From the sequence record NC_019716.1: a DNA stretch of 44,510 nucleotides; one strand, written 5' to 3'. Source of the stretch: Enterobacteria phage mEp460. The position numbers were made by a program, and so were the translations under genes. Positions 1 through 44,510 of this stretch are shown here, in pieces. The notes under the pieces are model-generated. The model ran no database searches. It was not told where the DNA came from and saw nothing but the letters and a program-made list of their open reading frames with translations. Each line of letters begins with the position of its first letter. Within the stretch, counting starts at the first letter, position 1.

Positions 1-519
1 ATGTTTAAAACATTCTGGAGCGGGTACGGATCGAGAGTTAAAAATCTGACGCTGAATATCAGTCAACTGGCGGCACTGTCAGGTGTACATCGCCAGACTG
101 CTGCGGCAAGGCTGCAAAATCTACCCGTTGCAGGGGGGCATGAAAGCAACCTCAAGCTTTATCGGGTGGTTGATATTGTGTCGGCATTTCTGGCATTACC
201 ACCGCCGGTTGCAGAAGGCGAAATGGACGCGCATGAGCGCAAAGCCTGGTATCAGTCTGAACGTGAGCGTCTTAAGTTCGAACAGGAAACGGCACAACTC
301 ATTCCGGCCAGTGATGTCAGACGGGAGTTTGCCATCTGGGCAAAAGCGGTCGTGCAGGTGCTGGAGACATTACCGGATATTCTTGAACGTGACTGCGGTC
401 TGCAGCCTGCCGCTGTGAGCCGTGTTCAGTCCATTATTGATGATCTGCGCGATCAGATAGCCCTGCGGGTGACTGAAGCAGGTGCGGATGATGAGGAGGA
501 ATTACAGCAGGAGGAGTAA
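1..519 (+). CDS. Terminase small subunit (Nu1-like DNA-recognition subunit)
   Basis: 172-aa ORF with N-terminal HTH-like region resembling lambda Nu1; stop overlaps the ATG of the large terminase (TAATG). True start may be internal (GTG/TTG) or lie outside the window. Confidence 0.7.
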   Translation: MFKTFWSGYGSRVKNLTLNISQLAALSGVHRQTAAARLQNLPVAGGHESNLKLYRVVDIVSAFLALPPPVAEGEMDAHERKAWYQSERERLKFEQETAQLIPASDVRREFAIWAKAVVQVLETLPDILERDCGLQPAAVSRVQSIIDDLRDQIALRVTEAGADDEEELQQEE

Positions 520-2621
520 TGCTGAATCAGGAAACCGCAAAGGCAGCACGAACCGATTCAGGTTATATCCTTCGCGCACCGAGACGAATGCGGGTTGCTG
601 ATGCCGTTGCTCAGTATATGCGGGTGCCCATGGGGGCAGGGAACTCAGTCCCGTGGGATCCGCTGGTGGCACCGTATGTTATTGAGCCGATGAACTGCCT
701 GGCCTCGCGTGAATACGACGCAGTGATATTTGTTGGTCCGGCACGAACCGGCAAGACTATCGGCCTGATTGACGGCTGGGTGATTTACAACGTGATTTGC
801 GATCCTGCGGATATGCTGATCATTCAGATGACGGAGGAAAAAGCCCGCGAACACTCCAAAAAACGACTTGCCAGAACGTTTCGCGTCAGCCCGGAAGTGG
901 TCAGTCGCCTGAGTCCGAACAAAAATGACAACAACGTTTATGACAGAACATTCCTTGCTGGCAACTACCTGAAAATCGGCTGGCCGTCAGTCAATATCAT
1001 GTCCTCATCAGATTATAAATGCGTGGCGCTGACGGATTATGACCGTTTTCCGGAAGATATTGATGGCGAGGGGGATGCCTTCTCTCTTGCCTCAAAACGT
1101 ACCACCACATTTATGTCCAGTGGTATGACGCTGGTGGAGAGTTCCCCCGGCAGGGATGTGAAGGATGTGAAATGGCGACGGACTTCACCGCATGAGGCTC
1201 CACCAACCACGGGGATACTGTCGCTCTATAACCGTGGCGATCGCCGTCGCTGGTACTGGCCCTGTCCACACTGTGGTGAGTATTTTCAGCCCTGCGGCGA
1301 TGTGGTTGCTGGTTTCCGTGATATTGCCGATCCCGTGCTGGCAAGTGAGGCGGCTTATATTCAGTGTCCTTCCTGTTCAGGACGGATTATGCCTGAACAA
1401 AAACGTGAGCTGAACGGACGTGGGGTCTGGTTGCGGGATGGTGAATCCATCAATGCGGATGGTAGTCGTTATGGTGATCCCCGACGCTCACGTATTGCGT
1501 CATTCTGGATGGAGGGGCCGGCAGCTGCTTACCAGACACTCTCGCAACTCGTTTACAAACTGCTTACTGCAGAACAGGAATACGAGACAACCGGAAGTGA
1601 AGAAACACTCAAGACGGTTATCAATACCGACTGGGGATTACCTTATCTTCCCCGCGCCAGCATGGAGCAACGAAAAAGTGAACTGCTTGAGCAGCGGGCA
1701 GAGCCAGTTCCTTCCCGCAGTGTGCCGGATGGCGTTAATTTCCTTGTGGCGACAGTGGATGTGCAGGCGGGACGTCATCGCCGTTTTGTGGTTCAGGTAA
1801 CGGGCTATGGCAGCCGTGGCGAACGCTGGATTATTGATCGTTACAACATCACGCAGTCATTGCGCGGTGACAGCGACGGGGAGAGCCAGCGAATTGATCC
1901 GGCCAGCTATCCGGAAGACTGGGATGTCCTGCTGACGGATGTTTTTCATAAAAGCTGGCCGCTGGCCTCCGATCCTTCTCAACAAATGCGACTGATGGCA
2001 ATGGCGGTGGACTCCGGCGGTGAGGACGGGGTCACTGATAATGCCTATAAATTCTGGCGTCGTTGCCGTCGTGATGGCCTTGGTAAACGTATTTACCTGT
2101 TTAAGGGCGACAGCATCCGGCGCGCAAAACTGATCAGCCGTACATTCCCTGATAACACCGGACGAACGGGCCGACGGGCGCAGGCCGCAGGTGATGTGCC
2201 GCTCTGGCTTCTTCAGACGGATGCCCTGAAAGACCGGGTGAATAACGCGTTATGGCGTGACTCGCCAGGTCCCGGCTATGTGCATTTCCCTGACTGGCTG
2301 GGAAGCTGGTTTTACGACGAACTGACGTATGAAGAGCGGAGCAGTGACGGGAAATGGAGTAAGCCGGGTCGCGGTGCCAACGAAGCTTTTGACCTGATGG
2401 TGTATGCCGAGGCTCTGGTCATTCTGCATGGATACGAAAAGATCCGCTGGCCGGATGCACCGGAGTGGGCGAGCCGGGAAACCTGGCTGGAGTGTGTCCC
2501 GGACAGTACCGAACCGTCACCCACACCGGAACCGGTATCCACGCCTGTTAAAAAACAAAAACGGAAGAAAACAGTAACTGACGATGTTAACCCCTGGCTG
2601 ACTTCCGGAGGATGGTTATGA
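519..2621 (+). CDS. Terminase large subunit (gpA-like ATPase/nuclease)
   Basis: 700-aa ORF with Walker A-like motif (GPARTGKT), gpA-type architecture, immediately after small subunit. Confidence 0.9.
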   Translation: MLNQETAKAARTDSGYILRAPRRMRVADAVAQYMRVPMGAGNSVPWDPLVAPYVIEPMNCLASREYDAVIFVGPARTGKTIGLIDGWVIYNVICDPADMLIIQMTEEKAREHSKKRLARTFRVSPEVVSRLSPNKNDNNVYDRTFLAGNYLKIGWPSVNIMSSSDYKCVALTDYDRFPEDIDGEGDAFSLASKRTTTFMSSGMTLVESSPGRDVKDVKWRRTSPHEAPPTTGILSLYNRGDRRRWYWPCPHCGEYFQPCGDVVAGFRDIADPVLASEAAYIQCPSCSGRIMPEQKRELNGRGVWLRDGESINADGSRYGDPRRSRIASFWMEGPAAAYQTLSQLVYKLLTAEQEYETTGSEETLKTVINTDWGLPYLPRASMEQRKSELLEQRAEPVPSRSVPDGVNFLVATVDVQAGRHRRFVVQVTGYGSRGERWIIDRYNITQSLRGDSDGESQRIDPASYPEDWDVLLTDVFHKSWPLASDPSQQMRLMAMAVDSGGEDGVTDNAYKFWRRCRRDGLGKRIYLFKGDSIRRAKLISRTFPDNTGRTGRRAQAAGDVPLWLLQTDALKDRVNNALWRDSPGPGYVHFPDWLGSWFYDELTYEERSSDGKWSKPGRGANEAFDLMVYAEALVILHGYEKIRWPDAPEWASRETWLECVPDSTEPSPTPEPVSTPVKKQKRKKTVTDDVNPWLTSGGWL

Positions 2622-2830
2622 ACCAGAATGATATTGAAGCCATGATTCAGCGTTATACGGAAGCTGAAATGGCGGTGCTGGACGGAAAATCCGTCACTTT
2701 TAATGGTCAGCAGATGACCATGGAAAACTTATCTGAGATCCGGCAGGGTCGGCAGGAGTGGGAGCGCCGCCTTGCGGCTCTGATTACACGACGACGGGGG
2801 CATCCCGGGTACCGGCTGGCGAGGTTCTGA
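2618..2830 (+). CDS. Head-tail joining protein gpW-like
   Basis: 70-aa ORF resembling lambda gpW, positioned between terminase and portal; GGAGGA SD 6 nt upstream of ATG 2618; stop overlaps portal ATG. Confidence 0.7.
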   Translation: MNQNDIEAMIQRYTEAEMAVLDGKSVTFNGQQMTMENLSEIRQGRQEWERRLAALITRRRGHPGYRLARF

Positions 2831-4338
2831 TGGCAATTCTTGATGATGTGATTGGCGTTTTTTCACCTGGATGGAAAGCGGCAAGGCTGCGTTCCCGTGC
2901 GGTGATCCAGGCTTATGAGGCCGTAAAAACGACGCGGACACACAAAGCCCGGCGGGAAAACCGAACTGCCGACCAGTTAAGCCAGTACGGGGCCGTGTCG
3001 TTACGTGAGCAGGCCCGTTACCTTGATAACAACCACGATCTGGTTATTGGTGTATTTGACAAGCTGGAAGAACGGGTGGTGGGGAAAAACGGGATTATTG
3101 TCGAGCCACATCCGGTATCACGCAATGGGGCCATTGCCCGTGACCTGGCAGCGGAGATACGCACCCGATGGAGTGAATGGTCTGTCAGTCCGGAAGTCAC
3201 CGGGCAGTTCACCCGCCCGATGCTGGAACGTCTGATGCTGCGTACCTGGCTGCGCGATGGTGAGGTGTTTGCCCAGATGGTTTCCGGGCGCATAAACAGC
3301 CTGACGCCTTCTGCCGGTGTTCATTTCTGGCTGGAGGCGCTCGAGCCGGACTTTATTCCCATGACCAGTGATGAGAGCAACAGGCTGAATCAGGGCGTGT
3401 TTGTTGATGACTGGGGGCGTCCCGAAAAATATCTGGTGTATAAAAGCCGTCCCGTATCCGGACGGCAGATGGAAACCAAAGAAGTGGATGCAGAGCGAAT
3501 GCTGCATCTTAAATTTGTTCGCCGTCTGCACCAGATGCGCGGGACGTCTTTGTTGTCCGGTGTGCTGATCCGCCTCAGTGCCCTGAAAGAGTATGAAGAT
3601 TCTGAGCTGACTGCAGCAAGGATCGCCGCTGCTCTGGGGATGTACATCCGCAAAGGCGACGGGCAGAGCTATGAACCGGATGGTAATGGCAGCAAGGATA
3701 AGGAACGCGAGCTTACCATTCAGCCAGGCATTATTTACGACGATCTGAAACCCGGCGAAGAAATCGGAATGGTGAAGTCGGATCGTCCCAATCCTAACCT
3801 TGAAACTTTTCGTAATGGTCAGTTGCGTGCCGTGGCGGCGGGCAGTCGTCTGAGTTTTTCCAGTACAGCGCGCAACTATAACGGCACTTACAGCGCCCAG
3901 CGTCAGGAGCTGGTTGAATCCACTGATGGCTACCTGATCCTGCAGGACTGGTTTATTGGTGCCGTCACCCGCCCGATGTATCGTGCCTGGCTGAAACAGG
4001 CTGTGGCATCCGGTGTTATCAGACTACCCCGCGATCTTGACCGTTCTTCACTGTATACCGCGGTGTATTCCGGACCGGTGATGCCGTGGATTGACCCTGT
4101 TAAGGAGGCTGAGGCCTGGAAAATTCAGATTCGTGGTGGAGCAGCGACAGAATCAGACTGGGTACGTGCAGGTGGTCGTAATCCGGATGATGTCAAACGT
4201 CGGCGCAAGGCCGAAATTGATGAAAACCGCAAGCTGGATCTGGTATTTGATACCGATCCGGCCAGTGATAAAGGAGGCAGCAGTGCCGCAACGAAACGAC
4301 AGGAGCCGCAGCACACCGACGACCAGTCCGAAGAATAA
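2830..4338 (+). CDS. Portal protein (gpB-like)
   Basis: About 500-aa ORF in portal position; ATG overlaps gpW stop (TGATG); ORF-track start at 2758 is an upstream extension in the same frame. Confidence 0.85.
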   Translation: MAILDDVIGVFSPGWKAARLRSRAVIQAYEAVKTTRTHKARRENRTADQLSQYGAVSLREQARYLDNNHDLVIGVFDKLEERVVGKNGIIVEPHPVSRNGAIARDLAAEIRTRWSEWSVSPEVTGQFTRPMLERLMLRTWLRDGEVFAQMVSGRINSLTPSAGVHFWLEALEPDFIPMTSDESNRLNQGVFVDDWGRPEKYLVYKSRPVSGRQMETKEVDAERMLHLKFVRRLHQMRGTSLLSGVLIRLSALKEYEDSELTAARIAAALGMYIRKGDGQSYEPDGNGSKDKERELTIQPGIIYDDLKPGEEIGMVKSDRPNPNLETFRNGQLRAVAAGSRLSFSSTARNYNGTYSAQRQELVESTDGYLILQDWFIGAVTRPMYRAWLKQAVASGVIRLPRDLDRSSLYTAVYSGPVMPWIDPVKEAEAWKIQIRGGAATESDWVRAGGRNPDDVKRRRKAEIDENRKLDLVFDTDPASDKGGSSAATKRQEPQHTDDQSEE

Positions 4339-4351
4339 TTCCTGGTTCAGG

Positions 4352-6310
4352 ATGCAGGCTGGTCACCAGAGTGACGCGGATATTTATATTTATGACGAGA
4401 TTGGTTTCTGGGGTGTTACAGCGAAGCAGTTTATCAGTGATCTGAATGCACTGGGCGATATCACCCACATTAATCTCCATATTAATTCACCGGGTGGCGA
4501 TGTCTTTGAAGGCATCGCCATTTTTAATGCGCTGAAAACACATGGTGCGTCCATTACCGTTTATGTCGACGGTGTGGCGGCGTCAATGGCGTCGGTCATT
4601 GCGATGGTGGGAAACCCGGTCATTATGCCGGAAAACACCTTCATGATGATTCATAAACCATTTGGCTTTACGGGCGGTGATGCGGAGGACATGCGCACCT
4701 ATGCCGACCTGCTCGATAAAGTTGAGGCGGTTCTGTTACCCGCTTATGCACAGAAAACCGGGAAAACCACCGATGAAATTGCTGCCATGCTGGCGGATGA
4801 GACCTGGATGTCCGGTGCCGAATGTCTGGCACATGGATTTGCTGATCAGGTGACACCAGCCGTTAAGGCAATGGCATGTATTCAGTCAAAACGTACAGAG
4901 GAATTTAAAAAGATGCCGGAATCCATTCGAAATATGATTACTCCGCCACGCAACAGTGCTCCACGCGTACAGGATGATGGACCTGCAGCCTCCCGGACGC
5001 CAGTGCAGGCAGCAGCACCCGTGGTGGATGAAAACAGCATCCGTGCGCAGGTCCTGGCAGAGCAAAAAGCGCGTGTAAACGGTATTAATGATCTGTTTGC
5101 CATGTTTGGCGGGCGTTATCAGTCGTTGCAGGCTCAGTGTCTTGCCGATCCTGAATGTTCGCTGGAGCAGGCCCGCGAAAAGCTGTTGAACGAGATGGGG
5201 CGCGAGTCCACGCCATCCAATAAAAATACCCCGGCTCATATTTATGCCGGTAACGGTAATTTTGTGGGGGACGGGATCCGCCAGGCGCTGATGGCGCGCG
5301 CCGGGTTTGAAAAAACCGAACGTGATAATGTCTACAACGGGATGACCCTGCGTGAATATGCCCGTATGTCACTAACTGAACGTGGTATTGGTGTTTCCAG
5401 TTATAACCCGATGCAGATGGTCGGTGCGGCGTTCACACACAGTACGTCTGACTTCGGTAATATTCTGCTGGATGTTGCGAACAAAGCCATTCTGCAGGGC
5501 TGGGAAGATGCCCCTGAAACCTATGAACAGTGGACGCGGAAAGGTCAGTTGTCTGATTTTAAAATTGCCCATCGTGTGGGTATGGGGGGCTTCAGTGCTC
5601 TGCGTCAGGTGCGTGAAGGGGCAGAATATAAATACGTCACCACCGGAGATAAACAGGCCACTATTGCACTGGCGACCTATGGCGAGCTGTTCAGTATCAC
5701 CCGTCAGGCCATTATCAATGATGATCTGAATATGCTGACCGATGTCCCGATGAAGCTGGGCCGTGCGGCGAAATCCACTATTGCCGATCTGGTTTATGCC
5801 ATTCTGACGTCTAACCCGAAAATCTCCACAGATAATGTAAGTCTGTTCGATAAAGCGAAACATGCAAACGTACTGGAGAGCGCGGCAATGGACGTGGCAT
5901 CGCTGGATAAAGCCCGCCAGTTGATGCGCGTTCAGAAAGAGGGGGAGCGTCATCTGAATATTCGTCCTGCGTTCGTACTGGTACCGACGGCGATGGAGTC
6001 TGTTGCTAACCAGGTCATTCGCTCCTCAAGTGTCAAGGGGGCTGACATTAACGCCGGTATTATTAACCCGGTGAAAGATTTTGCGACCGTTATTGCAGAG
6101 CCTCGTCTTGATGATAACAGCCAGACCACCTTCTACCTGGCTGCGTCAAAAGGCTCCGATACGATTGAAGTGGCTTATCTCAACGGTGTGGATACGCCAT
6201 ATATTGATCAGATGGAGGGCTTCAGTGTGGATGGCGTGACAACGAAAGTGCGTATTGACGCCGGTGTCGCGCCAGTTGATCACCGCGGTCTGGTGAAATG
6301 TACGGCGTAA
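4352..6310 (+). CDS. Fused prohead protease (ClpP/S14-like) and major capsid protein (HK97 fold)
   Basis: N-terminal ClpP-like region (IYIYDEIGFWG...INSPGGDVFEG...SMASVIAM) followed by capsid-like C-terminal half; ORF-track start 4091 overlaps portal, ATG 4352 preferred. Confidence 0.8.
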   Translation: MQAGHQSDADIYIYDEIGFWGVTAKQFISDLNALGDITHINLHINSPGGDVFEGIAIFNALKTHGASITVYVDGVAASMASVIAMVGNPVIMPENTFMMIHKPFGFTGGDAEDMRTYADLLDKVEAVLLPAYAQKTGKTTDEIAAMLADETWMSGAECLAHGFADQVTPAVKAMACIQSKRTEEFKKMPESIRNMITPPRNSAPRVQDDGPAASRTPVQAAAPVVDENSIRAQVLAEQKARVNGINDLFAMFGGRYQSLQAQCLADPECSLEQAREKLLNEMGRESTPSNKNTPAHIYAGNGNFVGDGIRQALMARAGFEKTERDNVYNGMTLREYARMSLTERGIGVSSYNPMQMVGAAFTHSTSDFGNILLDVANKAILQGWEDAPETYEQWTRKGQLSDFKIAHRVGMGGFSALRQVREGAEYKYVTTGDKQATIALATYGELFSITRQAIINDDLNMLTDVPMKLGRAAKSTIADLVYAILTSNPKISTDNVSLFDKAKHANVLESAAMDVASLDKARQLMRVQKEGERHLNIRPAFVLVPTAMESVANQVIRSSSVKGADINAGIINPVKDFATVIAEPRLDDNSQTTFYLAASKGSDTIEVAYLNGVDTPYIDQMEGFSVDGVTTKVRIDAGVAPVDHRGLVKCTA

Positions 6311-6333
6311 ACGTCGCAGACAACAACTCTGAT

Positions 6334-6354
6334 GGCCCGTAAGGGCTTTTTTTG
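6334..6354 (+). terminator. Intrinsic terminator/attenuator after capsid gene
   Basis: GGCCCGTAAGGGC hairpin followed by TTTTTTT, 24 nt after capsid stop. Confidence 0.6.
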
Positions 6355-6396
6355 TACCTGAAATCAGCCCCTGAACGGGGCTGTGCGGAGACAGTT

Positions 6397-6720
6397 ATGG
6401 CAAAGAATTTTGTAGAAGAAGGAAAAACGGTGGCGATTGTTGCCAGTGCAGCCATCAGCAGCGGAGATCTGGTGCAGGTGGGTGATGTTTTTGCGGTGGC
6501 ACTGACCGATATTCCACAGGGTGAAACAGGCGACGGCCTGACCGAAGGTGTATTTATGCTGCCTAAGCTGAAAACGGATGACATGAAAACGGGTAAGAAG
6601 GTTTATCTGAAGTCCGGAAAAGTTCAGCTGACTAACAGCGGCTCTGATCCGCTGGTCGGGGTTGTCTGGGCAGATGCCGGAACCAGTGCAGAAGAAGTGC
6701 CGGTAAAACTCAATGTCTGA
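6397..6720 (+). CDS. Putative head decoration/cement protein (DUF2190-like)
   Basis: 107-aa ORF after capsid gene, Gly/Val-rich beta-type composition; ATG 6397 chosen over track start 6352. Confidence 0.45.
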   Translation: MAKNFVEEGKTVAIVASAAISSGDLVQVGDVFAVALTDIPQGETGDGLTEGVFMLPKLKTDDMKTGKKVYLKSGKVQLTNSGSDPLVGVVWADAGTSAEEVPVKLNV

Positions 6721-6988
6721 TCCCTTTTCCCGGCTGGCAGCGCGTATGGATGCGATCACGGTCAGAAAGATGGGAAAGACAGCCTCGATTAATGATGTCG
6801 ATATGACTGTGATCCCGGGAGAAACACTGGCAGAGCTGAATGCTCTGTCCGGACCTGCGGTATCTCTGGTGGTGTTTTCTTCGGGATACCGCCCACGGCG
6901 CGGGGATCGCGTTGTTTATGACGGACAACAATGGACGGTCACACGGCATGAACGCTTTAACGGTAAGCCAATGATCTTTATTGAGTAA
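6713..6988 (+). CDS. Head-tail connector/joining protein (small prophage head-completion family)
   Basis: 91-aa ORF overlapping previous stop, between head and tail-completion genes. Confidence 0.45.
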   Translation: MSDPFSRLAARMDAITVRKMGKTASINDVDMTVIPGETLAELNALSGPAVSLVVFSSGYRPRRGDRVVYDGQQWTVTRHERFNGKPMIFIE

Positions 6989-6999
6989 AGAGGTGTGGG

Positions 7000-7578
7000 A
7001 TGAAGGGGCTTGAGAATGCCATCCGCAATCTGAACAGCCTTGATACCCGTATGGTGCCACAGGCCAGCGCATGGGCGATAAACCGTGTGGCACAGAAAGC
7101 GGTCTCGGTTGCCACCCGGCAGGTTGCCGGGAATACCGTTGCGGGAGATAACCAGGTGAAAGGGATCCCCCTGAAACTGGTACGTCAGCGTGTCCGGGTG
7201 TTTAAAGCCAGTCCGTCAGGAAAAATGACGGCCAGGATCCGCGTTAACCGGGGCAATCTGCCCGCCATTAAGCTGGGGACAGCCCGGGTCAGACTGGCCC
7301 GGCGTGGTGGAAAACTGCAGTACCGTGGCAGTGTGCTGAAGGTGGGTAAATATCTTTTCCGGGATGCGTTTATTCAGCAACTGGCGAATGGTCGCTGGCA
7401 TGTGATGCGGCGTATTGATGGCAAAAATCGTTACCCCATTGATGTGGTGAAAATCCCGCTGTCCGGACCGCTGACACAGGCATTTGAAGATGCCCGCGAC
7501 CGCATCATTGCTGCGGAAATGCCGAAACAGCTGGGGTATGCACTGAAACAACAACTGAGGTTATGGCTGACCCGATGA
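7000..7578 (+). CDS. Z: Tail completion protein Z
   Basis: 192 aa, same length and N-terminus (MKGLE...) as lambda gpZ; AAAGAGGTG SD upstream. Confidence 0.8.
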   Translation: MKGLENAIRNLNSLDTRMVPQASAWAINRVAQKAVSVATRQVAGNTVAGDNQVKGIPLKLVRQRVRVFKASPSGKMTARIRVNRGNLPAIKLGTARVRLARRGGKLQYRGSVLKVGKYLFRDAFIQQLANGRWHVMRRIDGKNRYPIDVVKIPLSGPLTQAFEDARDRIIAAEMPKQLGYALKQQLRLWLTR

Positions 7579-7976
7579 ACCGACATACACAAATCCGCCA
7601 GGCCGTACTGGCACGCCTTCGGGAACAGTGTGGAGACAGCGCCACGTTTTTTGACGGGCTTCCGGCATTTGTTGATGCGCAGGAACTGCCTGCCGTGGCG
7701 GTGTGGCTGAGTGATGCTCAGTACACCGGAAAAATGACGGATGAAGATGACTGGCAGGCTGTTCTGCATATTGCTGTCTTCATCCGGGCACAGGCACCGG
7801 ATTCAGAGCTGGATATGTGGATGGAGAGCACCATTTTCCCGGCCCTGAATGATGTACCGGCACTTTCCGGACTCATCGACACCCTGATCCCACTCGGTTT
7901 TAACTATCAACGTGATAATGAGATGGCCACCTGGGCGATGGCGGAAATCACGTACCAGATCACGTACACGAATTAA
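7575..7976 (+). CDS. U: Tail terminator protein U
   Basis: Resembles lambda gpU (ATFFDG...PAVAVWL...DSELDMWMES); start at second ATG (MNRHTQIRQAVL) by alignment to lambda U. Confidence 0.8.
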   Translation: MNRHTQIRQAVLARLREQCGDSATFFDGLPAFVDAQELPAVAVWLSDAQYTGKMTDEDDWQAVLHIAVFIRAQAPDSELDMWMESTIFPALNDVPALSGLIDTLIPLGFNYQRDNEMATWAMAEITYQITYTN

Positions 7977-7986
7977 GGAGGTGGCA

Positions 7987-8730
7987 ATGACCACACCAAA
8001 TCCACTGGCAAAAACGAAAGGTGCGGGAACGACGTTCTGGATGTACACCGGCAAGGGTGATGCGTTTGCGAACCCTTTATCGGACACTGACTGGCTGCGT
8101 CTTGCGATGGTGAAGGATCTGCAACCTGGCGAAATGACCGCTGATGCAGAAGATGACACTTATCTCGATGATGAAGATGCAGACTGGAAAACGACAACCC
8201 AGGGGCAGAAATCCGTCGGTGATACTTCGGCGACGCTGGCCTGGCGTCCGGGTGACAGCGGGCAGAAAAAACTGGTTCAGTTGTTCGACTCCGGTGAAGT
8301 CTGCGCGTTTCGTATCAAATATCCCAACGGTACTGTTGATGTTTTCCGTGGCTGGCTGAGTTCACTGGGTAAAACCATTGCCTCAAAAGACGTGATGACC
8401 CGCACCGTGAAAATCAGCGGTGTGGGGCGTCCATATCTGGCAGAGGAGGGCACTGAAACTGTGGGCGTTACCGGGCTGACGGTGGCACCGGCATCCGCCA
8501 GTGTCAATGTGGGAGCAACCACCACGCTGACCTTTACAGTAAAACCTGACGGAGCCAGTGACAAAGCGATCAGTGTGCATTCGACAGATCCACAGACAGC
8601 CACTGTGACCCTGAACGGACTTGTGGCCACGGTGAAAGGCGTGAAGCAGGGCAGTGTCAGCATTGTGGGCATGACTTCTGACGGCGATTTTGTGGCAGTG
8701 GCTACGGTGGCTGTCAGCGCCGCAGGTTAA
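7987..8730 (+). CDS. V: Major tail tube protein V with C-terminal Ig-like (Big_2) domain
   Basis: 247 aa; near-colinear with lambda gpV (KGAGTT.W.Y.G.GD..ANPLSD.DW.RLA.VKDL.PGE.TA...DD.YLDDEDADW...GQKS.GDTS.TLAW.PG). Confidence 0.9.
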   Translation: MTTPNPLAKTKGAGTTFWMYTGKGDAFANPLSDTDWLRLAMVKDLQPGEMTADAEDDTYLDDEDADWKTTTQGQKSVGDTSATLAWRPGDSGQKKLVQLFDSGEVCAFRIKYPNGTVDVFRGWLSSLGKTIASKDVMTRTVKISGVGRPYLAEEGTETVGVTGLTVAPASASVNVGATTTLTFTVKPDGASDKAISVHSTDPQTATVTLNGLVATVKGVKQGSVSIVGMTSDGDFVAVATVAVSAAG

Positions 8731-8750
8731 CAGGATGATACTCATCATTT

Positions 8751-8774
8751 GCCCCGGTTATTCGGGGCTTTTTT
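8751..8774 (+). terminator. Intrinsic terminator/attenuator after V
   Basis: GCCCCG-GTTATT-CGGGGC hairpin followed by TTTTTT. Confidence 0.55.
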
Positions 8775-8790
8775 GCAGGTGGAGAATATG

Positions 8791-9177
8791 ATGTTTCTGA
8801 AACAGGGCACGTTTAATTATGAAAAACAGTCCGTGGTGCTCAGTGAGCTGTCCGGGCTGCAGAGAATTGAATATCTGGCGTTTGTTCAGCAGCGAACGGC
8901 AAAGTTTGATGCCGGGGAGGGAGAACTGCCGGAGGCTGAACGACAGATTGCTTTTCTGCGGATGGGGATGGATATCAATGCCTGGCTGGTTTCCCGCTCA
9001 CTGTGGAATGCGGATCAGTCTAAGGATGTAGAGACGCTTTGCGCATCCGTTATTACAACATGGTCGTATGATGCCCTGGGTGCGGGGGCGGAGATGGTTC
9101 TGTCGCTGAGCGGTATGGGGGCCATTGATAATGCCGGGGATGATGAGCATGAGGCGCTGACGCCGGAAAAGTCCTGA
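8791..9177 (+). CDS. G: Tail assembly chaperone G
   Basis: Starts MFLK like lambda gpG, LSELS.LQRIE.LA motif; followed by T in the -1 frame. Confidence 0.8.
   Translation: MFLKQGTFNYEKQSVVLSELSGLQRIEYLAFVQQRTAKFDAGEGELPEAERQIAFLRMGMDINAWLVSRSLWNADQSKDVETLCASVITTWSYDALGAGAEMVLSLSGMGAIDNAGDDEHEALTPEKS
9165..9171 (+). other. Putative -1 programmed ribosomal frameshift slippery site (GGAAAAG) for G-T fusion
   Basis: Only A AAG/A AAA slippery candidate in the 25-nt interval where both frames are open; lambda uses GGGAAAG at the equivalent position. Confidence 0.5.
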
Positions 9178-9185
9178 CGCGGGAA

Positions 9186-9515
9186 ATGCAGTTTGTCATG
9201 CGGCTTGCCCGGGAGTTCCGGCGGGCAGACTGGCGGCGGATGCTGTCGGAAATGTCGGCCACTGAGCTTGGTGAGTGGGGCGATTATTTCCGGATGCAGA
9301 GCTTCAGTGATGTGTGGATGGATGCGCAGTTTGCCTCGCTGAAGGCATTGATCGTGAGAATGGTGTCCGGCAGCAGTGATGCTGCGGTGGCTGATTTCAG
9401 CCTTTTACCGGAAGAGAACGGGATACCGGAGCGAACGGACGAAGAACTGATGCATCTTGGGGAAGGTATTTCCGGAGGTGTGCGTTATGGACCAGATAGC
9501 CAACCTGGTCATTGA
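9186..9515 (+). CDS. T: Tail assembly chaperone T segment (expressed as G-T fusion by -1 frameshift)
   Basis: ORF in -1 frame relative to G; the -1 frame opens at 9153 within the last 8 codons of G; no RBS of its own. Confidence 0.7.
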   Translation: MQFVMRLAREFRRADWRRMLSEMSATELGEWGDYFRMQSFSDVWMDAQFASLKALIVRMVSGSSDAAVADFSLLPEENGIPERTDEELMHLGEGISGGVRYGPDSQPGH

Positions 9516-12500
9516 TTTGGGGATTGATGCGGCAGAGTTTAAAAATGAAATTCCCCGTATCAAAAACCTTCTGAATGGTGCAGCCAGCGATGCAGAACGG
9601 TCTTCTGCCCGTATGCAGCGTTTTATGGAGCGTCAGACTCAGGCCGCCCGGCAGACAACGCAGGCGGCTTCTTCGGCTGCAACAGCCGCATCCGTCCATG
9701 CGCAGACGGTGGAGAAGAACGCACAGGCTCATGAACGCATGTCCCGCGAGGTGGAGAAAACCCGCCAGCGCATGGAGGCACTGAGCCAGAAAATGCGCGA
9801 GGAACAGGCGCAGGCCATGGCTCTGGCGGAGGCTCAGGATAAAGCGGCTGCTGCGTTTTATCGTCAGATTGACAGTGTGAAACAGGCCGGTGCGGGGCTG
9901 CAGGAATTACAGCGTATTCAGCAGCAGATCCGACAGGCCAGAAACAGTGGCGGGATTGGTCAGCAGGATTATCTGGCGCTGATTTCTGAGGTTACGGCGA
10001 AAACCCGTGTTCTTACACAGGCTGAGGAAGAGGCTACCCGACAGAAAGTGGCGTTTATCCGTCAGCTTAAAGAGCAGGCAACCCGCCAGAATCTTTCATC
10101 TTCTGAGTTGCTTCGTGCTAAGGCTGCCCAGCTGGGGGTAAGCAGTGCTGCAGAAGTGTATATCCGCAAAATGGAGCAGGCAGGAAAAGCCACGCATTCG
10201 CTGGGTCTGAAAAGTGCAGCGGCCCGCCAGGAGATAGGCGTTCTGATAGGTGAACTGGCCCGCGGCAATTTAGGGGCGCTGAGGGGATCCGGGATAACGC
10301 TGGCTAACCGTGCCGGATGGATAGACACACTGATGTCACCGAAAGGCATGATGCTGGGCGGGGTTATTGGCGGTATTGCCGCGGCTGTCTATGGTCTGGG
10401 TAAAGCCTGGTATGACGGTCAGAAGGAGGGGGAAGAATTTAACCGCCAGTTGTCGCTGACGGGGCATTATGCCGGAGTCACTGCCGGGCAGCTGTGGACG
10501 CTTAGTCGTGCTATTTCCGGGAATGGTATCACGCAACATGCTGCAGCCGGTGCGCTGGCTCAGGTGGTGGGGAGTGGTGCATTTCGTGGAAACGATATCG
10601 GTATGGTGGCGAGAGCTGCCGCACAGATGGAGCGATCGGTTGGCCAGTCGGTCAGCGATACCATAAATCAGTTTAAGCGGCTGAAGGATGATCCTGTAAA
10701 TGCCGCGAAGGCTCTGGACAATGAGCTGCATTTTCTTACTGCCACTCAGCTTGAGCAGATACGCGTCCTTGGGGAACAGGGGCGGTCCAGTGATGCGGCA
10801 CGGATAGCCATGTCTGCTCTGGCAGAGGAAACCGGTCGGCGTACTGCGGATATTGATAATAACCTCAATGCGCTGGGCAGTACGCTGAAGTATCTGTCTG
10901 ATTTATGGAGTCGTTTCTGGGATGCGGCCATGAATATTGGTCGTGAAGACTCGCTGGATGAACAGATTTCCGCTTTACAGGAGAAAGTGTCGCGGGCGAA
11001 AAGACTCCCCTGGACGGCATCATCTTTTCAGGTTGAGTACGATCAGCAGCGTCTTAACGAGCTTCAGGAGAAAAAACGCCAGAAGGATTTGCAGGATGCA
11101 AAAGAGCAGGCAGAGCGGAATTATCAGGAGCAACAGAAACGCCGTAATGCTGAAAATGCTGCACTGAACCGGATGAATGAAACGGAAGCAGCACGACATC
11201 AGCGTGAAATTGCGCGTATTAATGCCATGCAGTACGCCGATCAGACTGTCAGGGATGCGGCGATACAACGTGAAAATGAACGTTACGAGAAAGCCCTGGC
11301 ATCCGGTAAGAAAAAAACACGCGAAACCCGTAATGATGAGGCCACCCGGTTATTGCTGCAGTTCAGTCAGCAACAGGCACAGGTGGAAGGACAGATTGCT
11401 GCTGCCAGACAGTCAGCAGGCATTGCCACGGAAAGGATGACAGAAGCGCATAAACAGCTTCTGGCTCTGCAGCAGCGCATCAGCGACCTGGACGGGAAAA
11501 AACTGACGGCAGATGAAAAGAGTTTGCTGGCCCGTAAAGATGAACTGATTCAGGCACTGGCGCTGCTGGATGTAAAACAGCAGGAGCTTCAGAAACAGAC
11601 GGCACTCAACGAGCTGAAGAAAAAAACAATTCAGCTGACCAGTCAACTGGCTGAAGAAGAGCGCGCTCAGCGTCAGCAACATGACCTGGATATCGCCACG
11701 GTGGGTATGGGTGATCAGCAGCGGCAGCGATATCAGGTACAACTGAGTCTTCGCCAGAAATACCAGCAACAGCTGGAGCAGTTGAGGCGGGATAGTGAGC
11801 AGAAAGGGACATATAACACGGATGACTACAGAAAGGCCGAGCAGGCGCTGACGGAGAGCCTGAACCGACAACTGAATGAGAATCGCCGTTACTGGCAACA
11901 GCTTGAAGTTGTGCAGGGTAACTGGAAAAACGGAGTCCTGCGTGCATTTCAGGATTTTACCGTGGATGCAGATAATACGGCAGGAACAGCAGAACAGGTG
12001 TTCTCGTCAGCCTTCAGCAACATGGGAAATGGCCTGGCAACTTTTGTCACTACCGGCAAACTCAATTTCAAATCCTTCACCTCTTCTGTGCTGTCAGATA
12101 TGGCGAAAATCCTGGCGCAGGCAACCATGATGAAATCGATAAAAGGGATTGGCAGTGTACTGGGATTTGATCTCAGCAGCCTTTCCCTGAATGCCAATGG
12201 GGGGATTTATCAGTCTGCTGATTTGAGTCGTTACAGTGGCACGGTGGTTAACCGTCCGACGTTTTTTGCTTTTGCAAAAGGCGCGGGTGTGATGGGGGAA
12301 GCGGGACCTGAAGCCATTCTGCCTCTGCGTCGTGGTGCTGACGGTAAGCTGGGGGTTGTGGCGGATATTGGTGGTTCAGGTATGGCGATGTTTGCCCCGC
12401 AGTACAACATCGAGATCAATAACGATGGCACGAACGGGCAGATAGGTCCGGCTGCCCTGAAGGTGGTTTATGACCTTGGGAAAAAAGCAGCAGCGGACTT

Positions 12501-12552
12501 TATGCAACAGCAGGCCCGTGATGGTGGTCGGTTAAGTGGAGCATATCGGTAA
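9487..12552 (+). CDS. H: Tail tape measure protein H
   Basis: 1021 aa, coiled-coil rich; N-terminus (LVIDLGIDAAEF) and C-terminus (INNDGTNGQIGPAALKVVYD) match lambda gpH. Confidence 0.9.
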   Translation: MDQIANLVIDLGIDAAEFKNEIPRIKNLLNGAASDAERSSARMQRFMERQTQAARQTTQAASSAATAASVHAQTVEKNAQAHERMSREVEKTRQRMEALSQKMREEQAQAMALAEAQDKAAAAFYRQIDSVKQAGAGLQELQRIQQQIRQARNSGGIGQQDYLALISEVTAKTRVLTQAEEEATRQKVAFIRQLKEQATRQNLSSSELLRAKAAQLGVSSAAEVYIRKMEQAGKATHSLGLKSAAARQEIGVLIGELARGNLGALRGSGITLANRAGWIDTLMSPKGMMLGGVIGGIAAAVYGLGKAWYDGQKEGEEFNRQLSLTGHYAGVTAGQLWTLSRAISGNGITQHAAAGALAQVVGSGAFRGNDIGMVARAAAQMERSVGQSVSDTINQFKRLKDDPVNAAKALDNELHFLTATQLEQIRVLGEQGRSSDAARIAMSALAEETGRRTADIDNNLNALGSTLKYLSDLWSRFWDAAMNIGREDSLDEQISALQEKVSRAKRLPWTASSFQVEYDQQRLNELQEKKRQKDLQDAKEQAERNYQEQQKRRNAENAALNRMNETEAARHQREIARINAMQYADQTVRDAAIQRENERYEKALASGKKKTRETRNDEATRLLLQFSQQQAQVEGQIAAARQSAGIATERMTEAHKQLLALQQRISDLDGKKLTADEKSLLARKDELIQALALLDVKQQELQKQTALNELKKKTIQLTSQLAEEERAQRQQHDLDIATVGMGDQQRQRYQVQLSLRQKYQQQLEQLRRDSEQKGTYNTDDYRKAEQALTESLNRQLNENRRYWQQLEVVQGNWKNGVLRAFQDFTVDADNTAGTAEQVFSSAFSNMGNGLATFVTTGKLNFKSFTSSVLSDMAKILAQATMMKSIKGIGSVLGFDLSSLSLNANGGIYQSADLSRYSGTVVNRPTFFAFAKGAGVMGEAGPEAILPLRRGADGKLGVVADIGGSGMAMFAPQYNIEINNDGTNGQIGPAALKVVYDLGKKAAADFMQQQARDGGRLSGAYR

Positions 12553-12881
12553 TGGAGACGTTTCACTGGAAAGTGCGCCCGGATATGAATGTGGTATCAG
12601 AGCCGAAAGTGGTGACAGTGAAGCTGGGCGATGGTTATGAACAGCGTCGTGCGGCGGGACTGAATAACCAGTTGTCGACTTACAGCGTGACGATACGTGT
12701 TCGTAAATGTGAACACCCATCTTTAAAAGCCTTTCTGGAACGGCACGGTGGCGTCCGCGCATTTCAGTGGACGCCACCTTATGACTGGAAACCGATTAGG
12801 GTGGTTTGTCGTAAATGGTCGGCAAGCGTGGGGGCGCTGTGGGTAACCATAACGGCAGATTTTGAACAGGTCGTGGCATAG
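12552..12881 (+). CDS. M: Minor tail protein M
   Basis: 109 aa, same length as lambda gpM with METFHWKV...GDGYEQR...WTPPYDW motifs. Confidence 0.9.
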   Translation: METFHWKVRPDMNVVSEPKVVTVKLGDGYEQRRAAGLNNQLSTYSVTIRVRKCEHPSLKAFLERHGGVRAFQWTPPYDWKPIRVVCRKWSASVGALWVTITADFEQVVA

Positions 12882-12890
12882 GAGGCTCTG

Positions 12891-13589
12891 ATGCAGGATA
12901 TTCCACAGGAAACACATCATGAGACGACACGCCTCACTCAGTCAGCCCAGGTGGTGCTCTGGGAAATCGATCTGACAGAGGTCGGTGGTGAACGTTATTT
13001 TTTCTGTAATGAGCAGAACGAAAAAGGTGAGCCGGTTACCTGGCAGGGGCGGCAGTATCAGGCATACCCCATTCAGGGGACAGGATTTGAACTGAACGGC
13101 AAGGGCAGTGCTGCCCGTCCGACACTGACGGTTTCTAACCTGCACGGCATGGTCACGGGGATGGCGGAAGACCTGCAGAGTCTGGTCGGCGGAACGGTGG
13201 TCAGGCGTAAGGTTTACGCCCGTTTTCTGGATGCGGTGAACTTCGTCAACGGAAACAGCGACGCCGATCCGGAGCAGGAGGTGATCAGCCGCTGGCGCAT
13301 CGAGCAGTGCAGCGAACTGAGTGCGGTCAGTGCCTCCTTTGTGTTGTCCACACCGACGGAAACGGATGGTGCCGTTTTTCCGGGGCGCATCATGCTGGCT
13401 AATACCTGCACCTGGACCTATCGCGGTGATGAGTGCGGTTATCACGGTCCGGCTGTCGCGGATGAATATGATCAGCCGACGTCCGATATCACGAAGGATA
13501 AATGCAGCAAATGCCTGAGTGGCTGTAAGTTTCGCAATAACGTCGGCAACTTTGGCGGCTTCCTTTCCATTAACAAACTTTCGCAGTAA
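12891..13589 (+). CDS. L: Minor tail protein L
   Basis: 232 aa, same length as lambda gpL; Cys-cluster C-terminus. Confidence 0.9.
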   Translation: MQDIPQETHHETTRLTQSAQVVLWEIDLTEVGGERYFFCNEQNEKGEPVTWQGRQYQAYPIQGTGFELNGKGSAARPTLTVSNLHGMVTGMAEDLQSLVGGTVVRRKVYARFLDAVNFVNGNSDADPEQEVISRWRIEQCSELSAVSASFVLSTPTETDGAVFPGRIMLANTCTWTYRGDECGYHGPAVADEYDQPTSDITKDKCSKCLSGCKFRNNVGNFGGFLSINKLSQ

Positions 13590-13594
13590 ATCCC

Positions 13595-14338
13595 ATGACA
13601 GAGACAGAATCAGCGATTCTGGCGCACGCCCGGCGATGTGCGCCAGCGGAGTCGTGCGGCTTCGTGGTGAGAACGCCGGAAGGGGAAAGATATTTTCCCT
13701 GCGTGAATATCTCCGGTGAGCCGGAGGCGTATTTCCGTATGTCGCCGGAGGACTGGCTGAGGGCAGAGATGCAGGGTGAGATTGTGGCGCTGGTCCACAG
13801 CCACCCCGGTGGTCTGCCCTGGCTGAGTGAGGCCGACCGGCGGCTGCAGGTGCAGAGTGATTTGCCGTGGTGGCTGGTCTGCCGGGGTGAGATTCATAAA
13901 TTCCGCTGTGTGCCGCATCTCACCGGGCGGCGCTTTGAGCACGGGGTGACGGACTGTTACACGCTGTTCCGGGATGCTTACCATCTGGCGGGGATTGAGA
14001 TGCCGGATTTTCATCGCGAGGATGACTGGTGGCGTCACGGTCAGAATCTCTATCTGGATAATCTGGAGGCAACGGGGCTATATCAGGTGCCGTTGTCAGC
14101 GGCGCAGCCGGGCGATGTGCTGCTGTGCTGTTTTGGTTCATCGGTGCCGAATCATGCCGCTATTTACTGCGGCGACGGCGAGCTGCTGCACCATATTCCT
14201 GAACAACTGAGCAAACGAGAGAGGTATACCGACAAATGGCAGCGACGCACACACTCCCTCTGGCGTCACCGGGCATGGCACGCATCTGCCTTTACGGGGA
14301 TTTGCAACGATTTGGCCGCCGCATCGACCTTCGTGTGA
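13595..14338 (+). CDS. K: Tail assembly protein K (MPN/JAB plus NlpC/P60 domains)
   Basis: HSHPGG JAB-like motif and downstream Cys-His region; overlaps I by 103 nt as in lambda; alternative start at ATG 13739 gives a 200-aa lambda-length product. Confidence 0.8.
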   Translation: MTETESAILAHARRCAPAESCGFVVRTPEGERYFPCVNISGEPEAYFRMSPEDWLRAEMQGEIVALVHSHPGGLPWLSEADRRLQVQSDLPWWLVCRGEIHKFRCVPHLTGRRFEHGVTDCYTLFRDAYHLAGIEMPDFHREDDWWRHGQNLYLDNLEATGLYQVPLSAAQPGDVLLCCFGSSVPNHAAIYCGDGELLHHIPEQLSKRERYTDKWQRRTHSLWRHRAWHASAFTGICNDLAAASTFV

Positions 14339-14883
14339 AAACGGGGGCCGAAGCCATCCGGGCGCTGGCCACACAGCTCCCGGTGTTTCGTCAGAAACTG
14401 AATGAGGGCTGGTATCAGGTGCGCATTGCCGGGCGTGATGCAGGCGAAAATGAATTATCTGCCCGTCTTAATGAGCCGCTGGCAAATGGTGCCGTGATCC
14501 ACATCGTGCCGCGTCTGGCGGGAGCTAAAAGTGGCGGTGTGTTTCAGGTGGTGCTTGGGGCGGCGCTGATTGCGGTGGCATGGTGGAACCCTGTGGGCTG
14601 GCTGGGGGCCGCGGCTGTATCGGGCATGTATGCGGCAGGGGCCAGTATGATCCTGGGCGGAGTGGCGCAGATGCTGGCACCGAAAGCCAGGACGCCCACG
14701 GCAGCCAGTACAGATAACGGCAAACAGAACACCTATTTCTCCTCACTGGATAACATGGTTGCCCAGGGCAATGTTCTGCCTGTTCTGTACGGTGAAATGC
14801 GCGTGGGGTCACGTGTGGTTTCTCAGGAGATCAGCACGGCAGACGAAGGGGATGGTGGTCAGGTTGTGGTGATTGGTCGCTGA
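14236..14883 (+). CDS. I: Tail assembly protein I
   Basis: Starts MAATHTLPLASPGMARICLYGDLQRFG..., ends NGKQNTYFSSLDNMVAQGNVLPVLYGEMRVGSRVVSQEI, as lambda gpI. Confidence 0.85.
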   Translation: MAATHTLPLASPGMARICLYGDLQRFGRRIDLRVKTGAEAIRALATQLPVFRQKLNEGWYQVRIAGRDAGENELSARLNEPLANGAVIHIVPRLAGAKSGGVFQVVLGAALIAVAWWNPVGWLGAAAVSGMYAAGASMILGGVAQMLAPKARTPTAASTDNGKQNTYFSSLDNMVAQGNVLPVLYGEMRVGSRVVSQEISTADEGDGGQVVVIGR

Positions 14884-14943
14884 TGCAAAATGTTTTATGT
14901 GAAACCGCCTCCGGGCGGTTTTGTCGTTTATGGAGCGTGAGGA

Positions 14944-17900
14944 ATGGGTAAAGGCAGCAGTAAGGGGCATACCCCGCGCGAAGCAAAGGACAACCTGAAG
15001 TCCACGCAGTTGCTGAGTGTGATCGATGCCATCAGCGAAGGGCCGATTGAAGGTCCGGTGGATGGATTAAAAAGCGTGCTGCTGAACAGTACACCGGTGC
15101 TGGACAGTGAGGGGAATACTAACATCTCCGGTGTCACGGTGGTGTTCCGGGCAGGTGAGCAGGAACAGACACCGCCGGAGGGATTTGAATCCTCCGGTTC
15201 CGAGACGGTACTGGGTACGGAAGTGAAATACGACACGCCGATCACCCGGACCATCACGTCGGCAAACATTGACCGTCTGCGCTTTACCTTCGGTGTGCAG
15301 GCACTGGTGGAAACCACCTCAAAGGGGGATAGGAATCCGTCGGAAGTTCGCCTGCTGGTTCAGATACAACGTAACGGTGGCTGGGTGACGGAAAAAGACA
15401 TCACCATTAAGGGCAAAACCACCTCGCAGTATCTGGCCTCGGTAGTGGTGGATAATCTGCCGCCGCGCCCGTTCAACATCCGGATGCGCAGGATGACGCC
15501 GGACAGCACCACAGACCAGCTGCAGAACAAAACGCTCTGGTCGTCATACACCGAAATCATCGATGTGAAACAGTGCTACCCGAACACGGCACTGGTCGGC
15601 GTACAGGTGGATTCGGAGCAGTTCGGCAGCCAGCAGGTGAGCCGTAATTATCATCTTCGCGGGCGTATTCTGCAGGTGCCGTCGAACTATAACCCGCAGA
15701 CGCGGCAATACAGCGGTATCTGGGACGGAACGTTTAAGCCAGCATACAGCAACAACATGGCCTGGTGTCTGTGGGATATGCTGACCCACCCGCGCTACGG
15801 CATGGGTAAACGTCTTGGTGCGGCAGATGTGGATAAATGGGCGCTGTATGTCATCGGCCAGTGTTGCGACCAGTCGGTGCCGGACGGTTTTGGCGGCACG
15901 GAGCCGCGCATCACCTGTAATGCCTGGCTGACCACACAGCGTAAGGCGTGGGATGTTCTCAGTGATTTCTGCTCGGCGATGCGCTGTATGCCGGTATGGA
16001 ACGGGCAGACGCTGACGTTCGTGCAGGACCGACCATCAGATAAGGTGTGGACCTATAACCGCAGTAATGTGGTGATGCCGGATGATGGCGCGCCGTTCCG
16101 CTACAGCTTCAGCGCCCTGAAGGACCGCCATAATGCCGTTGAGGTGAACTGGATTGACCCGGATAACGGCTGGGAGACGGCGACAGAGCTTGTGGAGGAC
16201 ACGCAAGCCATTGCCCGTTACGGTCGTAACGTCACGAAGATGGATGCCTTTGGCTGTACCAGGCGGGGGCAGGCGCACCGCGCCGGGCTGTGGCTGATTA
16301 AAACGGAACTGCTGGAGACGCAGACCGTGGACTTCAGCGTGGGTGCCGAAGGGCTTCGCCATGTGCCGGGCGATGTTATTGAAATCTGTGATGATGACTA
16401 TGCCGGTATCAGCACCGGCGGGCGCGTGCTGGCGGTGAACAGCCAGACGCGGACACTGACGCTCGACCGTGAAATCACGCTGCCATCCTCCGGCACCACG
16501 CTGATAAGCCTGGTTGACGGGCAGGGTAATCCGGTGAGCGTGGAGGTCCAGTCCGTCACCGACGGCGTGAAGGTAAAAGTGAGCCGTGTTCCTGACGGCG
16601 TTGCCGGATACAGCGTATGGGGGCTGAAGCTGCCGACGCTGCGCCAGCGCCTGTTCCGCTGCGTGAGTATCCGTGAGAACGATGACGGCACGTATGCCAT
16701 CACTGCCGTGCAGCATGTACCGGAGAAAGAAGCCATCGTGGATAACGGGGCGCACTTTGACGGTGACCAGAGTGGCACGGTGAATGGTGTCACGCCGCCA
16801 GCAGTTCAGCACCTGACCGCAGAAGTCACCGCAGACAGCGGGGAATACCAGGTGCTGGCGCGCTGGGACACGCCGAAGGTGGTGAAGGGGGTGAGCTTTA
16901 TGCTTCGCCTGACCGTGGCAGCGGACGACGGCAGTGAGCGGCTGGTCAGCACGGCCCGGACGACGGAAACCACATATCGCTTCACGCAGCTGGCGCTGGG
17001 AAATTACAGGCTGACAGTCCGGGCGGTAAATGCATGGGGACAGCAGGGCGATCCTGCATCGGTATTGTTCCGGATCGCCGCACCGGCAGCGCCGTCGCGG
17101 ATTGAGCTGACGCCGGGCTATTTTCAGATAACCGCCACGCCGCATCTTGCCGTTTATGATCCGACGGTACAGTTTGAGTTCTGGTTCTCGGAAAAGCGGA
17201 TTGCGGATATCAGGCAGGTTGAAACCACAGCCCGCTATCTTGGTACGGCGCTGTACTGGATAGCCGCCAGTATCAATATCAAACCGGGCCATGATTATTA
17301 CTTTTATATCCGCAGTGTGAACACAGTCGGCAAATCGGCATTTGTGGAGGCCGTCGGTCGGGCGAGCGATGATGCGGAAGGTTACCTGGATTTTTTCAAA
17401 GGCCAGATAACCGAATCCCATCTCGGCAAGGAGCTGCTGGAAAAAGTCGACCTGACGGAGGATAACGCCAGCAGACTGGATGAGTTTTCGAAAGAGTGGA
17501 AAGACGCCAACGATAAATGGAATGCCATGTGGGGCGTCAAAATTGAGCAGACCGAAGACGGTAAGCATTATGTCGCGGGGCTTGGCCTCAGCATGGAGGA
17601 TACAGAGGAAGGCAAACTGAGCCAGTTTCTGGTTGCCGCCAATCGTATCGCGTTTATTGACCCGGCAAACGGGAATGAAACGCCGATGTTTGTGGCGCAG
17701 GGCAACCAGATATTCATGAACGACGTGTTCCTCAAACGCCTGACGGCCCCCACCATTACCAGTGGTGGAAATCCACCGGTATTTTCCCTGACACCGGACG
17801 GAAAGCTGACCGCTAAAAATGCGGATATCAGTGGCAGTGTGAATGCGAACTCCGGGACGCTCAACAACGTCACGATAAATGAAAACTGTACGATTAAGGG

Positions 17901-18357
17901 TATGCTGGAGGCGAATCAGGTCAGAGGTGATTTTGTTAAAACAGTATCCAAATCATTCCCGAAAAAGGCAGGTACGTGGGGTAACACGGAAACACCAGAC
18001 GGGACGGTTACAGTCACCATCAGCGATGATCATAACTTTGACCGTCAAATCATTATTCCGCCCATTATCTTTAACGGTATAGCGTATGACGATCCGGGAA
18101 GTGGTAATAACCCGGGAGGTACAAGGTACACGGGGTATGGTTTTGAAGTTCGCAAAAACGGCGTATTAATCGCATCCAGAGAAACTAAAGGGGCCATTCC
18201 CGGTAGTTACAGTGCGGTTATTGATATGCCGAGTGGCAGGGGAAGCGTCACTCTGGAGTTTAAGGTTTTCCAGAAAGGCAATCAGGGGGCAGGCAATATC
18301 ACCGACTGTACGGTGATTGTGACCAAAAAGGCTGCTTCCGGCATCAGTATTCGTTGA
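14944..18357 (+). CDS. J: Central tail fibre / host specificity protein J
   Basis: 1137 aa, lambda gpJ-like N-terminus ([24 protein letters not shown]...) and fibronectin-III-like middle; C-terminal part read as divergent. Confidence 0.9.
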
Positions 18358-18379
18358 AATATTTATAACCCCAATAAAG

Positions 18380-18404
18380 GGCGTCAGGAATGACGCCTTT
18401 TTTA
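18380..18404 (+). terminator. Intrinsic terminator after J
   Basis: GGCGTCA-GGAA-TGACGCC hairpin followed by TTTTTTT. Confidence 0.7.
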
Positions 18405-18427
18405 TTGCAGAAAAGCGAGAGGTAATT

Positions 18428-19027
18428 ATGCGTAAAGTTTGTGCAGCCATTTTGTCCGCAGCCATCTGTCTGGTCGTATCCGGTGCGCCTGCATGGGCGT
18501 CTGAACATCAGTCCACGCTAAGCGCGGGGTATCTTCATGCCTCGACGAACGTTCCCGGCAGCGATGATCTTAACGGGATTAACGTGAAATACCGTTATGA
18601 GTTTACGGACACGCTGGGGATGGTGACGTCATTCAGCTATGCAGAAGACAAGAATCGCCAGCTGACTCATTACAGCGATACCCGCTGGCATGAAGATTCC
18701 GTGCGTAACCGCTGGTTCAGCGTGATGGCGGGGCCGTCTGTGCGCGTGAATGAATGGTTCAGCGCGTATGCGATGGCGGGTGTGGCTTACAGCCGTATTT
18801 CGACTTTCTCCGGGGATTATCTCCGCGTAACTGACAACAAGGGGAAAACGCACGAAGTGCTGACCGGAAGTGATGACGGTCGCCGCAGCAACACGTCTCT
18901 GGCGTGGGGGGCTGGCGTGCAGTTTAACCCGACCGAATCCGTGGCCATTGATATTGCTTATGAAGGCTCCGGCAGTGGCGACTGGCGCACTGACGGTTTC
19001 ATCGTGGGTGTCGGTTATAAGTTCTGA
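18428..19027 (+). CDS. lom: Outer-membrane beta-barrel protein Lom (Ail/Lom/PagC family)
   Basis: 199 aa, signal peptide, alternating beta-strand pattern, C-terminal aromatic residue (...GYKF); lambda lom position. Confidence 0.85.
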   Translation: MRKVCAAILSAAICLVVSGAPAWASEHQSTLSAGYLHASTNVPGSDDLNGINVKYRYEFTDTLGMVTSFSYAEDKNRQLTHYSDTRWHEDSVRNRWFSVMAGPSVRVNEWFSAYAMAGVAYSRISTFSGDYLRVTDNKGKTHEVLTGSDDGRRSNTSLAWGAGVQFNPTESVAIDIAYEGSGSGDWRTDGFIVGVGYKF

Positions 19028-19053
19028 TTAGCCAGGTAACACAGTGTTATGAC

Positions 19054-19081
19054 AGCCCGCCGGTTCAGGCGGGCTTTTTTG
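19054..19081 (+). terminator. Intrinsic terminator after lom
   Basis: AGCCCGCC-GGTTCA-GGCGGGCT hairpin followed by TTTTTT. Confidence 0.7.
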
Positions 19082-19091
19082 TGGGGTGAAT

Positions 19092-22000
19092 ATGGCAGTA
19101 AAGATTTCAGGTGTACTGAAAGACGGTGCAGGTAAACCGGTACAGAACTGCACAATCCAGCTGAAAGCAAAACGTAACAGCACCACGGTGGTGGTGAACA
19201 CGGTGGCCTCCGAAAATCCGGATGAAGCCGGGCGTTACAGCATGGACGTTGAGTACGGTCAGTACAGCGTTATTCTGTTGGTGGAAGGCTTCCCGCCGTC
19301 ACATGCCGGGACCATCACCGTGTATGAAGATTCCCGACCCGGTTCGCTGAATGATTTTCTCGGTGCCATGACGGAGGATGATGCCCGTCCGGAGGCACTG
19401 CGCCGCTTTGAACTGATGGTGGAAGAGGTGGCGCATAACGCGTCCGCAGTGGCACAGAACACGGCTGCCGCAAAGAAGTCAGCCAGCGATGCCGGCACAT
19501 CTGCCCGTGAGGCGGCAACCCATGCAACCGATGCCGCAGGCTCAGCACGTGCCGCCAGCACGTCAGCCGGACAGGCTGCATCATCTGCTCAGTCAGCATC
19601 TTCCAGCGCAGGAACGGCATCAACAAAGGCCACTGAAGCATCAAAAAGTGCTGCCGCTGCAGAGTCCTCAAAAAGCGCGGCAGCCACCAGTGCCGGTGCG
19701 GCGAAAACGTCAGAAACGAATGCCGCAGCATCACAACTATCAGCAGCCACTTCTGCATCCACCGCGACCACGAAGGCGTCAGAAGCTGCCACCTCAGCCC
19801 GGGATGCGGCGGCCTCAAAAGAGGCAGCGAAATCATCAGAAACGAACGCATCATCAAGTGCCAGTAGTGCAGCTTCCTCGGCAACGGCGGCAGGAAATTC
19901 CGCGAAGGCCGCAAAAACGTCTGAGACGAATGCGGATAACAGCGCACAGGCGGCAGCAGACTCACAAACTGCATCGGCAAACTCCGCGACAGCAGCCAAA
20001 AAATCAGAAACCAACGCGAAAAATAGCGAGGCAGCAGCAAAGAGCAGCGAAACCAACGCTAAAGCCAGCGAAACTAATGCTAAATCCAGTGAAACAAACG
20101 CGGCGAAATCTGCAGCGGACGCACTTAATTATCGCAACCAGGCGCAAGGGATTGTAGGCACCAGCATCGGCCTCGGGGCATCACCGCGTGATTGTCCTGA
20201 TATTTCCGGCAACCCATCAGGGTATATCGGATTTATGCGCATTATGAGTAATGCAAAAGGCTTTCCATCGATTGCATCCGGTGAAAGCAGTCTTACGGGG
20301 TTTATTAGTCAGGTAGATGGAACACCAGCGTATACAGGTGTATTTCAGGGATGGGCTACGCGCTCGCTTTATACTTATCGCTGGAATCCGACAACAGGCC
20401 CGCAATGGACACGCCACGCTCGCAAAAATGAAGTGGACCGTCTTGACCAATGGAATAGCGAAACATGGTTATATAACCATGATAAATCCATGCGCCTGGG
20501 TTTAACCGGATCAACATGGGGGTGTTACAGCGACACACAAAAAAAATGGATACCGCTTGATGTTTCTCATGGTGGCACTGGCGCAAATAGCCTTGATGAC
20601 GCCAAAACTAATTTGCAAATCCCTGAGGGTGGATTAACAAAAGCGATGACCCTTAATGCCCCTGGTGGTGCAGTGGATGGCAAATACTACCCTGTCATAA
20701 TAGACACATCCGCAATGAATGGGAGCGGTGCTATGTTATGTCCTGTTGAAATAAAAACAGCAGGAGGTCCGGCATCAAATCCGCTTAATAGTAACTCATT
20801 TTTTGGGTTCATTCGATGTGGTGGCTGGAGTGACGTTCGCGATGTGGCTTACGGGTCATTTGTTTGCTATGAAAAAAATGAACTCGGGATACTTTGCATT
20901 AAAGCGTCGCAAAGAGATTATGCGCAGCATGTAGCTTTCTACATCCATAAAAGCGCTTTTCCTGTCGTTGTGCAAACTGGCTACAAGGCGAAAGTTAAGG
21001 TTCCAACAGAAGACTACGTAATTGGTGACAACGGGGTTAGATATAAGTTTGGTGTATCAACGTCAACGGAGGATAACGACAAGAACTTTGTTAAAAATGT
21101 TCTTGACTTCACTGGCGGTGAACATGGCTTCTACAGCAACCTTCCGTTCAGACAAGGGGTGTCAGAAAGGATTGCATTAACAAATGGCCTGAGTTTTGAC
21201 AAAAATTTTACCGTCACTATTCCTATATTTGTAAACAATGGTCAGATTAAAGCAACACAATCTTTCACCGCGTACGGTACAGACGCTTCAAACAGAACAT
21301 TTGTTTCTCAAAGATTACAATCCGAAGGAGGTCCGGTTGTCGATCAAACTGAACTAAGGGCCGCTAACGCTTCTGGTGAAATTATTGTCAGGGACATAAA
21401 TAATTCAGGGAACAGTAAGTTCTTTAATTTTAACCTTGATGGTACCTTCAGTTCTTATCAGGGATTGGTTGTTCACACAGGGCAAAACTGGAGCACTCAA
21501 CATACAGATAATGTAAATAAGTTTAAGCCAATAGCAGGGAGCGCAGGCGGTCCTGACGGAACAATGGTTGTTGGCGGATTCCATGCTCAATTTAGCGGTA
21601 ATTACGTCACACAATTCGCCGGTCGCAACTCCAAATTTTGGGCAAGAAGCTTTGAGGCTGGGGTTGATAAGGGATGGAAACGACTATTAACAGTAGACGA
21701 TCTCAATTCATCTACCGATCTTGCTGTCAGGTCATTAACCACATCTAACCCGGTAAAATCTGGCGGAGGGCGAATTGATGTCCTTGGAAGCACGTCAGAC
21801 TATAGCAAAATGGATTGCTTTGTACGTGGGTTTGATAGCACCGGTAATTCTCTCGCGTGGGCGTTGGGTTCATCAGTCGGCGTAAGTAAGATGCTGTCGC
21901 TAAAAAATTTCTTTAGCGGAGCTGAGATACTGTTAAATGGTAATGACGGCGCGGTTCAACTCAAAACAGGTGCTGTTAACGGGGCTAAAGCGCAGGCGCT

Positions 22001-22694
22001 CACTATCAACAAGGATGAGGTTAATTCAACTGTTGATTTAACTCTTACAAAACAAACAGGGACTGGCAATCGTTTTGTTTTACAGAACTTAGGTAATACA
22101 GAACTATCATTTGCCGCAAAAGTATGGGGATCAAGTGATCGACAAAACGTTTTTGAGGTTGGAACGTCTGCTGCGTATCTGTTTTATGCGCAAAAAACGT
22201 CAGCAGGCCAGTTGTTTGATGTAAATGGCGCTATTAATTGCACAACGCTGAATCAGTCATCAGACCGCGACCTTAAAGACGATATTCTCGTTATCAGCGA
22301 CGCGACGAAAGCAATCCGTAAAATGAACGGATACACCTACACGCTCAGGGAAAACGGGATGCCTTATGCTGGCGTTATTGCACAGGAAGTAATGGAGGCG
22401 ATACCAGAAGCTGTAGGATCGTTTACTCATTACGGTGAAGAGTTGCAGGGACCAACGGTTGACGGCAATGAATTACGTGAAGAAACACGTTATCTGAATG
22501 TTGACTACGCCGCCGTGACGGGGTTACTTGTTCAGGTCGCCCGTGAAACAGATGGTCGCGTTACCGCGCTGGAAGAGGAAAACATAACGCTACGTAAAAA
22601 TCTGGCAACAGCAGGCACCCGGATCAGCACTCTGGAAAATCAGGTAAGCGAACTGGTTGCACTTGTCGGGCAGTTAACAGGAAGCGAACATTGA
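19092..22694 (+). CDS. Side tail fibre protein with Ala/Ser-rich repeat tract and C-terminal intramolecular chaperone (peptidase S74-like) domain
   Basis: About 1200 aa; repeat tract at roughly 19440-20140 (KSSETNA-type repeats); C-terminal SDRDLKDDI...KMNGYTYTLRENG motif plus terminal coiled coil; ORF-track GTG start 19086, ATG 19092 preferred. Confidence 0.8.
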   Translation: MAVKISGVLKDGAGKPVQNCTIQLKAKRNSTTVVVNTVASENPDEAGRYSMDVEYGQYSVILLVEGFPPSHAGTITVYEDSRPGSLNDFLGAMTEDDARPEALRRFELMVEEVAHNASAVAQNTAAAKKSASDAGTSAREAATHATDAAGSARAASTSAGQAASSAQSASSSAGTASTKATEASKSAAAAESSKSAAATSAGAAKTSETNAAASQLSAATSASTATTKASEAATSARDAAASKEAAKSSETNASSSASSAASSATAAGNSAKAAKTSETNADNSAQAAADSQTASANSATAAKKSETNAKNSEAAAKSSETNAKASETNAKSSETNAAKSAADALNYRNQAQGIVGTSIGLGASPRDCPDISGNPSGYIGFMRIMSNAKGFPSIASGESSLTGFISQVDGTPAYTGVFQGWATRSLYTYRWNPTTGPQWTRHARKNEVDRLDQWNSETWLYNHDKSMRLGLTGSTWGCYSDTQKKWIPLDVSHGGTGANSLDDAKTNLQIPEGGLTKAMTLNAPGGAVDGKYYPVIIDTSAMNGSGAMLCPVEIKTAGGPASNPLNSNSFFGFIRCGGWSDVRDVAYGSFVCYEKNELGILCIKASQRDYAQHVAFYIHKSAFPVVVQTGYKAKVKVPTEDYVIGDNGVRYKFGVSTSTEDNDKNFVKNVLDFTGGEHGFYSNLPFRQGVSERIALTNGLSFDKNFTVTIPIFVNNGQIKATQSFTAYGTDASNRTFVSQRLQSEGGPVVDQTELRAANASGEIIVRDINNSGNSKFFNFNLDGTFSSYQGLVVHTGQNWSTQHTDNVNKFKPIAGSAGGPDGTMVVGGFHAQFSGNYVTQFAGRNSKFWARSFEAGVDKGWKRLLTVDDLNSSTDLAVRSLTTSNPVKSGGGRIDVLGSTSDYSKMDCFVRGFDSTGNSLAWALGSSVGVSKMLSLKNFFSGAEILLNGNDGAVQLKTGAVNGAKAQALTINKDEVNSTVDLTLTKQTGTGNRFVLQNLGNTELSFAAKVWGSSDRQNVFEVGTSAAYLFYAQKTSAGQLFDVNGAINCTTLNQSSDRDLKDDILVISDATKAIRKMNGYTYTLRENGMPYAGVIAQEVMEAIPEAVGSFTHYGEELQGPTVDGNELREETRYLNVDYAAVTGLLVQVARETDGRVTALEEENITLRKNLATAGTRISTLENQVSELVALVGQLTGSEH

Positions 22695-22730
22695 TATCCT
22701 TCAAGCCCTGAAGGAGGCTGTTCCTGGTAC

Positions 22731-22877
22731 GTTCAGACTGTTGTTGAGCTGGAAATCGCAACGGAGGAAGAAACTTCGTTGCTGGAAGTCTGGAAAAAGT
22801 ATCGGGTGTTGCTGAACCGTGTTGATACATCAACTGCACCTGATATTGAGTGGCTGGAAGAACCAAACACAATGTAA
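22731..22877 (+). pseudogene. 3' remnant of a tail fibre assembly (tfa) gene, no start codon, in frame with stf after its stop
   Basis: Translation [48 protein letters not shown] resembles Tfa C-termini; reading frame continues directly from the stf TGA at 22692-22694. Confidence 0.5.
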
Positions 22878-22880
22878 GCG

Positions 22881-22924
22881 AAAAAGAAAAACCGCAGACA
22901 CGACGTATGCAGGACGTGCTGCGG
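22881..22924 (-). terminator. Intrinsic terminator for the leftward dinI/int transcript
   Basis: Imperfect hairpin CCGCAGACACG...CGTGCTGCGG with a T-run on the minus strand (plus-strand AAAAAGAAAA). Confidence 0.45.
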
Positions 22925-22992
22925 TTGGCTGGTGAGCTTTCGATAGTGCGAGTATTGAATGATTTCCAGCCGTTACCGATTTTACGTGTTAA

Positions 22993-23241
22993 TTAGTGAA
23001 CAAACCACTCGTCAGCAGATTCCCAGGTATCTTTCAGAGTCTCCTGAACAAAAGTTTTTGCAGAATCCTTATCTGCGGTGCGTGTAACAGAAAGGCCATC
23101 GTTGCTGGTGGCTTTTACGATCACCTCTACATCGTCATAACGTTTACTGATGCGTCGGGTTAATTCTTCCTTTAACGCATCCACAGCACCGGTTGGCATT
23201 TTAGTCATTTTTTCTTTGGCTATGCAGATTTCAATACGCAT
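22993..23241 (-). CDS. DinI-like SOS-inducible protein
   Basis: 82 aa with DinI family pattern (MRIE...ELTRRI...[14 protein letters not shown]). Confidence 0.8.
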
Positions 23242-23254
23242 AAAAGTCCCTCTA

Positions 23255-23274
23255 TACTGTGTTTGTATACAGTA
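23255..23274. promoter_or_regulatory. LexA (SOS) box 1 upstream of the dinI-like gene
   Basis: TACTGTGTTTGTATACAGTA matches the CTGT-N8-ACAG consensus, 14 nt upstream of the dinI-like start. Confidence 0.65.
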
Positions 23275-23282
23275 TTATTTTT

Positions 23283-23302
23283 AACTGTATGGATAAACAG
23301 TG
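23283..23302. promoter_or_regulatory. LexA (SOS) box 2
   Basis: AACTGTATGGATAAACAGTG, a second CTGT-N8-ACAG motif 9 bp from box 1, abutting the int stop codon. Confidence 0.5.
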
Positions 23303-24400
23303 TCAAGAGGTCTTATTTCTGCTCCTTTGGAGCTCTTCAAAACGATTATGTAAAGATTTCGGATACAGTTCGGTATATACCTGCCATAGCACGTTTAATG
23401 AACGATGCCCTGTAACCTGGGCGACTTCCTCAATACTAAAACCAGCCTCAAATAAGCGACTTGCCCCTCCTCTACGCAAATCATGGTATCGCAGATCTTT
23501 AATACCTAATTTGCTTCTTACCCTCTGGAATCCCGCAGTAACAGAAGTGCTGTTATATGGAAAAATGAATTCCGATTTTTGGGGCTGTCGTTGGGCGATA
23601 TCCCAGGCTTCCCCAAGCAAGGCTACTTTCATGTGGTTGCCTTCCTTTTTGCGTGGATCTTTCCTGTCTCTTACGAGTATAGATTTTTGTTCCTGGTCGA
23701 GATCTTCCCATCGTAACCGGCATACTTCTCCGATTCGCATACAGGACCACACAGAAAATTTGAGGATATCAACGAACGGAATTTTTGAGCATTTATGAGT
23801 AGATCGTTGTTGAAGGCCTTCAATGAGCATGTCCAGTTCATCAGATGCTGGTCTACGATTACGACGGTTTGATTTTCCAATCAAACCAAGTTTAAGTAGA
23901 TATGGACGAGCACTTTTCGCCGGGTTTGATGTGTAATTAATTCCGTATACAGGTTTGGCCGCATCCAGAACACTGCCAAGATAACTAACATCGTGGCTGA
24001 CTGTTGCTGGACCTGCGCCAGCGTTGTTTCTTAGCCTGCAATGTTCAATTACGTCATTTTCTGTCAGTTCAGATAGTTTGATCGCGGAGATGTCACTATC
24101 CATAAGCAGTTCTAGCACATATCTTTTAGTACGGCCTGCTTTACCTCCGGCATTTGGGTCATTTAAATATTTGTGTAGTAAGTCACGGACTGTAAGTCCG
24201 TCAACTGCATTTGATGATGGAATGCCATATAGATCTAATTCCATCACTTTCTGTGTGCCCCATGTTTTGGCATGAGCATGTTTAGGGAATGTTTTGCTTT
24301 CCCTGTAAGTGATAACACCTTTTTCATTGATAATCACATTACAGCGATAGCGTGGTGTGCCAACGGATTTTAGTCGTTTCTCTATGTTATAGTACGCCAT
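23303..24400 (-). CDS. int: Tyrosine integrase (site-specific recombinase)
   Basis: 365 aa; C-terminal catalytic-type region (HDLRRGGASRL...GHRSLNVLWQVY) typical of phage integrases. Confidence 0.9.
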   Translation of the reverse strand: MAYYNIEKRLKSVGTPRYRCNVIINEKGVITYRESKTFPKHAHAKTWGTQKVMELDLYGIPSSNAVDGLTVRDLLHKYLNDPNAGGKAGRTKRYVLELLMDSDISAIKLSELTENDVIEHCRLRNNAGAGPATVSHDVSYLGSVLDAAKPVYGINYTSNPAKSARPYLLKLGLIGKSNRRNRRPASDELDMLIEGLQQRSTHKCSKIPFVDILKFSVWSCMRIGEVCRLRWEDLDQEQKSILVRDRKDPRKKEGNHMKVALLGEAWDIAQRQPQKSEFIFPYNSTSVTAGFQRVRSKLGIKDLRYHDLRRGGASRLFEAGFSIEEVAQVTGHRSLNVLWQVYTELYPKSLHNRFEELQRSRNKTS

Positions 24401-24701
24401 TACACGACCTCGTTATTTCGGGTTCCCATAAAACGTGGGAACCTGTGCGGGAACCTAACGCGAGAAAAATAGCCTGAAATGTTCAAAAATGCACGATAAT
24501 CCTGAAATACAGAAAACTAATCAAACCAGCGTGATGCCTGAAAAAACTGGCGCTTACTGGAGTTCTCGGTTTAGCATTGCTCCTATGCTCGATAGGATGT
24601 ACCGTTTTTGAAAAACAAATAGTTATATACTTTGTGGGAGCCTATTGGGAACCCGGCGTTTTCATTTCAAGGTGTAATCCATACGCGGCTTAAGAATGAG
24701 A

Positions 24702-24707
24702 TATAAT
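24702..24707 (+). promoter_or_regulatory. Putative -10 hexamer (TATAAT) for the GNAT-like moron gene
   Basis: Perfect TATAAT 30 nt upstream of ATG 24737, GAGAGG SD in between; -35 not clear. Confidence 0.35.
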
Positions 24708-24736
24708 GCGACTTTTAGTGTTCCGCTTGAGAGGCC

Positions 24737-25273
24737 ATGATGCTTACCCTGGACGAGATAGGTCAATCAGTACGTAACAATATCCAGTTGATTATTGATC
24801 ATGTCGGCTTACCTCTTGCTGTTGGTCCGCTCAGTGATGATGATTACAAGATTCTGTGTGGTGGCTATGGTGAGCTTGAATGGGACTATGCGTTAAGTAC
24901 CTATGGCAACTCCAGAGAAAAGTATGAGTTCTGCATAAAACTTGTTCAGCAAGGTCGGGTTCAGGGAATACCATCAGGAGCAGCAATTTGTGTTTATGGG
25001 GTTGAAGAAAACATCTTTCGTATCCATATGATCGAAAGGTTTTCTAGAGAAGATGAATCTCACCCATTGAAAGGGCGCATGGTTTTACTCACTCTTATGA
25101 GTGCTTTTATATTTTGTAAAGCTGTTGAATGTAAAGTTGTCCACATTGTAGAGCCAGTACCAGAACTGGTGCAGTATTACGAGTCTTTTGGTTTCCGCAT
25201 GGAACAGTGCGGTTATGTGATGTCGGCAGTCATTGATGAGCTGCAGGATATCTTTCTTAAATTTGCTCAGTAG
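24737..25273 (+). CDS. GNAT-fold (acetyltransferase-like) protein, putative; moron
   Basis: 178 aa; C-terminal YYESFGF motif and preceding hydrophobic strand suggest a GNAT fold; opposite strand to int and xis; GC visibly lower than neighbours. Confidence 0.45.
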   Translation: MMLTLDEIGQSVRNNIQLIIDHVGLPLAVGPLSDDDYKILCGGYGELEWDYALSTYGNSREKYEFCIKLVQQGRVQGIPSGAAICVYGVEENIFRIHMIERFSREDESHPLKGRMVLLTLMSAFIFCKAVECKVVHIVEPVPELVQYYESFGFRMEQCGYVMSAVIDELQDIFLKFAQ

Positions 25274-25469
25274 GTATAGACGAGAAGGGTCTACAAATTG
25301 TAGGATACCCGTCCAGATTACCTTAAAGGTACATCTATGGCAGTCGTTTTGTGCTTAAACTACTAAGAAACGATGTCACCAATCGACATGATCGATTGGC
25401 ATAAGTTAGCGAAACAAGCTAGCTTTAAAGAAAGGGTTAGAGACGCCTTTACTGTCTCGGGAGTTTTCT

Positions 25470-25643
25470 ATGAAAGATCAAAAAGCAACCAAGCCACAGG
25501 TTAAGTTCGACACAATGAAAGCATTCGCAGGTATGGGTGCTGCTGTTGAAGTTCTGATGAAGGCTGCTCCTAATGCGTTCACTCACGCTACTGTCTCTGG
25601 TAAAGAGCAGCAGGGTAAACTTCGTCGTCGCAAAGCAGCATGA
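25470..25643 (+). CDS. Small basic hypothetical protein (57 aa), not in ORF track
   Basis: ATG with GGGAG SD; ends in KLRRRKAA; perfect 8-bp inverted repeat CCAATCGA-N5-TCGATTGG about 85 nt upstream; followed by terminator. Confidence 0.35.
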   Translation: MKDQKATKPQVKFDTMKAFAGMGAAVEVLMKAAPNAFTHATVSGKEQQGKLRRRKAA

Positions 25644-25663
25644 TCATAGCTGGTGCTTTTTGA

Positions 25664-25689
25664 AAACCCGCCTTCAGGCGGGTTTTTAC
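25664..25689. terminator. Bidirectional-looking intrinsic terminator between the moron cassette and the xis-like gene
   Basis: AAACCCGCC-TTCA-GGCGGGTTT hairpin with AAAA upstream and TTTT downstream. Confidence 0.7.
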
Positions 25690-25690
25690 T

Positions 25691-25999
25691 TTAGTGATGT
25701 TCTTTGTCCTTCTGTTTGACTGTTCTGACCTGTTCCCACTCAGCACGCCCTTCTTCTCGCCTTTTGTCTATGTATTCCGCAAGATCCTGAATATTGATGC
25801 AACGTTTTGCTTTTTGTGATGTGCCGATGCGATATGTTGGAACGGGCAACTTACAAGCGTTTGCTTTTGCTTCTGCCGTGGCTGGACTCATGCCAAAGTA
25901 CTTTTGGCTAACTGCTGAGAGTTCAATGTTTGGGGTATTGAATTCAGCCATCAGTAAAAACAAGGTGTTCATAATTTTCTCCATCAAAACCGGCTGCAC
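25691..25999 (-). CDS. PrtN/excisionase-like DNA-binding protein (putative Xis)
   Basis: Pattern FLLMAEF...YFGMSPATA...LPVPTYRIG.SQKA...IQDLAEYIDKRR typical of PrtN-like prophage regulators; probable start at internal ATG 25972. Confidence 0.6.
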   Translation of the reverse strand: MQPVLMEKIMNTLFLLMAEFNTPNIELSAVSQKYFGMSPATAEAKANACKLPVPTYRIGTSQKAKRCINIQDLAEYIDKRREEGRAEWEQVRTVKQKDKEHH

Positions 26000-26008
26000 C
26001 CGGGAAAA

Positions 26009-26584
26009 TCATAATTCTGTGCTGGTGGCAGGAATTAATTTCTGCCAGATAGCGGAAACATATTTTGCCTGATGACGGGCATCGGCCAGGGCGTTGTGCC
26101 GTTCGCCATCGAAAGGCATGTCCATTTTGGGGTCGAATCCGATGGAACGCCCAAGCGTAACGATCGTGCGTACATCGTGGTCATTCCAGTATGCCCACGG
26201 GCAGATTTGTCCTGCTCGCTCATAAGCTCCACGTAAAATTACGTTGTCGAAGGTGGCCCCGTTACCCCAGACTTTTAAATATTTCGTATTGGCTGCGTGC
26301 CGGTTAATGAAATGATTTAGTTCTGAGAGAGCATCGCTGATCGACAAAGTATCATCAATACAGATTGCAGCTCGTGCTTCAGGGCTTTGTTTCAACCACC
26401 ACAGGATGGTATCGCCGTCAGGTGTAGCTCCTTGCCCCATAGCACTTTCCAGGCTAACAACCGTATAGAATTCTTGTCCGATGTCTCCGGTTTCTGGAGT
26501 GAAGAACACCGCGCCAATGGAAACGATCGGTGCATCCTTATTTTTCCCCATCGTCTCAAGGTCGATCATTAAGTTGTTCATCAC
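26009..26584 (-). CDS. DnaQ-like 3'-5' exonuclease (DEDDh)
   Basis: IDLETMG, WGNGATFDN and HNALADA exonuclease motifs in order. Confidence 0.75.
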   Translation of the reverse strand: MMNNLMIDLETMGKNKDAPIVSIGAVFFTPETGDIGQEFYTVVSLESAMGQGATPDGDTILWWLKQSPEARAAICIDDTLSISDALSELNHFINRHAANTKYLKVWGNGATFDNVILRGAYERAGQICPWAYWNDHDVRTIVTLGRSIGFDPKMDMPFDGERHNALADARHQAKYVSAIWQKLIPATSTEL

Positions 26585-27333
26585 TTCACCTCCTGCGGCG
26601 GTTCCGGTAGCGGCATCCAGTGAGTTGCTTGCTCAATACCATTACCCGGCTTAATCGTTGCATCTCCTCTCCGAAAGGTGCTTCCGGTATAGCGTGCGGA
26701 GCATATTAGCGGTTCAACCAGAGAGCTATCGAAATTCACCGAAATAAGCACGTTCTGGCCCTTTTCAGGCATTCGATCACTACAGCTTATCCAACTATCC
26801 GGAGTTCCCGGAGAGTTGCCATTTACATCGAAGTTTGGCTCTGCGTCCTGAACCAGGAGGATGTAACCATTCTTGGCCGTATCAAGTTCTAACGCCTCGG
26901 TGACGGTGCCGAAATAGCGATTACCTAAATCAGCATCACAAGTGCTAACATCAATGGAAACTTCCATGCCTTCGATTAATTCTGGCAAGTTGTAAGTTTG
27001 GTTTACAGGTTGGCCTCCCTGAAGCATGGCGGCGCGGTGACACCAGATAATCCAGCCAAGCGCCATATCCCATGCCATGTATTCTCTATCACCATTTTTT
27101 GCCCTGCGGCGATCTACAGATTCCCCGAAACGCTTCTCCATAAATAATTCATAGGCTGCCCGTTCATCCGATACTGCTGCCAGCGATGCCAGTGCAATTT
27201 TAAATGCGGTAAGTATGTTGTTAACCTGACCTATTTCGAATGCTATTTCACTACATACAAACGATTTATCGTCTATTATCGACTCAATTCCGGTAATCGT
27301 GTTCTGTAACCATTCTTTGGTAATAGTATTCAT
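26581..27333 (-). CDS. DUF551-domain protein
   Basis: C-terminal W.S..DR.PE...THWMPLPEPP signature; overlapping stop/start with neighbours. Confidence 0.55.
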   Translation of the reverse strand: MNTITKEWLQNTITGIESIIDDKSFVCSEIAFEIGQVNNILTAFKIALASLAAVSDERAAYELFMEKRFGESVDRRRAKNGDREYMAWDMALGWIIWCHRAAMLQGGQPVNQTYNLPELIEGMEVSIDVSTCDADLGNRYFGTVTEALELDTAKNGYILLVQDAEPNFDVNGNSPGTPDSWISCSDRMPEKGQNVLISVNFDSSLVEPLICSARYTGSTFRRGDATIKPGNGIEQATHWMPLPEPPQEVK

Positions 27334-27335
27334 AA

Positions 27336-27527
27336 CTATTTCACCTTAATCTCAACATTTCGCAGCTTTAGCTCTACTGGCAGGTCTGACTTTCCTGTTA
27401 ATGCTAATGCGAGATTTTCAGGAGTAATGAGAGCAGTTATTGTTTTCCCCCTCGCCAGACGAATAATCATTCGTATCTCGCAATCGTCACATGCTCCCGG
27501 TCGAACAATTGAGATTTGTCCGTTCAT
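27336..27527 (-). CDS. Hypothetical small protein
   Basis: 63-aa ORF tightly packed within the early-left operon. Confidence 0.35.
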   Translation of the reverse strand: MNGQISIVRPGACDDCEIRMIIRLARGKTITALITPENLALALTGKSDLPVELKLRNVEIKVK

Positions 27528-27528
27528 C

Positions 27529-28083
27529 TCACTTCCCCTTCACACCAATGTTGGCGGCGGCGCGATCGGCTTCACTTTGTTCCCAAAACCACTTGTGAAG
27601 CGCCATAAGCTTTTCGTCAATCGGTGCATATTTGCGATTAAAGTAGGCCTGAGCATCTTTCTCAGATTCGTCCGGTAATTCGCCAGGGCCAAACAGTGTG
27701 TTATAAATCCATGCCAGTCCGCTCTTAGCGTCGCCAGTTGCCTGCCATTCGATAATGGCAGCCTGCATGACCAGAATGTTTTTCCCGATTAATAGGTCCA
27801 GTTCTTTGTACCGGTTGCGGATGTATGCATTCTCGCTTTGTAATTCAGCGTTTCGCTTCTCTGCTGCTTCCAGCTCATCCAGCAGCGCCAAGACGGTGGC
27901 AGGATTGGCGGCGGCTATGAATCGTTTATTGGCGCGATTATCTGGTCCTGAGCATGATGCTATGTAGTAATTGGCGTTCAGTCCGGCATCGGCAATTACT
28001 CCATGGTAGTCATCAGCACACCATTCGCCTGGTGTTGCATTTTCTGCCGCCAGTCGCAGAGCCTGATAGTTAATCTCGCTCAC
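27529..28083 (-). CDS. Ead/Ea22-like protein
   Basis: 184 aa, coiled-coil centre, resembles Ea22 family of the lambdoid b/early-left region. Confidence 0.55.
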   Translation of the reverse strand: MSEINYQALRLAAENATPGEWCADDYHGVIADAGLNANYYIASCSGPDNRANKRFIAAANPATVLALLDELEAAEKRNAELQSENAYIRNRYKELDLLIGKNILVMQAAIIEWQATGDAKSGLAWIYNTLFGPGELPDESEKDAQAYFNRKYAPIDEKLMALHKWFWEQSEADRAAANIGVKGK

Positions 28084-28319
28084 TGGTTGCCTCCTTTACG
28101 GATCTGCGCTGCGATGCGCGAAAAAAAAGACTCCCGCGTATGACTGTTAAGAGCTGGCGCGAACGCTGCGTTAAGAACGGCAGCATCACAGCCGTCATCG
28201 ATATAGAGCGCAATTTTTTTCTCCAGGCGCGCTTTGGCTTCCTGCAACTGCATACCCCGGCACGCACGCGGGATATACTCAGCAATTTGAGCGATAGATT
28301 TTTCGTTCTTTTTAAACAT
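28080..28319 (-). CDS. Hypothetical protein
   Basis: 79-aa ORF, 4-nt overlap with downstream gene. Confidence 0.4.
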   Translation of the reverse strand: MFKKNEKSIAQIAEYIPRACRGMQLQEAKARLEKKIALYIDDGCDAAVLNAAFAPALNSHTRESFFSRIAAQIRKGGNQ

Positions 28320-28515
28320 GCTTCACCTCGATAGGCTTGATGCTGTCGATCAGCAGTCGGCGGCGCGTATTTTCTGCAAAGTGGCGGCGTCCGGTTTCTT
28401 TGTGGTAAAACTCGTTTTTTCCGACGACCCACATCCGCTTTGTCTGGTGCAGTTTTTTTACCTGCGGACCGTCTCGGGTGATAACAATTCCTGTATGAGT
28501 TTTTATTACGCTCAT
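28312..28515 (-). CDS. Hypothetical protein
   Basis: 67-aa ORF in operon context. Confidence 0.4.
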   Translation of the reverse strand: MSVIKTHTGIVITRDGPQVKKLHQTKRMWVVGKNEFYHKETGRRHFAENTRRRLLIDSIKPIEVKHV

Positions 28516-28874
28516 TTCTTATTCTCCGGTGCTTTCGGCATTACTGCCCAGTGAGTGATATTGACGTTTTCAAGGTCCCCGATCTGAAATGTCCACTGCC
28601 ATTCTCCGGTTTCTTTTTGTCCCCAGGTGTACCAGAGAGAACGCCAGCCAATTAGCCAGCCTTCTCCGTTAGCATCAAATAACAGAACACTTTCATTTGC
28701 TGGTGGCAGTTCAGCTGACACTGGTATTATTTTGTTTTCCAGTGCCGCACATTTAGCTTCAAGCGCATCGAATTTACGTACCAGGTACTCAGCATTTGTT
28801 TCGTTCACTTTCAGATCTCGTGGTACACATTTCCCGCGAAGAAACCCTTCCATTTCGAAAACATTCATGCGCAT
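28512..28874 (-). CDS. DUF551-like protein
   Basis: 120 aa; C-terminal ITHWAVMPKAPE motif. Confidence 0.5.
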   Translation of the reverse strand: MRMNVFEMEGFLRGKCVPRDLKVNETNAEYLVRKFDALEAKCAALENKIIPVSAELPPANESVLLFDANGEGWLIGWRSLWYTWGQKETGEWQWTFQIGDLENVNITHWAVMPKAPENKK

Positions 28875-29413
28875 TTGCGTAACTCCGATAACTCGTTAAA
28901 ACGTTCCATAAACATCCCGTAGGCATGGCCCGGTGTCAGTGGAATCACGTTGAACATCTCTGTTGCCGGGATGCCTTCCAGTACAGGCCAGAAAGAGCCA
29001 TCATCAAGCCCGAGATCGCGGCGTTCGGTTGCCAGCATGATGAGATCGGCATATTTCACAGGCGTGCTCATAACCGGGGGTAACCCGTATTTCTCACGGA
29101 TTACGGCATCTATTTTTTCTTCCATCCGTTTATAGTCAGGAAGAAGTCGTTTCAGTGGCGCGGGGATGTCCTGGCAATATGCTTCTGTTGCATCATGCAT
29201 TAACGCTTCAAAAGCAAATTCCTGCGGCACCAGCTGGCTGCAAAGCACCGCATGCTGGGCGACACTGTAGAAGTGTGAAAGATGTCCTGCAAAGCGACAG
29301 ATATTTGAAAGGGAAACTGCGATATCGTTAATCACGATGTCGTCTTTATTTATCTTGTCATAATAAAAATGCTTCCCGGAAAAAGTTTTAATAAATGACA
29401 TTTCGTTCTCCAC
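28865..29413 (-). CDS. HD-domain phosphohydrolase (YfdR-like 5'-deoxynucleotidase family)
   Basis: H...HD...E metal-binding motifs (VAQHAVLCS...MHDATEAY); 182 aa. Confidence 0.7.
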   Translation of the reverse strand: MENEMSFIKTFSGKHFYYDKINKDDIVINDIAVSLSNICRFAGHLSHFYSVAQHAVLCSQLVPQEFAFEALMHDATEAYCQDIPAPLKRLLPDYKRMEEKIDAVIREKYGLPPVMSTPVKYADLIMLATERRDLGLDDGSFWPVLEGIPATEMFNVIPLTPGHAYGMFMERFNELSELRKCA

Positions 29414-29529
29414 TTTATATGCGCTGCACCGCGCTGAATTCTGCTAAAAGTGAGCTCTCACCATCCGGTGATTATTGAGTTAATTACGTTTCCATAAATG
29501 CCCCCGCAGGGGCATTTGCAGTAATGAAA

Positions 29530-30354
29530 TCAGGCGGTGAAAGTACCAATAAAGGTTTCTACTTTGCTGTCTTTGAATTTCTCAACAAGCAGATCACGAA
29601 ATTCGTTAGCCATATCTTCCTGCACCGCTTCCAGCTGAATAATGCGCAGAACCAGTACAGGACGATCGCCAGTGATAATGCTGAGGCGTAATTTAAACGG
29701 ACGTTCTTTCAGACCTTCAAACGGAACGCATTTAAATTCAAATGCCACTGGCATAATGTCTTTGGTCTTCGCTTCGACAGATTCCATCAGGGAGCGTTTG
29801 CCGCTGAAGTCATTATCTTCAAAATCAGCGGTCTGGTTTGCTTCAATCGTGATTTTACGGACTGCCGCAGCCGCTTTTGTTGCCTGAATAGCGTCACCAT
29901 TAGCATCAAAGCCCACAAGGTAGTCGGCCCAGTCTTCAATCCATTCTGCCAGTGACTTCTGGGAGTTACGCTCGCCGTTAACAGACAACAGGGCAGAGAA
30001 CGGTGCTGTCTTTTTCAGTTTGAGAGTGGCGGTGTTATCTGCGTGACCTGGTTCATCAATAGTACCCAGGTTAAGTACACTGACGGCACGCATATTATCA
30101 GCATCGATAAAGCAGCGGGTGCCTTCATCTGCAAGATCTTTAGAATAACGGGTAAAGTCATCGATGTTGGCAGTGGAAAGCGCACCACGGAAACGGAAGC
30201 GATTTAAATTAAATTTTTCCAGATCATGAATGCGGAAATTCTCAGGCAATGCCACAGCATCGGCACCAATCTTACTGATAATTTCATTAACACCCTGAGC
30301 AGAAATAAGGGCATGGATTTGATTAATTGCGGTTGCGTCTAAGTTCTGAGACAT
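29530..30354 (-). CDS. YfdQ-like protein (DUF2303)
   Basis: 274 aa, length and composition matching CPS-53-type YfdQ family as recalled; function unknown. Confidence 0.5.
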
Positions 30355-30419
30355 AATAAGTCCTCACTATATAAAGATATTCAGTGATGAGATAAATAAT
30401 CAGTTAATTAAGAACGATA

Positions 30420-30782
30420 TTAATGACCTGCTGCGCGTAGTTTTCCGTCAGGTTCACCGGCAAGAGTCAGTAATTGTCCCTGGTCTTCCTGCAGAATAGT
30501 CAGGCGACCACCGCGATTGACATACATCGGCGTTTCGGTGGTGTCTTCTTCGGAAATTTTCCCGCGGTTAGTCGGGCGAACATATGAGAGTTTGTGTTTG
30601 ATTTTCACACGGTTCTCATCAAATGGTTCGATTTCCAGGTTGAGTGAGACCTTACCTTTGGTTTTCGTGTTCATCACACCTGAAGCGACTTCACTGAGAA
30701 CTGCGCCGATTTTGGTTTCAAATACGCCGCCGTCCAGCTCCCCGATAAATGCCTGCACATCAGTACTGCGTTCGCTAGCCAT
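30420..30782 (-). CDS. YfdP-like hypothetical protein (120 aa)
   Basis: Start at MASERS with GAGGAG SD; the 182-aa track ORF extends through a hairpin-rich region and is unlikely. Confidence 0.5.
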   Translation of the reverse strand: MASERSTDVQAFIGELDGGVFETKIGAVLSEVASGVMNTKTKGKVSLNLEIEPFDENRVKIKHKLSYVRPTNRGKISEEDTTETPMYVNRGGRLTILQEDQGQLLTLAGEPDGKLRAAGH

Positions 30783-31410
30783 TTTGCTGCTCCTCATCAT
30801 ATCGACCCTGCAAGGTCGGTTGGTTTCTCCACAAAACAGAGAAGAACACCTGCGGTGGCAGCCGCCCGGATGGATTGGGTTATGAGCCCGTCGTCCGGTG
30901 ATGCTCTTCTCTGTTTTGTAAAAAGAGCGGTACCAGCCGGAAGCAAGTGTACAAACTGGTACCGCCAAAGCAGTGGCTGTTGTGGTGACCGGTGCTGATC
31001 TCCGGCTTGCGGTTATTTCAGACTCTCACGGGCGTTTAATTGCCCCGCCGAACAGCTCTTTTCCGCAATAGCTGCAATGTCTTTCGCGCATCAGCCTGCG
31101 CATTCACCACAACGCTGAGAGCACTTAGCCAGTTACGGCACCACACTTTGTCGCGGCTCCATAAATGCCCTCATCGTTGCACCCTGGTCTCTTCCCAGGC
31201 GTCAAACCGAATCGCCACGCTGGTTAGGCGTCTTATCAGCATCATCATTGACTTGCACATTCCGGCTACCTGGTTTGTTTGCCCGAGCAAGGAGTGGATT
31301 GTCCCCTTTAACGTCCCCAGACCGCTAACGACGCATGTGCCATACGCCGTGTTACAACCAAATTTTGTTAGTACCTTGTTTGTAGGTCTGGAAAGAAAGA
31401 TAAAATGAAG

Positions 31411-31449
31411 TTGCGCATTATGCAAGTGTTTTTATTGCGAGATATGCAA
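31411..31449. promoter_or_regulatory. Putative OL operators: two 15-bp TTGCG-N5-NGCAA sites, 9 bp apart
   Basis: TTGCGCATTATGCAA and TTGCGAGATATGCAA just downstream of the cI 3' end. Confidence 0.5.
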
Positions 31450-31463
31450 TTTGGTGGGTAATG

Positions 31464-31483
31464 AAAAGCCACCTTCTGGTGGC
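31464..31483 (-). terminator. Intrinsic terminator after cI
   Basis: GCCACC-AGAA-GGTGGC hairpin followed by TTTT on the minus strand, 23 nt past the cI stop. Confidence 0.55.
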
Positions 31484-31505
31484 TAATTGATGTTGAGGTA
31501 GGGGG

Positions 31506-32198
31506 TTAATTGTGTCGCTTAAGGGTTTGTGACTGACTGATTAAGACCTTTCCAAAGACCATAAACCGATGTTCGTTTTCGCTGGTAATTCCCCATTCGC
31601 GGTAAATCTGATTATCAGAAATTACCAGCAGTTTATCAGGTATCATTTGCAGTCGTTTGACGTAAATTTTATCATCAAAACCAAATACATATATACCATC
31701 CCCATCAAACTGATTGATACTGATATCAACGAAGATGAGATCTCCTGGCTCAATGGTTGGACACATACTGTCCCCACGAACGTTGATAACTTTAATGTGA
31801 TTGGCTGGTCGTCCGCCAAACATCGATACAGCATTATCAGTTCTGTATTCAATGGCATGAATCACATCAATGACATCACCGCCCTGGATAAGGCCATTTC
31901 CCGCACTGGCACTGACATCCAGCATTTCAATACGGAATACATCCTTCACCTGCGCAACATCCTCACTAATACTGTTTTTACATACAGTATTACTTTTGAC
32001 GTCTGAGGTAAAGAGATCAGCAATATCAACACCTAAGCTCCTGGCAATATTACTCAGGGCTTGTTCAGTGAATTGTTTCTGCTTACCTGTTTCCAGGCGC
32101 GAGATATTCGCCGCATCCACTCCTATTGCTTCAGCGAGATCGGCGATTTTCATGTTCTTCGCCTGGCGAAGTTGTCTGACTCGGTTTCCTATGTTCAT
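31506..32198 (-). CDS. cI: CI-type prophage repressor (HTH_XRE plus S24 LexA-like autopeptidase)
   Basis: N-terminal HTH (VRQLRQAKNMKIADLAEAIGV), C-terminal GDSM catalytic Ser and VKRL Lys motifs. Confidence 0.9.
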   Translation of the reverse strand: MNIGNRVRQLRQAKNMKIADLAEAIGVDAANISRLETGKQKQFTEQALSNIARSLGVDIADLFTSDVKSNTVCKNSISEDVAQVKDVFRIEMLDVSASAGNGLIQGGDVIDVIHAIEYRTDNAVSMFGGRPANHIKVINVRGDSMCPTIEPGDLIFVDISINQFDGDGIYVFGFDDKIYVKRLQMIPDKLLVISDNQIYREWGITSENEHRFMVFGKVLISQSQTLKRHN

Positions 32199-32218
32199 GC
32201 GTTTATTACATTTCTTTA

Positions 32219-32281
32219 TTGCGCGTTAAGCAAATCAACTTGCGCAAAATATTTGCGTGAAATAATATGCTCATCACGCAA
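32219..32281. promoter_or_regulatory. Putative OR operator region / divergent pRM-pR promoters
   Basis: TTGCGCGTTAAGCAA plus further TTGCG/CGCAA half-sites between cI and cro. Confidence 0.45.
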
Positions 32282-32295
32282 TATGTGGAGGTTAT

Positions 32296-32556
32296 ATGCA
32301 ATCACCATTACGAAATGTGCGTAAGGCGCACGGATTTACTTTGCAGCATGTTGCTGCGGGCGTTCAGGTCAATCCAGCGACGCTGAGTCGTATTGAAAGA
32401 CTGGAACAAATTCCATCTATCGATCTTGCAGAACGTCTGGCCAATTTTTTTAAGGGTGAAATCAGCGAAATGCAGATTCTTTATCCGGCACGTTTTCAAT
32501 CTAGCCAAAACCAGAATGGGTTTAAACCACAGGAACAGGAGGTAAGCCGTGGGTAA
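32296..32556 (+). CDS. cro: Cro-like HTH repressor
   Basis: 86 aa, HTH_XRE (RKAHGFTLQHVAAGVQVNPATLSRIE), divergent from cI across the operator region. Confidence 0.8.
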   Translation: MQSPLRNVRKAHGFTLQHVAAGVQVNPATLSRIERLEQIPSIDLAERLANFFKGEISEMQILYPARFQSSQNQNGFKPQEQEVSRG

Positions 32557-33100
32557 GCATCACTGGAAAGTGGAAAAACAACCTGAGTGGTACGTGAAAG
32601 CTGTCAGAAAAACTATCGCGGCATTGCCTGGGGGTTACGCTGAAGCTGCTGACTGGCTGGATGTAACAGAGAACGCTTTATTCAACCGCCTTCGTGCAGA
32701 TGGCGATCAGATTTTCCCGCTGGGATGGGCAATGGTTTTACAGCGCGCGGCTGGCACTCACTACATTGCGGATGCTGTCGCACAGTCTGCCGGTGGGGTG
32801 TTCGTATCGCTTCCTGAAATTGAGGAAGTAGAGAACGCCGATATAAACCAGCGCCTGCTGGAAGTCATCGAACAGATCGGGAATTACTCAAAGCAGATTC
32901 GTTCGGCAATCGAAGATGGGGTCGTGGAGCCACACGAGCAGACAGCAATTAATGATGAGTTGTATCTGTCAATTTCGAAGCTCCAGGAGCATGCAGCACT
33001 GGTCTACAAAATCTTCTGCGCTCCAGAAAAGAGTGACGCCCGCGAGTGTGCAGCTCCGGGCGTCGTGGCGTTTTGTGTCTGTGGAGAAACTAACGCATGA
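32549..33100 (+). CDS. YdaT-family / CII-position regulatory protein, putative
   Basis: 183 aa immediately after cro with overlapping start; family assignment from recalled sequence pattern. Confidence 0.5.
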   Translation: MGKHHWKVEKQPEWYVKAVRKTIAALPGGYAEAADWLDVTENALFNRLRADGDQIFPLGWAMVLQRAAGTHYIADAVAQSAGGVFVSLPEIEEVENADINQRLLEVIEQIGNYSKQIRSAIEDGVVEPHEQTAINDELYLSISKLQEHAALVYKIFCAPEKSDARECAAPGVVAFCVCGETNA

Positions 33101-33245
33101 ACAGTTTAACGGCAAATAACCGTTTGTCGCAACAGCTGGTGGTCAGTGTCGCTGAACACCTGTTGTTACGGCATGAATGCAGATTACCAAATCACTTGGC
33201 TGTAAGTAACCACAGAGAACTTTACCTGACTGTGGGGGGCGAGTT

Positions 33246-33425
33246 GTGCAGGAACTTAACCGCTGGTTTCGTGACGGAAGAGGGCTTTATGTCCATGTTA
33301 TTCGTTGGGAGCCAGAAACACAGCGCGTTATCTATCTTCGCAAAGACTACCCGCATGAGTGCTTTAGTCCTTTGTGGAAATTCAGGCGTGATTTTGTTGA
33401 GTGTGAAGGACCACCAGCACATTGA
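33246..33425 (+). CDS. Small hypothetical protein (59 aa, GTG start)
   Basis: Protein-like translation (...RWFRDGRGLYVHVIRWEPETQRVIYLRKDYPHECFSPLWKFRRDFVECEGPPAH); GGGGGCGAG SD-like upstream. Confidence 0.3.
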   Translation: MQELNRWFRDGRGLYVHVIRWEPETQRVIYLRKDYPHECFSPLWKFRRDFVECEGPPAH

Positions 33426-33510
33426 TTCTGCCATTCCGGGACGTTACACTGTTCAGGCACCTTATAAAGCGGGTGCCGGGCGTGGAAACCCGGAATTCAC
33501 CAAAGCGCAC

Positions 33511-33534
33511 AACCGCGCTCTTGCGGTTTTTTTG
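33511..33534 (+). terminator. Intrinsic terminator in the early-right operon (tR1-like)
   Basis: AACCGC-GCTCTT-GCGGTT hairpin followed by TTTTTTT. Confidence 0.6.
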
Positions 33535-33702
33535 TGTAATGAGCAGCATTACGCCCAAATTATGGTGGGGCGTGCAGGGCCAACTTCGGTTGGGCCGGGT
33601 TCTTTGGTGACCGGTATTTCCACCCCTGTACGTCTCACCACCAATAAGGTCGTGGAAAGCCTTGGTGGTGAGTTATTAAAAATCACCAAAGAGGCTGCCA
33701 TC

Positions 33703-34248
33703 ATGGCTACGATCCCAACCCTCACTCAACCTGAAATTGCCATCGTTGATGGTCAGGCTGTTACTTCATCCCTGGCTGTTGCCAACTTCTTCTCCAAACG
33801 TCATGACGATGTACTGAAAAAGATCCGCACGCTTGAATGCTCTGCATCATTCACTTCCCGCAATTTTTCGGTGAGTGATTACACCGATTGCACAGGCCGC
33901 AAACTACCTTGCTATCAAATAACCCGCGACGGCTTTGCGTTTCTTGCTATGGGTTTCACGGGTAAACGTGCTGCCCAGTTCAAAGAGGCATACATCAATG
34001 CCTTTAACCAGATGGAGAAACAGCTTTCAAATCCCTCTGTACTGAGCGACGTTGCACATAACGCCAGCGTTCTCTATTCCTACATTTCATCAATTCATCA
34101 GGTCTGGCTGCAGCAGCTTTATCCTATGTTGGCAAAAGCCGAATCTCCGCTGGCTGTTAGCTTGTATGACTATATTAATGATGCTTCGGCACTGGCCTGC
34201 CTCATAAATTTGTCGCTGAACCCTTCAGAGGTAAGGGGGCGCAAATGA
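33703..34248 (+). CDS. Rha-family phage regulatory protein
   Basis: 181 aa; AAAGAGG SD 8 nt upstream; Rha-type pattern (VDGQAVTSSL.VA..F.KRHDDVLKKI...YQITRDGFAFLAMGFTGKRAAQFKEAYINAF). Confidence 0.7.
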   Translation: MATIPTLTQPEIAIVDGQAVTSSLAVANFFSKRHDDVLKKIRTLECSASFTSRNFSVSDYTDCTGRKLPCYQITRDGFAFLAMGFTGKRAAQFKEAYINAFNQMEKQLSNPSVLSDVAHNASVLYSYISSIHQVWLQQLYPMLAKAESPLAVSLYDYINDASALACLINLSLNPSEVRGRK

Positions 34249-34469
34249 TCCGGAATATTTTCAAACGGTTTACCAATCAGACTTTCCGTTGTCCTCGTCC
34301 GGGTCAGTGGTACACCACACCTGCAGGGCATGTTCTACGTGTTAGCCTGGTTGACCGTGAATGCCAGAAGGTGATTTGTGAACCGCTGGGCCGTAATTAC
34401 CGCGTCAGTATGCCGCTTATAGCCTTTCGCTCCGGAAAAAACATGAAGCATCTCGGAGGTGCAGCATGA
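34245..34469 (+). CDS. Hypothetical protein, translationally coupled
   Basis: 74 aa; ATGA overlaps at both ends. Confidence 0.45.
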   Translation: MIRNIFKRFTNQTFRCPRPGQWYTTPAGHVLRVSLVDRECQKVICEPLGRNYRVSMPLIAFRSGKNMKHLGGAA

Positions 34470-35284
34470 GTATGGAGCTGATGGTTAAAGCGATGAAAAT
34501 TCGAGTGGGTAATCCATTGCGAAAACTGGTTCTGATCAAGCTGGCTGATAATGCCAGCGATCAGGGTGAGTGCTGGCCCAGCTACCAGCATATTGCTGAC
34601 CAGTGCGAGATTAGCAAACGTTCTGTGATGAATCATATTGCGGCCCTTTGTGAGTCCGGGCTGGTAAAAAAAGTCACCCGGAAAGGTGAAAAAGGTAACT
34701 CAAGTAATATCTATCTCCTTCATCTGGATGGTGCAGGAGATTCACTAGGGGGTAGTGCAAATAATTCACTATCTGGTGCAGCAAATTCACCAGGTAGTGC
34801 AGGAGTTGCACCAGGGGGTAGTGCAGGAGATTCACCCAGAACCAGTCACTCTTTTGAACCAGTCAAAGAACCAGTCAATGAACCAATAGCTGTTGGTGCA
34901 TCAGTTGATGAGTCCGTGCGAGTTCGTTCAAACCGACCGGAATACTCTCCGGAGTTTGAGCAGGCATGGCTGGCATATCCCAAACGTGCTGGTGGCAATT
35001 CAAAATCTGCAGCCTTCAAAGCCTGGAAAGCCCGTTTGAACGAGGGGGTAAACCCCGAAACCATGCTGGAAGGTGTGAAACGCTACGCGGGCTGGGTATC
35101 TGCGATGGGCAATAGCGGCACACAATTTGTGAAACAGGCTGTCACGTTCTTTGGTCCAGATCGTCATTTCGAAGAATCCTGGGAAGTTCCTGCGGTATCT
35201 GCAGCCAGACGCGAGGACCCGTACTTCAAAGCCAGTTACGACAACGTGGACTACAGCCAGATCCCGGCAGGATTCAGGGGGTGA
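34466..35284 (+). CDS. Replication initiation protein, putative (N-terminal winged helix, O-like)
   Basis: 272 aa; N-terminal HTH (SYQHIADQCEISKRSVMNHIAAL), low-complexity linker encoded by DNA repeats, conserved C-terminal region. Confidence 0.55.
   Translation: MSMELMVKAMKIRVGNPLRKLVLIKLADNASDQGECWPSYQHIADQCEISKRSVMNHIAALCESGLVKKVTRKGEKGNSSNIYLLHLDGAGDSLGGSANNSLSGAANSPGSAGVAPGGSAGDSPRTSHSFEPVKEPVNEPIAVGASVDESVRVRSNRPEYSPEFEQAWLAYPKRAGGNSKSAAFKAWKARLNEGVNPETMLEGVKRYAGWVSAMGNSGTQFVKQAVTFFGPDRHFEESWEVPAVSAARREDPYFKASYDNVDYSQIPAGFRG
34728..34890. repeat. Iteron-like direct repeats inside the replication gene (candidate ori)
   Basis: GGTGCAGGAGATTCAC twice, GGGGGTAGTGCA twice, ACCAGTCA three times. 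Confidence 0.4.
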
Positions 35285-35775
35285 TCATGAGTCTTTTGAA
35301 TGAAGTTCAGAAATTCATTGAAGCCCATCCGGGGTGTACTTCCGGAGACATTGCGGATGCTTTTGCAGGTTACTCACGGCAGCGCGTTCTGCAGTCAGCA
35401 AGCAAGTTACGTCAGAGTGGGCGTGTGGCTCACCGTTGTGAAGGAGATACACGCAGACATTTCCCACGCCTGACTGAGAGAGCGCAGGAGCCGGAACCAC
35501 AACCAGTTCGTGAAACCAGACCTGTGCGCAATTTCTATGTCGGCACTAACGATCCCCGGGTGATTTTGTGCCTGACCCGCCAGGCGGAAGAACTGGAGTC
35601 CAGGGGCTTATACCGTCGTGCTGCAACGGTGTGGATGGCGGCATTCCGTGAAAGCCACTCCCAGCCAGAACGAAACAATTTTCTGGCGCGTCGTGAGCAG
35701 TTTTTACGGAAAAGCAGCAAGCGCGCTGTATCGGGTGATGAGTGGTATCTGTCAGGGAATTACGTGGGGGCTTAA
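35281..35775 (+). CDS. PerC/ANR-like putative transcriptional regulator
   Basis: 164 aa; C-terminal EELESRGLYRRAATVWMAAF...ERNNFLARR pattern; overlapping starts and stops. Confidence 0.4.
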   Translation: MIMSLLNEVQKFIEAHPGCTSGDIADAFAGYSRQRVLQSASKLRQSGRVAHRCEGDTRRHFPRLTERAQEPEPQPVRETRPVRNFYVGTNDPRVILCLTRQAEELESRGLYRRAATVWMAAFRESHSQPERNNFLARREQFLRKSSKRAVSGDEWYLSGNYVGA

Positions 35776-36428
35776 TGAGTAATAAATATTGCCAGGAGCT
35801 GGTGGAACTGCGGAACAAACCAGCCCATGAACTGAAGGAAGTGGGTGATCAGTGGCGCACGCCGGACAACATTTTCTGGGGAATTAACACCCTGTTTGGC
35901 CCGTTTGTTCTGGATCTGTTCACTGACGGTGATAACGCCAAATGTGCCGCGTATTACACGGCGGAAGACAACGCGCTGGCGCATGACTGGTCAGAACGCC
36001 TTGTGGAGCTTAAAGGTGCTGCCTTTGGTAATCCTCCATACAGCCGCGCCAGTCAGCATGAGGGGCAATACATCACCGGCATGCGTTACATCATGAAACA
36101 TGCCAGTGCCATGCGTGATAAGGGCGGGCGCTATGTTTTCCTGATCAAAGCTGCCACCAGCGAAGTGTGGTGGCCGGAAGATGCAGATCATATTGCTTTT
36201 ATTCGCGGGCGTATTGGTTTTGAACTGCCTGTCTGGTTTATCCCGAAAGACGAGAAGCAGGTACCGACAGGAGCTTTTTTCGCTGGTGCTATTGCTGTTT
36301 TTGACAAGACCTGGAAGGGACCGGCAATCAGCTACATCGGGCGCGATGAACTTGAGGCATGTGGTGAGGCGTTTCTGGCGCAGGTTCGCCAGCAGGCGGA
36401 AAAACTGGTCAGGGAGATGGTGGCATGA
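35775..36428 (+). CDS. Phage Dam-like DNA N6-adenine methyltransferase (orphan)
   Basis: GNPPYS catalytic motif; start at ATG 35775 (MSNKY) overlapping upstream stop; no adjacent restriction gene. Confidence 0.75.
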   Translation: MSNKYCQELVELRNKPAHELKEVGDQWRTPDNIFWGINTLFGPFVLDLFTDGDNAKCAAYYTAEDNALAHDWSERLVELKGAAFGNPPYSRASQHEGQYITGMRYIMKHASAMRDKGGRYVFLIKAATSEVWWPEDADHIAFIRGRIGFELPVWFIPKDEKQVPTGAFFAGAIAVFDKTWKGPAISYIGRDELEACGEAFLAQVRQQAEKLVREMVA

Positions 36429-36751
36429 CGACGTTAACTCAATGCCAGCAGCAGGTGCTGGATATGCTGATTTCTTATCAGAAAGAACGTGGCTTCCCGC
36501 CAACCAATCAGGAGGTGGCAACCATGCTGGGATACCGTTCAGTGAATGCAGCGGTGGAGCATCTTCGCGCACTGGAGAAAAAAGGCGTCATCACGATAAA
36601 GCGTGGCGTGGCCCGGGGGATAACGCTTCATACCGCGGTGAAGGACGACGACAGCGAGGCGGTCGGGATTATCCGCTCACTGCTTGCCGGTGAGGAAAAC
36701 GCAAGGCTGCGTGCAACCCACTGGTTACATGAGAGGGGCCTGAAAGCATGA
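36425..36751 (+). CDS. LexA N-terminal DNA-binding-domain homolog lacking the S24 peptidase domain
   Basis: 108 aa; LT.CQQQVLDMLISYQKERGFPPTNQEVATMLGYRSVNAAVEHLRALEKKGVITIKRGVARGITL parallels the LexA winged-HTH; short helical tail. Confidence 0.6.
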   Translation: MTTLTQCQQQVLDMLISYQKERGFPPTNQEVATMLGYRSVNAAVEHLRALEKKGVITIKRGVARGITLHTAVKDDDSEAVGIIRSLLAGEENARLRATHWLHERGLKA

Positions 36752-37137
36752 AGCTGATCCTGCCTTTTCCGCCCAGCGTGAACACGTACTGGCGACACCC
36801 CAACAAAGGGGCGTTTGCTGGTAAGAGCCTGATAAGCGCGGCGGGGCGCAAATTCCAGAGCGCGGCGTGTGCAGCAATAGTTGAGCAGTTACGTCGTCTG
36901 CCGAAACCAACGTCGGCACCTGCTTCAGTGGAGATCGTGTTGTTTCCTCCGGATAACCGGATCCGCGATCTGGACAACTATAACAAGGCGCTGTTTGACG
37001 CCCTGACCCACGCGGGTGTGTGGGAAGACGACAGTCAGGTGAAAAGAATGCTGGTGGAGTGGGGACCGGTTATCCCGAAAGGGAAGGTCGAGATCACTAT
37101 CAGTAAGTACGAGAAAACGGCGGGTGCAGCCGCCTGA
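36748..37137 (+). CDS. rusA: RusA Holliday-junction resolvase
   Basis: 129 aa; PPSVNTYWRH and RDLDNYNKALFDALT...WEDDSQV motifs. Confidence 0.8.
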   Translation: MKLILPFPPSVNTYWRHPNKGAFAGKSLISAAGRKFQSAACAAIVEQLRRLPKPTSAPASVEIVLFPPDNRIRDLDNYNKALFDALTHAGVWEDDSQVKRMLVEWGPVIPKGKVEITISKYEKTAGAAA

Positions 37138-37156
37138 TCAAGAGGAGAAACGAAGT

Positions 37157-37966
37157 ATGAATAATCTGATGGTCATTGATGGTATTGAAGTTCGTCGTGA
37201 TGCTTATGGGCGTTACAGCCTGAACGATCTGCATCGCGCAGCAGTAGCATCTGGTGCAAATGCCAGAACCAAGGAGCCGGGAAAGTTTCTTTCCAGCCAA
37301 CAAACTGTTGAGCTTGTTCATGAATTGACCAACACCCAGAATTTGGGTGTTGACCCGGTGAGTGTGATTCATGGGGGAAATGAACGGGGAACGTATGTCT
37401 GCAAGGAACTGGTGTATGCCTATGCAATGTGGATCAGCCCGTCATTCCATCTGAAGGTGATCCGTACTTTCGATATGGTAACCAGCGCACCGGAAAAATT
37501 ATCCGGACAGGCTGCTGACAAGATGCAGGCTGGCGTGATCCTGCTGGACTTTATGCGCCGGGAGTTAAACCTGTCTAACTCTTCAGTGCTTGGTGCCTGT
37601 CAGAAACTCCAGGAGGCTGTTGGCTTACCGAATCTGGCACCGCGCTATGCCATTGATGCTCCTGCTGATGCACACGATGGCTCAAGTCGCCCGACACTGT
37701 CACTGAGTGCACTGCTGAAACAGTATGGTATACGCCTGACAGCTAATCAGGCATATCACCAGATGGTGAAACTGGGGATCGTCGAGCAGCGCGAACGATA
37801 CAGCCGTACCGCGATTAACAACATCAAAAAATTCTGGTCGCTGACAGCGAAAGGTTGCATGTTCGGCAAGAACATCACCAGTCCCGCAAATCCGCGCGAG
37901 ACGCAGCCGCATTTCTTCGAATCCCGATTCCCTGAGCTGTTAAAGCTGCTCGATACCGTTCATTGA
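37157..37966 (+). CDS. KilA-N domain protein (antirepressor-like)
   Basis: N-terminal KilA-N pattern (IDGIEVRRDAYGRYSLNDLHRAA...GTYVCKELVYAYAMWISPSFHLKVIRTFD); start at ATG 37157. Confidence 0.6.
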   Translation: MNNLMVIDGIEVRRDAYGRYSLNDLHRAAVASGANARTKEPGKFLSSQQTVELVHELTNTQNLGVDPVSVIHGGNERGTYVCKELVYAYAMWISPSFHLKVIRTFDMVTSAPEKLSGQAADKMQAGVILLDFMRRELNLSNSSVLGACQKLQEAVGLPNLAPRYAIDAPADAHDGSSRPTLSLSALLKQYGIRLTANQAYHQMVKLGIVEQRERYSRTAINNIKKFWSLTAKGCMFGKNITSPANPRETQPHFFESRFPELLKLLDTVH

Positions 37967-37967
37967 G

Positions 37968-38963
37968 GTGACCGTGAGAGCACTACTGACCCCTGAAATT
38001 GCCCCGCGTATGGGGATCGTATTGTTCAGGCCAGGTTCAGAGCTGATGCCCCTGTTTATGCAGGGGCGTGTCCTGCTGGAGCCTGAGCCGGAGCGTTATT
38101 CATCTTTCGCCAGTGGTGCCGTTCCGGCGGCATCACAACCGCTGGCGGATGATCCTGCCGTTCGGGCCGTGTTCCGCAATGAGGCAGTGATCCGTCGTGC
38201 TGGTGGCGTGGAATGTCTTGAAAGCTGGTTACTTCGTGAAAAAGGCTGCCAGTGGCCTCATTCCGACTGGCACAGCGAGAACATGACCACAATGCGACAC
38301 GCTCCGGGTGCAATCCGTCTGTGCTGGCACTGCGATAACCAGCTGCGCGATCAGTTCACGGAACGGCTGGAATCAATGGCAACGGATAACTGTGCCCGCT
38401 GGGTGTTGTCTGTTGTGCGTCGGGATCTCGGTTTTGATGACAGTCACGTTGTGACAATGCCTGAACTGTGCTGGTGGCTGATTCGTAATGATCTGGCGGA
38501 TGCCTTACCGGAAAGTGCAGCCCGTAAGGCACTGAGATTACCGAAGCCTGTTGTGCCGTCTGTTACCCGGGAAAGTGACCTTGTGCCTTCGGTTCCTGCC
38601 ACCAGCATCATCCAGGATAAGGCGAAAAAGGTGCTGGCGCTGAAAGTGGATCCGGAGTCGCCGGAGTCTTTTATGTTACGCCCAAAACGTCGCCGCTGGG
38701 TTAATGAAAAGTACACGCGCTGGGTTAAGACACAGCCGTGTGCATGTTGTGGAAAGCCCGCTGATGATCCCCACCACCTGATAGGTCACGGTCAGGGTGG
38801 AATGGGAACAAAAGCGCATGACCTTTTTGTGTTGCCTTTGTGCAGAAAGCATCACGACGAGCTGCATGCGGATACCGTGGCATTTGAAGAGAAGTATGGC
38901 TCCCAGCTGGAGCTGATATTTCGTTTTATCGATCGTGCGCTGGCAATTGGCGTATTGGCGTAA
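37968..38963 (+). CDS. DUF968-type protein with C-terminal HNH/Zn-finger-like motif
   Basis: 331 aa (GTG start in track); C-terminal CACCGKPADDPHHL.GHG.GGMGTKAHD...PLCRKHHDELH cluster. Confidence 0.5.
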   Translation: MTVRALLTPEIAPRMGIVLFRPGSELMPLFMQGRVLLEPEPERYSSFASGAVPAASQPLADDPAVRAVFRNEAVIRRAGGVECLESWLLREKGCQWPHSDWHSENMTTMRHAPGAIRLCWHCDNQLRDQFTERLESMATDNCARWVLSVVRRDLGFDDSHVVTMPELCWWLIRNDLADALPESAARKALRLPKPVVPSVTRESDLVPSVPATSIIQDKAKKVLALKVDPESPESFMLRPKRRRWVNEKYTRWVKTQPCACCGKPADDPHHLIGHGQGGMGTKAHDLFVLPLCRKHHDELHADTVAFEEKYGSQLELIFRFIDRALAIGVLA

Positions 38964-38976
38964 GTGGAGAACGAGC

Positions 38977-39729
38977 ATGAACCTTGAAGCCTTACCAAAA
39001 TATTACTCCCCAAAATCTCCAAAATTGAGCGATGACGCACCGGCGACAGGCTCAGGTGGTTTAACGATTACGGATGTGATGGCTGCGCAGGGGATGGTGC
39101 AGTCGAAAGCACCGCTTGGGTTTGCCTTATTCCTGGCAAAAGTTGGTGTTCAGGATCCTCAATTTGCGATTGAAGGTCTGCTCAATTACGCGATGGCACT
39201 GGATAACCCGACATTGAACAAATTGAGTGAAGAAACCCGGTTACAGATCATCCCTTACCTTGTGAATTTTGCCTTTGCTGATTATTCCAGGTCTGCGGCA
39301 AGTAAGGCTCGCTGTGAGCATTGTGCTGGTACTGGATTTCATAATGTATTGCGCGAAGTGGTGAAACACTCCAGAAGCGGGGAATCTGTTATCAAGGAAG
39401 AGTGGGTGAAGGAACTATGTCAGCATTGTCATGGTAAGGGAGAAGTCAGCACAGCGTGCAGAGGGTGTAAGGGTAAAGGTATTGTCCTGGATGAAAAAAG
39501 GACCCGGCTTCATGGCACGCCTGTTTATAAGATTTGTGGGCGTTGCAATGGAAACCGGTTTAGCCGTTTACCAACCACACTGGCGCGGCATCATGTCCAG
39601 AAGCTGGTACCAGACCTGACGGATTATCAGTGGTACAAAGGATATGCAGATGTCATTGATAAACTGGTTACAAAGTGCTGGCAGGAAGAAGCATATGCAG
39701 AGATACAATTGAGAAAGGTGACAAGATAA
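38977..39729 (+). CDS. Late antitermination protein Q
   Basis: About 250 aa with Cys-rich Zn-binding segment (CEHCAGTG...CQHCHGKGE...CRGCKGKG...CGRCNG); followed by promoter and terminator. Confidence 0.75.
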   Translation: MNLEALPKYYSPKSPKLSDDAPATGSGGLTITDVMAAQGMVQSKAPLGFALFLAKVGVQDPQFAIEGLLNYAMALDNPTLNKLSEETRLQIIPYLVNFAFADYSRSAASKARCEHCAGTGFHNVLREVVKHSRSGESVIKEEWVKELCQHCHGKGEVSTACRGCKGKGIVLDEKRTRLHGTPVYKICGRCNGNRFSRLPTTLARHHVQKLVPDLTDYQWYKGYADVIDKLVTKCWQEEAYAEIQLRKVTR

Positions 39730-39760
39730 ATGGTTTTCGCCGAAGATGACGACATGATGC

Positions 39761-39789
39761 TTGCATTTTTCAAAAAATATGGATAAGAT
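39761..39789 (+). promoter_or_regulatory. Putative late promoter pR' (TTGCAT-17-TAAGAT)
   Basis: Sigma70-like hexamers with 17-bp spacer, 30 bp after Q stop and about 50 nt before a terminator. Confidence 0.45.
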
Positions 39790-39835
39790 TTTCCCAACGA
39801 TGGGCTTTGTATGTCTACCGTTGATAAGATTTAAG

Positions 39836-39860
39836 AACCCGCCCCTGAGCGGGTTTTTTT
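39836..39860 (+). terminator. tR'-like intrinsic terminator
   Basis: AACCCGCCCC-TGAG-CGGGTTTTTTT. Confidence 0.65.
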
Positions 39861-40009
39861 GTGCCTGATGTCTCATGAAACTATGAAATGGATTGGTGCG
39901 TTAAACATTTTTTCTTATTATCTTTTAGATTTTGGAGAGATGGTTAACGTCTGTATTCCAGAAACTCGATGATTATTTAATAAATTAGTTTCAATGATGC
40001 TTCTAGGTT

Positions 40010-40435
40010 ATGACTGTAATGAAAAAGGTATTAATAGCAGCGATAGGTTTTTGTTTAGTTGGTTGTGCAGGTATGAAATTACCTGAGTATTCGCAAGTTA
40101 AAGCAAGTCCGTATTATACAGATTGCCGTGCGTTTGCCATGGATGTTTATAAAAATGATGGATACAGCAAAATTGCGAAAACTACTATCCTTAGCATGGA
40201 TGATGTGAAGGCTAGATATATTGTGACAGGGTGTGTAGTTGCTATGGGGAAAAACACTGTAGAGGAAATCAAAGCTGATCTCTCTGCTAAAGGGAGTTCT
40301 TTTGGGCTTATCAGTGGAGCTTGTTCTAGTGCGGCATGTCGGGTTGATGTAGAGCAGCAAATGAACGCTTATGTACTTGGTAGTTATTATGCTGCAAATA
40401 AAAAATTCCCGGATAAAATGAAAGCAGAGTTTTAA
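40010..40435 (+). CDS. Lipoprotein moron (signal peptide plus LVGC lipobox), function unknown
   Basis: 141 aa; N-terminal hydrophobic stretch ending in LVGC; six further Cys; AT-rich codons; between tR' and a second terminator. Confidence 0.6.
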   Translation: MTVMKKVLIAAIGFCLVGCAGMKLPEYSQVKASPYYTDCRAFAMDVYKNDGYSKIAKTTILSMDDVKARYIVTGCVVAMGKNTVEEIKADLSAKGSSFGLISGACSSAACRVDVEQQMNAYVLGSYYAANKKFPDKMKAEF

Positions 40436-40512
40436 GTAAACCTTGTTTTCGATTATATGTCGAAGATAAATGTTAGTAACGGCATAATAAGTAAATATAT
40501 AGCTGTAATAGC

Positions 40513-40537
40513 AACCCGCCACTGAGCGGGTTTTTTG
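40513..40537 (+). terminator. Intrinsic terminator, near-identical copy of tR'
   Basis: AACCCGCCACTGAGCGGGTTTTTTGTACCTG versus AACCCGCCCCTGAGCGGGTTTTTTTGTGCCTG at 39836. Confidence 0.65.
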
Positions 40538-40634
40538 TACCTGTAAACTTGGTGCAGTACAGTAAACACGCTGGTGGTCGTGAATACTGACTTTTTATCT
40601 TGCTGGCTTTTTAGACAAGAGTTATTGGTATGTC

Positions 40635-40862
40635 ATGTTAACCAGAAGGGAAAAAGACATGCTAAAACAGCAAGATATGACAGAAACCGCCGCCGCAGTC
40701 CTTCATTTCTTACCTGCTGACAAGTGGGTAACGCCACGCATGATGACGAGAACTACCGGAGTAAGCGAAGCCCGGTGCCAGTTAATACTGACTCAGTTAG
40801 TTCTGGCGGGTCTGGCGAAGGATAACGGCGGGTACGGGAATAAATTCAGACGCTGCCAGTAA
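40635..40862 (+). CDS. Small hypothetical protein, possibly winged-helix
   Basis: 75-aa ORF (possible start ATG 40659) upstream of the methyltransferase gene. Confidence 0.35.
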   Translation: MLTRREKDMLKQQDMTETAAAVLHFLPADKWVTPRMMTRTTGVSEARCQLILTQLVLAGLAKDNGGYGNKFRRCQ

Positions 40863-41012
40863 TGGCGGTTTCCTGCTGTGAAAATGGGCGGCTGGTGGGT
40901 GTTGGTAGCACCTGCCAGCCATTCGCTCATGCTTACTGGTCACAAGCGAACCACGGCCCACTGCTTTAGCGCAAAAGCAGAGTGAGCCTACCAGAGTTAC
41001 GCTTACTGATCC

Positions 41013-42065
41013 ATGAAAAATACTGTAAAAATAAACAGTGCTGATTTAATCAACGCTGATTGCCTGCATTTTATTCAGTCCCTGCCTGATGATTCCATTG
41101 ACCTGATTGTTACCGATCCGCCGTACTTCAAGGTGAAACCCAACGGCTGGGACAATCAGTGGAAAGGGGACGAAGATTACCTTAAGTGGCTGGACCACTG
41201 TCTGGCCCAGTTCTGGCGGGTGTTAAAACCTGCCGGAAGCCTTTACCTGTTCTGTGGGCATCGCCTGGCATCTGATATTGAGATCATGATGCGTGAACGT
41301 TTCAACGTGCTTAACCATATCATCTGGGCGAAGCCGTCCGGACGTTGGAATGGGTGTAATAAAGAAAGTCTGCGCGCATATTTTCCTGCCACAGAGCGCG
41401 TTCTGTTTGCTGAACATTACCAGGGGCCATATCGTGGCAAAAGTGACGGCTATGCGGCAAAAGAAAGGGAACTCAAACAGCACATAATGGCACCGCTGAT
41501 ATCGTATTTCAGGGATGCTCGTGCCGAACTGGGTATAACGGCAAAACAAATTGCCGAAGCCACAGGTAAGAAAAATATGGTTTCCCACTGGTTTGGTGCC
41601 AGTCAGTGGCAGTTGCCGAATGAGGCTGACTATCGGAAGTTACAGGCACTGTTTTCCCGTATAGCGGCAGAGAAGTTTCAGGAACAACAACTGGAACAAC
41701 CACACCACCAGCTGGTGGCATCTTATGATTCACTGAATCGCAAATATTCTGAATTGCTGGATGAGTTTAAATCTCTCCGGCGCTATTTCTCCGTATCAGT
41801 CTCCGTGCCTTATACCGATGTCTGGATGCATAAACCCGTTCAGTTCTACCCGGGTAAACATCCGTGTGAGAAACCGGCGGATATGCTCAGGCAAATAATC
41901 AATGCCAGTAGTCGACCCGGTGATCTGGTTGCTGATTTTTTTATGGGATCCGGTTCCACAATAAAAGCAGCAATGGCGCTGGGGCGTCGGGCCTTAGGTG
42001 TTGAGCTTGAGTCAGAGCGGTTTAACCAGACAGTGAAAGAGATAAACGAGCTGGTGGGGAAATAA
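41013..42065 (+). CDS. Beta-class DNA methyltransferase (N6-adenine or N4-cytosine), orphan
   Basis: DPPY catalytic motif N-terminal (LIVTDPPYF), AdoMet motif C-terminal (DFFMGSGST); no partner restriction gene. Confidence 0.85.
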
Positions 42066-42132
42066 TCTGGTGGCCACGTCAGGTGGCCTTTTTATTTCCA
42101 TTACACAGCACCCGCATCTGCGAGGTGGGGTT

Positions 42133-42348
42133 ATGAAATCCATGGATAAGTTAACAACGGGTGTCGCCTATGGCACCTCAGCAGGTAGTGCCGGGTACTG
42201 GTTTTTACAGTTGCTCGATAAAGTCACGCCCTCACAGTGGGCGGCAATAGGTGTGCTGGGTAGTCTGGTATTTGGCCTGCTGACGTACCTGACAAACCTT
42301 TATTTCAAGATTAAAGAAGACAAGCGTAAGGCTGCACGGGGAGAGTAA
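42133..42348 (+). CDS. Class II holin, phage 21 S-like pinholin with dual-start motif
   Basis: [26 protein letters not shown]... with two TMDs and charged C-terminus; GAGGTGG SD; M1/M4 dual start. Confidence 0.75.
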
Positions 42349-42352
42349 TTCA

Positions 42353-42667
42353 ATGACTCAAAACTATGAACTGATTGTGAAAGGGATCCGCAATTTTGAG
42401 AATAAAGTTACGGTAACTTTAGCGTTACGGGACAAAAACCGCTTTGACGGTGAAATTTTTGACCTGGACATCTCGCTGGACCGTGTTGAAGGTGCCGCGC
42501 TGGAGTTTTATGAGGCAGCAGCCAGAAGGAGCATCAGACAGGTCTTCCTGGATGTTGCTGCCGGGTTATGTGAAGGGGACGAGCTGTTGCCAGAAACGCG
42601 CCCCTGTTCAGAGGCGCGGTATACCATAAAAATTAACAGTTCTGATAACTCGATTACGGGTTGTTAG
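42353..42667 (+). CDS. Hypothetical protein inserted between holin and endolysin
   Basis: 104-aa ORF, no TM segments, acidic; function unknown. Confidence 0.45.
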   Translation: MTQNYELIVKGIRNFENKVTVTLALRDKNRFDGEIFDLDISLDRVEGAALEFYEAAARRSIRQVFLDVAAGLCEGDELLPETRPCSEARYTIKINSSDNSITGC

Positions 42668-42722
42668 CTTTTTGCAGTTGGCTTTCCAGTATCTTTCATT
42701 GGTAGCATCCTGATAAATATCC

Positions 42723-43256
42723 ATGAGCGCAAAAATCAAATACGGCCTGTCAGCTGCTGTTCTGGCGCTGATTGCTGCAGGCGCGTCTGCTCCTCAAATC
42801 CTTGACCAGTTTCTTGATGAAAAAGAGGGTAACCACACTACGGCATACCGCGATGGTTCCGGTATATGGACCATCTGTCGTGGTGCCACAATGGTGGATG
42901 GTAAGCCCGTCATACCGGGAATGAAGCTGTCGAAGGAAAAATGCGACCAGGTTAACGCTATTGAACGTGATAAGGCGCTGGCATGGGTGGAGCGCAATAT
43001 TAAAGTACCACTGACCGAACCACAGAAAGCGGGTATAGCGTCATTTTGTCCCTATAACATTGGCCCCGGTAAGTGTTTCCCGTCGACGTTTTATAAGCGG
43101 CTGAATGCCGGTGATCGTAAGGGTGCATGTGAGGCGATTCGCTGGTGGATAAAAGATGGTGGGCGCGATTGCCGCATACGTTCAAATAACTGCTATGGAC
43201 AGGTTATTCGTCGTGACCAGGAAAGCGCATTAGCCTGTTGGGGGATAGATGAGTGA
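42723..43256 (+). CDS. SAR endolysin (T4-lysozyme-like muramidase with N-terminal signal-anchor-release domain)
   Basis: N-terminal weakly hydrophobic Ala/Gly-rich segment, then E-8aa-D-5aa-T catalytic triad ([18 protein letters not shown]). Confidence 0.85.
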
Positions 43257-43720
43257 GCAGAGTCGCCGCGATTATTTATGCTCTGGTTATCTGCATCATC
43301 GTCTGCCTGTCGTGGGCGGTCAATCATTACCGTGATAACGCCATCGCCTACAAAGAACAGCGTGATAAAAAAGTCAGTGAGCTGAAGCAGGCGACCGCCA
43401 CCATTACTGACATGCAGCAACGCCAGCGTGCTGCTGATGTACTCGATGCTAAATACACGAAGGAGTTGGCTGATGCGAAAGCTGAAAATGATGCTCTTCG
43501 GCGCAAGCTTGATAATGGTGGTCGGGTGCTCGTCAAAGGAAAATGCTCTGTGCCATCCTCAGCCGAAACCTCCAGCGCCTCCGGCATGGGCAATGATGCC
43601 ACCGTCGAACTCTCTCCAGTTGCTGGACGAAACGTTCTCGGTATCCGGGACGGAATCATCAGAGACCAGACAGCACTGAGAACGCTTCAGGAATATATCA
43701 GGACGCAATGCCTTCGATGA
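43253..43720 (+). CDS. Rz i-spanin
   Basis: 155 aa, N-terminal TMD, coiled-coil periplasmic region; ATGA overlap with endolysin. Confidence 0.75.
43473..43679 (+). CDS. Rz1 o-spanin lipoprotein, embedded in +1 frame of Rz
   Basis: [21 protein letters not shown] lipobox followed by Pro-rich stretch (PQPKPPAPP), entirely within Rz. Confidence 0.65.
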
Positions 43721-43860
43721 TAGCGATAATTTTACTCATCATCCTTCACATTTGGCTCTGTAGACAGGGTGGTGATCACTTCTGGAGTGAATCCAGATTA
43801 AATATCTCATTGCTGATGCTTGATATTGAGCATCTTGCGCGCGGTAAGGGGCTGCGTTGA
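43717..43860 (+). CDS. Putative small membrane protein (47 aa), not in ORF track
   Basis: ATG overlaps Rz stop (ATGA); hydrophobic N-terminus [14 protein letters not shown]; speculative. Confidence 0.2.
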
Positions 43861-43894
43861 GATAAGAGCCAGTCATTACAAATACCAGGATTTA

Positions 43895-43917
43895 GCCTCG
43901 CATTCGCGGGGCTTTTT
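43895..43917 (+). terminator. Intrinsic terminator downstream of lysis cassette
   Basis: GCCTCGC-ATT-CGCGGGGC hairpin followed by TTTTT. Confidence 0.45.
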
Positions 43918-44001
43918 ATTGCCATTACAAAAGCCACTCCCTACAGAGTGGCTTTGATAATGGCTTATACCCTACACGGGATAGCTTAACTGATATCCCT
44001 T

Positions 44002-44217
44002 TTAACGGATAAAGGTATTCAAGCCTGACACATCATGCGCTGTATCGTCGCCGTATTCCCGTATTAACAGAGACCGTAGCCCGACGGGGAACTCCTTCTG
44101 CGCGAGTGTGCGGGAATAATCAAAAACGATGCACGCCGGGTTTTTACCGCGTTTATGGTTCGCGGGTTTGTCCCTCATGCTCGCCAGTCCTGTGCGGGGG
44201 TGGAAGAAACAGGACAC
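44002..44217 (-). CDS. Hypothetical ORF
   Basis: 71-aa ORF, only candidate in the right-end region; hairpin downstream on its strand; weak. Confidence 0.2.
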   Translation of the reverse strand: MSCFFHPRTGLASMRDKPANHKRGKNPACIVFDYSRTLAQKEFPVGLRSLLIREYGDDTAHDVSGLNTFIR

Positions 44218-44510
44218 TTACACAGATTCTTGTGGGCACGATGCTATGCCTTTCTGGATTATCCCGATGCCATTCATGCAAGGCGTTGTATCAGACGTTC
44301 GTCAGAGCTGTCAGGCTGACGGGTCCTCCCGGTGGGGTGGCCTGCCACGGGGCGGGAGCGGCGCGGAAAAAGGCTAGTTTTTGAAATTTCATTCGTCATC
44401 ACCACTACTGTAATATATTGATATTACGGTGATTTTATTTTTATGGTGTCGATTTTGATTGTTTTTTGTTCGCCACTAACACCGTTTGCCTAAAGTTGTT
44501 CGCAAGATGC

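What the first reader, a model, noticed from the sequence alone, without database searches (positions are those of the whole stretch)
9153..9177. G-T -1 frameshift window confined to the last 8 codons of G
The T frame is open only from 9153, and G stops at 9177. The only slippery candidate is GGAAAAG (9165-9171), one base different from lambda's GGGAAAG, which implies a conserved programmed frameshift with a slightly different heptamer.
Basis: partly seen in the sequence, partly recalled or inferred. Interest (0 to 1): 0.4.

Follow-up and report, generated by a model that had tools for sequence, protein, structure and literature searches.

The report
Lambda-type G-T tail chaperone frameshift site
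This is the ordinary, already-described programmed -1 ribosomal frameshift that lambda-like phages use to make a small amount of a G-T fusion protein for tail assembly, here with the slip sequence GGAAAAG, which is also annotated in phage N15 and is the commonest version among the enterobacterial relatives I sampled.

Summary
G (8791..9177) is a lambda gpG homologue. The -1 frame is open from 9153 to 9515 and encodes a gpT homologue. In the 25-nt overlap, only AAG (9169-9171) can re-pair cognately in the -1 frame, within G_GAA_AAG (9165-9171).

The heptamer sits at the same aligned place as lambda's G_GGA_AAG, and the fusion alignment continues K-V-(L/F)..E-(M/L)-x-F directly after it. Across 33 diverged lineages the wobble periodicity switches from the G frame to the T frame at the heptamer. 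Heptamer position 1 is a G-frame wobble base, yet it is G in 32 of 33.

GGAAAAG is not new. GenBank annotates it in phage N15 as the "slippery sequence for -1 translational frameshift". It is also present in Gifsy-1, and in 55 of 66 distinct contexts I collected. All 120 IMG/VR hits to a wildcard pattern carry it.

ATG 9186, which RefSeq uses as the T start, has no Shine-Dalgarno sequence and is not conserved.

Two things remain open: the efficiency of the shift, and whether it has a stimulator. In vitro, G_GAA_AAG behaved as a "less slippery" control, and I found no conserved downstream structure.

Verdict: real, functional, already known; low interest.

The parts
7987..8730 (+). Major tail tube protein gene (lambda V homologue). 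It is the upstream neighbour that defines the canonical V-G-T-H gene order.
   Evidence: Pfam Phage_TTP_12 1.5e-66 plus Big_2. The RefSeq annotation of the identical prophage agrees.
8751..8774 (+). Terminator-like GC hairpin followed by a T-run, between V and G.
   Evidence: Found by the consensus scan. The same place is annotated as a terminator in phage Ayreon and as a putative rho-independent terminator in N15.
8791..9177 (+). Gene G, tail assembly chaperone, 128 aa, the zero-frame product. An alternative ATG lies at 8788, and the SD sequence GGAG is at 8781-8784.
   Evidence: Pfam Phage_TAC_2 1.8e-39. RefSeq calls it 'phage tail assembly chaperone G'. Sequence read.
9151..9154 (+). GAGG, a Shine-Dalgarno-like tetramer 10 nt 5' of the heptamer. 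It is a possible but unproven stimulator.
   Evidence: Sequence. SD-like 4-mers occur at spacing 9-14 in 12 of 33 lineages, against 0-8 in control windows. The tetramer is tied to a conserved Glu codon, so the result is inconclusive.
9153..9177 (+). G/T overlap: the only stretch where a -1 shift can join G to T.
9165..9171 (+). Slip site G_GAA_AAG. tRNA-Glu sits on GAA (P site) and tRNA-Lys on AAG (A site). After the -1 slip they read GGA and AAA, and the next codon is GUC (Val).
   Evidence: Positional homology to lambda G_GGA_AAG and to the slippery sequence annotated in N15. Conserved in 55 of 66 distinct contexts and in 120 of 120 wildcard hits. Low entropy across lineages.
9171..9515 (+). 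T segment (-1 frame, 114 codons plus stop), expressed only as the C-terminal part of the 241-aa G-T fusion: join(8791..9171, 9171..9515).
   Evidence: Pfam Phage_tail_T 5.1e-15. Fusion alignment with lambda, Gifsy-1, N15 and others has invariant residues K127, E132, F135, L139-E142.
9186..9188 (+). ATG used by RefSeq and GenBank as a stand-alone T start. It is probably not a real initiation site.
   Evidence: Annotations. There is no SD. The position is Leu in lambda, Gifsy-1, N15 and most relatives.
9487..12552 (+). Tape measure protein gene (lambda H homologue), the downstream neighbour.
   Evidence: Pfam TMP_2 2.7e-49 and Tape_meas_lam_C 3.2e-22.

Best explanation
This is a programmed -1 ribosomal frameshift of the lambda G/GT type. 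Most ribosomes translating G read ...CCG GAA AAG UCC UGA and release the 128-aa chaperone G. A small fraction slip one base 5'-ward while tRNA-Glu is on GAA and tRNA-Lys(mnm5s2UUU) is on AAG. tRNA-Lys re-pairs perfectly on AAA. tRNA-Glu re-pairs on GGA with a G.U pair at the middle position. Translation then continues with GUC in the T frame and yields a 241-aa G-T fusion (...ALTPEK-VLTREMQF...). By homology with lambda, the G part binds the tape measure protein H and the T part recruits the tail tube protein V, and neither ends up in the virion. What is shown here is the ORF architecture, the homology, the positional identity of the slip site, and the frame switch seen in comparative data. 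What is inferred is the slip itself, how far the P-site tRNA takes part, the efficiency, and the function of the products.
For: G and T are homologues of lambda gpG and gpT in the canonical V-G-T-H order. The -1 frame opens only 25 nt before the G stop, and AAG->AAA is the only cognate re-pairing in that stretch. The fusion built at the heptamer aligns without a gap to the lambda GT fusion across the junction, and the slip-site lysine K127 is invariant in 7 diverse fusions. N15's GenBank record marks the same heptamer GGAAAAG at the homologous place as the 'slippery sequence for -1 translational frameshift'. Gifsy-1, 60% identical with the same heptamer and the same stop context, is annotated as frameshifted. 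In 33 lineages less than 88% identical, the most variable codon position is G-frame position 3 upstream (entropy 1.88 against 1.33 and 1.22) and T-frame position 3 downstream (1.27 against 0.67 and 0.41), and the switch falls at the heptamer. Heptamer positions 4-6 are invariant. Position 1, a G-frame wobble base, has entropy 0.20, while neighbouring wobble bases have about 1.95. The codon before GAA varies (CCG, GCG, CTG, ACG, TTG, GTG) but always ends in G. The Lys codon is always AAG and the Glu codon always GAA in the 55 GGAAAAG contexts. All 120 IMG/VR hits to a pattern with a wildcard heptamer carry GGAAAAG. Phage records with this module at 98-100% identity in the phages collection, which give E. 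coli hosts and lie in the 42-47 kb genome-size range (Tritos, mEp460, cdtI, Ayreon, HannyBb), carry it unchanged. A_AAG is the most shift-prone tetramer in E. coli (PMC4066793). NNA_AAG motifs and G_GA-type intermediates between hexamer and heptamer are recognised (PMC5009743). PRFect lists a 'twofour' motif class among annotated phage frameshifts (PMC10885494).
Against: No fusion protein has been observed, and none can be with these tools. In a reconstituted E. coli system, AUG GAA AAG was chosen as the unfavourable, 'less slippery' control and gave mainly zero-frame product (PMC6924986). The A_AAG tetramer alone is barely above background in vivo without a stimulator (about 0.15%; PMC4066793). 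I found no conserved downstream structure: the mean z-score is -0.22 over 33 lineages and +0.57 for the window clade, and the local folds are unremarkable. The upstream GAGG is present in only about a third of lineages. The efficiency may therefore be well below lambda's roughly 1:30 ratio.
Confidence: 0.9

Rival explanations
1. T is made as a free 109-aa protein by independent initiation, or by termination-reinitiation at ATG 9186, 9 nt after the G stop, as public annotation implies. No frameshift is needed.
For: RefSeq/PGAP and the GenBank phage records annotate a stand-alone CDS at 9186..9515. The ATG is close enough to the G stop codon for coupling.
Against: There is no Shine-Dalgarno sequence. 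The ATG is not conserved: the position is Leu in Gifsy-1, lambda, N15 and most lineages. T-frame residues between the heptamer and the ATG (K-V-L-T-R-E) are conserved with relatives, and T-frame codon periodicity starts at the heptamer, not at the ATG. This model gives no reason for selection on heptamer position 1 or for AAG over AAA. From established knowledge of lambda (Levin, Hendrix and Casjens 1993, cited in PMC5009743), T is made only as the GT fusion, whose G part is needed to tether it to the tape measure protein.
Confidence: 0.05
2. The frameshift is real but is a one-tRNA event. Only tRNA-Lys slips, AAG->AAA, as in NNA_AAG hexanucleotide or A_AAG tetramer motifs. It may slip in the P site while the A site waits. 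tRNA-Glu re-pairing on GGA plays no part.
For: The codon before AAG at the homologous site varies among relatives: GGA, GAA, GUA (Pantoea), GCA (Kluyvera, Ewingella) and AAA. Morganella has A_GAA_AAG, without G at position 1. Proteus and Morganella place a stop codon directly after AAG, a context that favours P-site slippage. [quoted passage not shown]
Against: Heptamer position 1 is G in 32 of 33 lineages although it is a synonymous wobble position in six different preceding codons. That is expected if anticodon base C36 of tRNA-Glu must pair after the slip. In the window, the stop codon is not adjacent to AAG.
Confidence: 0.3
3. The frame change is made at the RNA level, by RNA polymerase slippage on the A run (deletion of one A), not by the ribosome.
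For: The site contains a short homopolymer, AAAA at 9167-9170.
Against: Four A's are far shorter than the runs known to support transcriptional slippage (established knowledge; reviewed in PMC5009743). The conserved features are G at position 1, AAG rather than AAA, and lambda's GGGAAAG with only three A's at the same place. These fit tRNA re-pairing rather than run length.
Confidence: 0.01

Closest known systems
Phage lambda G / G-T (-1 frameshift at G_GGA_AAG; Levin, Hendrix and Casjens 1993; Xu, Hendrix and Duda 2004, 2013, 2014)
   Same: The proteins are homologous (fusion about 35% identical). The gene order V-G-T-H is the same, T is in the -1 frame, and the slip site is at the same aligned codon with the same A-site AAG->AAA lysine. 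No T start signal is present.
   Different: Heptamer position 3 is A instead of G, so the P-site codon is GAA (Glu) rather than GGA (Gly), and re-pairing needs a G.U pair at the middle position. The G stop comes 1 codon after the slip site (AAG TCC TGA) instead of 5. The overlap is 25 nt instead of 64 nt. The T part is shorter, 114 aa against 140 aa.
Phage N15 genes 14/15 (GenBank AF064539)
   Same: The heptamer GGAAAAG is identical, at the homologous place, and is explicitly annotated as the 'slippery sequence for -1 translational frameshift'.
   Different: Protein identity is only about 36%. The G tail after the slip is 5 codons. The N15-like clade has a possible 7-bp hairpin about 5 nt downstream that the window lacks.
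Salmonella phage Gifsy-1 STM2596/STM2595
   Same: It is the closest diverged relative (60% identity), with the same CCG GAA AAG TCC TGA context, and is annotated as a gpT homologue made 'by translational frameshifting'.
   Different: It lacks the ATG that public annotation uses as the T start in the window clade.
E. coli dnaX (A_AAA_AAG), and IS3-family or IS1222 NNA_AAG / A_AAG motifs
   Same: All rely on the same tRNA-Lys AAG->AAA re-pairing that makes A_AAG the shiftiest bacterial tetramer (PMC4066793; PMC5009743).
   Different: Those sites depend on an upstream SD-like element and/or a downstream hairpin or pseudoknot. No conserved stimulator was found here.

Membership tests
Lambda-type tail assembly chaperone G/GT with programmed -1 frameshift | Two overlapping ORFs between the major tail (tube) gene and the tape measure gene, the second in the -1 frame | tested here: met
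   V is at 7987-8730, G at 8791-9177, the T frame at 9153-9515 (-1), and H from 9487.
Lambda-type tail assembly chaperone G/GT with programmed -1 frameshift | The upstream ORF is a gpG-family chaperone | tested here: met
   Pfam PF06894 Phage_TAC_2, E = 1.8e-39, covering residues 1-121 of 128.
Lambda-type tail assembly chaperone G/GT with programmed -1 frameshift | The downstream frame encodes a gpT-family domain | tested here: met
   Pfam PF06223 Phage_tail_T, E = 5.1e-15. It aligns with lambda, N15 and Gifsy-1 T from the slip-site lysine onward.
Lambda-type tail assembly chaperone G/GT with programmed -1 frameshift | A slippery sequence in the overlap that allows the A-site tRNA to re-pair cognately in the -1 frame | tested here: met
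   AAG->AAA at 9168-9171 is the only such codon in the overlap.
Lambda-type tail assembly chaperone G/GT with programmed -1 frameshift | Canonical X_XXY_YYZ heptamer, in which the P-site tRNA also re-pairs with at most a wobble change | tested here: not met
   G_GAA_AAG shifts GAA onto GGA, which gives a G.U pair at the second codon position (PMC6924986). This feature defines the canonical motif, not the G/GT family. The family's annotated member N15 has the same non-canonical heptamer.
Lambda-type tail assembly chaperone G/GT with programmed -1 frameshift | The slip site is conserved at the homologous position in relatives, with the coding frame switching there | tested here: met
   The site is a fixed 11 codons before LAREF in every locus where the motif was found. 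The entropy periodicity switches at the heptamer. 55 of 66 contexts carry GGAAAAG, and the others carry GGGAAAG, AAAAAAG, GGGAAAA or GGCAAAA.
Lambda-type tail assembly chaperone G/GT with programmed -1 frameshift | T has no translation start of its own | tested here: met
   ATG 9186 has no SD and is not conserved. This is sequence evidence only.
Lambda-type tail assembly chaperone G/GT with programmed -1 frameshift | A G-T fusion protein is made at a low fixed ratio to G and is required for tail assembly | not testable with these tools
   This needs proteomics, a reporter assay and genetics.

The most novel reading that the evidence does not exclude
G_GAA_AAG was used as a poorly slippery control in reconstituted translation and lacks an obvious stimulator here. 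It may nevertheless give lambda-like GT levels in vivo through an unrecognised enhancer, such as the SD-like GAGG 10 nt upstream, the nearby stop codon, or a nascent-chain or E-site effect. Alternatively, this very widespread phage group may assemble tails with a much lower GT:G ratio than lambda. Either outcome would revise the assumed rules for P-site re-pairing in bacterial -1 frameshifting, or the stoichiometry model of tail assembly.
Probability: 0.2. Interest if true: 0.4.

Novelty: already known. Interest (0 to 1): 0.15.

Why it matters
The main value is for annotation. The T gene of this module is present in 1846 of 5426 complete E. coli genomes. In each record of this module whose feature table I opened (cdtI, Ayreon and the SC516 prophage), T is annotated as a stand-alone CDS from a non-conserved ATG (Ayreon uses a start further downstream) rather than as a ribosomal-slippage join. 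The predicted product is therefore missing its whole G half. For recoding biology there is one minor point. In the lineages I sampled, the favoured G-T slip site is G_GAA_AAG, a heptamer treated as weakly slippery in vitro. It is not lambda's textbook G_GGA_AAG. This suggests that a low efficiency is adequate, or that context matters. Nothing here changes the established picture of tail assembly.

Tried and rejected
- **Downstream stimulatory structure.** Folding 9165-9260 gave z = -2.2, but the structure involves the heptamer itself. The 54 nt after the heptamer gave z = +1.0. Across 33 lineages the mean z was -0.22, with no shared fold apart from a hairpin in the N15-like clade that the window lacks. 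I rejected this as a general feature.
- **Upstream SD-like stimulator.** GAGG lies at the dnaX-like 10-nt spacing, and SD-like 4-mers are modestly enriched at that spacing: 12 of 33 lineages against 0-8 in control windows. However, the tetramer coincides with a conserved Glu codon and is absent from N15 and lambda. I left this as inconclusive.
- **Heptamer frequency in the window.** The count is not above chance, so the argument rests on position and conservation.
- **Literature.** I could not obtain Xu, Hendrix and Duda 2004 or Licznar et al. 2003. Full-text searches for GGAAAAG as a phage slip site found only the in vitro control use.
- **Independent T initiation and transcriptional slippage.** I considered both and rejected them; see the rival explanations.
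- **Sampling bias.** The locus sets were retrieved with the window's protein as first query and ranked by similarity to it. The figure of 55 of 66 therefore overstates how dominant GGAAAAG is among all lambda-like phages.

Full report
**What is at the coordinates**

The window is a lambda-like phage or prophage. The 821 bases around the finding are 99-100% identical to Escherichia phages Tritos, mEp460, cdtI and HannyBb, and about 98% to Ayreon. They are 100% identical to a prophage of E. coli SC516. The module occurs in 1846 of 5426 complete E. coli genomes.

The local gene order is the canonical tail module:
- V, tail tube, 7987-8730
- G, 8791-9177
- a -1 frame ORF ending at 9515
- H, tape measure, from 9487

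Pfam assigns G to Phage_TAC_2 (lambda gpG, 1.8e-39) and the -1 frame to Phage_tail_T (5.1e-15).

**Checking the observation**

The G-frame codons at the end of G are GAG GCG CTG ACG CCG GAA AAG TCC TGA, with the stop at 9175-9177. The -1 frame has TGA at 9150-9152, so it is open from 9153. The overlap is 25 nt.

Only one zero-frame codon in the overlap has a cognate -1 partner: AAG (9169-9171), which becomes AAA. With the preceding bases it forms G_GAA_AAG at 9165-9171. This differs from lambda's G_GGA_AAG by one base.

GGAAAAG as a bare word is not unusual. It occurs 10 times in the window against 6.8 expected. Any claim of function has to rest on context.

**Is it the lambda frameshift site?**

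A fusion built at the heptamer, join(8791..9171, 9171..9515), is 241 aa long. It aligns to the lambda G-T fusion straight through the junction: PEK-VLTREMQFVMRLAREF against AGK-VFDGELSFALKLAREM. In a seven-member alignment of diverse fusions, the slip-site lysine and the following E, F and LARE residues are invariant.

At the DNA level the heptamers of the window, Gifsy-1, N15, mEp213, Flotzy, lambda, Stx2a phages and VT1-Sakai occupy the same column. Three forms appear there: GGAAAAG, GGGAAAG and AAAAAAG.

The GenBank record of phage N15 carries a misc_feature, "slippery sequence for -1 translational frameshift", whose bases are GGAAAAG. Gifsy-1 has the same CCG GAA AAG TCC TGA context as the window, and its T is annotated as made by translational frameshifting. 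The "slightly different heptamer" is therefore already on record for this family.

**Comparative test**

I collected 80 loci from one genome per species and 80 from IMG/VR with the fusion alignment. Wherever the conserved LAREF..DW motif could be located, a slip motif lies exactly 11 codons upstream.

Among 66 distinct sequence contexts the heptamers were:

| Heptamer | Contexts |
|---|---|
| GGAAAAG | 55 |
| GGGAAAG | 6 |
| AAAAAAG | 2 |
| GGCAAAA | 2 |
| GGGAAAA | 1 |

Most of the GGGAAAG contexts are lambda itself, including what look like lambda contaminants in unrelated assemblies.

Homologues where the motif search failed gave further variants:
- Proteus: G_GAA_AAG followed directly by a stop codon
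- Morganella: A_GAA_AAG_TAA
- Pantoea: G_GTA_AAG

The constant element is A_AAG (rarely A_AAA), usually preceded by G_GN.

In 33 representatives less than 88% identical, column entropy shows the coding frame changing at the heptamer:

| Region | Frame scored | Codon position 1 | Position 2 | Position 3 |
|---|---|---|---|---|
| Upstream of heptamer | G | 1.33 | 1.22 | 1.88 |
| Downstream of heptamer | T | 0.67 | 0.41 | 1.27 |

Heptamer positions 4-6 are invariant. Position 1 is a G-frame wobble base, and its neighbouring wobble bases have entropy of about 1.95. Position 1 itself has entropy 0.20. The preceding codon is CCG, GCG, CTG, ACG, TTG or GTG, always ending in G.

A scan of IMG/VR with the heptamer wildcarded returned 120 of 120 GGAAAAG.

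This is strong evidence that the heptamer is selected as a nucleotide sequence and that translation passes from the G frame to the T frame there. One caveat applies. The loci were retrieved and ranked by similarity to the window's protein, so the predominance of GGAAAAG is biased upward.

**Mechanism**

The best-supported model is -1 slippage with tRNA-Glu on GAA and tRNA-Lys on AAG. tRNA-Lys re-pairs perfectly on AAA. tRNA-Glu (anticodon mnm5s2UUC, from established knowledge) re-pairs on GGA as G:C, G.U, A:U. The conserved G at position 1 argues that the P-site tRNA does take part.

Variation of the P-site codon among relatives (GGA, GAA, GUA, GCA, AAA) points the other way. So does the Morganella form, which lacks G at position 1. 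These leave room for a mostly one-tRNA mechanism of the NNA_AAG type (PMC5009743).

The efficiency is unknown. Three published results bear on it:
- In a reconstituted system, AUG GAA AAG was used as the unfavourable control and gave mainly zero-frame product (PMC6924986).
- The A_AAG tetramer alone gives about 0.15% in vivo without a stimulator, and 5.6% with a pseudoknot (PMC4066793).
- Lambda's GT:G ratio is about 1:30 (PMC5009743).

I found no conserved downstream structure. GAGG lies 10 nt upstream, the dnaX-like spacing. SD-like words are modestly enriched at that spacing (12 of 33 lineages against 0-8 in control windows). But the word coincides with a conserved Glu codon and is missing in N15 and lambda, so it remains a lead and nothing more.

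**Rival explanations**

RefSeq and the phage records start T at ATG 9186 as a separate gene. That ATG has no Shine-Dalgarno sequence and is Leu in most relatives. It also lies downstream of T-frame residues that are themselves conserved. Independent initiation or reinitiation is therefore unlikely to be the functional route.

Transcriptional slippage on four A's is not credible.

**Comparison and verdict**

This is a member of the lambda G/GT tail-chaperone frameshift family. It carries the same non-canonical heptamer that is annotated in N15 and present in Gifsy-1. It meets every sequence-level criterion of the family except the strict X_XXY_YYZ rule, which the family's own annotated members also break.

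It is already known biology, so interest is low. The residual question is how a weakly slippery heptamer without an evident stimulator provides enough GT. That question is experimental.

Noticed in passing
window 8751-8774 (+): A GC-rich hairpin (GCCCCGG..tta..TCGGGGC) followed by a T-run lies between the V stop (8730) and the G start (8791). It is terminator-like. The same place is annotated as a terminator in phage Ayreon and as a putative rho-independent terminator in N15. It may lower G/T/H expression relative to V.
   Followed up: partly
window 9151-9154 (+): A GAGG tetramer lies 10 nt 5' of the heptamer, the spacing at which an SD-like element stimulates dnaX frameshifting. SD-like 4-mers occur at spacing 9-14 in 12 of 33 lineages, against 0-8 in control windows. 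The tetramer is confounded with a conserved Glu codon.
   Followed up: partly
window 9186-9515 (+): RefSeq/PGAP (WP_001161009.1, 'phage tail assembly protein T') and the cdtI record annotate T as a stand-alone CDS from a non-conserved ATG, with no ribosomal-slippage join (Ayreon's record starts T further downstream). The module occurs in 1846 of 5426 complete E. coli genomes.
   Followed up: yes
window 33457-33533 (+) and 33558-33645 (+): Two Rfam matches above the gathering score: isrK Hfq-binding RNA (67 bits) and C4 antisense RNA (83.6 bits), adjacent to each other. They are unrelated to the finding.
   Followed up: no
loci L069-L075, L077-L081 and L088-L092 (genome contigs): G-T loci matching the query at the same 38% identity as lambda, with the same 64-nt overlap and GGGAAAG, turn up on short or low-coverage contigs of unrelated organisms (Neobacillus, Kitasatospora, Pseudomonas, Shewanella, Chromatium, Enterococcus and others). 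This most likely reflects lambda DNA contamination of those assemblies.
   Followed up: no
L025-L027 (Morganella); L030, L031, L036-L038 (Proteus): In these homologues the G stop codon directly follows the slip-site AAG (G_GAA_AAG_TAG/TAA; Morganella has A_GAA_AAG_TAA). This 'shifty stop' context could favour P-site slippage.
   Followed up: partly
L006 (N15), L022, L045, L054 and similar loci, about +5 to +38 nt after the heptamer: A 7-bp stem (GCCAG..CTGGC) recurs, starting about 5 nt 3' of the heptamer, with fold z-scores down to -3.2. It may be a clade-specific stimulator. It is absent from the window clade and from lambda.
   Followed up: partly
L064, L066, L082 (Pantoea); L021 (Kluyvera); L023 (Ewingella): Further slip-site variants occur at the homologous codon: G_GTA_AAG, and G_GCA_AAA followed by TAG in the zero frame. 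The P-site codon therefore appears to be free to vary as GNA.
   Followed up: partly

Follow-up and report, generated by a model that had tools for sequence, protein, structure and literature searches.

Gene J of Enterobacteria phage mEp460 raises the question of which receptor is recognized by a lambda-like central tail fibre whose distal end diverges in sequence from that of lambda. The whole stretch of DNA analyzed, referred to as the window, is 44,510 nucleotides long (NC_019716.1) and contains J at positions 14944 to 18357 of the + strand, as a single uninterrupted open reading frame encoding a tip attachment protein of 1137 residues. The original prediction, made from the sequence, described J as lambda-like over most of its length, with a divergent C-terminal region of roughly 150 residues encoded by positions 17880-18357, and proposed that the specificity might not be for LamB. 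OmpC, FhuA, and BtuB were the other receptors listed, and the proposal was to be checked by pairwise alignment with lambda J, in which high C-terminal identity would argue against it. Our main conclusion, to which we assign a probability of about 0.8, is that the last ~158 codons of J specify the distal receptor-binding domain (RBD) of the central tail fibre, that this domain is the 434/h434 allele rather than the LamB-binding allele of lambda, and that it most probably targets OmpC.

The genetic context and the body of J are those of lambda. Open reading frames starting at positions 12891, 13595, 14236, 14944, 18428, and 19086, all on the + strand, display the tail operon order L-K-I-J-lom-stf, and the tail open reading frames correspond to annotated genes of mEp460_ev081, 434, and lambda. 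Pfam matches in J, each above the curated cut-off, are arranged as would be expected of a lambda gpJ: FNIII-A_GpJ, Phage-tail_3, Ig_J, Ig_J_second, Phage_Tail_Tip, and Ig_GpJ_C (PF24801, PF13550, PF24421, PF24489, PF09327, and PF12421, respectively). This succession of hub domains, two FNIII/Ig domains, tail-tip fibre, and C-terminal Ig-like RBD identifies a lambda-type tip attachment protein. Full-length J is 95% identical at the nucleotide level to the J genes of 434, Evi, PhiR49_1, and other phages. The body of the protein (residues 1-979, positions 14944 to 17880, + strand), which comprises the hub, the two FNIII/Ig domains, the helical shaft, and the beta-prism fibre, is identical to lambda J (NC_001416, 1132 residues) at 950 of 979 positions (97.0%; 94.5% nucleotide identity) and to 434 J at 97.8% of positions.

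The last 158 residues of J depart sharply from lambda. Alignment of residues 980-1137 with lambda J required gaps, including four indels, and only 60 of the 164 columns were identical (36.6%), the contrast with residues 1-979 being highly significant (p = 1.3e-76, Fisher exact test). In bins of 50 residues, identity was 98% for residues 901-950 and 78% for residues 951-1000, and then fell to 40%, 30%, and 30%. At the DNA level, the break from lambda is located at positions ~17884-17900, and a sensitive blastn search with positions 17880-18357 returned no lambda record among its matches. Divergence from lambda extends past the J stop codon, through the lom-like gene, to position ~18960. Thus, both the lambda-like body and the divergent end proposed by the original prediction were confirmed, the coordinates were accurate, since codon 980 begins at base 17881, and the high C-terminal identity that would have argued against the proposal was not seen.

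Relative to lambda, the RBD of the window contains a 2-residue insertion at lambda positions 1011/1012, a 6-residue insertion at ~1043-1049, a 1-residue insertion at ~1078, and net deletions at ~1099-1113. These four positions coincide with the indel sites (~1012, 1048, 1077, and 1107) that define natural J lineages (Maddamsetti et al., 2018; PMC6646904), and two of them correspond to lambda positions 1012 and 1107, which are sites of OmpF innovation (PMC6646904). The RBD is therefore not the lambda allele, which is defined by high identity to lambda J over residues 980-1132 including loops L1-L4, and a divergence of this kind leads us to expect a receptor other than that of lambda.

The divergent C-terminus is nevertheless still the receptor-binding domain of J, in the form of a different allele. 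Residues 1001-1136 matched PF12421 (E 4.6e-25) over positions 1-134 of the 135 positions of the profile. Searching the PDB by sequence with the C-terminal domain retrieved 9wca (E 2.4e-32) and the lambda entries 8xcj and 8iyk (~1e-22). The AlphaFold2 model of the RBD was all-beta with 12 strands, and its confidence was moderate (pLDDT 76.5, pTM 0.72), the underlying alignment being shallow (10 sequences); the homologue search with the 158-residue domain yielded mainly partial sequences from draft assemblies, either short or broken by frameshifts. Foldseek nonetheless matched this model to 8xck, 9wcb, 9wca, and 8xcj with E values of ~1e-13, a probability of 1.00, and TM scores of 0.74-0.77 (0.75-0.77 for the first three), the next matches having E values of 2.5e-4 or worse. 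The predicted beta-sandwich is superposable on the solved gpJ RBDs. The loops were assigned by sequence alignment to lambda and from published host-range sites. In comparison to the LamB-binding RBD of lambda gpJ (PDB 8XCJ/8XCK), the domain of the window belongs to the same family and has the same Ig-like fold (TM 0.74-0.76), but contains indels in the loops to which lambda host-range mutations map. Since the two J proteins are otherwise 97% identical, the parts involved in signal relay (beta-prism fibre, helical shaft, FNIII domains, and hub) are common to both.

Low identity to lambda contrasts with near-identity to phage 434. The J protein of 434 (UMO75286.1 in OL657226) also consists of 1137 residues and differs from that of the window by 30 substitutions and no indels. 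In the RBD, 150 of 158 residues (94.9%) and 438 of 477 nucleotides were identical over the whole length of the domain, which assigns the RBD to the 434/h434 class. The eight substitutions, with the residue of the window given first, are E980Q, N991T, T1000A, S1004A, A1009V, R1099G, Q1110H, and G1115R. Codon differences were synonymous in 24 cases and nonsynonymous in 8 (dN/dS of 0.068), indicating that the RBD is under purifying selection relative to 434. The class is discrete, since 72 records of the phage collection harbored an RBD at least 90% identical to that of the window and the next class did not exceed 46%. Its members include 434, lambda h434 imm21, cdtI, Ayreon, and long-tailed Stx1a and Stx2c phages. 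DNA encoding this RBD was detected in 2111 of 5426 complete E. coli genomes (~39%), in two cases at 100% nucleotide identity and in many more at 99%. The RBD therefore represents a classical allele that already has a name and is very common, rather than a new specificity, a point that the original prediction missed.

These data make it extremely improbable that the C-terminus is a remnant that has lost its function through decay or chimerism, or that it reflects an error of sequencing or assembly. Nothing specific argues for either, although frameshifted fragments of the domain, originating from draft assemblies, are numerous in the protein database. The intact frame, equal in length to 434 J, and purifying selection effectively refute both; the Pfam domain was also matched end to end, and the identical sequence occurs in independent complete genomes.

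Assignment to the 434 class leads to a prediction for the receptor since phage 434, as well as lambda hybrids harboring the 434 tail-fibre gene, have been reported to use OmpC in place of LamB (PMC3509688; PMC11101478). The suggestion that LamB might not be the receptor is thereby supported, and among the four receptors listed the evidence points to OmpC specifically. By analogy with 434, OmpC is most probably the receptor of the window variant. Binding to LamB by a different structural solution is very improbable: the fold is the same as that of the lambda RBD, and LamB is also bound by unrelated GpJ tips from siphophages of other families (bioRxiv 10.64898/2026.04.02.716166), but the low identity is accompanied by indels in all four loops defining the receptor interface and host-range sites of lambda, and 434 and h434 phages, both carriers of the allele, are described as users of OmpC instead of LamB.

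The classical hybrid lambda h434 imm21 could not be used to map the h434 determinant to the RBD, as its 434-derived DNA begins at J codon ~705-711 and continues through lom, stf, and tfa. Because this hybrid does not isolate the RBD, mapping of OmpC recognition to the 434 RBD alone rests on reviews and on analogy with two other natural RBD alleles, A8 and 1A2. The hybrid carries 434 stf and tfa in addition to the 434 J C-terminus, and the side fibres of Ur-lambda have themselves been reported to bind OmpC (PMC11990801; PMC11338833). Accordingly, we considered that the side tail fibres might account for the OmpC dependence of 434-type phages, with the 434-type J domain recognizing some other terminal receptor. 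This is improbable, since the reviews credit J or the tail-fibre gene with the switch to OmpC (PMC3509688; PMC11101478), DNA ejection in lambda-like siphophages is triggered by binding of the J RBD to a porin, and the two homologous alleles bind OmpC directly, in one case in a solved complex (PMC11338833; 9wcb). Furthermore, the RBD is common to 434 and the window phage, yet their stf genes are unrelated beyond the N-terminal ~250 residues.

Direct recognition of OmpC is documented for the A8 and 1A2 alleles of the RBD. Paired with a P2 side fibre, they redirected lambda particles to OmpC in cells from which lamB had been deleted (PMC11338833). Among solved structures, the nearest in sequence (50.7% identity) is the RBD of the A8 gpJ chimera, a natural E. 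coli prophage allele (PDB 9WCA; PDB 9WCB in complex with OmpC). The fold is shared (TM 0.75-0.77), and A8 has been shown to use OmpC. A8 nevertheless belongs to a separate class because loop sequences and lengths are not conserved, the first two variable loops and the last one being affected by indels, and A8 contact residues cannot be transferred to the RBD of the window for this reason. Given the common fold, the RBD of the window would work like A8 while belonging to another allele. The 1A2 gpJ chimera represents the PhiR40_1-type allele, which is common in long-tailed Stx and O157 prophages and is carried by the phages most closely related to the window phage over the whole genome. This allele is from the same domain family, although only ~42% identical, and uses OmpC of the EDL933 type. 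It reportedly does not mediate delivery into cells producing K-12 OmpC (PMC11338833), in contrast to phages of the 434 class, which grow on K-12, as illustrated by propagation of Ayreon and PhiR26_1 on this host.

The sole statement found for mEp460 is that lambdoid mEp phages mostly use FhuA, and secondarily OmpC, with no data for individual phages. Among close relatives, the PhiR phages yielded nothing relevant on receptors in the literature searched, the paper completing the BASEL collection reports no lambdoid J receptors other than those of lambda and Ur-lambda, and a preprint on receptor prediction covers GpJ of the Drexlerviridae type but not of the 434 type (bioRxiv 10.64898/2026.04.02.716166).

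Based on these similarities, we infer that infection by the window phage is triggered as in lambda. The trimeric J fibre would end in three copies of the Ig-like domain, whose variable loops would contact the surface that a trimeric porin, most probably OmpC, exposes outside the cell. This contact would initiate a conformational relay up the fibre, resulting in opening of the tail tip for DNA ejection. Opening of the tail tip by such a relay has been shown for lambda and LamB and for A8 gpJ and OmpC.

Several of the substitutions that distinguish the RBD from that of 434 are in, or adjoin, loops equivalent to the lambda host-range loops. A1009 is in the equivalent of the lambda 1012 loop, R1099 is in a predicted loop, and Q1110 and G1115 are at or in the equivalent of the lambda 1107 loop. 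In lambda, changes at 1012 and 1107, with one or two further mutations in J, give access to OmpF (PMC6646904). In addition, position 1115 is tri-allelic in the 434 class (G, R, or W), and A8 and 1A2 differ in the OmpC variants that they accept (PMC11338833). The eight differences could therefore shift specificity within the 434-class domain, toward another subset of OmpC variants or toward a different porin, for instance OmpF, recognized in addition to or instead of OmpC. Specifically, A1009, R1099, Q1110, and G1115 might retune the RBD, variants of the class partitioning the polymorphic OmpC alleles of E. coli or the window variant having gained a second porin. We regard such retuning as unlikely. 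The dN/dS ratio relative to 434 shows no sign of diversifying selection, six of the eight residues of the window were also seen in further class members among the sequences aligned, Q1110 and G1115 are present in mEp460_ev081, the cassette is present unchanged or nearly so in complete E. coli genomes, and K-12 supports growth of 434 and also of relatives whose RBDs are nearly identical. Should retuning occur, the 434 class would offer a naturally occurring series in which to follow receptor tracking at a fine scale. For the preferred reading, recognition of OmpC by a 434-class domain, the detailed host range of the window variant is unpredictable because OmpC is polymorphic and A8 and 1A2 accept different variants of it.

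The RBD behaves as an exchangeable cassette of ~460 bp (residues 980-1132, positions 17881 to 18339, + strand), the ends of which were inferred from the start and stop of blast matches to other RBD alleles. Phages harboring other RBD alleles match the window again from position 18340 (query position 460), through lom. Position 18340 is the first of the last 18 nucleotides of J (18340 to 18357, + strand), which include the stop codon, are 100% identical to those of 434, and form the putative 3' recombination junction. The cassette would be bordered on its 5' side by a conserved junction, a segment encoding 16 residues, and would be exchanged among lambdoid phages by homologous recombination. 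Consistent with exchange, PhiR40_1 is closely related to the window phage elsewhere in the genome but carries the 1A2-type RBD (42% identity), and Ayreon carries a 434-type RBD on a J protein with a different shaft. The RBD and lom both diverge from lambda in one block, and a functional linkage between them was considered; it was rejected since lom alleles and RBDs assort independently among phages.

The 434-type RBD was already known and the allele is ordinary, so that the significance of its identification is modest. Its main value lies in correct annotation of the J RBD and it matters little beyond that. It predicts that the window phage, an mEp460/Ayreon-like lambdoid phage, uses OmpC and is not blocked by lamB or mal mutations, which should help host-range prediction. 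It is also a further case of J receptor domains being swapped as modules, a phenomenon already described among natural homologues of J (PMC6646904) and put to use in engineering lambda particles (PMC11338833). The window phage opens no question beyond those that can be tested with phage 434.

Two open reading frames overlapping the RBD, at 17879 to 18082 (+ strand, out of frame) and 18166 to 18465 (- strand), were rejected as genes, as they had no support and purifying selection acts in the J frame. Downstream from J, the lom-like gene (18428 to 19027, + strand) encodes an outer-membrane beta-barrel of the Ail/Lom family (PF06316, E 1e-123) that is 46% identical to lambda Lom and 94% identical to 434 Lom, indicating a 434-type allele; given its independent assortment, it is a neighboring module distinct from the RBD cassette. 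The side tail fibre gene stf (19086 to 22694, + strand) encodes up to 1202 residues, with matches to PF08400 (residues 3-136) and Peptidase_S74 (residues 1059-1110), the latter being a C-terminal intramolecular chaperone domain. No separate tail-fibre-assembly open reading frame was found downstream from stf, in contrast to 434, which combines a side fibre of 437 residues with a small separate chaperone. The N-terminal 345 residues of Stf are 77% identical to lambda orf-401, and Stf is probably the fibre for primary adsorption alongside J. Finally, a consensus scan detected a GC-rich, terminator-like hairpin between J and lom (18380 to 18397, scored on the minus strand); 434 and Ayreon have an annotated terminator at the equivalent place.

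The J gene (14944..18357, plus strand), which encodes the tail-tip protein, is a single intact ORF with a 1137-aa product. Its Pfam domains, in the order FNIII-A_GpJ, Phage-tail_3, Ig_J, Ig_J_second, Phage_Tail_Tip and Ig_GpJ_C, form the complete lambda gpJ architecture, and the C-terminal receptor-binding domain (RBD), Ig_GpJ_C (PF12421), was detected at residues 1001–1136 (E = 4.6e-25). Overall identity to lambda J (NC_001416) was 88% by BLASTP. Pairwise alignment bore out the original prediction that J is lambda-like over most of its length and unlike lambda in its last 150 residues or so: identity was 97.0% over residues 1–979 (950/979) and 36.6% over residues 980–1137 (60/164 alignment columns), a two-part split with p = 1.3e-76 (Fisher exact test). 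Codon 980 begins at 17881, one base downstream from the predicted start of the divergent region (17880), and the break from lambda at the DNA level is located at about 17884–17900. DNA divergence extends beyond the J stop codon, across the lom-like gene, to about 18960. A sensitive blastn search with 17880–18357 returned 72 phage records, all at least 90% identical, and no lambda record was among them.

In the lambda-like part of J, the window encodes Cys307 and Trp328 (15862–15864 and 15925–15927), within or just ahead of the hub domain (PF13550 from residue 330). Lambda and phage 434 have Tyr at both positions, and the relative mEp460_ev081 has Asn at 307 and Tyr at 328. A 510-aa antisense ORF (16036–17568, minus strand) lies wholly within J; given the local GC content (0.62 at 16–17 kb), it most likely arose as a by-product of GC richness in the coding strand.

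The alignment with lambda J revealed a 2-aa insertion at lambda 1011/1012, a 6-aa insertion at about 1043–1049, a 1-aa insertion at about 1078, and net deletions around 1099–1113. In an analysis of 1207 natural J homologues, distinct lineages were defined by indels at 1012, 1048–1049, 1077–1078, and 1107 in a 'specificity region' spanning residues 960–1132, and residues 1012 and 1107 were critical for the laboratory shift of lambda to OmpF (Maddamsetti et al. 2018; PMC6646904). The window J belongs to one of these previously described lineages.

A PDB sequence search with the RBD retrieved 9wca ('A8 gpJ 713'; E = 2.4e-32), A8 being a natural gpJ variant, and lambda gpJ (8xcj/8iyk; E of about 1e-22). 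An AlphaFold2 model of residues 980–1137, built on a 10-sequence alignment, was all-beta (mean pLDDT 76.5, pTM 0.72). In Foldseek, the model matched the RBDs of lambda gpJ (8xck, 8xcj) and of A8 gpJ (9wca, and 9wcb, a complex of A8 gpJ with OmpC) with E of about 1e-13, probability 1.00, and TM of 0.74–0.77; the remaining matches were far weaker (E of 2.5e-4 or worse). Thus, the fold is conserved, the divergence from lambda is allelic, and the divergent C-terminus is still the J receptor-binding domain.

Full-length J DNA was 95% identical to J of 434, lambda h434 imm21, Evi, PhiR49_1, Perceval, and others. The 434 protein (OL657226) is equal in length to the window J, with 97.8% identity over residues 1–979 and a gap-free RBD identical at 150 of 158 residues (94.9%). 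RBD-coding DNA was 91.8% identical, with 24 synonymous and 8 nonsynonymous codon differences. The resulting dN/dS of 0.068 indicates purifying selection, which argues for conserved RBD function. The 434-type class is discrete, since a tblastn search of 50,697 phage records returned 72 at 90% identity or above and none between that and 46%. The RBD DNA segment was present in 2111 of 5426 RefSeq complete E. coli genomes, at 100% identity in two complete E. coli genomes and 99.4% in several, and a protein search also detected the RBD in E. albertii and Shigella sonnei. The window J tip is a classical, already described allele, among the commonest of E. coli prophages.

Replacement of lambda J by the 434 tail-fibre gene leads to binding of OmpC, the receptor of 434 (PMC3509688; PMC11101478). 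The sequenced h434 host-range allele comes from lambda h434 imm21 (PMC9119081). In this hybrid (OM418627), 434 DNA starts between lambda positions 17619 and 17637, inside J at codon 705–711 or so, and extends through lom, stf, and the fibre chaperone. The historical 'h434' allele therefore exceeds the receptor domain, and the hybrid, in which 434 side fibres accompany the 434 J tip, cannot separate the two. Side tail fibres might accordingly account for the OmpC dependence of 434-type phages, and those of Ur-lambda were themselves reported to bind OmpC. This alternative is a minor one. Lambda J fitted with the C-terminus of A8 or of 1A2, two natural gpJ variants, gave OmpC-dependent DNA delivery into lamB-deleted cells when combined with a P2-type side fibre (Brodel et al.; PMC11338833), which shows that a J tip can by itself be sufficient for OmpC use. 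In addition, the window phage and 434 have the RBD in common but side fibres that differ past the N-terminal 250 residues or so. The window RBD is 50.7% identical to that of A8 and about 42% identical to the 1A2 type, represented by PhiR40_1, whose J C-terminus resembles the 1A2 sequence in the supplement of PMC11338833. Together, the 434, A8, and 1A2 data establish OmpC binding by the J RBD family in three allele classes, including that of the window. They support the predicted non-LamB specificity, and we infer that the window variant itself binds OmpC.

In lambda, each subunit of the RBD trimer inserts four loops into the LamB trimer at its extracellular face; the base of the RBD trimer widens, and the change travels up the beta-prism fibre and helical shaft, opening the tail tip (PMC11101478). 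Because J matches lambda at 97% identity up to residue 979, the same relay would be expected in the window J, with OmpC presumably substituting for LamB.

The RBD differs from that of 434 by E980Q, N991T, T1000A, S1004A, A1009V, R1099G, Q1110H, and G1115R (window residue first). Based on alignment and the secondary structure of the AlphaFold2 model, A1009 lies in the loop corresponding to the 1012 loop of lambda, R1099 in a predicted loop, and Q1110 and G1115 at or within the counterpart of the 1107 loop. At position 1115, 434 has R, and lambda h434 and Ayreon have W. In the alignments made, six of the eight window residues are shared by other class members, and Q1110 and G1115 are found together in mEp460_ev081. 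These differences might reflect fine-tuning to particular OmpC variants, but a new specificity is disfavoured by the low dN/dS and by the occurrence of identical cassettes in independent genomes.

The window comprises a complete lambdoid genome, the nearest relatives of which (Ayreon, mEp460-like phages, and several PhiR phages) are about 97% identical over most of both arms. Ayreon combines a 434-type RBD (95.6%) with a J shaft that is only 38% identical (residues 801–900 or so) and contains a 28-aa insertion, and PhiR40_1 has about 100 additional shaft residues; variation in fibre length is thus not tied to the receptor domain. The helical shaft (about 17400–17650, residues 820–900 or so), where the window is 92–94% lambda/434-like, is a second mosaic hotspot. 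In phages with other RBD alleles, the match to the window resumes at 18340, in the last 18 nt of J, and continues through lom, and the 434-type RBD is present in some phages without the lom allele of the window. Thus, the RBD is a cassette of about 460 bp with conserved junctions, exchanged independently of the J body and of lom. The lom-like gene (Ail/Lom family; 18428–19027), 46% identical to lambda Lom and 94% to 434 Lom, forms with the J tip a single continuous block of divergence from lambda, although the two assort independently among phages.

The product of the side tail fibre gene (19086–22694; up to 1202 aa) resembles that of lambda at its N-terminus (77% over 345 aa) and carries an intramolecular chaperone domain, Peptidase_S74, in its C-terminal part (residues 1059–1110); no separate tail-fibre-assembly gene was found downstream. 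Within the gene, GC drops from about 57% to 44–47%, and a 21-bp tandem repeat (2.7 copies) is present at 20045–20101. The tape-measure ORF (9457–12552) encodes 1031 aa versus 853 aa for lambda H (10541–13102 in the lambda h434 imm21 record), a length that suggests a tail longer than that of lambda. AT skew is unusually high (0.32) at 11–12 kb.

Follow-up and report, generated by a model that had tools for sequence, protein, structure and literature searches.

The side tail fibre locus of Enterobacteria phage mEp460 was analysed in the 44,510-nt sequence of record NC_019716.1 (the window, meaning this whole stretch). The stf gene occupies 19092..22694 on the + strand and encodes 1200 aa according to the ORF list, with an ATG at 19092, an alternative GTG start at 19086 and a TGA stop at 22692-22694 that is included in these coordinates; the same ATG is chosen by PGAP for stf in relatives. 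As expected from the position of lambda Stf, the gene lies downstream of J (14944-18357) and lom (18428-19027), and a terminator-like hairpin (19054..19075, + strand; eight stem pairs and a T run in a pattern scan) separates it from lom; phage Ayreon has a terminator annotated at the corresponding position. The lambda-type virion-attachment domain phage_tail_N (19092..19499, + strand) covers stf aa 3-136 (Pfam, E=1.3e-70), and residues 1-94 align with a 94-residue 'Tail fiber protein' chain of PDB 9e7m (E=1.2e-50), which we take to be lambda Stf. Over its distal 717 residues (aa 471-1187), the fibre matches positions 506-1210 of the 1210 positions of PHROG 6578 'tail fiber protein' in three stretches (1573 bits). 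A phmmer search with the full fibre against PDB sequences hit the N-terminal domain of lambda and the chaperone of S16 gp37 and nothing else, and an NCBIfam search gave zero matches for the fibre and for the tfa remnant described below.

An Ala/Ser/Thr-rich shaft of heptad repeats with a recurring AAKTSETNA motif is encoded at 19440..20140 (+ strand; Ala 36%, Ser 22%, Thr 11%) and is probably a coiled coil. Its 7-residue periodicity is strong compared with shuffles, with z of about 10 at lag 7 and of about 8-11 over lags 7 to 56, and a 33-nt repeat family is present in seven copies, five of the six spacings being multiples of 21 nt. This organization became visible solely with protein autocorrelation and gapped repeat families. 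Tandem Repeats Finder reported two short arrays only in the tract. The sequence-only reading had singled out this tract as likely recombination-prone, and the left breakpoint of the mosaic described here indeed falls inside it, at 19933, near the end of the motif copy at 19908..19940 (+ strand) where lambda-type homology stops. Homology is lost at exactly this position in 71 of 80 IMG/VR lambdoid loci and also in lambda itself. Up to 19933, the first part of the shaft is as in Ur-lambda-type Stf, with 87% nucleotide identity to lambda and 92-97% to many prophages. The heptad tract and its motif are found in lambda-type and T5-type fibres alike, since the lateral fibre of Tequintavirus slur09 carries the same AAKTSETNA motif tract.

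At its other end, the fibre had been proposed to finish with an S74-like intramolecular chaperone and a coiled coil, and both parts of this proposal were borne out. Peptidase_S74 (PF13884) matches stf aa 1059-1110 far above its cut-off (E=1e-12; 48.6 bits versus 22), and a profile search of PDB sequences retrieved the chaperone of phage S16 gp37 (6f45, 3e-9) and the autoprocessing domain of MYRF (7dc3, 6e-3). The domain spans aa 1057-1200 (22260..22691, + strand), the extreme C-terminus of the 1200-aa fibre, and starts with S1057-D-R-D-L-K1062, an SDxxxK arrangement that places the predicted nucleophile Ser1057 (codon 22260-22262) five residues away from Lys1062 (codon 22275-22277), both codons having been checked. 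This motif aligns with SDRRIK of S16 gp37 (in SSDRRIKKDI) and with ADLRAK of MYRF chain 7dc3, in which the alanine is presumably a mutated nucleophile, and the residues of the Ser/Lys dyad are invariant among the five fibres compared. Cleavage is predicted between Ser1056 and Ser1057. The C-terminal helix or coiled coil (aa about 1125-1195; 22464..22676, + strand) is indicated by chaperone profile positions 121-164, which match trimeric coiled coils such as P22 gp26 and reovirus sigma-1, and by a single-sequence AF2 model of aa 1000-1200 that predicts a helix there, pLDDT exceeding 90 at about aa 1160-1190; the mean pLDDT of 45 makes this model uninformative outside the terminal helix.

S74-type chaperones are exemplified by phage K1F endoNF (the K1F tip carries one), S16 gp37, the GA-1 neck appendage and the eukaryotic MYRF. 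The mEp460 fibre shares with the endosialidase-type chaperones the Pfam domain, the five-residue spacing of the Ser/Lys dyad, the terminal helical coil and the extreme C-terminal site; this likeness is one at the level of sequence, and the fibre domain that precedes the chaperone is unrelated to endosialidase. By homology, autocleavage, trimerisation and independence from Tfa would be expected for the stf product.

Beyond the stop codon, the stf frame was said to continue for 60 codons and to translate into a Tfa C-terminus. The open frame was confirmed (22695-22874, up to a TAA at 22875-22877) but the Tfa likeness was only so in part, as it begins at 22731/22732 and the first 37 nt are not tfa-like. 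These 37 nt form a linker (22695..22731, + strand) that matches no intact tfa. The rest is a tfa 3' remnant (22732..22877, + strand, including the TAA stop) encoding the conserved Tfa C-terminal domain: residues 14-57 of the post-stop peptide match positions 87-130 of the 131-position Caudo_TAP profile (Pfam, E=5.4e-18), intact Tfa aa 147-194 align with 22731-22874 at 79% identity (tblastn, E=4e-20), and nucleotide identity with lambda tfa is 91%. Its core, 22732-22854, is the segment common to intact tfa genes, and 45 IMG/VR loci align to the remnant from exactly 22732. Tfa is described, in a part of PMC9608196 that cites North 2019, as the combination of a variable N-domain that binds the fibre and a conserved C-domain that is helical. 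In the remnant, the helical C-domain is represented, whereas Caudo_TAP positions 1-86 are missing and there is no separate ORF; no start codon (ATG, GTG or TTG) yields 40 aa or more. A cognate downstream tfa is thus reduced to its last 48 or so codons, and no second tfa was found by tblastn of intact Tfa across the window. In relatives, PGAP labels the remnant as a partial tfa pseudogene ('incomplete; missing N-terminus'). An intact tfa allele with the 'SWYVQTVVE' lead-in of the remnant was sought among 150 loci and none was found. The frame common to stf and the remnant is most likely a coincidence and needs no meaning, because it has a one-in-three chance of arising and relatives inherit it from one junction.

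To the right of the remnant lie a DinI-like gene (22993..23241, - strand; Pfam DinI, E=1e-19) and a tyrosine integrase (23303..24400, - strand; Pfam Phage_integrase), which is dusA-specific by context since it adjoins dusA in strains Q5 and KH_005 and in an IMG/VR prophage, L041. A second island in tandem at dusA beyond the integrase was considered and rejected, the window being one prophage in circularly permuted form.

At 20166..22581 (+ strand), stf encodes its distal shaft, its receptor-binding region and the greater part of the chaperone domain; by blastn, this segment matches the lateral tail fibres of virulent siphoviruses, with 74-88% nucleotide identity over about 2.4 kb. The Nonagvirus FritzHoffmann (Bas20) fibre is 83% identical over 20193-22581, and that of slur09 is 88% identical over 20166-20438 and 74% identical over 20567-22574. 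These relatives of pb1, the L-shaped tail fibre of phage T5, are collinear with stf from the heptad tract through the shaft and the tip to the S74 chaperone, and they have the same SSDRxLK cleavage motif; T5 pb1 itself was not reached in the PDB sequence search, the five-sequence profile included. The stf fibre differs from these T5/9g-type fibres at both ends: the N-termini of slur09 and FritzHoffmann are unrelated to the lambda Stf-type N-terminus of stf, and the coiled coil differs in its last roughly 40 aa. The source of 22582-22731, which comprises these last roughly 40 aa (a lambdoid-type coil end) and the 37-nt linker, was sought, and no context besides the same junction was found. Because this donor was not found, the right join can be placed only within about 15 nt.

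What the composite replaced is best seen in the IMG/VR prophage L041, which has lom, a conventional 1079-aa stf, an intact 194-aa tfa, DinI, int and dusA, and thus the same right end (DinI, integrase, dusA) as the window. Its Ur-lambda-type Stf has the same gene position after J and lom and the same N-terminal domain, and its tfa, which the same DinI-like gene follows, has the same conserved 3' end as the mEp460 remnant. L041 matches the window at 19000-19933 and then again at 22732-23400 (96%), so that 19934-22731 takes the place of the last two-thirds of a conventional stf along with roughly three-quarters of tfa. In conventional lambdoid fibres, a His-rich tip is followed by the gene for a separate 194-aa Tfa, whereas the mEp460 tip carries its own chaperone. 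The comparison supports the view, first put forward in the sequence-only reading, that the locus is a recombination scar in which a fibre tip replaced the stf 3' end and most of tfa.

This junction is old and widespread, and it is neither recent nor particular to mEp460. Identical copies of it occur in 802 of the 5426 complete E. coli genomes (about 15%), the match spanning it in 802 of the 810 matching genomes. Among IMG/VR loci with the exact stf 3' end, all 49 that were informative have an identical post-stop junction and the 37-nt linker, in which two sites are polymorphic. The same chaperone domain, junction and remnant recur with fibres that range from 1083 to 1260 aa and come in several receptor-binding variants. 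The S74-tipped Stf variants of the isolated phages Ayreon (MF807953) and PhiR70_1 (PV340577) and of RefSeq E. coli prophages are identical to mEp460 in junction, remnant and chaperone domain, and Ayreon, PhiR70_1 and a sister prophage in KH_005 have receptor-binding middle segments other than that of mEp460, the difference between the KH_005 allele and that of mEp460 being confined to 20434-21732. Closer relatives exist in strains N61 and Q5 (97-99% identity across the whole stf gene). Unlike the junction, the end of the remnant varies: at least eight different tfa tail alleles occur among the junction-sharing IMG/VR loci, and these 3' alleles co-vary with 11 unrelated downstream sequence clusters. 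This places crossovers inside the remnant, which has served as a right-hand homology arm, a role for which it is suited given its identity of about 90% with the conserved 3' end of intact tfa genes.

Taken together, these data favour, with a probability of roughly 0.85, a mosaic self-chaperoning fibre whose adjoining tfa 3' end is the scar of a replacement that happened through a single junction and was later used as a homology arm. The N-terminal roughly 100 aa would dock the fibre trimer on the lambda-type tail tip and be followed by the heptad Ala/Ser shaft, while the distal shaft, the receptor-binding tip and the C-terminal chaperone would be of the kind found in the lateral fibres of T5-like/9g-like virulent siphoviruses. 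The chaperone domain would trimerise via its terminal coiled coil, nucleate the folding of the preceding fibre and then cleave itself between Ser1056 and Ser1057 with the Ser1057/Lys1062 dyad, releasing a mature fibre of about 110 kDa from a discarded fragment of about 16 kDa. A separate Tfa chaperone would no longer be needed, and the phage carries none. The 146 nt at 22732-22877 would then be the untranslated 3' end of the displaced tfa and the right-hand scar of the cassette replacement, with a left crossover at 19933 in the shared heptad tract and a right join, probably illegitimate, 37 nt past the new stop. The junction would have arisen once, and the remnant would since have acted as a passive homology arm through which the chaperone-tipped cassette, in several receptor-binding versions, would have been exchanged among many lambdoid prophages.

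The data would also be compatible with a cassette built in two steps, a chaperone-tipped 3' part being joined upstream of an intact tfa that a separate deletion later truncated. The 37-nt linker could be a leftover of such a longer intermediate, but the chaperone domain was never seen with a longer or intact tfa, either in the 49 IMG/VR loci or in the 802 of 810 E. coli genomes, and we consider this origin rather unlikely; the outcome and the present function would be identical in both cases. It is more doubtful still that the 123-nt tfa 3' end is retained as the right boundary of a fibre-tip exchange system and is not mere debris. If it were, the heptad tract on the left and the tfa end on the right would let Tfa-independent chaperone-tipped cassettes from virulent T5-like/9g-like phages enter any lambdoid prophage by homologous recombination, and prophages losing the tfa 3' end would leave the exchange pool. 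In a more exotic version, read-through of the TGA would turn this end into an additional trimerisation helix.

A fibre with a T5-type tip and a lambda-type base might fail to assemble, in which case stf would be a non-functional prophage relic and the loss of tfa would reflect module decay, much as the stf of laboratory lambda is itself frameshifted and annotated as two ORFs. Such decay is very improbable given that the 1200-aa ORF is intact in mEp460 and in at least 81 complete genomes (95-99% identity), that the window represents a phage genome of 44.5 kb that is complete and syntenic, that the catalytic residues are conserved, that the isolated phages Ayreon and PhiR70_1 share the architecture, and that an engineered lambda-K1F Stf chimera is functional, delivering DNA into a K1-encapsulated strain (PMC11338833). 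Least credible is an expressed remnant contributing to fibre assembly, whether by read-through of the stf stop, which is a TGA, so that the Tfa trimerisation helix would be appended to the chaperone domain, or as a 32-aa peptide from the in-frame TTG at 22779: although the frame is continuous with stf and remains open in 47 of the 48 loci that share the junction, the C-domain of Tfa is a multimerisation helix and an SD-like GGAGG stands about 11 nt upstream of this TTG, a kept frame is expected anyway because variation is imported from intact tfa alleles via recombination, both linker polymorphisms alter an amino acid (P/S, W/R), the proline of 'EWP' in common tail alleles is Leu in the window and Thr in one relative, one locus has a frameshift, in PhiR49_2, a remnant of independent origin is not in frame with the ORF upstream (frame determined by hand), the extension would be discarded with the chaperone domain upon cleavage, and GGAGG is merely part of the Thr-Glu-Glu codons of every tfa.

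Returning to the mosaic fibre with a tfa scar, the stf locus reveals no new kind of system. The arrangement is already known, being annotated by PGAP in complete E. coli genomes, and it is ordinary and of low novelty; its RefSeq name is 'prophage tail fiber N-terminal domain and S74 family endopeptidase-containing protein'. A literature search did not find this specific stf/tfa-remnant junction described. T5-like receptor-binding domains are known to spread horizontally together with their chaperone domains (PMC11990801), and T5-like fibres to bind a specific host O-antigen reversibly (PMC8594841). The locus offers a clean and well-bounded case of host-range determinants common to temperate and virulent coliphages, with the heptad-repeat shaft as the left crossover site and the conserved tfa 3' end as the right one. 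For annotation, a short 'tail fiber assembly protein' fragment after an S74-tipped stf is better treated as a pseudogene. For engineering, the natural breakpoints (19933, or after AAKTSETNA) would be tolerated fusion sites for lambda Stf chimeras that are free of a chaperone gene.

The finding concerns the last part of the tail operon, where J (14944-18357) and lom (18428-19027) are followed by the large stf ORF (start at 19086 or 19092, end at 22694) and, on the minus strand, by the genes for DinI (22993-23241) and a tyrosine integrase (23303-24400). From the ATG at 19092, whose counterpart is the PGAP start in relatives, stf encodes a side tail fibre of 1200 aa ending at TGA 22692-22694. Pfam assigned phage_tail_N to residues 3-136 (E=1.3e-70), and residues 1-94 align (E=1.2e-50) to a 94-residue chain of PDB 9e7m that is labelled 'Tail fiber protein' and that we take to be lambda Stf. 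The C-terminal 700 positions of the PHROGs tail-fibre family phrog_6578 match residues 471-1187 with 1573 bits. The sequence-only reading had placed an S74-like chaperone at the C-terminus, and the domain search indeed returned Peptidase_S74 at residues 1059-1110 (E=1e-12, well over the cut-off). When the C-termini of five fibres were aligned (mEp460, Ayreon, PhiR70_1, FritzHoffmann and slur09), the S-S-D-R-x-L-K motif and most of the next 100 residues proved invariant. Run against PDB sequences, the resulting profile lends further support by matching the S16 gp37 intramolecular chaperone (6f45, E=3e-9) and the MYRF autoprocessing domain (7dc3, E=6e-3); the match to the GA-1 neck appendage (3gud, E=0.84) is weak. 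In the MYRF alignment, an alanine, presumably the mutated nucleophile of that chain, stands opposite Ser1057, and a lysine five residues further stands opposite Lys1062. The coiled coil also anticipated at the fibre end is borne out by the last ~45 residues of the profile, whose PDB matches are trimeric coiled coils, P22 gp26 and reovirus sigma-1 among them, and by a single-sequence AF2 model that, although poor overall (mean pLDDT 45), predicts a long helix at the terminus, its core with high confidence. The chaperone domain would trimerise and then template fibre folding; a predicted cut between Ser1056 and Ser1057 would yield a mature fibre of ~110 kDa and a fragment of ~16 kDa (computed masses).

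Mapping the origin of the pieces by blastn delimited three zones. On the left, 19000-19933 aligns to lambda with 87% identity and to most IMG/VR loci with 92-97%; similarity to lambda and lambdoid prophages returns at 22732-22854, the tfa 3' end, where lambda is 91% identical. Between them, 20193-22581 aligns (83%) to the lateral tail fibre of a virulent Nonagvirus, FritzHoffmann, and 20166-20438 and 20567-22574 align (74-88%) to the fibre of a Tequintavirus, slur09. Among 80 IMG/VR loci collected via the N-terminal domain, homology ends exactly at 19933 in 71 and restarts exactly at 22732 in 45, with 2426-5599 nt between these points versus 2799 nt in the window. Such common end points mark where the mEp460 lineage leaves the common lambda-type arms, not 71 independent events. 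The conventional module is found in L041, an IMG/VR prophage with the order lom, 1079-aa stf with a His-rich tip, intact 194-aa tfa ending in ...DIEWPEEPDTM, DinI, the same integrase and dusA; its identity to the window across 22732-23400 is 96%. Whereas L041 has a separate intact tfa behind stf, mEp460 keeps only the tfa 3' end; 19934-22731 therefore stands in place of two-thirds of a conventional stf, at its 3' end, and of approximately the first 146 tfa codons, in agreement with the earlier proposal that a new fibre tip had displaced the ancestral stf 3' end and most of tfa. A sister prophage in E. coli KH_005 (L150) shares 99.5% identity across the head-tail genes, its sole difference being at 20434-21732, in the middle of stf; this 1.3-kb difference looks like a recent exchange between the same arms and within the receptor-binding region.

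The segment 19440-20140 is rich in Ala (36%), Ser (22%) and Thr (11%) and forms a degenerate heptad repeat, with amino-acid autocorrelation peaks at all multiples of 7 to 56 (z ~8-11 vs shuffles). A 33-nt motif (AAKTSETNA-like heptads) occurs in seven copies, five of the six spacings being multiples of 21 nt, and breakpoint 19933 falls at the end of the copy at 19908-19940, where ...NSAKAAKTSETNA continues with DNSAQ... in the window versus RSSET... in L041. The same tract is present in the T5-like slur09 fibre (ANSAKAAKTSETNAKASETAAKTSETNA...), where short matches of 67-89% run roughly collinear up to the strong homology from 20166. The tract is therefore a shaft segment common to temperate and virulent fibre families that holds the left crossover. 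Breakpoints of other relatives lie in or just past it (19480, 19849, 20065, 20234, 20434 and 20612) and, together with 19933, support the suggestion that it is recombination-prone, the independent events being too few for a statistical claim. Long stop-free ORFs over the tract, in frames other than that of stf or on the opposite strand (19315-20040, minus, 241 aa; 19489-20157, plus, 222 aa; 19589-20056, minus, 155 aa) are probably artefacts of biased GC-rich repeat codons; in lambda, orf206b is annotated antisense in the same stf region.

On the right side, the frame running on past the stf stop for 60 codons to TAA 22875-22877 had been read as a Tfa C-terminus. Indeed, residues 14-57 of the post-stop peptide match the last 44 of the 131 positions of Caudo_TAP (E=5.4e-18), and with intact Tfa as tblastn query only aa 147-194 align, at 22731-22874, with no further tfa anywhere in the genome. 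The final 24 nt of stf have exact matches in 61 IMG/VR loci; in every one of the 49 that extend downstream, the post-stop sequence is identical, which indicates a single origin of the junction. At least 8 different C-terminal tails occur among 48 remnants, including ...WPTNPVRE, ...WPALP, ...WPEEPDTM, ...WPVAPIG, ...VNPVWPPPSKR and ...WPAVPVME. These tail types are those of intact tfa alleles, among them lambda tfa (...WPAVPVME) and the tfa of L041 (...WPEEPDTM). The 40 loci, window included, with at least 500 nt past the remnant fall into 11 unrelated downstream clusters with which the tail allele co-varies, so crossovers have occurred repeatedly inside the ~123-nt remnant. Identical chaperone domain, junction and remnant are found behind fibres of 1083-1260 aa with differing middle parts. 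The remnant behaves like a homology arm on the right-hand side of a mobile fibre-tip cassette.

Could the remnant instead be expressed, as its shared frame with stf might suggest? This is very improbable, and the shared frame is probably not meaningful, being expected by chance one time in three in what is one event only. The frame is open in 47 of 48 loci, but frameshifted in the remaining one, and the independent remnant of PhiR49_2 is out of frame when inspected by hand. Both polymorphisms of the 37-nt linker (22695-22731) alter an amino acid, and the proline of the common 'EWP' tails is Leu in the window and Thr in one relative. An extension of the chaperone domain would moreover be lost along with that domain. 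Finally, no in-frame start within the remnant yields at least 40 aa, and TTG 22779 with its upstream GGAGG is a by-product of Thr-Glu-Glu codons.

The K1F tip carries an S74 chaperone. Functional chimaeras engineered from the lambda Stf N-terminus and the K1F tail fibre have been reported (PMC11338833), and the same architecture as in mEp460 is present in the isolated phages Ayreon and PhiR70_1. The Tfa family is described as combining a variable, fibre-binding N-domain with a conserved helical trimerisation module as C-domain (PMC9608196), which explains how the tfa 3' end is sufficiently conserved to be a recombination arm. Reversible O-antigen binding, typical of T5-like lateral fibres (PMC8594841), would by analogy be the likeliest role of the mEp460 fibre. 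The feature is common: the region 22380-22800 (chaperone domain, stop, linker and remnant) is covered to at least 80% in 802 of 5426 complete E. coli genomes, with a median of two copies in those matching. It is also already annotated, PGAP labelling the remnant an incomplete tfa pseudogene and PHROGs holding families of short tfa-tail ORFs, and it is consistent with classical phage mosaicism. All features of the sequence-only reading were recovered in place by ORF, Pfam, tblastn and composition analyses, so that its observation is confirmed and its interpretation supported. What we add is modest: the breakpoints are placed exactly, the shared heptad tract is recognised as the left arm, and use of the remnant as right arm has direct evidence.

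Twelve of the 61 IMG/VR prophage contigs stop exactly at the stf stop codon (L094, L098, L104, L118, L122, L124, L128, L130, L134, L138, L139 and L143). Prophage boundary callers apparently cut there since no call is made in the remnant, which would conceal the true right end along with the remnant. PhiR49_2 (L008, 3562-4300) has its own, independent tfa 3' remnant, which begins at the equivalent of window 22745, is preceded by two small ORFs and a 687-aa stf unlike that of mEp460, lies out of frame with them and is followed by the same DinI gene. Unannotated tfa-tail fragments also occur in the lambda-like phages 2G7b, ev243, HannyBb, 1W and 4A7. Some loci carry a second same-strand tfa 3' copy 1-3 kb downstream (L002, i.e. 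E. coli N61, 6881-9658; L021, L032, L045, L066 and L087), with pinR, ydfK and a methyltransferase gene between the two copies in N61; such pairs resemble what would be left of Pin-type invertible fibre segments. Non-coding 22889-22990, separating the tfa remnant from the DinI gene end, is 82-96% conserved in many lambdoid and Stx-converting phages, mostly unannotated and close to the genome end or attP. By eye, a GC-rich hairpin with a T run behind it can be seen there on the minus strand; unflagged by the pattern scan, it may be the DinI terminator.

At 44.5 kb, the window represents the complete genome of a lambda-like phage; its first genes are the terminase genes, and it carries attP with a surrogate dusA 5' end at 24489-24590. 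Since 24486-44510 and 1-19100 are contiguous inside one dusA-integrated prophage of E. coli KH_005, the window is a circular permutation of that prophage. The 40-codon ORF 24489-24611 reproduces the first ~34 residues of DusA and thus represents the surrogate 5' end within attP, beside the integrase. Just past attP, a 178-aa ORF (24737-25273, plus strand) has neither a Pfam nor a PADLOC match; the position is a variable accessory slot, occupied in the KH_005 sister prophage by other genes, for a Panacea-domain protein and hypothetical proteins.

Follow-up and report, generated by a model that had tools for sequence, protein, structure and literature searches.

LexA control of prophage-borne dinI genes is already known from the Gifsy phages of Salmonella. 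The dinI homologues of Gifsy-1, -2 and -3 lie behind a LexA box, and a lexA3 allele blocks induction (Lemire et al. 2011, PMC3121763). In these phages dinI stands at the head of a dinI-antirepressor-irsA operon, which triggers induction; non-polar deletions of dinI had no measurable effect on induction (PMC3121763), so that any benefit of DinI to a phage is questionable. A survey of the Salmonella SOS response gave each Gifsy dinI gene one box, 19 nt from the ATG, with an induction of 5- to 23-fold, and found two boxes at lexA and three at recN (PMC8072944).

Other described arrangements are also close to the locus considered here. Chromosomal dinI of E. coli (b1061) has a LexA-repressed sigma-70 promoter with a single operator, ACCTGTATAAATAACCAGTA, located 39 nt 5' of the ATG. 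In the P2-like phages, a LexA-repressed prophage gene includes a DinI-like part that is fused to or follows an antirepressor, as in Tum of phage 186 and the split tum-dinI of PSP3 and Fels-2. The DinI c0943 of a P2-like prophage in CFT073 showed the strongest induction of all SOS genes in one array study (PMC4546592). The E. coli phage cassette that we describe, with its tandem operators, adds to these known systems. We found no description in the open-access literature of tandem LexA boxes at an E. coli prophage dinI, or of LexA boxes inside cI.

The stretch of DNA analysed, 44,510 nt long and referred to below as the window, represents a lambdoid E. coli phage that is mEp460-like or PhiR55-like. 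Its dinI-like gene, encoding 82 aa (22993-23241, minus strand), lies between the tail-fibre genes and int, which encodes a dusA-type tyrosine integrase of 365 aa (23303-24400, minus strand; Pfam Phage_integrase, E=3.5e-20) and is the upstream neighbour outside the cassette. Beside int there is a 5' fragment of dusA, an ORF at 24489-24611 on the plus strand that encodes the DusA N-terminus and diverges from int across a gap at 24401-24488. Such a divergent fragment is the hallmark of dusA-specific integration, where the host gene has its 5' end replaced by the phage. In ETEC H10407, an identical int-dinI segment is found at a prophage end next to dusA, with 88 bp from int to dusA, in combination with a quite different baseplate-type tail module. 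Given this position in H10407, int-dinI is the dusA integration end of the phage.

The initial annotation had placed two CTGT-N8-ACAG motifs between the start of the dinI-like gene (23241) and the int stop codon (23303-23305), and both are exact. Box 1 reads TACTGTGTTTGTATACAGTA on the plus strand (23255-23274) and has a perfect core at 23257-23272, while box 2 reads AACTGTATGGATAAACAGTG (plus strand, 23283-23302) with its perfect core at 23285-23300. The N8 centres, GTTTGTAT in box 1 and ATGGATAA in box 2, are A+T-rich, and 13 nt separate the end of box 1 from the dinI ATG. Box 2 was said to end at the int stop codon; indeed, the last base of its 20-mer immediately adjoins the TGA (23305-23303). 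A spacing of 9 bp had been given for the pair and needs correction: the boxes are separated by 8 bp when measured between the 20-mers and by 12 bp between the 16-mer cores, and their centres are 28 bp apart.

Scoring with a LexA weight matrix had been suggested as a check on both sites. We built a heterology-index (HI) matrix from 18 E. coli LexA boxes (PMC3009722, Table 4); all HI values given here come from this matrix and are not identical to the published Lewis indices. Under leave-one-out scoring, the 18 training sites range from HI 0.6 to 12.8. With the symmetrised matrix, box 1 scores 4.9 and box 2 scores 6.3, both within the range of proven E. coli operators; in gene orientation the values are 2.8 and 5.8, respectively. 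The right half of box 2, ATCCATACAG, is the same as in the sulA and ftsK operators. Over the whole window exactly four sites have an HI of 6.3 or below, and the fifth best is at 15.0. The CTGT-N8-ACAG pattern is observed five times against an expectation of 0.75. Its fifth match, gCTGTAAGTAACCACAGa at 33200-33215, lies inside an ORF, has a poor 20-nt score and is not among the best-scoring sites, the weakest of those listed being at about 15-16; it is probably a chance occurrence. Motif, matrix score and overlap with the core promoter together support boxes 1 and 2 as E. coli-type LexA operators, to which LexA is predicted to bind.

The relation of the boxes to the predicted promoter is seen when the minus strand is read as CTC-TTGACA-CTGTTTATCCATACAGTT-AAAAAT-AA-TACTGTATACAAACACAGTA-TA-GAGGGA-CTTTT-ATG. 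The elements interlock: a perfect -35 hexamer, box 2 as the spacer, the -10 hexamer, and then box 1. The -35 hexamer TTGACA (23301-23306) is the point at which homology starts across unrelated upstream contexts, and its bases TGA (23305-23303) double as the integrase stop codon. Operator 2, CACTGTTTATCCATACAGTT on the gene strand (23283-23302), takes in the final two bases of the -35 hexamer together with the entire 18-nt spacer. The -10 hexamer AAAAAT (23277-23282) follows, and operator 1, TACTGTATACAAACACAGTA on the gene strand (23255-23274), begins 2 nt past it and spans the predicted transcription start, at about 23268-23272 on the minus strand. A Shine-Dalgarno sequence, GAGGGA (23247-23252, minus strand), can be read directly 5 nt from the ATG. 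The promoter scan matched 10 of the 12 hexamer positions. Its weaknesses are a -10 element with only 4 of 6 matches and a spacer of 18 nt. Moreover, the scan returned three sites in this region compared with 4.0 expected from shuffled sequences; since this count is no better than that of the shuffles, the promoter call rests on position and conservation.

Downstream of the gene, RNA folding yields a 3' untranslated region (3'UTR) of about 100 nt. A conserved segment (22927-22992, minus strand) contains the hairpin GGCUGG...CCAGCC with a conserved loop of 37 nt, and it is followed by an intrinsic terminator (22881-22926, minus strand), a G+C-rich hairpin and then UUUUUCUUUUU. Homology to other phages stops within this terminator, at 22886-22904. 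From the dinI stop codon to the end of the terminator there are only about 110 nt, and no Gifsy-style antirepressor ORF is present 3' of dinI. The best-supported reading of this anatomy is a monocistronic dinI transcript made from the predicted promoter. The dinI-antirepressor model of the Gifsy phages was considered for the cassette and is ruled out by the terminator after dinI and the lack of a downstream ORF.

The cassette nevertheless resembles the Gifsy loci in several respects: a DinI homologue carried by a prophage, a promoter of its own, a consensus LexA box near the ATG, and the end of another transcription unit upstream. Induction by DNA damage was shown for Gifsy and is predicted for the cassette. 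The differences are equally plain. The Gifsy dinI genes have one box, sit in the nin region after the replication genes and belong to an operon, whereas the cassette has two boxes, occupies a position between tail-fibre genes and int (or att) and appears monocistronic. The cassette terminator lies about 100 nt past the dinI stop, where the Gifsy-type phages mEp237, SEN34 and PHB10 have an ORF of 78-102 aa. The DinI proteins of the two types are only about 40-50% identical. We therefore class the cassette as a predicted LexA-controlled prophage dinI that lacks two defining features of the Gifsy operon, namely the antirepressor and the nin location.

To what extent the cassette is a unit of its own can be judged from its occurrence in other phages. 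A search of genome contigs with the single DinI protein gave four near-identical loci, while a search of viral contigs gave 80 loci that are 99-100% identical, which we used for context and variants; more diverged homologues came from tblastn of phage records. In 61 of 61 close loci, the boxes lie at -61 and -33 from the ATG. These loci fall into three unrelated upstream classes, with the int 3' end, a sequence beginning CCAAAATGCCCC or a sequence beginning AGAACATGATCAG, and they are common from TTGACA onward. Two further upstream sequences occur in CP-1639 and PhiR12_2, giving at least five contexts overall. In the Stx2c phages, 2H10, PhiR63_1 and CP-1639, the matches span just 22886/22904 to 23306/7, with the terminator at one end and the first T of the -35 hexamer at the other. 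The cassette stands beside ssrA in CP-1639 and about 220 nt from the yecE attR repeat in several Stx phages. Its G+C content is 42%, compared with 51% for the window.

With its predicted promoter and terminator, sharp homology edges, varied contexts and deviant base composition, the segment from 22881 to 23306 (minus strand, about 425 bp) has the attributes of a self-contained moron. The initial annotation had described such a moron as carried next to the integration module. It does adjoin int here, but the contact is incidental, as the same cassette occurs elsewhere without int; given at least five upstream contexts, contact with int is peculiar to the dusA-integrating phages. Of 5426 complete E. 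coli genomes, at least 1408 (about a quarter) carry the cassette in full; some O157:H7 strains have as many as nine copies, full or partial, and the 77-nt promoter alone was found in at least 1164 genomes. Carriers include ETEC H10407, O104:H4 and O157:H7, and the product is listed as WP_001217553.

Conservation of the operators bears on whether both of them work. The CTGT and ACAG half-sites of both boxes (16 positions) and the -10 hexamer do not vary in any of 23 distinct promoter variants, although the sequences compared are close kin and the invariance is weaker evidence than it appears. Substitutions affect the outer bases of the 20-mers, the middle of box 2, the AATAAT between the boxes and the -35 hexamer. 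In PhiR12_2, where DinI is 71% identical at the protein level, the promoter is nearly identical. Stx1_699 and Stx2_yecE, with DinI proteins 93-95% identical, have two boxes that are weaker (HI about 10) but arranged in the same way, and BP-4795 (DinI 60% identical) has one box (10.2) at the cutoff used of HI<12. A single box is found at K-12 chromosomal dinI, in a Klebsiella relative (68% protein identity) and at the Gifsy-type nin-region dinI genes of mEp237, SEN34, FSL SP-016, PHB10, two Klebsiella phages and one Aeromonas phage. Since one box suffices for all of these single-box genes, one operator might do the work in the cassette as well, with the other redundant or left over and with regulation as in single-box dinI. 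The Salmonella chromosomal dinI, whose second 'box' is very weak (HI 17.6), would fit such a case. We consider this improbable for the cassette: both of its boxes are strong (HI 4.9 and 6.3), their half-sites do not vary across the 23 variants, and both are still recognisable in the diverged cassettes of Stx1_699 and Stx2_yecE.

The boxes might instead act mainly on int, either through LexA as a roadblock to int readthrough or through an antisense transcript into the int 3' end, which would couple the integrase to the SOS response. Box 2 abuts the int stop codon, there is no intrinsic terminator between int and dinI, and many dusA-integrated prophages share an identical int-dinI junction, among them the one with the quite different tail module. 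We regard this as very unlikely, because the cassette with both boxes occurs in at least four other contexts that have no int upstream (the ssrA end of CP-1639, the yecE attR of Stx phages, Stx2c_2409 and PhiR12_2), and because the promoter scan detected no plus-strand (antisense) promoter between the boxes. In the int context, however, a roadblock to int readthrough could arise as a by-product, given that no terminator separates int from dinI. Next to no weight falls on the idea that the palindromes are due to chance or serve another protein, for instance the CI repressor of the phage or the integrase at its arm sites. The region of the boxes is A+T-rich (29.5% G+C) and close to the integration module, as this idea would have it, but in 400 random windows of 44.5 kb (first-order Markov) not one site reached an HI of 8 or below. 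Furthermore, the cI-cro operator region is without CTGT-N8-ACAG, and the boxes stay with dinI whether its upstream neighbour is the int 3' end or either of two unrelated intergenic sequences. We thus favour a LexA-repressed, SOS-inducible dinI moron with two operators, one at the promoter spacer and one at the start site, and hold this reading to be highly probable. The SOS regulation put forward in the initial annotation is borne out to this extent: it agrees with the sequence and its matrix scores, with the geometry of the promoter and with the conservation across phages, and has a precedent in Gifsy-1, -2 and -3 (PMC3121763, PMC8072944).

The product itself is readily assigned to the DinI family. 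The Pfam DinI profile PF06183 matches over all of its 63 positions (1-63) with E=1.1e-19 and 70.9 bits against a cutoff of 24.2, and E. coli DinI (PDB 1GHH) matches residues 1-81 with E=3.7e-13. Identity to K-12 DinI is 46%, and the C-terminal acidic helix is kept, with TWESADEWF corresponding to TWESADDWF in 1GHH. The gene was initially called a RecA modulator, a label based on homology, namely this identity and the retained helix. The phage DinI probably binds RecA filaments. It shares with chromosomal E. coli dinI the protein family, the TWESAD(D/E)WF helix and, by prediction, a LexA-repressed sigma-70 promoter; the phage version differs in having a second operator and in being mobile.

From the operator positions and the protein family, we infer how the cassette would operate. 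As long as the lysogen is undamaged, LexA dimers of the host would occupy both operators and exclude RNA polymerase from the sigma-70 promoter; occupancy of either operator should be enough for this. Upon DNA damage, RecA filaments would stimulate LexA self-cleavage and the promoter would open, giving a monocistronic dinI mRNA predicted to start within operator 1 and to end at the intrinsic terminator. The 82-aa DinI homologue may then bind RecA filaments and tune RecA co-protease activity, and hence the SOS response. As the CI repressor of this phage is of the self-cleaving S24 type (Peptidase_S24), DinI could also tune the cleavage of the phage's own repressor. Two good operators would be expected to lower basal expression and to make induction later or steeper than at a single-operator chromosomal or Gifsy-type dinI.

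More than one LexA box per promoter is also found at other SOS promoters, including those of lexA, recN and colicin genes, and the cassette differs from these in spacing. Same-face cooperativity has been proposed for the lexA operator pair, which is 21 bp apart. The 28 bp between the centres of the cassette boxes amount to about 2.7 helical turns, so that the operators would lie on different faces of the helix, a geometry that does not imply cooperative binding. Box positions in Salmonella (PMC8072944) imply a spacing of about 21 bp at lexA and spacings of 18 and 22 bp at recN, against 28 bp in the cassette, where the -10 hexamer lies between the boxes. Colicin-type boxes overlap, at about 15 bp centre to centre, as they do in the P2-like tum-dinI promoter of CFT073, whereas the cassette boxes are separate. 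At this CFT073 locus, that of c0943 (positions 37612-37646 of locus L191), two overlapping colicin-like boxes with HI 4.4 and 10.4 are followed by a small Tum-like ORF and a DinI family gene. A copy of the cassette had been considered for c0943 and is ruled out, the locus being of the P2-like tum-dinI type. Like the genes of 186, PSP3 and Fels-2, the cassette is a prophage gene with a DinI-like part and predicted LexA repression, but it has no antirepressor partner and resides in a phage with a self-cleaving CI. It represents a third prophage dinI arrangement, in which the two operators are separate, an antirepressor is absent and the gene sits at the end of the prophage.

The 3'UTR of the cassette is conserved as well. 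Its first ~75 nt are 94-97% identical among cassettes whose coding sequences are 90-97% identical. An orphan copy, about 96% identical and unannotated, lies between ykgJ and ecpE in nearly all E. coli, including K-12 derivatives (positions 2501-2648 of locus L192), and the dinI coding remnant beside it has decayed. A near-universal E. coli match that could be taken for chromosomal dinI is in fact this 150-nt orphan of the dinI 3' end and 3'UTR. Rfam contained no known RNA family matching the dinI leader or the 3'UTR. The Klebsiella DinR RNA offers an analogue for a functional RNA from a dinI 3'UTR (PMC10907235), and by this analogy the 3'UTR of the cassette may be a functional RNA.

The only two other strong LexA boxes in the window lie inside genes, and both are conserved as DNA in related phages of other genera. 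The best box in the window, TACTGTTTTTACATACAGTA at 31970-31989 with HI 3.3, is inside the cI ORF (31506-32198, minus strand). It encodes N70-I77 in the variable linker of CI, and of these eight residues only T71, V72 and S76, which are specified by the half-sites, are invariant. The box is kept in 80 of 80 close relatives in IMG/VR, a viral-contig search with a CI alignment having returned near-identical CI loci only. Diverged CI homologues of Salmonella 118970_sal3, Klebsiella phage 1 LV-2017, Citrobacter phiNP and Stx2a_WGPS2 also keep the box at the same position while the linker protein varies, with HI 5.5-5.9 in the homologues from Salmonella, Klebsiella and Citrobacter phages. A weak promoter-like sequence on the cI sense strand, TTTACC-17-TACTGT, overlaps the box. 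The second intragenic box, TACTGTAAAAATAAACAGTG at 41021-41040 with HI 5.4, occupies codons 3-10, at the very beginning of the ORF for an N6/N4 DNA methylase (41013-42065, plus strand), which has a Q-like antiterminator ORF (38935-39729) on one side and a P21-type holin (42070-42348) on the other. This box is kept in phiNP, in phiP27 and in the N15-like Klebsiella phage phiKO2 (68% nucleotide identity). The methylase and cI boxes use the same codon solution, N-T-V-x-x-N-S.

These boxes raise the possibility that the dinI cassette is one arm of a phage-borne LexA regulon that includes the cI and methylase boxes, with the dinI 3'UTR as an SOS-induced regulatory RNA by analogy with Klebsiella DinR. 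We put this forward tentatively, as a rather doubtful extension of the two-operator reading. If LexA does bind the cI and methylase boxes, the lysogeny switch and the late region would come under direct control of the host SOS repressor, with DinI feeding back on RecA. The cI, methylase and 3'UTR observations are more unusual than the dinI boxes themselves.

The window holds other elements of potential regulatory or cargo character. Rfam matches above the gathering score were obtained for isrK (67 bits; 33457-33533, plus strand) and C4 antisense RNA (83.6 bits; 33558-33645, plus strand), both within or just upstream of an ORF with Ash and Rha domains (33097-34248). This region resembles a P1/P7-like antirepressor module under antisense control; the same phage has a cleavable CI as well. 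A match to Rfam IS009 (RF02111) at 22634-22834 (plus strand) is sub-threshold yet significant, with 91.7 bits against a gathering score of 117 and E=5e-21, and falls in an apparent truncated tail-fibre-assembly region between the gene for a 1202-aa tail fibre and the dinI terminator. Near the attachment region, an ORF of 178 aa (24737-25273, plus strand) has no Pfam match and may be further cargo.

The cassette is very common prophage cargo in E. coli, and its regulation, as we read it, is what a specialist would expect. We predict that it reacts directly to DNA damage and to SOS-triggering antibiotics, and its product could alter RecA activity and hence the induction thresholds of prophages and Shiga-toxin phages. 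With one operator in the promoter spacer and another at the start site, the cassette would provide a clean natural test of how operator number sets the timing of the SOS response.

Follow-up and report, generated by a model that had tools for sequence, protein, structure and literature searches.

Known phage morons include HK97 gp15, lambda bor and lom, and the stx genes in the Q-S region. Known GNAT toxins, such as TacT, AtaT, and KacT, bind tRNA and have an RHH/DUF1778 antitoxin encoded upstream. We know of no dedicated small partner gene for the protein N-terminal acetyltransferases NatD, Naa20, Naa50/60, Ard1, or RimI/RimJ. A family of dusA-specific integrases and their integration system have been described by Farrugia et al. 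(2015; PMC4482086), with the integrase as the sole feature common to all dusA-specific elements (PMC4482086). That paper covers the integration system only, and the cargo considered here lies outside its description.

We analyzed the whole 44,510-nt sequence of Enterobacteria phage mEp460 (NC_019716.1; here called the window), an mEp460-like lambdoid phage whose integration target is the 5′ end of dusA. Between the attP P′ arm (at about 24655) and a terminator at 25663-25686, it carries a plus-strand cargo unit that consists, in order, of a promoter-like element, a gene for a GNAT-fold protein (ORF178), a second promoter-like element, a leader of about 150 nt, a gene for a 57-aa protein (ORF57), and the terminator. 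We hold this anatomy, and the obligate pairing of the two genes, with high confidence. Both proteins are "hypothetical" in every database consulted, and the literature on the protein accessions, mEp460, GNAT morons, and GNAT defense systems yielded nothing on the pair. The features of the region are as follows.

23303-24400, minus strand: tyrosine integrase of the dusA-specific type (Pfam Phage_integrase, E 3.5e-20); flanking gene, outside the cassette
24415-24655, no strand: attP, from arm-type repeats and the attP/attB/attL alignment; crossover in ATGCTCGA, 24585-24592
24489-24611, plus strand: phage-borne substitute dusA 5′ end, 40 codons, from annotation and alignment with native Sakai dusA
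24702-24707, plus strand: P1, -10-like box TATAAT, candidate GNAT promoter; TAtAAT or TAcAAT kept in relatives
24737-25273, plus strand: ORF178, divergent GNAT-fold protein, phrog_4350; likely true start at 24740
25277-25306, plus strand: P2, candidate internal promoter TAGACG-18 nt-TAGGAT, directly after the GNAT stop codon
25315-25469, plus strand: structured ORF57 leader RNA, about 150 nt, from covariation and fold z-score
25319-25331, 25344-25373, and 25377-25401, plus strand: leader hairpins H1, H2, and H3
25403-25425 and 25440-25458, plus strand: leader hairpins H4 and H5
25459-25463, plus strand: ORF57 Shine-Dalgarno sequence GGGAG
25470-25643, plus strand: ORF57, 57-aa basic protein, phrog_2741; core FDTMKAFAGMGAAVEVLMKAAPNAF, C terminus QGKLRRRKAA
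25663-25686, no strand: intrinsic terminator hairpin, 11 nt per arm; fold -22.1 kcal/mol, z -3.59
25691-25999, minus strand: excisionase-like gene (xis) of the PrtN family (Pfam PyocinActivator, E 4e-23; phrog_1300, excisionase); flanking gene

A cargo slot between attP and the excisionase-like gene

The integrase gene (int) adjoins dusA in prophage records and in chromosomes. Arm-type repeats (GGGAACC) lie on one side of attP at 24419-24428 (inverted), 24435-24443, and 24447-24455, and on the opposite side at 24634-24642 and 24645-24654. In the attP/attB/attL alignment, host-type sequence switches to phage-type sequence inside ATGCTCGA, and prophage records terminate at about 24591. The 40-aa ORF at 24489-24611, labeled as a tRNA-dihydrouridine synthase in RefSeq and phage records, was rejected as a cassette gene: it corresponds to the phage-borne dusA 5′ end, which after integration is joined to the host dusA body at attR. 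Integration of the DAI (dusA-specific integrase) type is evident from the attP/attB/attL alignment and from the neighborhood of dusA in E. coli, Salmonella, and Morganella chromosomes. The phage resembles other elements with dusA-specific integrases in having int beside the dusA 5′ end and att inside dusA, and in supplying a replacement 5′ end. In the lysogen, the cassette forms the left end of the prophage and is the first unit downstream of the host dusA promoter. The dusA site is empty in O157:H7 Sakai.

The preliminary description had taken the cassette for an insertion splitting an int-xis unit. The sequence features that it listed are real, but the insertion is not: attP and the dusA 5′ copy at 24489-24611 separate int from the cassette, the order int-attP-cargo-xis holds in all relatives within the mEp460-like phage group, and throughout this group int and xis are parted by attP, coming to lie at opposite prophage ends after integration. 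Both plus-strand ORFs (178 aa at 24737-25273 and 57 aa at 25470-25643) are present as described, although the smaller one, said to be unannotated, is annotated as a hypothetical protein in mEp460 and RefSeq. The terminator that had been called bidirectional has an A-run flanking one side of the hairpin and a T-run flanking the other; it serves both the cassette on the plus strand and the converging xis on the minus strand, and a terminator also lies 3′ of the small ORF in all relatives examined. A 43-aa ORF at 25373-25504, which overlaps an inverted repeat discussed below, was rejected, as its ATG is lost in relatives.

The name moron suits the unit, given a promoter-like element before each gene, a terminator, and other cargo at the slot in related phages. 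Its GC content is indeed low (0.431 versus 0.509 for the whole window), but int (0.429), dinI (0.434), and xis (0.44) are equally low, so that its composition is not unlike that of its neighbors. Like HK97 gp15, lambda bor/lom, and stx, the cassette appears to be self-sufficient, having promoter-like elements and a terminator of its own. It also shares with phage morons its positions (att-proximal, Q-holin, and tail-module), its varying presence among related phages, and a composition that departs from the phage average. Unlike them, it comprises a pair of genes that depend on each other, two promoter-like elements, and, between the genes, a conserved structured RNA, and its GC matches that of the adjacent int and xis.

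Presence of the cassette is patchy even among close relatives. The sister phages Lys8385Vzw and SKA5 share int-attP and ORF57-xis with the mEp460-type phage, and carry a Panacea-domain pair (Pfam SocA_Panacea, E 2e-19) in the same slot, which is bounded by the attP P′ arm and the ORF57 Shine-Dalgarno sequence. The Panacea cargo occurs in 208 complete E. coli genomes, compared with 358 of 5426 (about 7%) for the GNAT cargo, the latter including many O157:H7 strains. Although the GNAT-ORF57 unit occupies the identical slot to these Panacea (PanA) toxin-antitoxin pairs, the proteins are unrelated; in the Panacea pair, the SocA_Panacea antitoxin is upstream and the 139-aa partner belongs to no assigned family. 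Panacea pairs at this position indicate that the slot accepts toxin-antitoxin-type cargo, making the attP-to-xis interval of dusA phages a swap site for such modules.

The GNAT-fold protein and its small partner

Each of the 105 loci compared has ORF57 3′ of the GNAT gene and in the same orientation; together these loci represent at least five phage positions: attL-xis, Q-holin, a myovirus tail module, the end of a Shewanella prophage, and between int and tail fiber genes. The gap between the two genes is 93-248 nt. The pair is kept in phage Eeyore (42% identity), in Morganella, and in a distant homolog (E 2e-17) whose partner is acidic, and it persists down to about 25-40% identity of the GNAT protein. 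The two genes are obligate companions and travel between phages as a single unit. With dN/dS of 0.03-0.3 and this invariable position, the small ORF proves to be a genuine and conserved partner gene, as had been suspected. The cassette occurs across Enterobacterales, is widespread in Salmonella, and is intact in a decayed, pseudogene-filled O157 prophage remnant.

The Panacea allele provides a view of ORF57 by itself. There, the GNAT gene and the leader are replaced and ORF57 persists as an orphan; diverged Panacea pairs elsewhere are without ORF57. Orphan copies carry 15 nonsynonymous and 3 synonymous polymorphisms, versus 3 and 8 in GNAT-linked copies (Fisher p 0.005), and the changes hit the otherwise invariant A33, P34, and terminal AA. 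This lineage has also lost the promoter and the leader, and nearly all of its copies carry K2E. The accumulation of amino acid changes suggests that the function of ORF57 depends on the GNAT protein. All orphan copies come from a single replacement, so that the asymmetry (the GNAT gene is never alone) is compatible with either partner being the harmful one.

ORF178 probably starts at 24740 (177 aa) rather than at 24737, since relatives begin with MLTL and a GAGG Shine-Dalgarno sequence ends at 24734. Its secondary structure order, beta1-alpha1-alpha2-beta2-4-alpha3-beta5-alpha4-beta6, is that of a GNAT fold. The YYESFGF motif reported in the preliminary description is present; Y148, G152, and F153 are invariant among 31 relatives, and the conserved Tyr precedes G-F on alpha4, as in motif B. 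In hhalign, LVQYYESFGF aligned to AIALYESLGF of RimI. The Q/R-x-x-G-x-G/A loop of motif A, between beta4 and alpha3, is absent from ORF178. Here the loop has 13 residues (FSREDESHPLKGRM) with a single Gly, and its invariant positions (H109-P110-L111-x-G113 and M115) spell HPLxG(R/K)M in place of the canonical motif. The backbone could possibly bind CoA; given this replacement, use of acetyl-CoA by ORF178 is not assured.

Profile searches were silent on this fold. ORF178 matched nothing in Pfam (E<=1) or NCBIfam, ten of its distant relatives matched nothing in Pfam, and a profile search of ORF178 against PDB returned no GNAT protein. The closest viral structures match weakly (TM <=0.63), and PHROGs places both proteins in function-less families only (phrog_4350 and phrog_2741). 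Compared with protein N-terminal acetyltransferases, ORF178 resembles NatD/Naa40, which acts on a basic tail, in its N-terminal helical extension, and RimI in the alignment of its motif B to YESLGF. Identity to NatD/Naa40, Naa20, Naa50/60, Ard1, and RimI/RimJ is 9-12%. Unlike these enzymes, it is phage-borne and has a longer loop with HPLxG(R/K)M instead of Q/RxxGxG/A.

The two proteins are oppositely charged: in 33 of 33 distinct pairs, the GNAT protein has a pI of 4.3-4.9 and ORF57 a pI of 9.6-10.8. The acidic runs DDDY and ELEWDY are conserved in the GNAT protein and appear to fall in the region lining the GNAT acceptor site. A 246-aa homolog (P0140) with a C-terminal extension was considered as a natural GNAT-ORF57 fusion and rejected, the likeness being by eye only (hhalign probability 0.3%).

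ORF57 is more conserved among relatives (89-98% identity) than the GNAT protein (66-72%) and has no Pfam, NCBIfam, or PDB-profile match. In the family alignment, M1-K2 hardly varies, nor does the Lys of the -KAA end. Every member ends in AA or VA, and the distant acidic homolog ends in -PKAA. A terminal Ala-Ala is the critical feature of ClpXP C-terminal degrons, but in the same screen it was insufficient alone for degradation, and an antepenultimate Lys was not among the favored residues (PMC10862746). The MuA degron is ...RRKKAI (PMC12723719).

Promoter-like elements and a structured leader RNA

The TATAAT box reported in the preliminary description lies at 24702-24707, and its position upstream of the GNAT gene is kept in other genera and phage contexts. 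This element, P1, has no convincing -35 box. At P2, TAnGAT is invariant and the spacing is kept among 29 relatives. The element at this position reads TTGATA-16-TATAAT in Shewanella and TAGACA-16-TAGGAT in Xenorhabdus, and in some relatives the -35-like TAG overlaps the GNAT stop codon. Transcripts from P1 and P2 are predicted to start near 24714 and 25313. A consensus promoter scan of the window called neither P1 nor P2.

A perfect inverted repeat (CCAATCGA-N5-TCGATTGG) had been pointed out upstream of ORF57. It is found at 25379-25399, is unique in the window, and had 0 matches in 100 shuffles. It lies inside leader hairpin H3, one of four or five hairpins in the leader. We rejected its reading as a DNA operator: relatives keep the pairing through G-U wobbles, which function in the plus-strand RNA only, as these U-G/G-U pairs are A-C mismatches on the other strand.

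Comparison with slid pairing partners supports the leader structure. Paired cells made up 89.7% (21-42% with slid partners), the covariation score was 0.231 (<=0.08), and 34 cells carried double changes (0-10); these counts omit H2, for which MAFFT gave no register. RNAalifold recovers H1, H3, and H4, and folding gave z-scores of -3.09 (plus strand) and -2.05 (minus strand). A covariance model of the leader found one copy per Enterobacteriaceae locus and none in Edwardsiella, Photorhabdus, Xenorhabdus, Shewanella, Morganella, or phage Eeyore; leaders of these distant clades fold into hairpins that are not alignable. Rfam gave no match within 25274-25469 (E<=1), and none at the gathering score. 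Covariation and the lack of an Rfam match make the leader a clear candidate for a cis-regulatory RNA of a new family.

Possible functions of the pair

The unit is most plausibly a toxin-antitoxin-like or phage-defense module. The preliminary description had offered three roles (a GNAT toxin with an unusual downstream partner, an anti-defense acetyltransferase, or a lysogenic-conversion gene), and the first of these is our best single guess. We assign a probability of roughly 0.35 to a toxin-antitoxin-like mechanism in which a GNAT effector is held by an abundant small partner, probably degraded by ClpXP. The acidic GNAT protein would be the effector, an acetyltransferase whose target is a basic protein or peptide; aminoacyl-tRNA is a less likely target. 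ORF57 would restrain it by binding, with the Lys/Arg-rich tail probably in the acidic acceptor groove, and would be produced in excess from its own promoter and a stable structured mRNA. Because its conserved -KAA C terminus resembles ClpXP degrons, ORF57 is probably short-lived. Once ORF57 synthesis stopped, because the prophage was lost or an infecting phage shut off the host, the GNAT protein would be set free, and the unit would serve the prophage as a module of the addiction or abortive-infection type.

Several observations count for this mechanism: the pairing in all 105 loci, the amino acid changes in orphan ORF57, the internal promoter-like element and the covarying leader, the opposite charges, the AA-type C terminus, the toxin-antitoxin-type alternative allele at the slot, and retention in the decayed O157 prophage. 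Against it, the partner lies downstream and matches no DNA-binding domain, unlike those of TacT, AtaT, and KacT; its conservation exceeds that of the enzyme, whereas most toxin-antitoxin pairs show the reverse; so strongly acidic a GNAT protein fits a tRNA substrate poorly; the replaced motif A loop leaves even acetyl-CoA use unsure; the orphan copies stem from one event; the cassette has no match in PADLOC; and Ala-Ala alone was insufficient in the cited degron screen. With GNAT-RHH type II systems (TacAT, AtaRT, KacAT, and ItaRT), the unit shares a small, possibly protease-labile partner, a prophage location, and the conserved catalytic-type Tyr of motif B. It differs in that ORF57 follows the enzyme gene, behind its own promoter-like element and a structured leader; in that the partner has only 57 aa, lacks an RHH/DUF1778 match, and is better conserved than the enzyme; and in that the GNAT protein is acidic and escapes Pfam GNAT profiles. 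No coding sequence lies between attP and the GNAT gene. If the toxin-antitoxin or defense reading is true, the unit would be a GNAT-based module with a new type of partner and new regulation, and its survival in decayed prophages would be explained. Tentatively, it could represent a new toxin-antitoxin/abortive-infection class, with a profile-invisible GNAT effector, a ClpXP-labile 57-aa restrainer ending in -KAA, and a leader RNA that sets restrainer output, spread as a moron by temperate phages of Enterobacterales and Shewanella.

The same charges and conserved lysines also fit a different and only slightly less probable arrangement, in which ORF57 acts on a conserved host target (ribosome, nucleic acid, or protease) and is the substrate of the GNAT protein. 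Acetylation at the N-terminal Met-Lys or at the tail lysine would activate, neutralize, or stabilize ORF57; if it neutralized, the pair would be a type VII-like toxin-antitoxin system with ORF57 as the toxin and the GNAT protein as an enzymatic antitoxin. Such a pair would account for the acidic enzyme and basic partner in 33 of 33 cases, the DDDY and ELEWDY runs in the presumed acceptor region, and the near-invariant M1-K2 and Lys of -KAA, and a conserved host target would be expected to make ORF57 far more conserved than the enzyme. K2E together with the promoter and leader deletion in the orphan lineage would fit a harmful ORF57 that was inactivated before the GNAT gene was lost. However, the acidic partner of the distant homolog shows that this charge logic is not universal, and a labile-looking C terminus with strong independent expression is unusual in a toxin. 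If correct, this arrangement would provide a rare phage-encoded protein acetyltransferase with a dedicated small substrate.

Roles for the GNAT protein outside toxicity seem less probable to us. It is unlikely that it acetylates a host metabolite or protein to help the lysogen, with neither protein toxic and ORF57 a cofactor or regulator. The classic positions next to att, in Q-holin, and between int and tail fiber, an orientation that is read, in the lysogen, from the side of the host dusA promoter, intactness in decayed prophages, and the abundance in E. coli and Salmonella would suit lysogenic conversion, but this role leaves unexplained the obligatory 57-aa partner with its own promoter, leader, and degron-like end, and what replaces the cassette in sister phages is a pair of toxin-antitoxin type, not a metabolic gene. 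AcrVA5 inactivates Cas12a by acetylation, and a GNAT fold in a phage accessory region could similarly point to inactivation of a host immune protein, with ORF57 as a helper; in the circular phage genome, the cassette would lie downstream of the phage-borne dusA promoter region, making early expression possible. We consider this role less likely, and quite improbable, since many relatives have the pair in the late Q-holin operon or among tail genes, which is too late to counter defense, and defective prophages that have lost infectivity retain the cassette; the weak viral structural matches also argue against it. Finally, ORF57 and the terminator could be phage backbone and the GNAT gene alone the cargo, as ORF57, terminator, and xis are common to E. 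coli dusA phages with differing upstream cargo, and the cargo breakpoint falls directly before the ORF57 Shine-Dalgarno sequence. This reading, to which we give very little credence, is largely refuted by the co-occurrence data: the genes have moved jointly into at least five unrelated positions and stay together down to the lowest GNAT identities, diverged Panacea pairs lack ORF57, and orphan ORF57 is under relaxed constraint.

Layout and integration setting of the cassette

The region spanning positions 22993-26584, which is 99.6% identical to phage mEp460_4F5, contains the features listed below.

Features of 22993-26584 (coordinates, strand, description)
preceding the integrase, minus: dinI
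23303-24400, minus: integrase
24489-24611, plus: 40-codon ORF
24737-25273, plus: ORF178, the GNAT gene
25277-25306, plus: promoter-like TAGACG-18-TAGGAT, directly after the GNAT stop codon
25319-25331: leader hairpin H1
25344-25373: leader hairpin H2
25377-25401: leader hairpin H3, including the inverted repeat noted previously
25403-25425: leader hairpin H4, with the bulk of the compensatory changes
25440-25458: leader hairpin H5, ending one base 5′ of the Shine-Dalgarno sequence
25470-25643, plus: ORF57
25663-25686: terminator hairpin (fold -22 kcal/mol, z -3.6)
25691-25999, minus: excisionase-like gene, PrtN family
beyond the excisionase-like gene, minus: exonuclease

The cassette appears to be an autonomous two-gene unit with promoter-like elements 5′ of each gene and a terminator. 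The TATAAT box (24702-24707), the YYESFGF motif of ORF178 and the terminator hairpin were all present as the preliminary description had reported. For ORF178, the second ATG (24740) is the likelier start, as relatives begin with MLTL and a GAGG Shine-Dalgarno sequence ends at 24734. What the preliminary description had observed was largely real, but its framing, a low-GC insertion splitting an int-xis unit, was wrong. Low GC is not a trait of the cassette: dinI, int, attP, the cargo and xis all lie at 0.43-0.44, compared to 0.509 for the window. Nor do int and the xis-like gene form a split unit, since attP always lies between them in this phage group and the two genes land at opposite prophage ends.

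Alignment of the phage with one empty dusA site (Sakai) and one occupied site puts the switch from host to phage sequence inside ATGCTCGA (24585-24592). Five GGGAACC-type repeats, the arm-type sites expected for the integrase, flank this core (24419-24455 and 24634-24654). From the switch and the flanking repeats, attP spans 24415-24655. Prophage-derived records of related phages stop at 24591, and E. coli chromosomes match the window from 24486 on, with a truncated host dusA followed directly by the cassette. The 40-codon ORF replaces the dusA 5′ end with a phage-borne version, a trait reported for dusA-specific integrases (PMC4482086). The host element is a dusA-specific integrase prophage, within which the cassette behaves as a phage moron; in the lysogen, it comes first downstream of the host dusA promoter. 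In E. coli O157 FDAARGOS_293 (locus L002, 7524-13172), the dusA prophage is heavily decayed: its exonuclease, methyltransferase, DUF2303 and tail genes have become pseudogenes. Three genes remain intact there, namely the GNAT gene, ORF57 and the xis-like gene, and their proteins are 100% identical to those of the window.

A divergent GNAT-fold protein and its obligate small partner

ORF178 adopts a GNAT fold that went undetected in sequence searches. It had no match in Pfam, NCBIfam, PADLOC or a PDB profile search, and in PHROGs it belongs to phrog_4350, a family of unknown function. Structurally, it best matches protein N-terminal acetyltransferases. Conserved catalytic-type residues are present: invariant positions include H97 and E100 in beta4 and Y148, G152 and F153 in motif B, which aligns with YESLGF of RimI. 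The Q/RxxGxG/A acetyl-CoA loop is missing and is replaced by a longer loop with an invariant HPLxG(R/K)M. Fold and motif B place ORF178 in the GNAT superfamily; motif A and sequence profiles do not. Its own family is small: when 1.8 billion cluster representatives were searched exhaustively, only 92 matched at E<=0.001. The GNAT gene is under purifying selection (dN/dS 0.04-0.24).

The 57-aa ORF, proposed earlier as a gene, is genuine (dN/dS 0.03-0.3, purifying selection) and forms an obligate pair with the GNAT gene. Of 105 loci, each fetched via the GNAT protein, every one has an ORF57 homologue 3′ of the GNAT gene on the same strand, after a gap of 93-197 nt. The pairing extends to Morganella and to phage Eeyore, where GNAT identity is 42% and a 53-aa homologue is likewise 3′ of the GNAT gene. 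In the Eeyore record (PP925821; locus L116, 4298-4459), this homologue, MEMKKERLFDTIQTYRKAGEALDFLMKVGPALEESAQAPSQERQGRRRVREAA, is unannotated and four 30-38-aa ORFs are given in its place. At least five distinct positions harbour the pair, which essentially excludes chance neighbours.

Positions of the GNAT-ORF57 pair
attL to xis: dusA prophages of E. coli and Salmonella
Q antiterminator to holin: Atlantibacter, Citrobacter, Edwardsiella, Eeyore
within the myovirus tail module: Photorhabdus
prophage end: Shewanella
int to tail fibre: Morganella

The partner is far more conserved than the enzyme (89-98% identity vs 66-72%). Within the same locus pairs, its dS is about ten-fold below that of the neighbouring GNAT gene (0.11 vs 1.5 for locus L075). 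Strong selection on codons, an overlapping constraint at the nucleotide level, or recombination homogenising the right half of the cassette are possible causes. An acidic GNAT protein (pI 4.3-4.9) is matched with a basic partner (pI 9.6-10.8) in all 33 distinct pairs, and the partner C-terminus is invariably AA or VA, mostly -RKAA. Downstream of a distant GNAT homologue (E 2e-17; locus L202, 3001-3839), which neighbours an integrase, come a 52-aa acidic protein, which retains the FD.T motif and ends in -PKAA, and then a terminator. Of the features of the partner family, the -KAA end is the one that persists furthest, and charge complementarity is not universal. Another distant homologue (locus L198, 4001-4741) encodes 246 aa and stands alone on a chromosome, flanked by a PTS transporter gene and glnS; it had no small partner gene beside it. 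By eye, its C-terminal extension of ~55 aa resembles ORF57, but the resemblance was not significant (hhalign probability 0.3%).

A covarying leader RNA between the genes

In the promoter-like element after the GNAT gene, TAnGAT is invariant in 29 relatives. The equivalent place holds a near-consensus promoter (11/12 positions) in Shewanella and TAGACA-16-TAGGAT in Xenorhabdus. About 10 nt downstream, the hairpin series begins. Across 29 distinct sequences, 89.7% of cells were paired (21-42% for slid partners), the covariation score was 0.231 (<=0.08) and 34 cells carried double changes (0-10). The perfect inverted repeat of the preliminary description lies within H3 (25379-25399) and was confirmed as unique in the window, with no match in 100 shuffles. 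As C-to-U and A-to-G changes in H3 stay paired only as U-G or G-U, the repeat probably acts as plus-strand RNA rather than as a DNA palindrome. Folding was also stronger on the plus strand (z -3.09) than on the minus strand (z -2.05). The leader had no Rfam match. A covariance model hit each Enterobacteriaceae locus exactly once and had no hit in more distant clades, where leaders are hairpin-rich and not alignable.

Alternative cargo and candidate roles

In sister phages Lys8385Vzw (locus L114, 3455-4443) and SKA5 (locus L115), int-attP up to 24653, ORF57, the terminator and xis are shared with the window, and the GNAT gene and leader are replaced by a 190-aa Panacea-domain protein (Pfam SocA_Panacea, E 2e-19) and a 139-aa partner. 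The latter, a candidate toxin, matched no known family in the libraries searched; its stop codon is 39 nt upstream of the ORF57 start, and the leader is absent. Of 5426 complete E. coli genomes, 562 carry ORF57, 358 the GNAT gene and 208 the Panacea cargo. GNAT and Panacea cargoes are alternative alleles of one slot. Segregating sites in ORF57 are 8 synonymous and 3 nonsynonymous behind the GNAT gene (69 loci) vs 3 and 15 behind the Panacea pair (67 loci; Fisher p 0.005), where all copies descend from one replacement event. Changes in these orphans include a near-fixed K2E and affect A33, P34, A56 and A57, four positions that do not vary elsewhere. Diverged Panacea pairs at other sites lack ORF57. 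It follows that ORF57 does not serve the Panacea pair as a partner; its evolution is relaxed, and it drifts after loss of the GNAT gene.

The working of the cassette is most like that of GNAT toxin-antitoxin pairs, although defining features of that family are absent: it lacks an RHH/DUF1778 antitoxin encoded upstream, its enzyme is acidic, and profile searches gave no match. Our tentative reading, to which we assign a probability of roughly 35%, is that the GNAT protein is an effector restrained by its partner. The small protein would be made in excess and bind the enzyme, and we propose that its basic tail enters the acidic acceptor groove. It may be short-lived, because its end resembles ClpXP degrons: a terminal Ala-Ala is the key feature of its C-terminal degrons, alone not sufficient for degradation in a screen (PMC10862746), and the MuA degron is ...RRKKAI (PMC12723719). 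Once the partner is no longer made, the effector would be released, resulting in prophage addiction or abortive-infection defence. Both the toxin-antitoxin-type pair at the same slot and the intact cassette of the decayed O157 prophage fit such a role.

The main rival, somewhat doubtful in our judgment, reverses the roles, with ORF57 an active small protein that the GNAT protein acetylates. The N-terminal acetyltransferases among the top structural matches, the acidic enzyme, the very high conservation of ORF57 and the near fixation of K2E in orphans all favour this reversal. A plain lysogenic-conversion role is improbable, and an anti-defence role more improbable still. The cassette is a widespread, uncharacterised and self-contained module of a GNAT protein and small partner with a new leader RNA; our literature search found no paper on the GNAT-ORF57 pair.

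Elsewhere in the window, the 1202-aa tail-fibre protein (19086-22694) contains long Ala/Ser/Thr-rich low-complexity repeats at approximately residues 110-340. Between its gene and dinI (22700-22834), a match to Rfam IS009 scored 87.9 bits, below the gathering score of 117, and was absent from the whole-window scan at that score. Two RNAs exceeded their Rfam gathering thresholds, the Hfq-binding RNA isrK (33457-33533, 67 bits) and the C4 antisense RNA (33558-33645, 83.6 bits), which together (33457-33645) indicate a P1/P7-type antisense control region for an antirepressor elsewhere in the phage.

Follow-up and report, generated by a model that had tools for sequence, protein, structure and literature searches.

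How the early left operon is expressed in lambdoid phages that lack N is a question that concerns ST64B, SfIV/SfII, cdtI, the Stx2c- and Stx2k-converting phages and CPS-53-like prophages, and for which the leader of Enterobacteria phage mEp460 (NC_019716.1) offers a concrete model with defined cassettes and a defined terminator. In the window, by which we mean the whole 44,510-nt stretch of DNA that was analysed, the putative OL operators are followed by the interval 30783-31410, which a first-pass annotation had described as a gap of about 630 nt with neither a convincing open reading frame nor an arginine-rich N-like protein. The list of open reading frames, Pfam, PHROG and a scan for arginine-rich motifs agree with this description and reveal no credible gene before yfdP. 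The open reading frames of 84, 49 and 36 amino acids on the transcribed strand have no Pfam match, and PHROG matches in the leader are confined to the DNA under module D, where they occur on both strands simultaneously, which points to ORF calling on conserved DNA. Copies in other phages differ by insertions and deletions whose sizes are not multiples of three, module B ranging from 62 to 212 nt in total and the spacer of module D from 39 to 66 nt. The leader is non-coding, and an N-like protein or other coding function was discarded, the Pfam, PHROG and arginine-rich scans being negative or artefactual.

What the leader contains is an ordered chain of portable structured-RNA cassettes on the minus (pL) strand, which in the order of the pL transcript comprises module A, a long-stem linker, module B, an intrinsic terminator, module D and the yfdP ribosome-binding site (Table 1). 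Every cassette is bordered by GUUGUG ... CACAAC-type sequences, which close it into a helix. The minus-strand RNA folds far better than shuffled sequence, at -246.2 kcal/mol versus -215.0 +/- 5.4 for 20 dinucleotide shuffles (z -5.75). More than 100 viral contigs contain each module, between flanks that are unrelated and with base changes that compensate one another; the copies stand beside tRNA genes, in late-operon leaders or behind promoters of their own. The mEp460 leader itself is mosaic, its parts matching different groups of phages. The two hairpins singled out earlier are confirmed as conserved RNA structure, their helices being kept in relatives by compensatory changes with no credible gene in their place. 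Modules A and B, which are larger than any other element of the leader, had been overlooked.

Table 1. Features of the early left leader of mEp460 and its surroundings (positions of the window; descending numbers follow the minus strand)
Feature	Position	Strand	Detail	Basis
cI-like repressor gene	31506..32198	minus		
Terminator after the cI-like repressor gene	31484-31467			
OL operator TTGCATATCTCGCAA	31449-31435	minus	TTGC-N7-GCAA	read from sequence
OL operator TTGCATAATGCGCAA	31425-31411	minus	TTGC-N7-GCAA	read from sequence
Proposed pL -35	31425-31420	minus	TTGCAT	inferred
Proposed pL -10	31402-31397	minus	TATCTT, 17-nt spacer from -35	inferred
Module A	31176..31362	minus	conserved structured RNA, ~185 nt	
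Linker hairpin 1	31114..31175	minus		
Module B	30979..31113	minus	three-helix kissing-loop RNA	
Module B, P1	31113-31104 with 30988-30979	minus	perfect 10-bp inverted repeat	
Module B, joining AAU	31104-31102	minus		
Module B, P2	31101-31097 with 31090-31086		GCGCA with UGCGC; loop GGCUGA 31096-31091	
Module B, variable insert	31085-31007	minus	79 nt	
Module B, P3	31006-31002 with 30992-30988		GCCGG with CCGGU; loop AGAUCAGCA 31001-30993	
Intrinsic terminator	30920..30965	minus		repeat search, fold
Module D	30831..30919	minus		
yfdP translation-initiation region	30783..30830	minus		sequence, fold
GGAGAAAC in the initiation region	30830-30823	minus		
Small hairpin	30818-30803	minus	CGACC-UUGCAG-GGUCG	sequence, fold
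Shine-Dalgarno sequence of yfdP	30795-30790	minus	GAGGAG	
yfdP, next supported gene	ATG 30782 or 30800	minus		

Transcription from the proposed pL, a site that a simple promoter scan does not flag, is predicted to start near 31390; the operator motif is also present between cI and cro. Module A begins about 35 nt past the proposed -10 box and extends from UUUGGUUGUAAC-ACGGCGUAUGGCACAUGCGUCG via GGUAGCCGGAAUGUGCAAG to CCUGG-GAAGAGA-CCAGG-GUGCAAC. Its 19-mer GGTAGCCGGAATGTGCAAG occurs in more than 119 viral contigs with 110 distinct flank contexts, the RNAalifold consensus of 16 diverse copies displays compensatory changes at six pairs, and Rfam has no match to it. In four loci (L150, L174, L165 and L228) the module lies directly 3' of promoters; in P1 it follows tRNA-Ile, and in a phiV10-like phage it precedes tRNA-Arg. 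In the linker that follows, the 5' strand GAUGAGGGCAUUU (31175-31163) pairs with AAGUGCUCUCAGC (31126-31114) below a variable apical part. In the family, whose consensus is ACAGGUAAGAGCAUU ... AGUGCUCUUUCCGUUGUG, the apical insert takes 47 distinct forms and the changes in stem variants visibly compensate each other; the mEp460 copy, judged by its sequence, appears to depart from it by two compensatory pairs. T-arm-like hairpins are present in some linker inserts of other phages but not in the mEp460 linker.

The outermost helix of module B, P1, is the 10-bp repeat 30979-30988/31104-31113 missed by the first-pass annotation, and RNAfold predicts P1, P2 and P3 unaided; GCUGA and UCAGC in the two hairpin loops form a loop-loop helix. 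The core of the module is found in more than 119 viral contigs with unrelated flanks, and the total length depends on an insert of 12 to more than 160 nt. Among 49 distinct copies 94.5% of the cells are paired and 15 of the 24 pairs have double changes, with none of 500 shuffles as good and slid controls at 26-51%, a result to be read with the caveats that the copies were retrieved by pattern and that complementarity in P1, P2 and P3 partly served as an extraction filter. The kissing helix, which was not used as a filter, is paired in 98.8% and compensated at three of its five pairs, with the variants GUCGA/UCGAC, UGCGA/UCGCA and GUUGA/UCAAC. Exact matches to a 23-nt core are found in 104 species-representative genomes, which span alpha-, beta- and gamma-proteobacteria, and of 5426 complete E. 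coli genomes 1773 have this core, unannotated. Retrieval of module copies by exact pattern inflates the apparent sequence conservation. No protein partner is conserved beside module B, the largest neighbour family being found at 11 of 104 loci. Its sites in pL leaders include 11 of the 104 genomes, where a cI/LexA-like gene precedes it by about 1.9 kb in the same orientation. Real neighbouring genes are co-oriented with the module, and the tRNA genes at 22 of 119 loci are all on its strand, none opposite.

The contexts of module B fall on both sides of the question of what it does. A -10 box about 7 nt before GUGGUG is found in 11 of 79 distinct contexts, and in 19 of 79 a hairpin resembling a terminator follows at a distance of no more than about 45 nt; L042, L044 and L054 are promoter-RNA-terminator units, and in L054 and L107 a TTGACA-17-TACATT promoter is followed by module B and the same terminator hairpin as in mEp460. 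On the other side, 39% of the copies are embedded behind a linker within longer transcripts, and many directly precede a ribosome-binding site or a tRNA and not a terminator.

Downstream of module B, the 10-bp stem GCGGTACCAG/CTGGTACCGC that had been reported earlier is indeed perfect, with its arms at 30927-30936 and 30956-30965, which is 2 and 1 nt away from the positions given for them. It is an ordinary intrinsic terminator: GCGGUACCAG (30965-30956) pairs with CUGGUACCGC (30936-30927), extendable to 13 bp, the hairpin reaches -21.2 kcal/mol, and the U-tract UCUUUUU (30926-30920) follows directly. Riboswitch-style competition between terminator and antiterminator was considered and dropped, because no convincing alternative pairing links the terminator to helix P1 of module B, and a low-sensitivity scan detects no promoter-like site downstream of the terminator on the minus strand.

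Module D accommodates the other repeat described earlier, of 17/18 bp, which was correctly located and lies within 25-nt arms (30831-30855 and 30895-30919, 84% complementary) that form an outer stem of about 20 bp. Inside it, arm 1 (CCGGACG/CAUCCGG) encloses the 19-nt loop ACGGGCUCAUAACCCAAUC (30891-30873) and arm 2 reads GCGG-CUGCCA-CCGC; no promoter is recognisable inside the module by eye or by promoter scan. The loop motif is found in more than 119 viral contigs with 94 distinct contexts, and 24 copies, retrieved by pattern, are 93.1% paired with seven double-changed pairs, versus 40-57% in slid controls. Within the loop, 14 consecutive nucleotides (CGGGCTCATAACCC) are identical to the anticodon arm of E. 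coli metZ tRNA-fMet, an identity whose 'anticodon' invariance is not established by the retrieved copies, as the search pattern had CAT fixed. Module D usually sits between a terminator and a gene, with a U-tract before it and GUGGAGAAAC after it in 61 of 84 distinct contexts, and the arrangement of GUGGAGAAAC plus hairpin recurs 3' of the module in other phages. The two start candidates of yfdP are in one frame.

Does a known antitermination system lie hidden in these cassettes, be it a put RNA of the HK022 type or a nut site together with a small N-like protein? A place directly after OL/pL would suit it, as would a boxA-like string followed by a GC-rich hairpin and a 36-amino-acid ORF (31036..31146) that ends in RKRAVRRGN. 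The put RNA suppresses termination through binding to the beta-prime zinc-binding domain of RNA polymerase. It acts in cis and without a phage protein just downstream of an early promoter (PMC9378689), and mEp460 resembles HK022 as an N-less lambdoid phage with a structured RNA between early promoter and terminators. A put is about 70 nt long, though, has two stems and is confined to few enteric phages, whereas the mEp460 elements measure 135-190 nt, possess another architecture and, unlike put, also occur far from early promoters. A covariance model (R1) built from seven put sequences, which gives HK022 putL a score of 96.3 bits and putR one of 48, reaches at best 7.6 bits (E 2.7) in the window, at 38111-38170 and thus outside the leader, and put RNA was rejected on this ground. 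In phiEt88 a sequence resembling putL, 94% identical to that of HK022 over 71 nt, lies about 11 kb from the copy of module B.

The likeness to lambda N/nut and to the NusB/S10-dependent rrn boxA consists in the pL-leader position and in a boxA-like core before a hairpin: the family consensus reads UGCUCUUUCC and mEp460 reads UGCUCUCAGC at 31122-31113. BoxA was defined as a single-stranded UGCUCUUUA or CGCUCUUA, to which nut sites add a boxB hairpin. The linker consensus strand contains GCUCUUU, the rrn boxA core, where mEp460 has GCUCUCA, and variants of the strand (UUCUCUU, ACCCUUA, GCCCUCA) are matched by changes in its partner. In contrast to lambda there is no N gene, the boxA-like strand is base-paired and the next hairpin is P2 of module B, not boxB; a boxA/nut reading of CAGUGCUCUUUCC before the GC hairpin was therefore abandoned, the string being the 3' strand of the covarying linker helix. 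A boxA scan of the whole window finds no boxA-plus-hairpin near pL or pR. The 36-amino-acid ORF lies across module B, whose copies vary in length by numbers that three does not divide, and belongs to no Pfam or PHROG family, and no ORF has an N-terminal arginine-rich motif in a plausible frame. A hidden known system is largely refuted and can hardly be credited any longer.

Other known RNAs do not account for the cassettes either. Rfam 15 (gathering thresholds and E <= 10) gives nothing meaningful in 30300-31600 and only C4 and isrK elsewhere in the window, ten related loci yield tRNA, C4 and isrK only, and ARAGORN finds no tRNA or tmRNA gene in the window and Rfam no tRNA/tmRNA match, so that a tRNA or pseudo-tRNA in the leader was discarded. 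Module B recalls a purine-riboswitch-type three-way junction in that P1 closes it and pairing between the loops keeps its two hairpins parallel, but it has no P3-P1 junction strand, carries a variable insert where the purine pocket would be and matches no riboswitch in Rfam. It also recalls tmRNA, in that helix order and junction lengths suggest a cloverleaf with the insert replacing the anticodon arm, but without T-loop, CCA end or Rfam match. GOLLD and ROOL are likewise phage-borne structured RNAs (PMC12286853), often beside tRNA genes, and unrelated to the cassettes in size, sequence and structure. The Salmonella prophage ST64B, to which STnc1310 belongs, has the same layout of cI, long leader and yfdP/Q/R and shares module D, in a leader that, unlike that of mEp460, is without modules A and B.

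The cassettes are portable and not a dedicated pL device, and they typically occupy stretches that are transcribed and untranslated. They occur in the pL leaders of ST64B and SfIV, in the late-operon leaders after Q of HK620 and phiEt88, inside the ban operon of P1 and, in virulent phages, at the start of tRNA units and beside tRNA genes. The proposal that a cis-acting RNA replaces N/nut here is accordingly supported as to the conserved RNA but not as to the replacement of N/nut, given this portability and the missing put match. As a strong terminator lies between pL and yfdP and neither N nor put is found, a mechanism of read-through is needed, which leaves a role of the leader in cis antitermination or processing plausible. 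We lean, at somewhat less than an even chance, towards a cis RNA that controls read-through and processing of the pL transcript. Dense folding of the cassettes would leave Rho and RNase E little unstructured RNA over 600 nt without translation. Module B, module A close to the promoter, or both would act on the elongating polymerase or on a conserved host factor, and all or part of transcription would then pass the terminator at 30965-30920, with the cassettes taking over the job of N/nut in lambda and of put RNA in HK022. Cutting of long leader helices to mature phage mRNAs is a known device, as at the RNase III sites of T7 and of the lambda N leader. By their length, the ~20-bp helices of linker and module D are probably cut by RNase III, which would free the yfdP mRNA with a defined 5' end and also set free a stable module B RNA, about 135-200 nt long.

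Several observations speak against the cis model. The promoter-RNA-terminator units resemble free-standing small-RNA genes, HK620 and phiEt88 carry module B even though their late operon has Q, phiEt88 has the putL-like sequence as well, the hypervariable insert suggests a cargo or specificity domain that would be superfluous for a polymerase-binding element, and the terminator may simply be leaky. The main rival, a real possibility which we rate below the cis model, is that module B is a stable trans-acting RNA, a conserved nuclease-resistant scaffold showing an antisense, sponge or decoy insert. It would be an 'RNA moron' in the pL leader with its own terminator, early left expression would depend on leaky termination, and the cassettes would have no role in antitermination. 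Besides the autonomous units with their -10 boxes and terminators, this rival accommodates an insert that varies while the scaffold is constant and the lack of a conserved protein partner nearby, and it has a precedent in AgvB and AsxR, prophage anti-sRNAs with conserved and variable parts and CACAACA motifs (PMC4104026). These RNAs share with the cassettes the lambdoid-prophage setting at conserved positions, but they are 51-60 nt long, Hfq-bound, encoded in the late region on the convergent strand and present in Rfam, and are not found in the window; AgvB/AsxR and the Pas sRNAs were rejected as the identity of the cassettes, being different elements. It is at odds with the trans-acting reading that so many copies stand behind the linker in longer transcripts or before a ribosome-binding site or tRNA, that no target complementarity is identified, and that conservation of stem sequences across proteobacterial classes is unusual for a mere scaffold. 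The 23-nt core exact across alpha-, beta- and gamma-proteobacteria together with the lack of a protein partner argues, in favour of the cis model, for a conserved host target. It is conceivable, if rather unlikely, that module B, possibly with module A, represents a new and very widespread class of phage-borne RNA that acts without a phage protein on a conserved host machine. The target could be RNA polymerase or Rho, the RNA then forming a second class of RNA antiterminators, unrelated to put and serving untranslated phage transcripts, or the RNA could be a new self-cleaving ribozyme; such a class would explain the shared core and why it habitually stands where tRNA units and operon leaders begin.

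The remaining readings are less probable still. As devices of RNA maturation, the cassettes would cut long untranslated phage transcripts such as tRNA arrays and leaders into units, module B serving as a self-cleaving ribozyme or nuclease guide and the helices of linker and module D as RNase III sites. Known small ribozymes cluster in prophage regions, and the regular same-strand association with tRNA genes, the ~20-bp helices and a module B core conserved by nucleotide with peripheral insertions tolerated, as in small ribozymes, fit this idea; yet no Rfam ribozyme family matches, few conserved unpaired nucleotides are available for an active site and the stem sequences themselves are conserved, which together make it improbable. 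We give still less credence to tRNA mimicry, in which the cassettes would be decoys or recruiters that titrate tRNA-targeting nucleases or engage tRNA-binding machinery, with module D as a look-alike of the initiator-tRNA anticodon stem-loop and module B as a tRNA/tmRNA-like body (7-bp end helix, short connector, 'D-like' arm, insert and 'T-like' arm abutting the end helix). VapC-type toxins cut tRNA-fMet, and the decoy idea leans on this biology. The metZ identity over 14 of 14 nt, a module D loop nearly invariant while its enclosing stems covary, the way in which module B orders its helices and spaces its junctions, and phage tRNA genes in the same places, often of CAU anticodon, are in line with mimicry. 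Against it, ARAGORN and the Rfam tRNA/tmRNA models find nothing, module B lacks a T-loop/D-loop consensus and in most copies a CCA end, tRNAs have nothing like its 5-bp Watson-Crick helix between loops, and the CAT was fixed by the search pattern. Lastly, the conserved sequences might act as DNA, as recombination 'linkers' or recombinase cassette sites, with the GTTGTG ... CACAAC borders and linker stems driving mosaic exchange of modules between phages and the RNA structure being incidental. The mosaic leader and the same short inverted sequences around every cassette would agree with such a role, as would a possible loose resemblance of the borders to the integron core sites GTTRRRY/RYYYAAC. 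The borders GUUGUG (5') ... CACAAC (3') nevertheless have the opposite order to attC (RYYYAAC ... GTTRRRY), no integrase or recombinase family is conserved near module B at 104 loci, the strand bias relative to transcription and tRNA genes is strict and the compensatory changes include the loop-loop helix, meaningless in duplex DNA; this very unlikely reading could explain the spread of the cassettes, not the conservation of their interior.

Whichever role applies, the leader contains three families of conserved structured RNA that neither Rfam nor RefSeq annotation includes. The family of module B, with its unusual design of a kissing-loop scaffold and a hypervariable insert, occurs in about one in three complete E. 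coli genomes and in prophages throughout the Proteobacteria, and that of module D carries the look-alike of the initiator-tRNA anticodon arm. A literature search for the exact module sequences retrieved nothing; the motifs may be present without a name among the 10,006 candidates of a catalogue of viral structured RNAs (PMC10690425). DNA of this kind is currently labelled, if at all, as spurious hypothetical proteins, examples of which are plp/upl of P1 and orf40 of cdtI.

Conserved, structure-constrained RNA cassettes, non-coding and in sense orientation, make up the leader between OL/pL and yfdP, which also contains an intrinsic terminator. The first-pass annotation had seen neither a gene nor an N-like protein here, and both statements hold: the approximately 600 nt before the yfdP start contain short ORFs only, for which a Pfam search gave no support, PHROG matches are confined to one DNA stretch and occur on both strands of it, and an N-like protein was found neither in the ORF list nor by Pfam, PHROG or an Arg-rich scan. 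The minus-strand RNA, the folding of which had been suggested as a check, is structured (−246 kcal/mol; z −5.75 vs shuffles). The 17/18-bp inverted repeat noticed previously is real and longer than claimed, with 25-nt arms, the second repeat is a perfect 10-bp stem as described but had been placed 1-2 nt off, and a third perfect 10-bp repeat had been overlooked (Table). Conservation of the hairpins in relatives is evident from the helices of modules B and D, which are compensated across distinct copies.

Table. Features of the leader, the immunity region and the antirepressor region
Feature	Position	Strand	Remark
C4 antisense RNA (Rfam)	33558-33645	plus	inside ORF 33097..34248
isrK (Rfam)	33457-33533	plus	inside ORF 33097..34248
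cro-like gene	32296..32556	plus	
cI-like repressor	31506..32198	minus	
Terminator after cI	31484-31467		
Two TTGC-N7-GCAA operators	31449-31435 and 31425-31411		beyond cI terminator
Module A	31362→31176	minus	
Linker 1	31175-31114	minus	diverged copy, two compensated pairs
Module B	31113→30979	minus	
Module B, P1			GUUGUGGUG with CACCACAAC
Module B, P2			GCGCA-GGCUGA-UGCGC
Module B, P3			GCCGG-AGAUCAGCA-CCGGC; abuts P1
Module B, loop-loop helix			5 bp, GCUGA with UCAGC
Third 10-bp repeat	30979-30988 with 31104-31113		
Leader terminator (second repeat)	30927-30936 with 30956-30965	minus	
Module D	30919→30831	minus	
Module D loop	30873-30891	minus	
yfdP	30420..30782/30800	minus	

The window contains a lambdoid immunity region, which includes YmfL-like genes besides the repressor and cro-like genes, while yfdQ and yfdR are, like yfdP, leftward genes on the minus strand. 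From its sequence, pL is predicted to be TTGCAT-17-TATCTT with a start near 31390. Two in-frame candidates for the yfdP start occur at 30780-30800 (minus strand), ATG 30800, the start in the phiSTEC1575 annotation, and ATG 30782, with GAGGAG 7 nt before. The frame stays open for 62 codons further upstream, crossing both module D and the terminator, and this accounts for CDS calls that are too long, such as SfIV_34.

The structure of module B is defined by its two halves, a 25-nt core, present in at least 119 loci in an IMG/VR scan with unrelated flanks on either side, and the conserved 3' half AAGCCGGAGAUCAGCACCGGCCACCAC, found 12-160 nt from the core in approximately 90% of the matches listed. 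In 49 distinct copies, for the alignment of which P1-P3 complementarity served partly as extraction filter, the structure is 94.5% paired with double changes in 15 of the 24 pairs, a pairing reached by none of 500 shuffles and compared to 26-51% in slid controls; RNAfold finds P1-P3 in the window copy unaided. The kissing helix between the P2 and P3 loops, which played no part in sequence selection, is 98.8% paired with three of five pairs compensated, and a second scan with the P2 loop left free gave the compensated kissing pairs GUCGA/UCGAC, UGCGA/UCGCA and GUUGA/UCAAC. As homologues were retrieved by exact patterns and counts from the matches listed are lower bounds, conservation is overstated and diversity under-sampled.

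The exact 23-nt core is present in 104 species-representative genomes, among which the outer P1 pairs covary; the hosts are many Enterobacterales, the beta-proteobacteria Janthinobacterium, Pandoraea, Achromobacter and Comamonas, other gamma-proteobacteria and some alpha-proteobacteria. Within E. coli, 1773 of the 5426 complete genomes carry this core, and none has it annotated. No conserved neighbouring protein family was found across the 104 loci, the largest being a cI/LexA-like repressor approximately 1.9 kb upstream on the same strand (11/104). The extreme conservation, and the fact that no protein partner accompanies the module, suggest that its target is a conserved host component. One bacterial match to the core (L420) is a CRISPR array with a repeat of approximately TCTCTTGGCCGCCTACGCGGCGGTGAAC and 32-nt spacers, whereby spacer AGAAATTGGTGAATGCGCAGGCTGATGCGCG targets the invariant core. 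Three loci (L044, L189, L193) carry a second RNA type, which has GGUGAAU after P1 in common with module B, a different P2 (e.g. CCCCCU-GAGCGG-AGGGG) and a different P3 (CCGGG-AGGCA-CCCGG), suggesting a wider superfamily.

The 17/18-bp repeat is the base of the three-way structure of module D, the first arm of which bears a 19-nt loop, ACGGGCUCAUAACCCAAUC. At least 119 viral contigs contain this loop, the matches listed falling into 94 distinct contexts, and its enclosing stems covary (93.1% paired, seven pairs with double changes). A terminator U-tract precedes module D in 61 of 84 contexts among the matches listed, with GUGGAGAAAC, a small hairpin and a start codon following; in other contexts the module is placed after a tRNA 3' end. 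The spacer varies from 39 to 66 nt and the frame is not conserved. Module A, an element of approximately 185 nt in at least 119 viral contigs, has a conserved multi-helix fold, the first and last hairpins of which contain compensated pairs, and is located right behind promoters in several prophages and behind tRNA-Ile in P1.

Among the 79 distinct module B contexts in the matches listed, 31 (39%) have a linker ahead of the module. This hairpin has a conserved base, ACAGGUAAGAGCAUU ... AGUGCUCUUUCC-GUUGUG; its apical insert comes in 47 versions and its stem in compensated variants. Its 3' strand was initially read as boxA, a reading rejected as the stem variants are compensated. All cassettes are bracketed by 5' GUUGUG ... 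CACAAC 3', therefore neighbouring helices could alternate or stack. CACAACA is the published GcvB R1 target motif. In the window (30979-31362) and at many loci (e.g. L013, L025, L030, L074), modules are separated by CACAAC-A-stem ... stem-GUUGUG linkers, and some prophages possess arrays of at least four different non-coding modules, among them further unnamed types such as AUCAGCCAUUCACGCUAAGCAUC... and CACAACAUGAAAGCGCAC...GUGCGCUUUCAGGUGUG.

Sensitive BLAST of the leader against 50,697 phage records gave 175 matching records, with separate segments matching separate phage groups: the yfdP-proximal part SfIV, SfII and ST64B, the middle P1-like phages and IME207, the promoter-proximal part phiV10-like phages and P1/P7, and a core of approximately 45 nt very diverse phages (HK620, Taipeivirus, small siphoviruses, Edwardsiella and Erwinia phages). 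The leader is thus a mosaic of portable pieces. All annotated matches are non-coding and sense to local transcription, located between trnI and ban and under the antisense 'plp' ORF (both P1), immediately upstream of tRNA-Arg (O157 typing phage 10), between qut and tR' (HK620), between Q and tRNA-Phe (phiEt88), 100-200 nt upstream of tRNA genes (swi2, IME207) and approximately 2.2 kb upstream of two tRNA genes inside a 3.3-kb ORF-free stretch (UPM2146). When tRNA genes are near module B, they are on the same strand in 22 loci and on the opposite strand in none among the matches listed. In the Klebsiella Taipeivirus UPM 2146, a virulent phage of 160 kb, module B lies in the stretch without annotated genes (88006-91340), which closes with tRNA-Met and tRNA-Arg, both on the strand of the module; the stretch may represent a large island of non-coding RNA. 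At the P1 locus (NC_005856, 69472-70041), the annotated genes plp and upl run antisense to module B and to adjacent non-coding cassettes of the ban operon; as plp overlaps trnT and translates into an implausible protein, both are probably spurious ORFs.

Rfam 15 holds no family for any leader module, the put covariance model, which detects both putL and putR of HK022, has no match in the leader, and no convincing nut site was found there; relatives encode a Q-type late antiterminator with no N annotated, and the literature on leader cassettes gave a single related item. The terminator, 16 nt beyond P1 of module B, has a stem extendable to 13 bp (−21.2 kcal/mol) followed by UCUUUUU. As this strong terminator parts pL from the early-left genes without N or put, the cassettes most plausibly act in cis and would keep transcription going and process the transcript, with RNase III presumably cleaving the leader.

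Two loci (L054, L107) possess an identical module B and hairpin behind a TTGACA-17-TACATT promoter, and among the 79 distinct contexts in the matches listed a −10 box lies just upstream of module B in 11 and a terminator within approximately 45 nt in 19. In the main rival explanation, module B would be a stable RNA in its own right, with the variable insert as active part, and the terminator would simply be leaky. Less likely are roles as ribozymes or processing devices, as DNA-level recombination linkers or as tRNA-mimic decoys; in the module D loop, CGGGCUCAUAACCC equals 14 consecutive nt of the E. coli initiator tRNA-fMet (metZ) anticodon stem-loop, a match that takes in the CAU anticodon along with the three G-C pairs. 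For mutational tests, the covariation data specify compensatory mutants.

Elsewhere in the window, isrK and C4 lie inside an ORF of 383 aa, annotated 'peptidase' or 'putative antirepressor' in relatives, the N-terminal part of which is probably not coding. The arrangement resembles that of an antirepressor operon of the P1/P7 type under C4 control, here in a lambdoid phage, and phage cdtI carries the same isrK and C4 pair.
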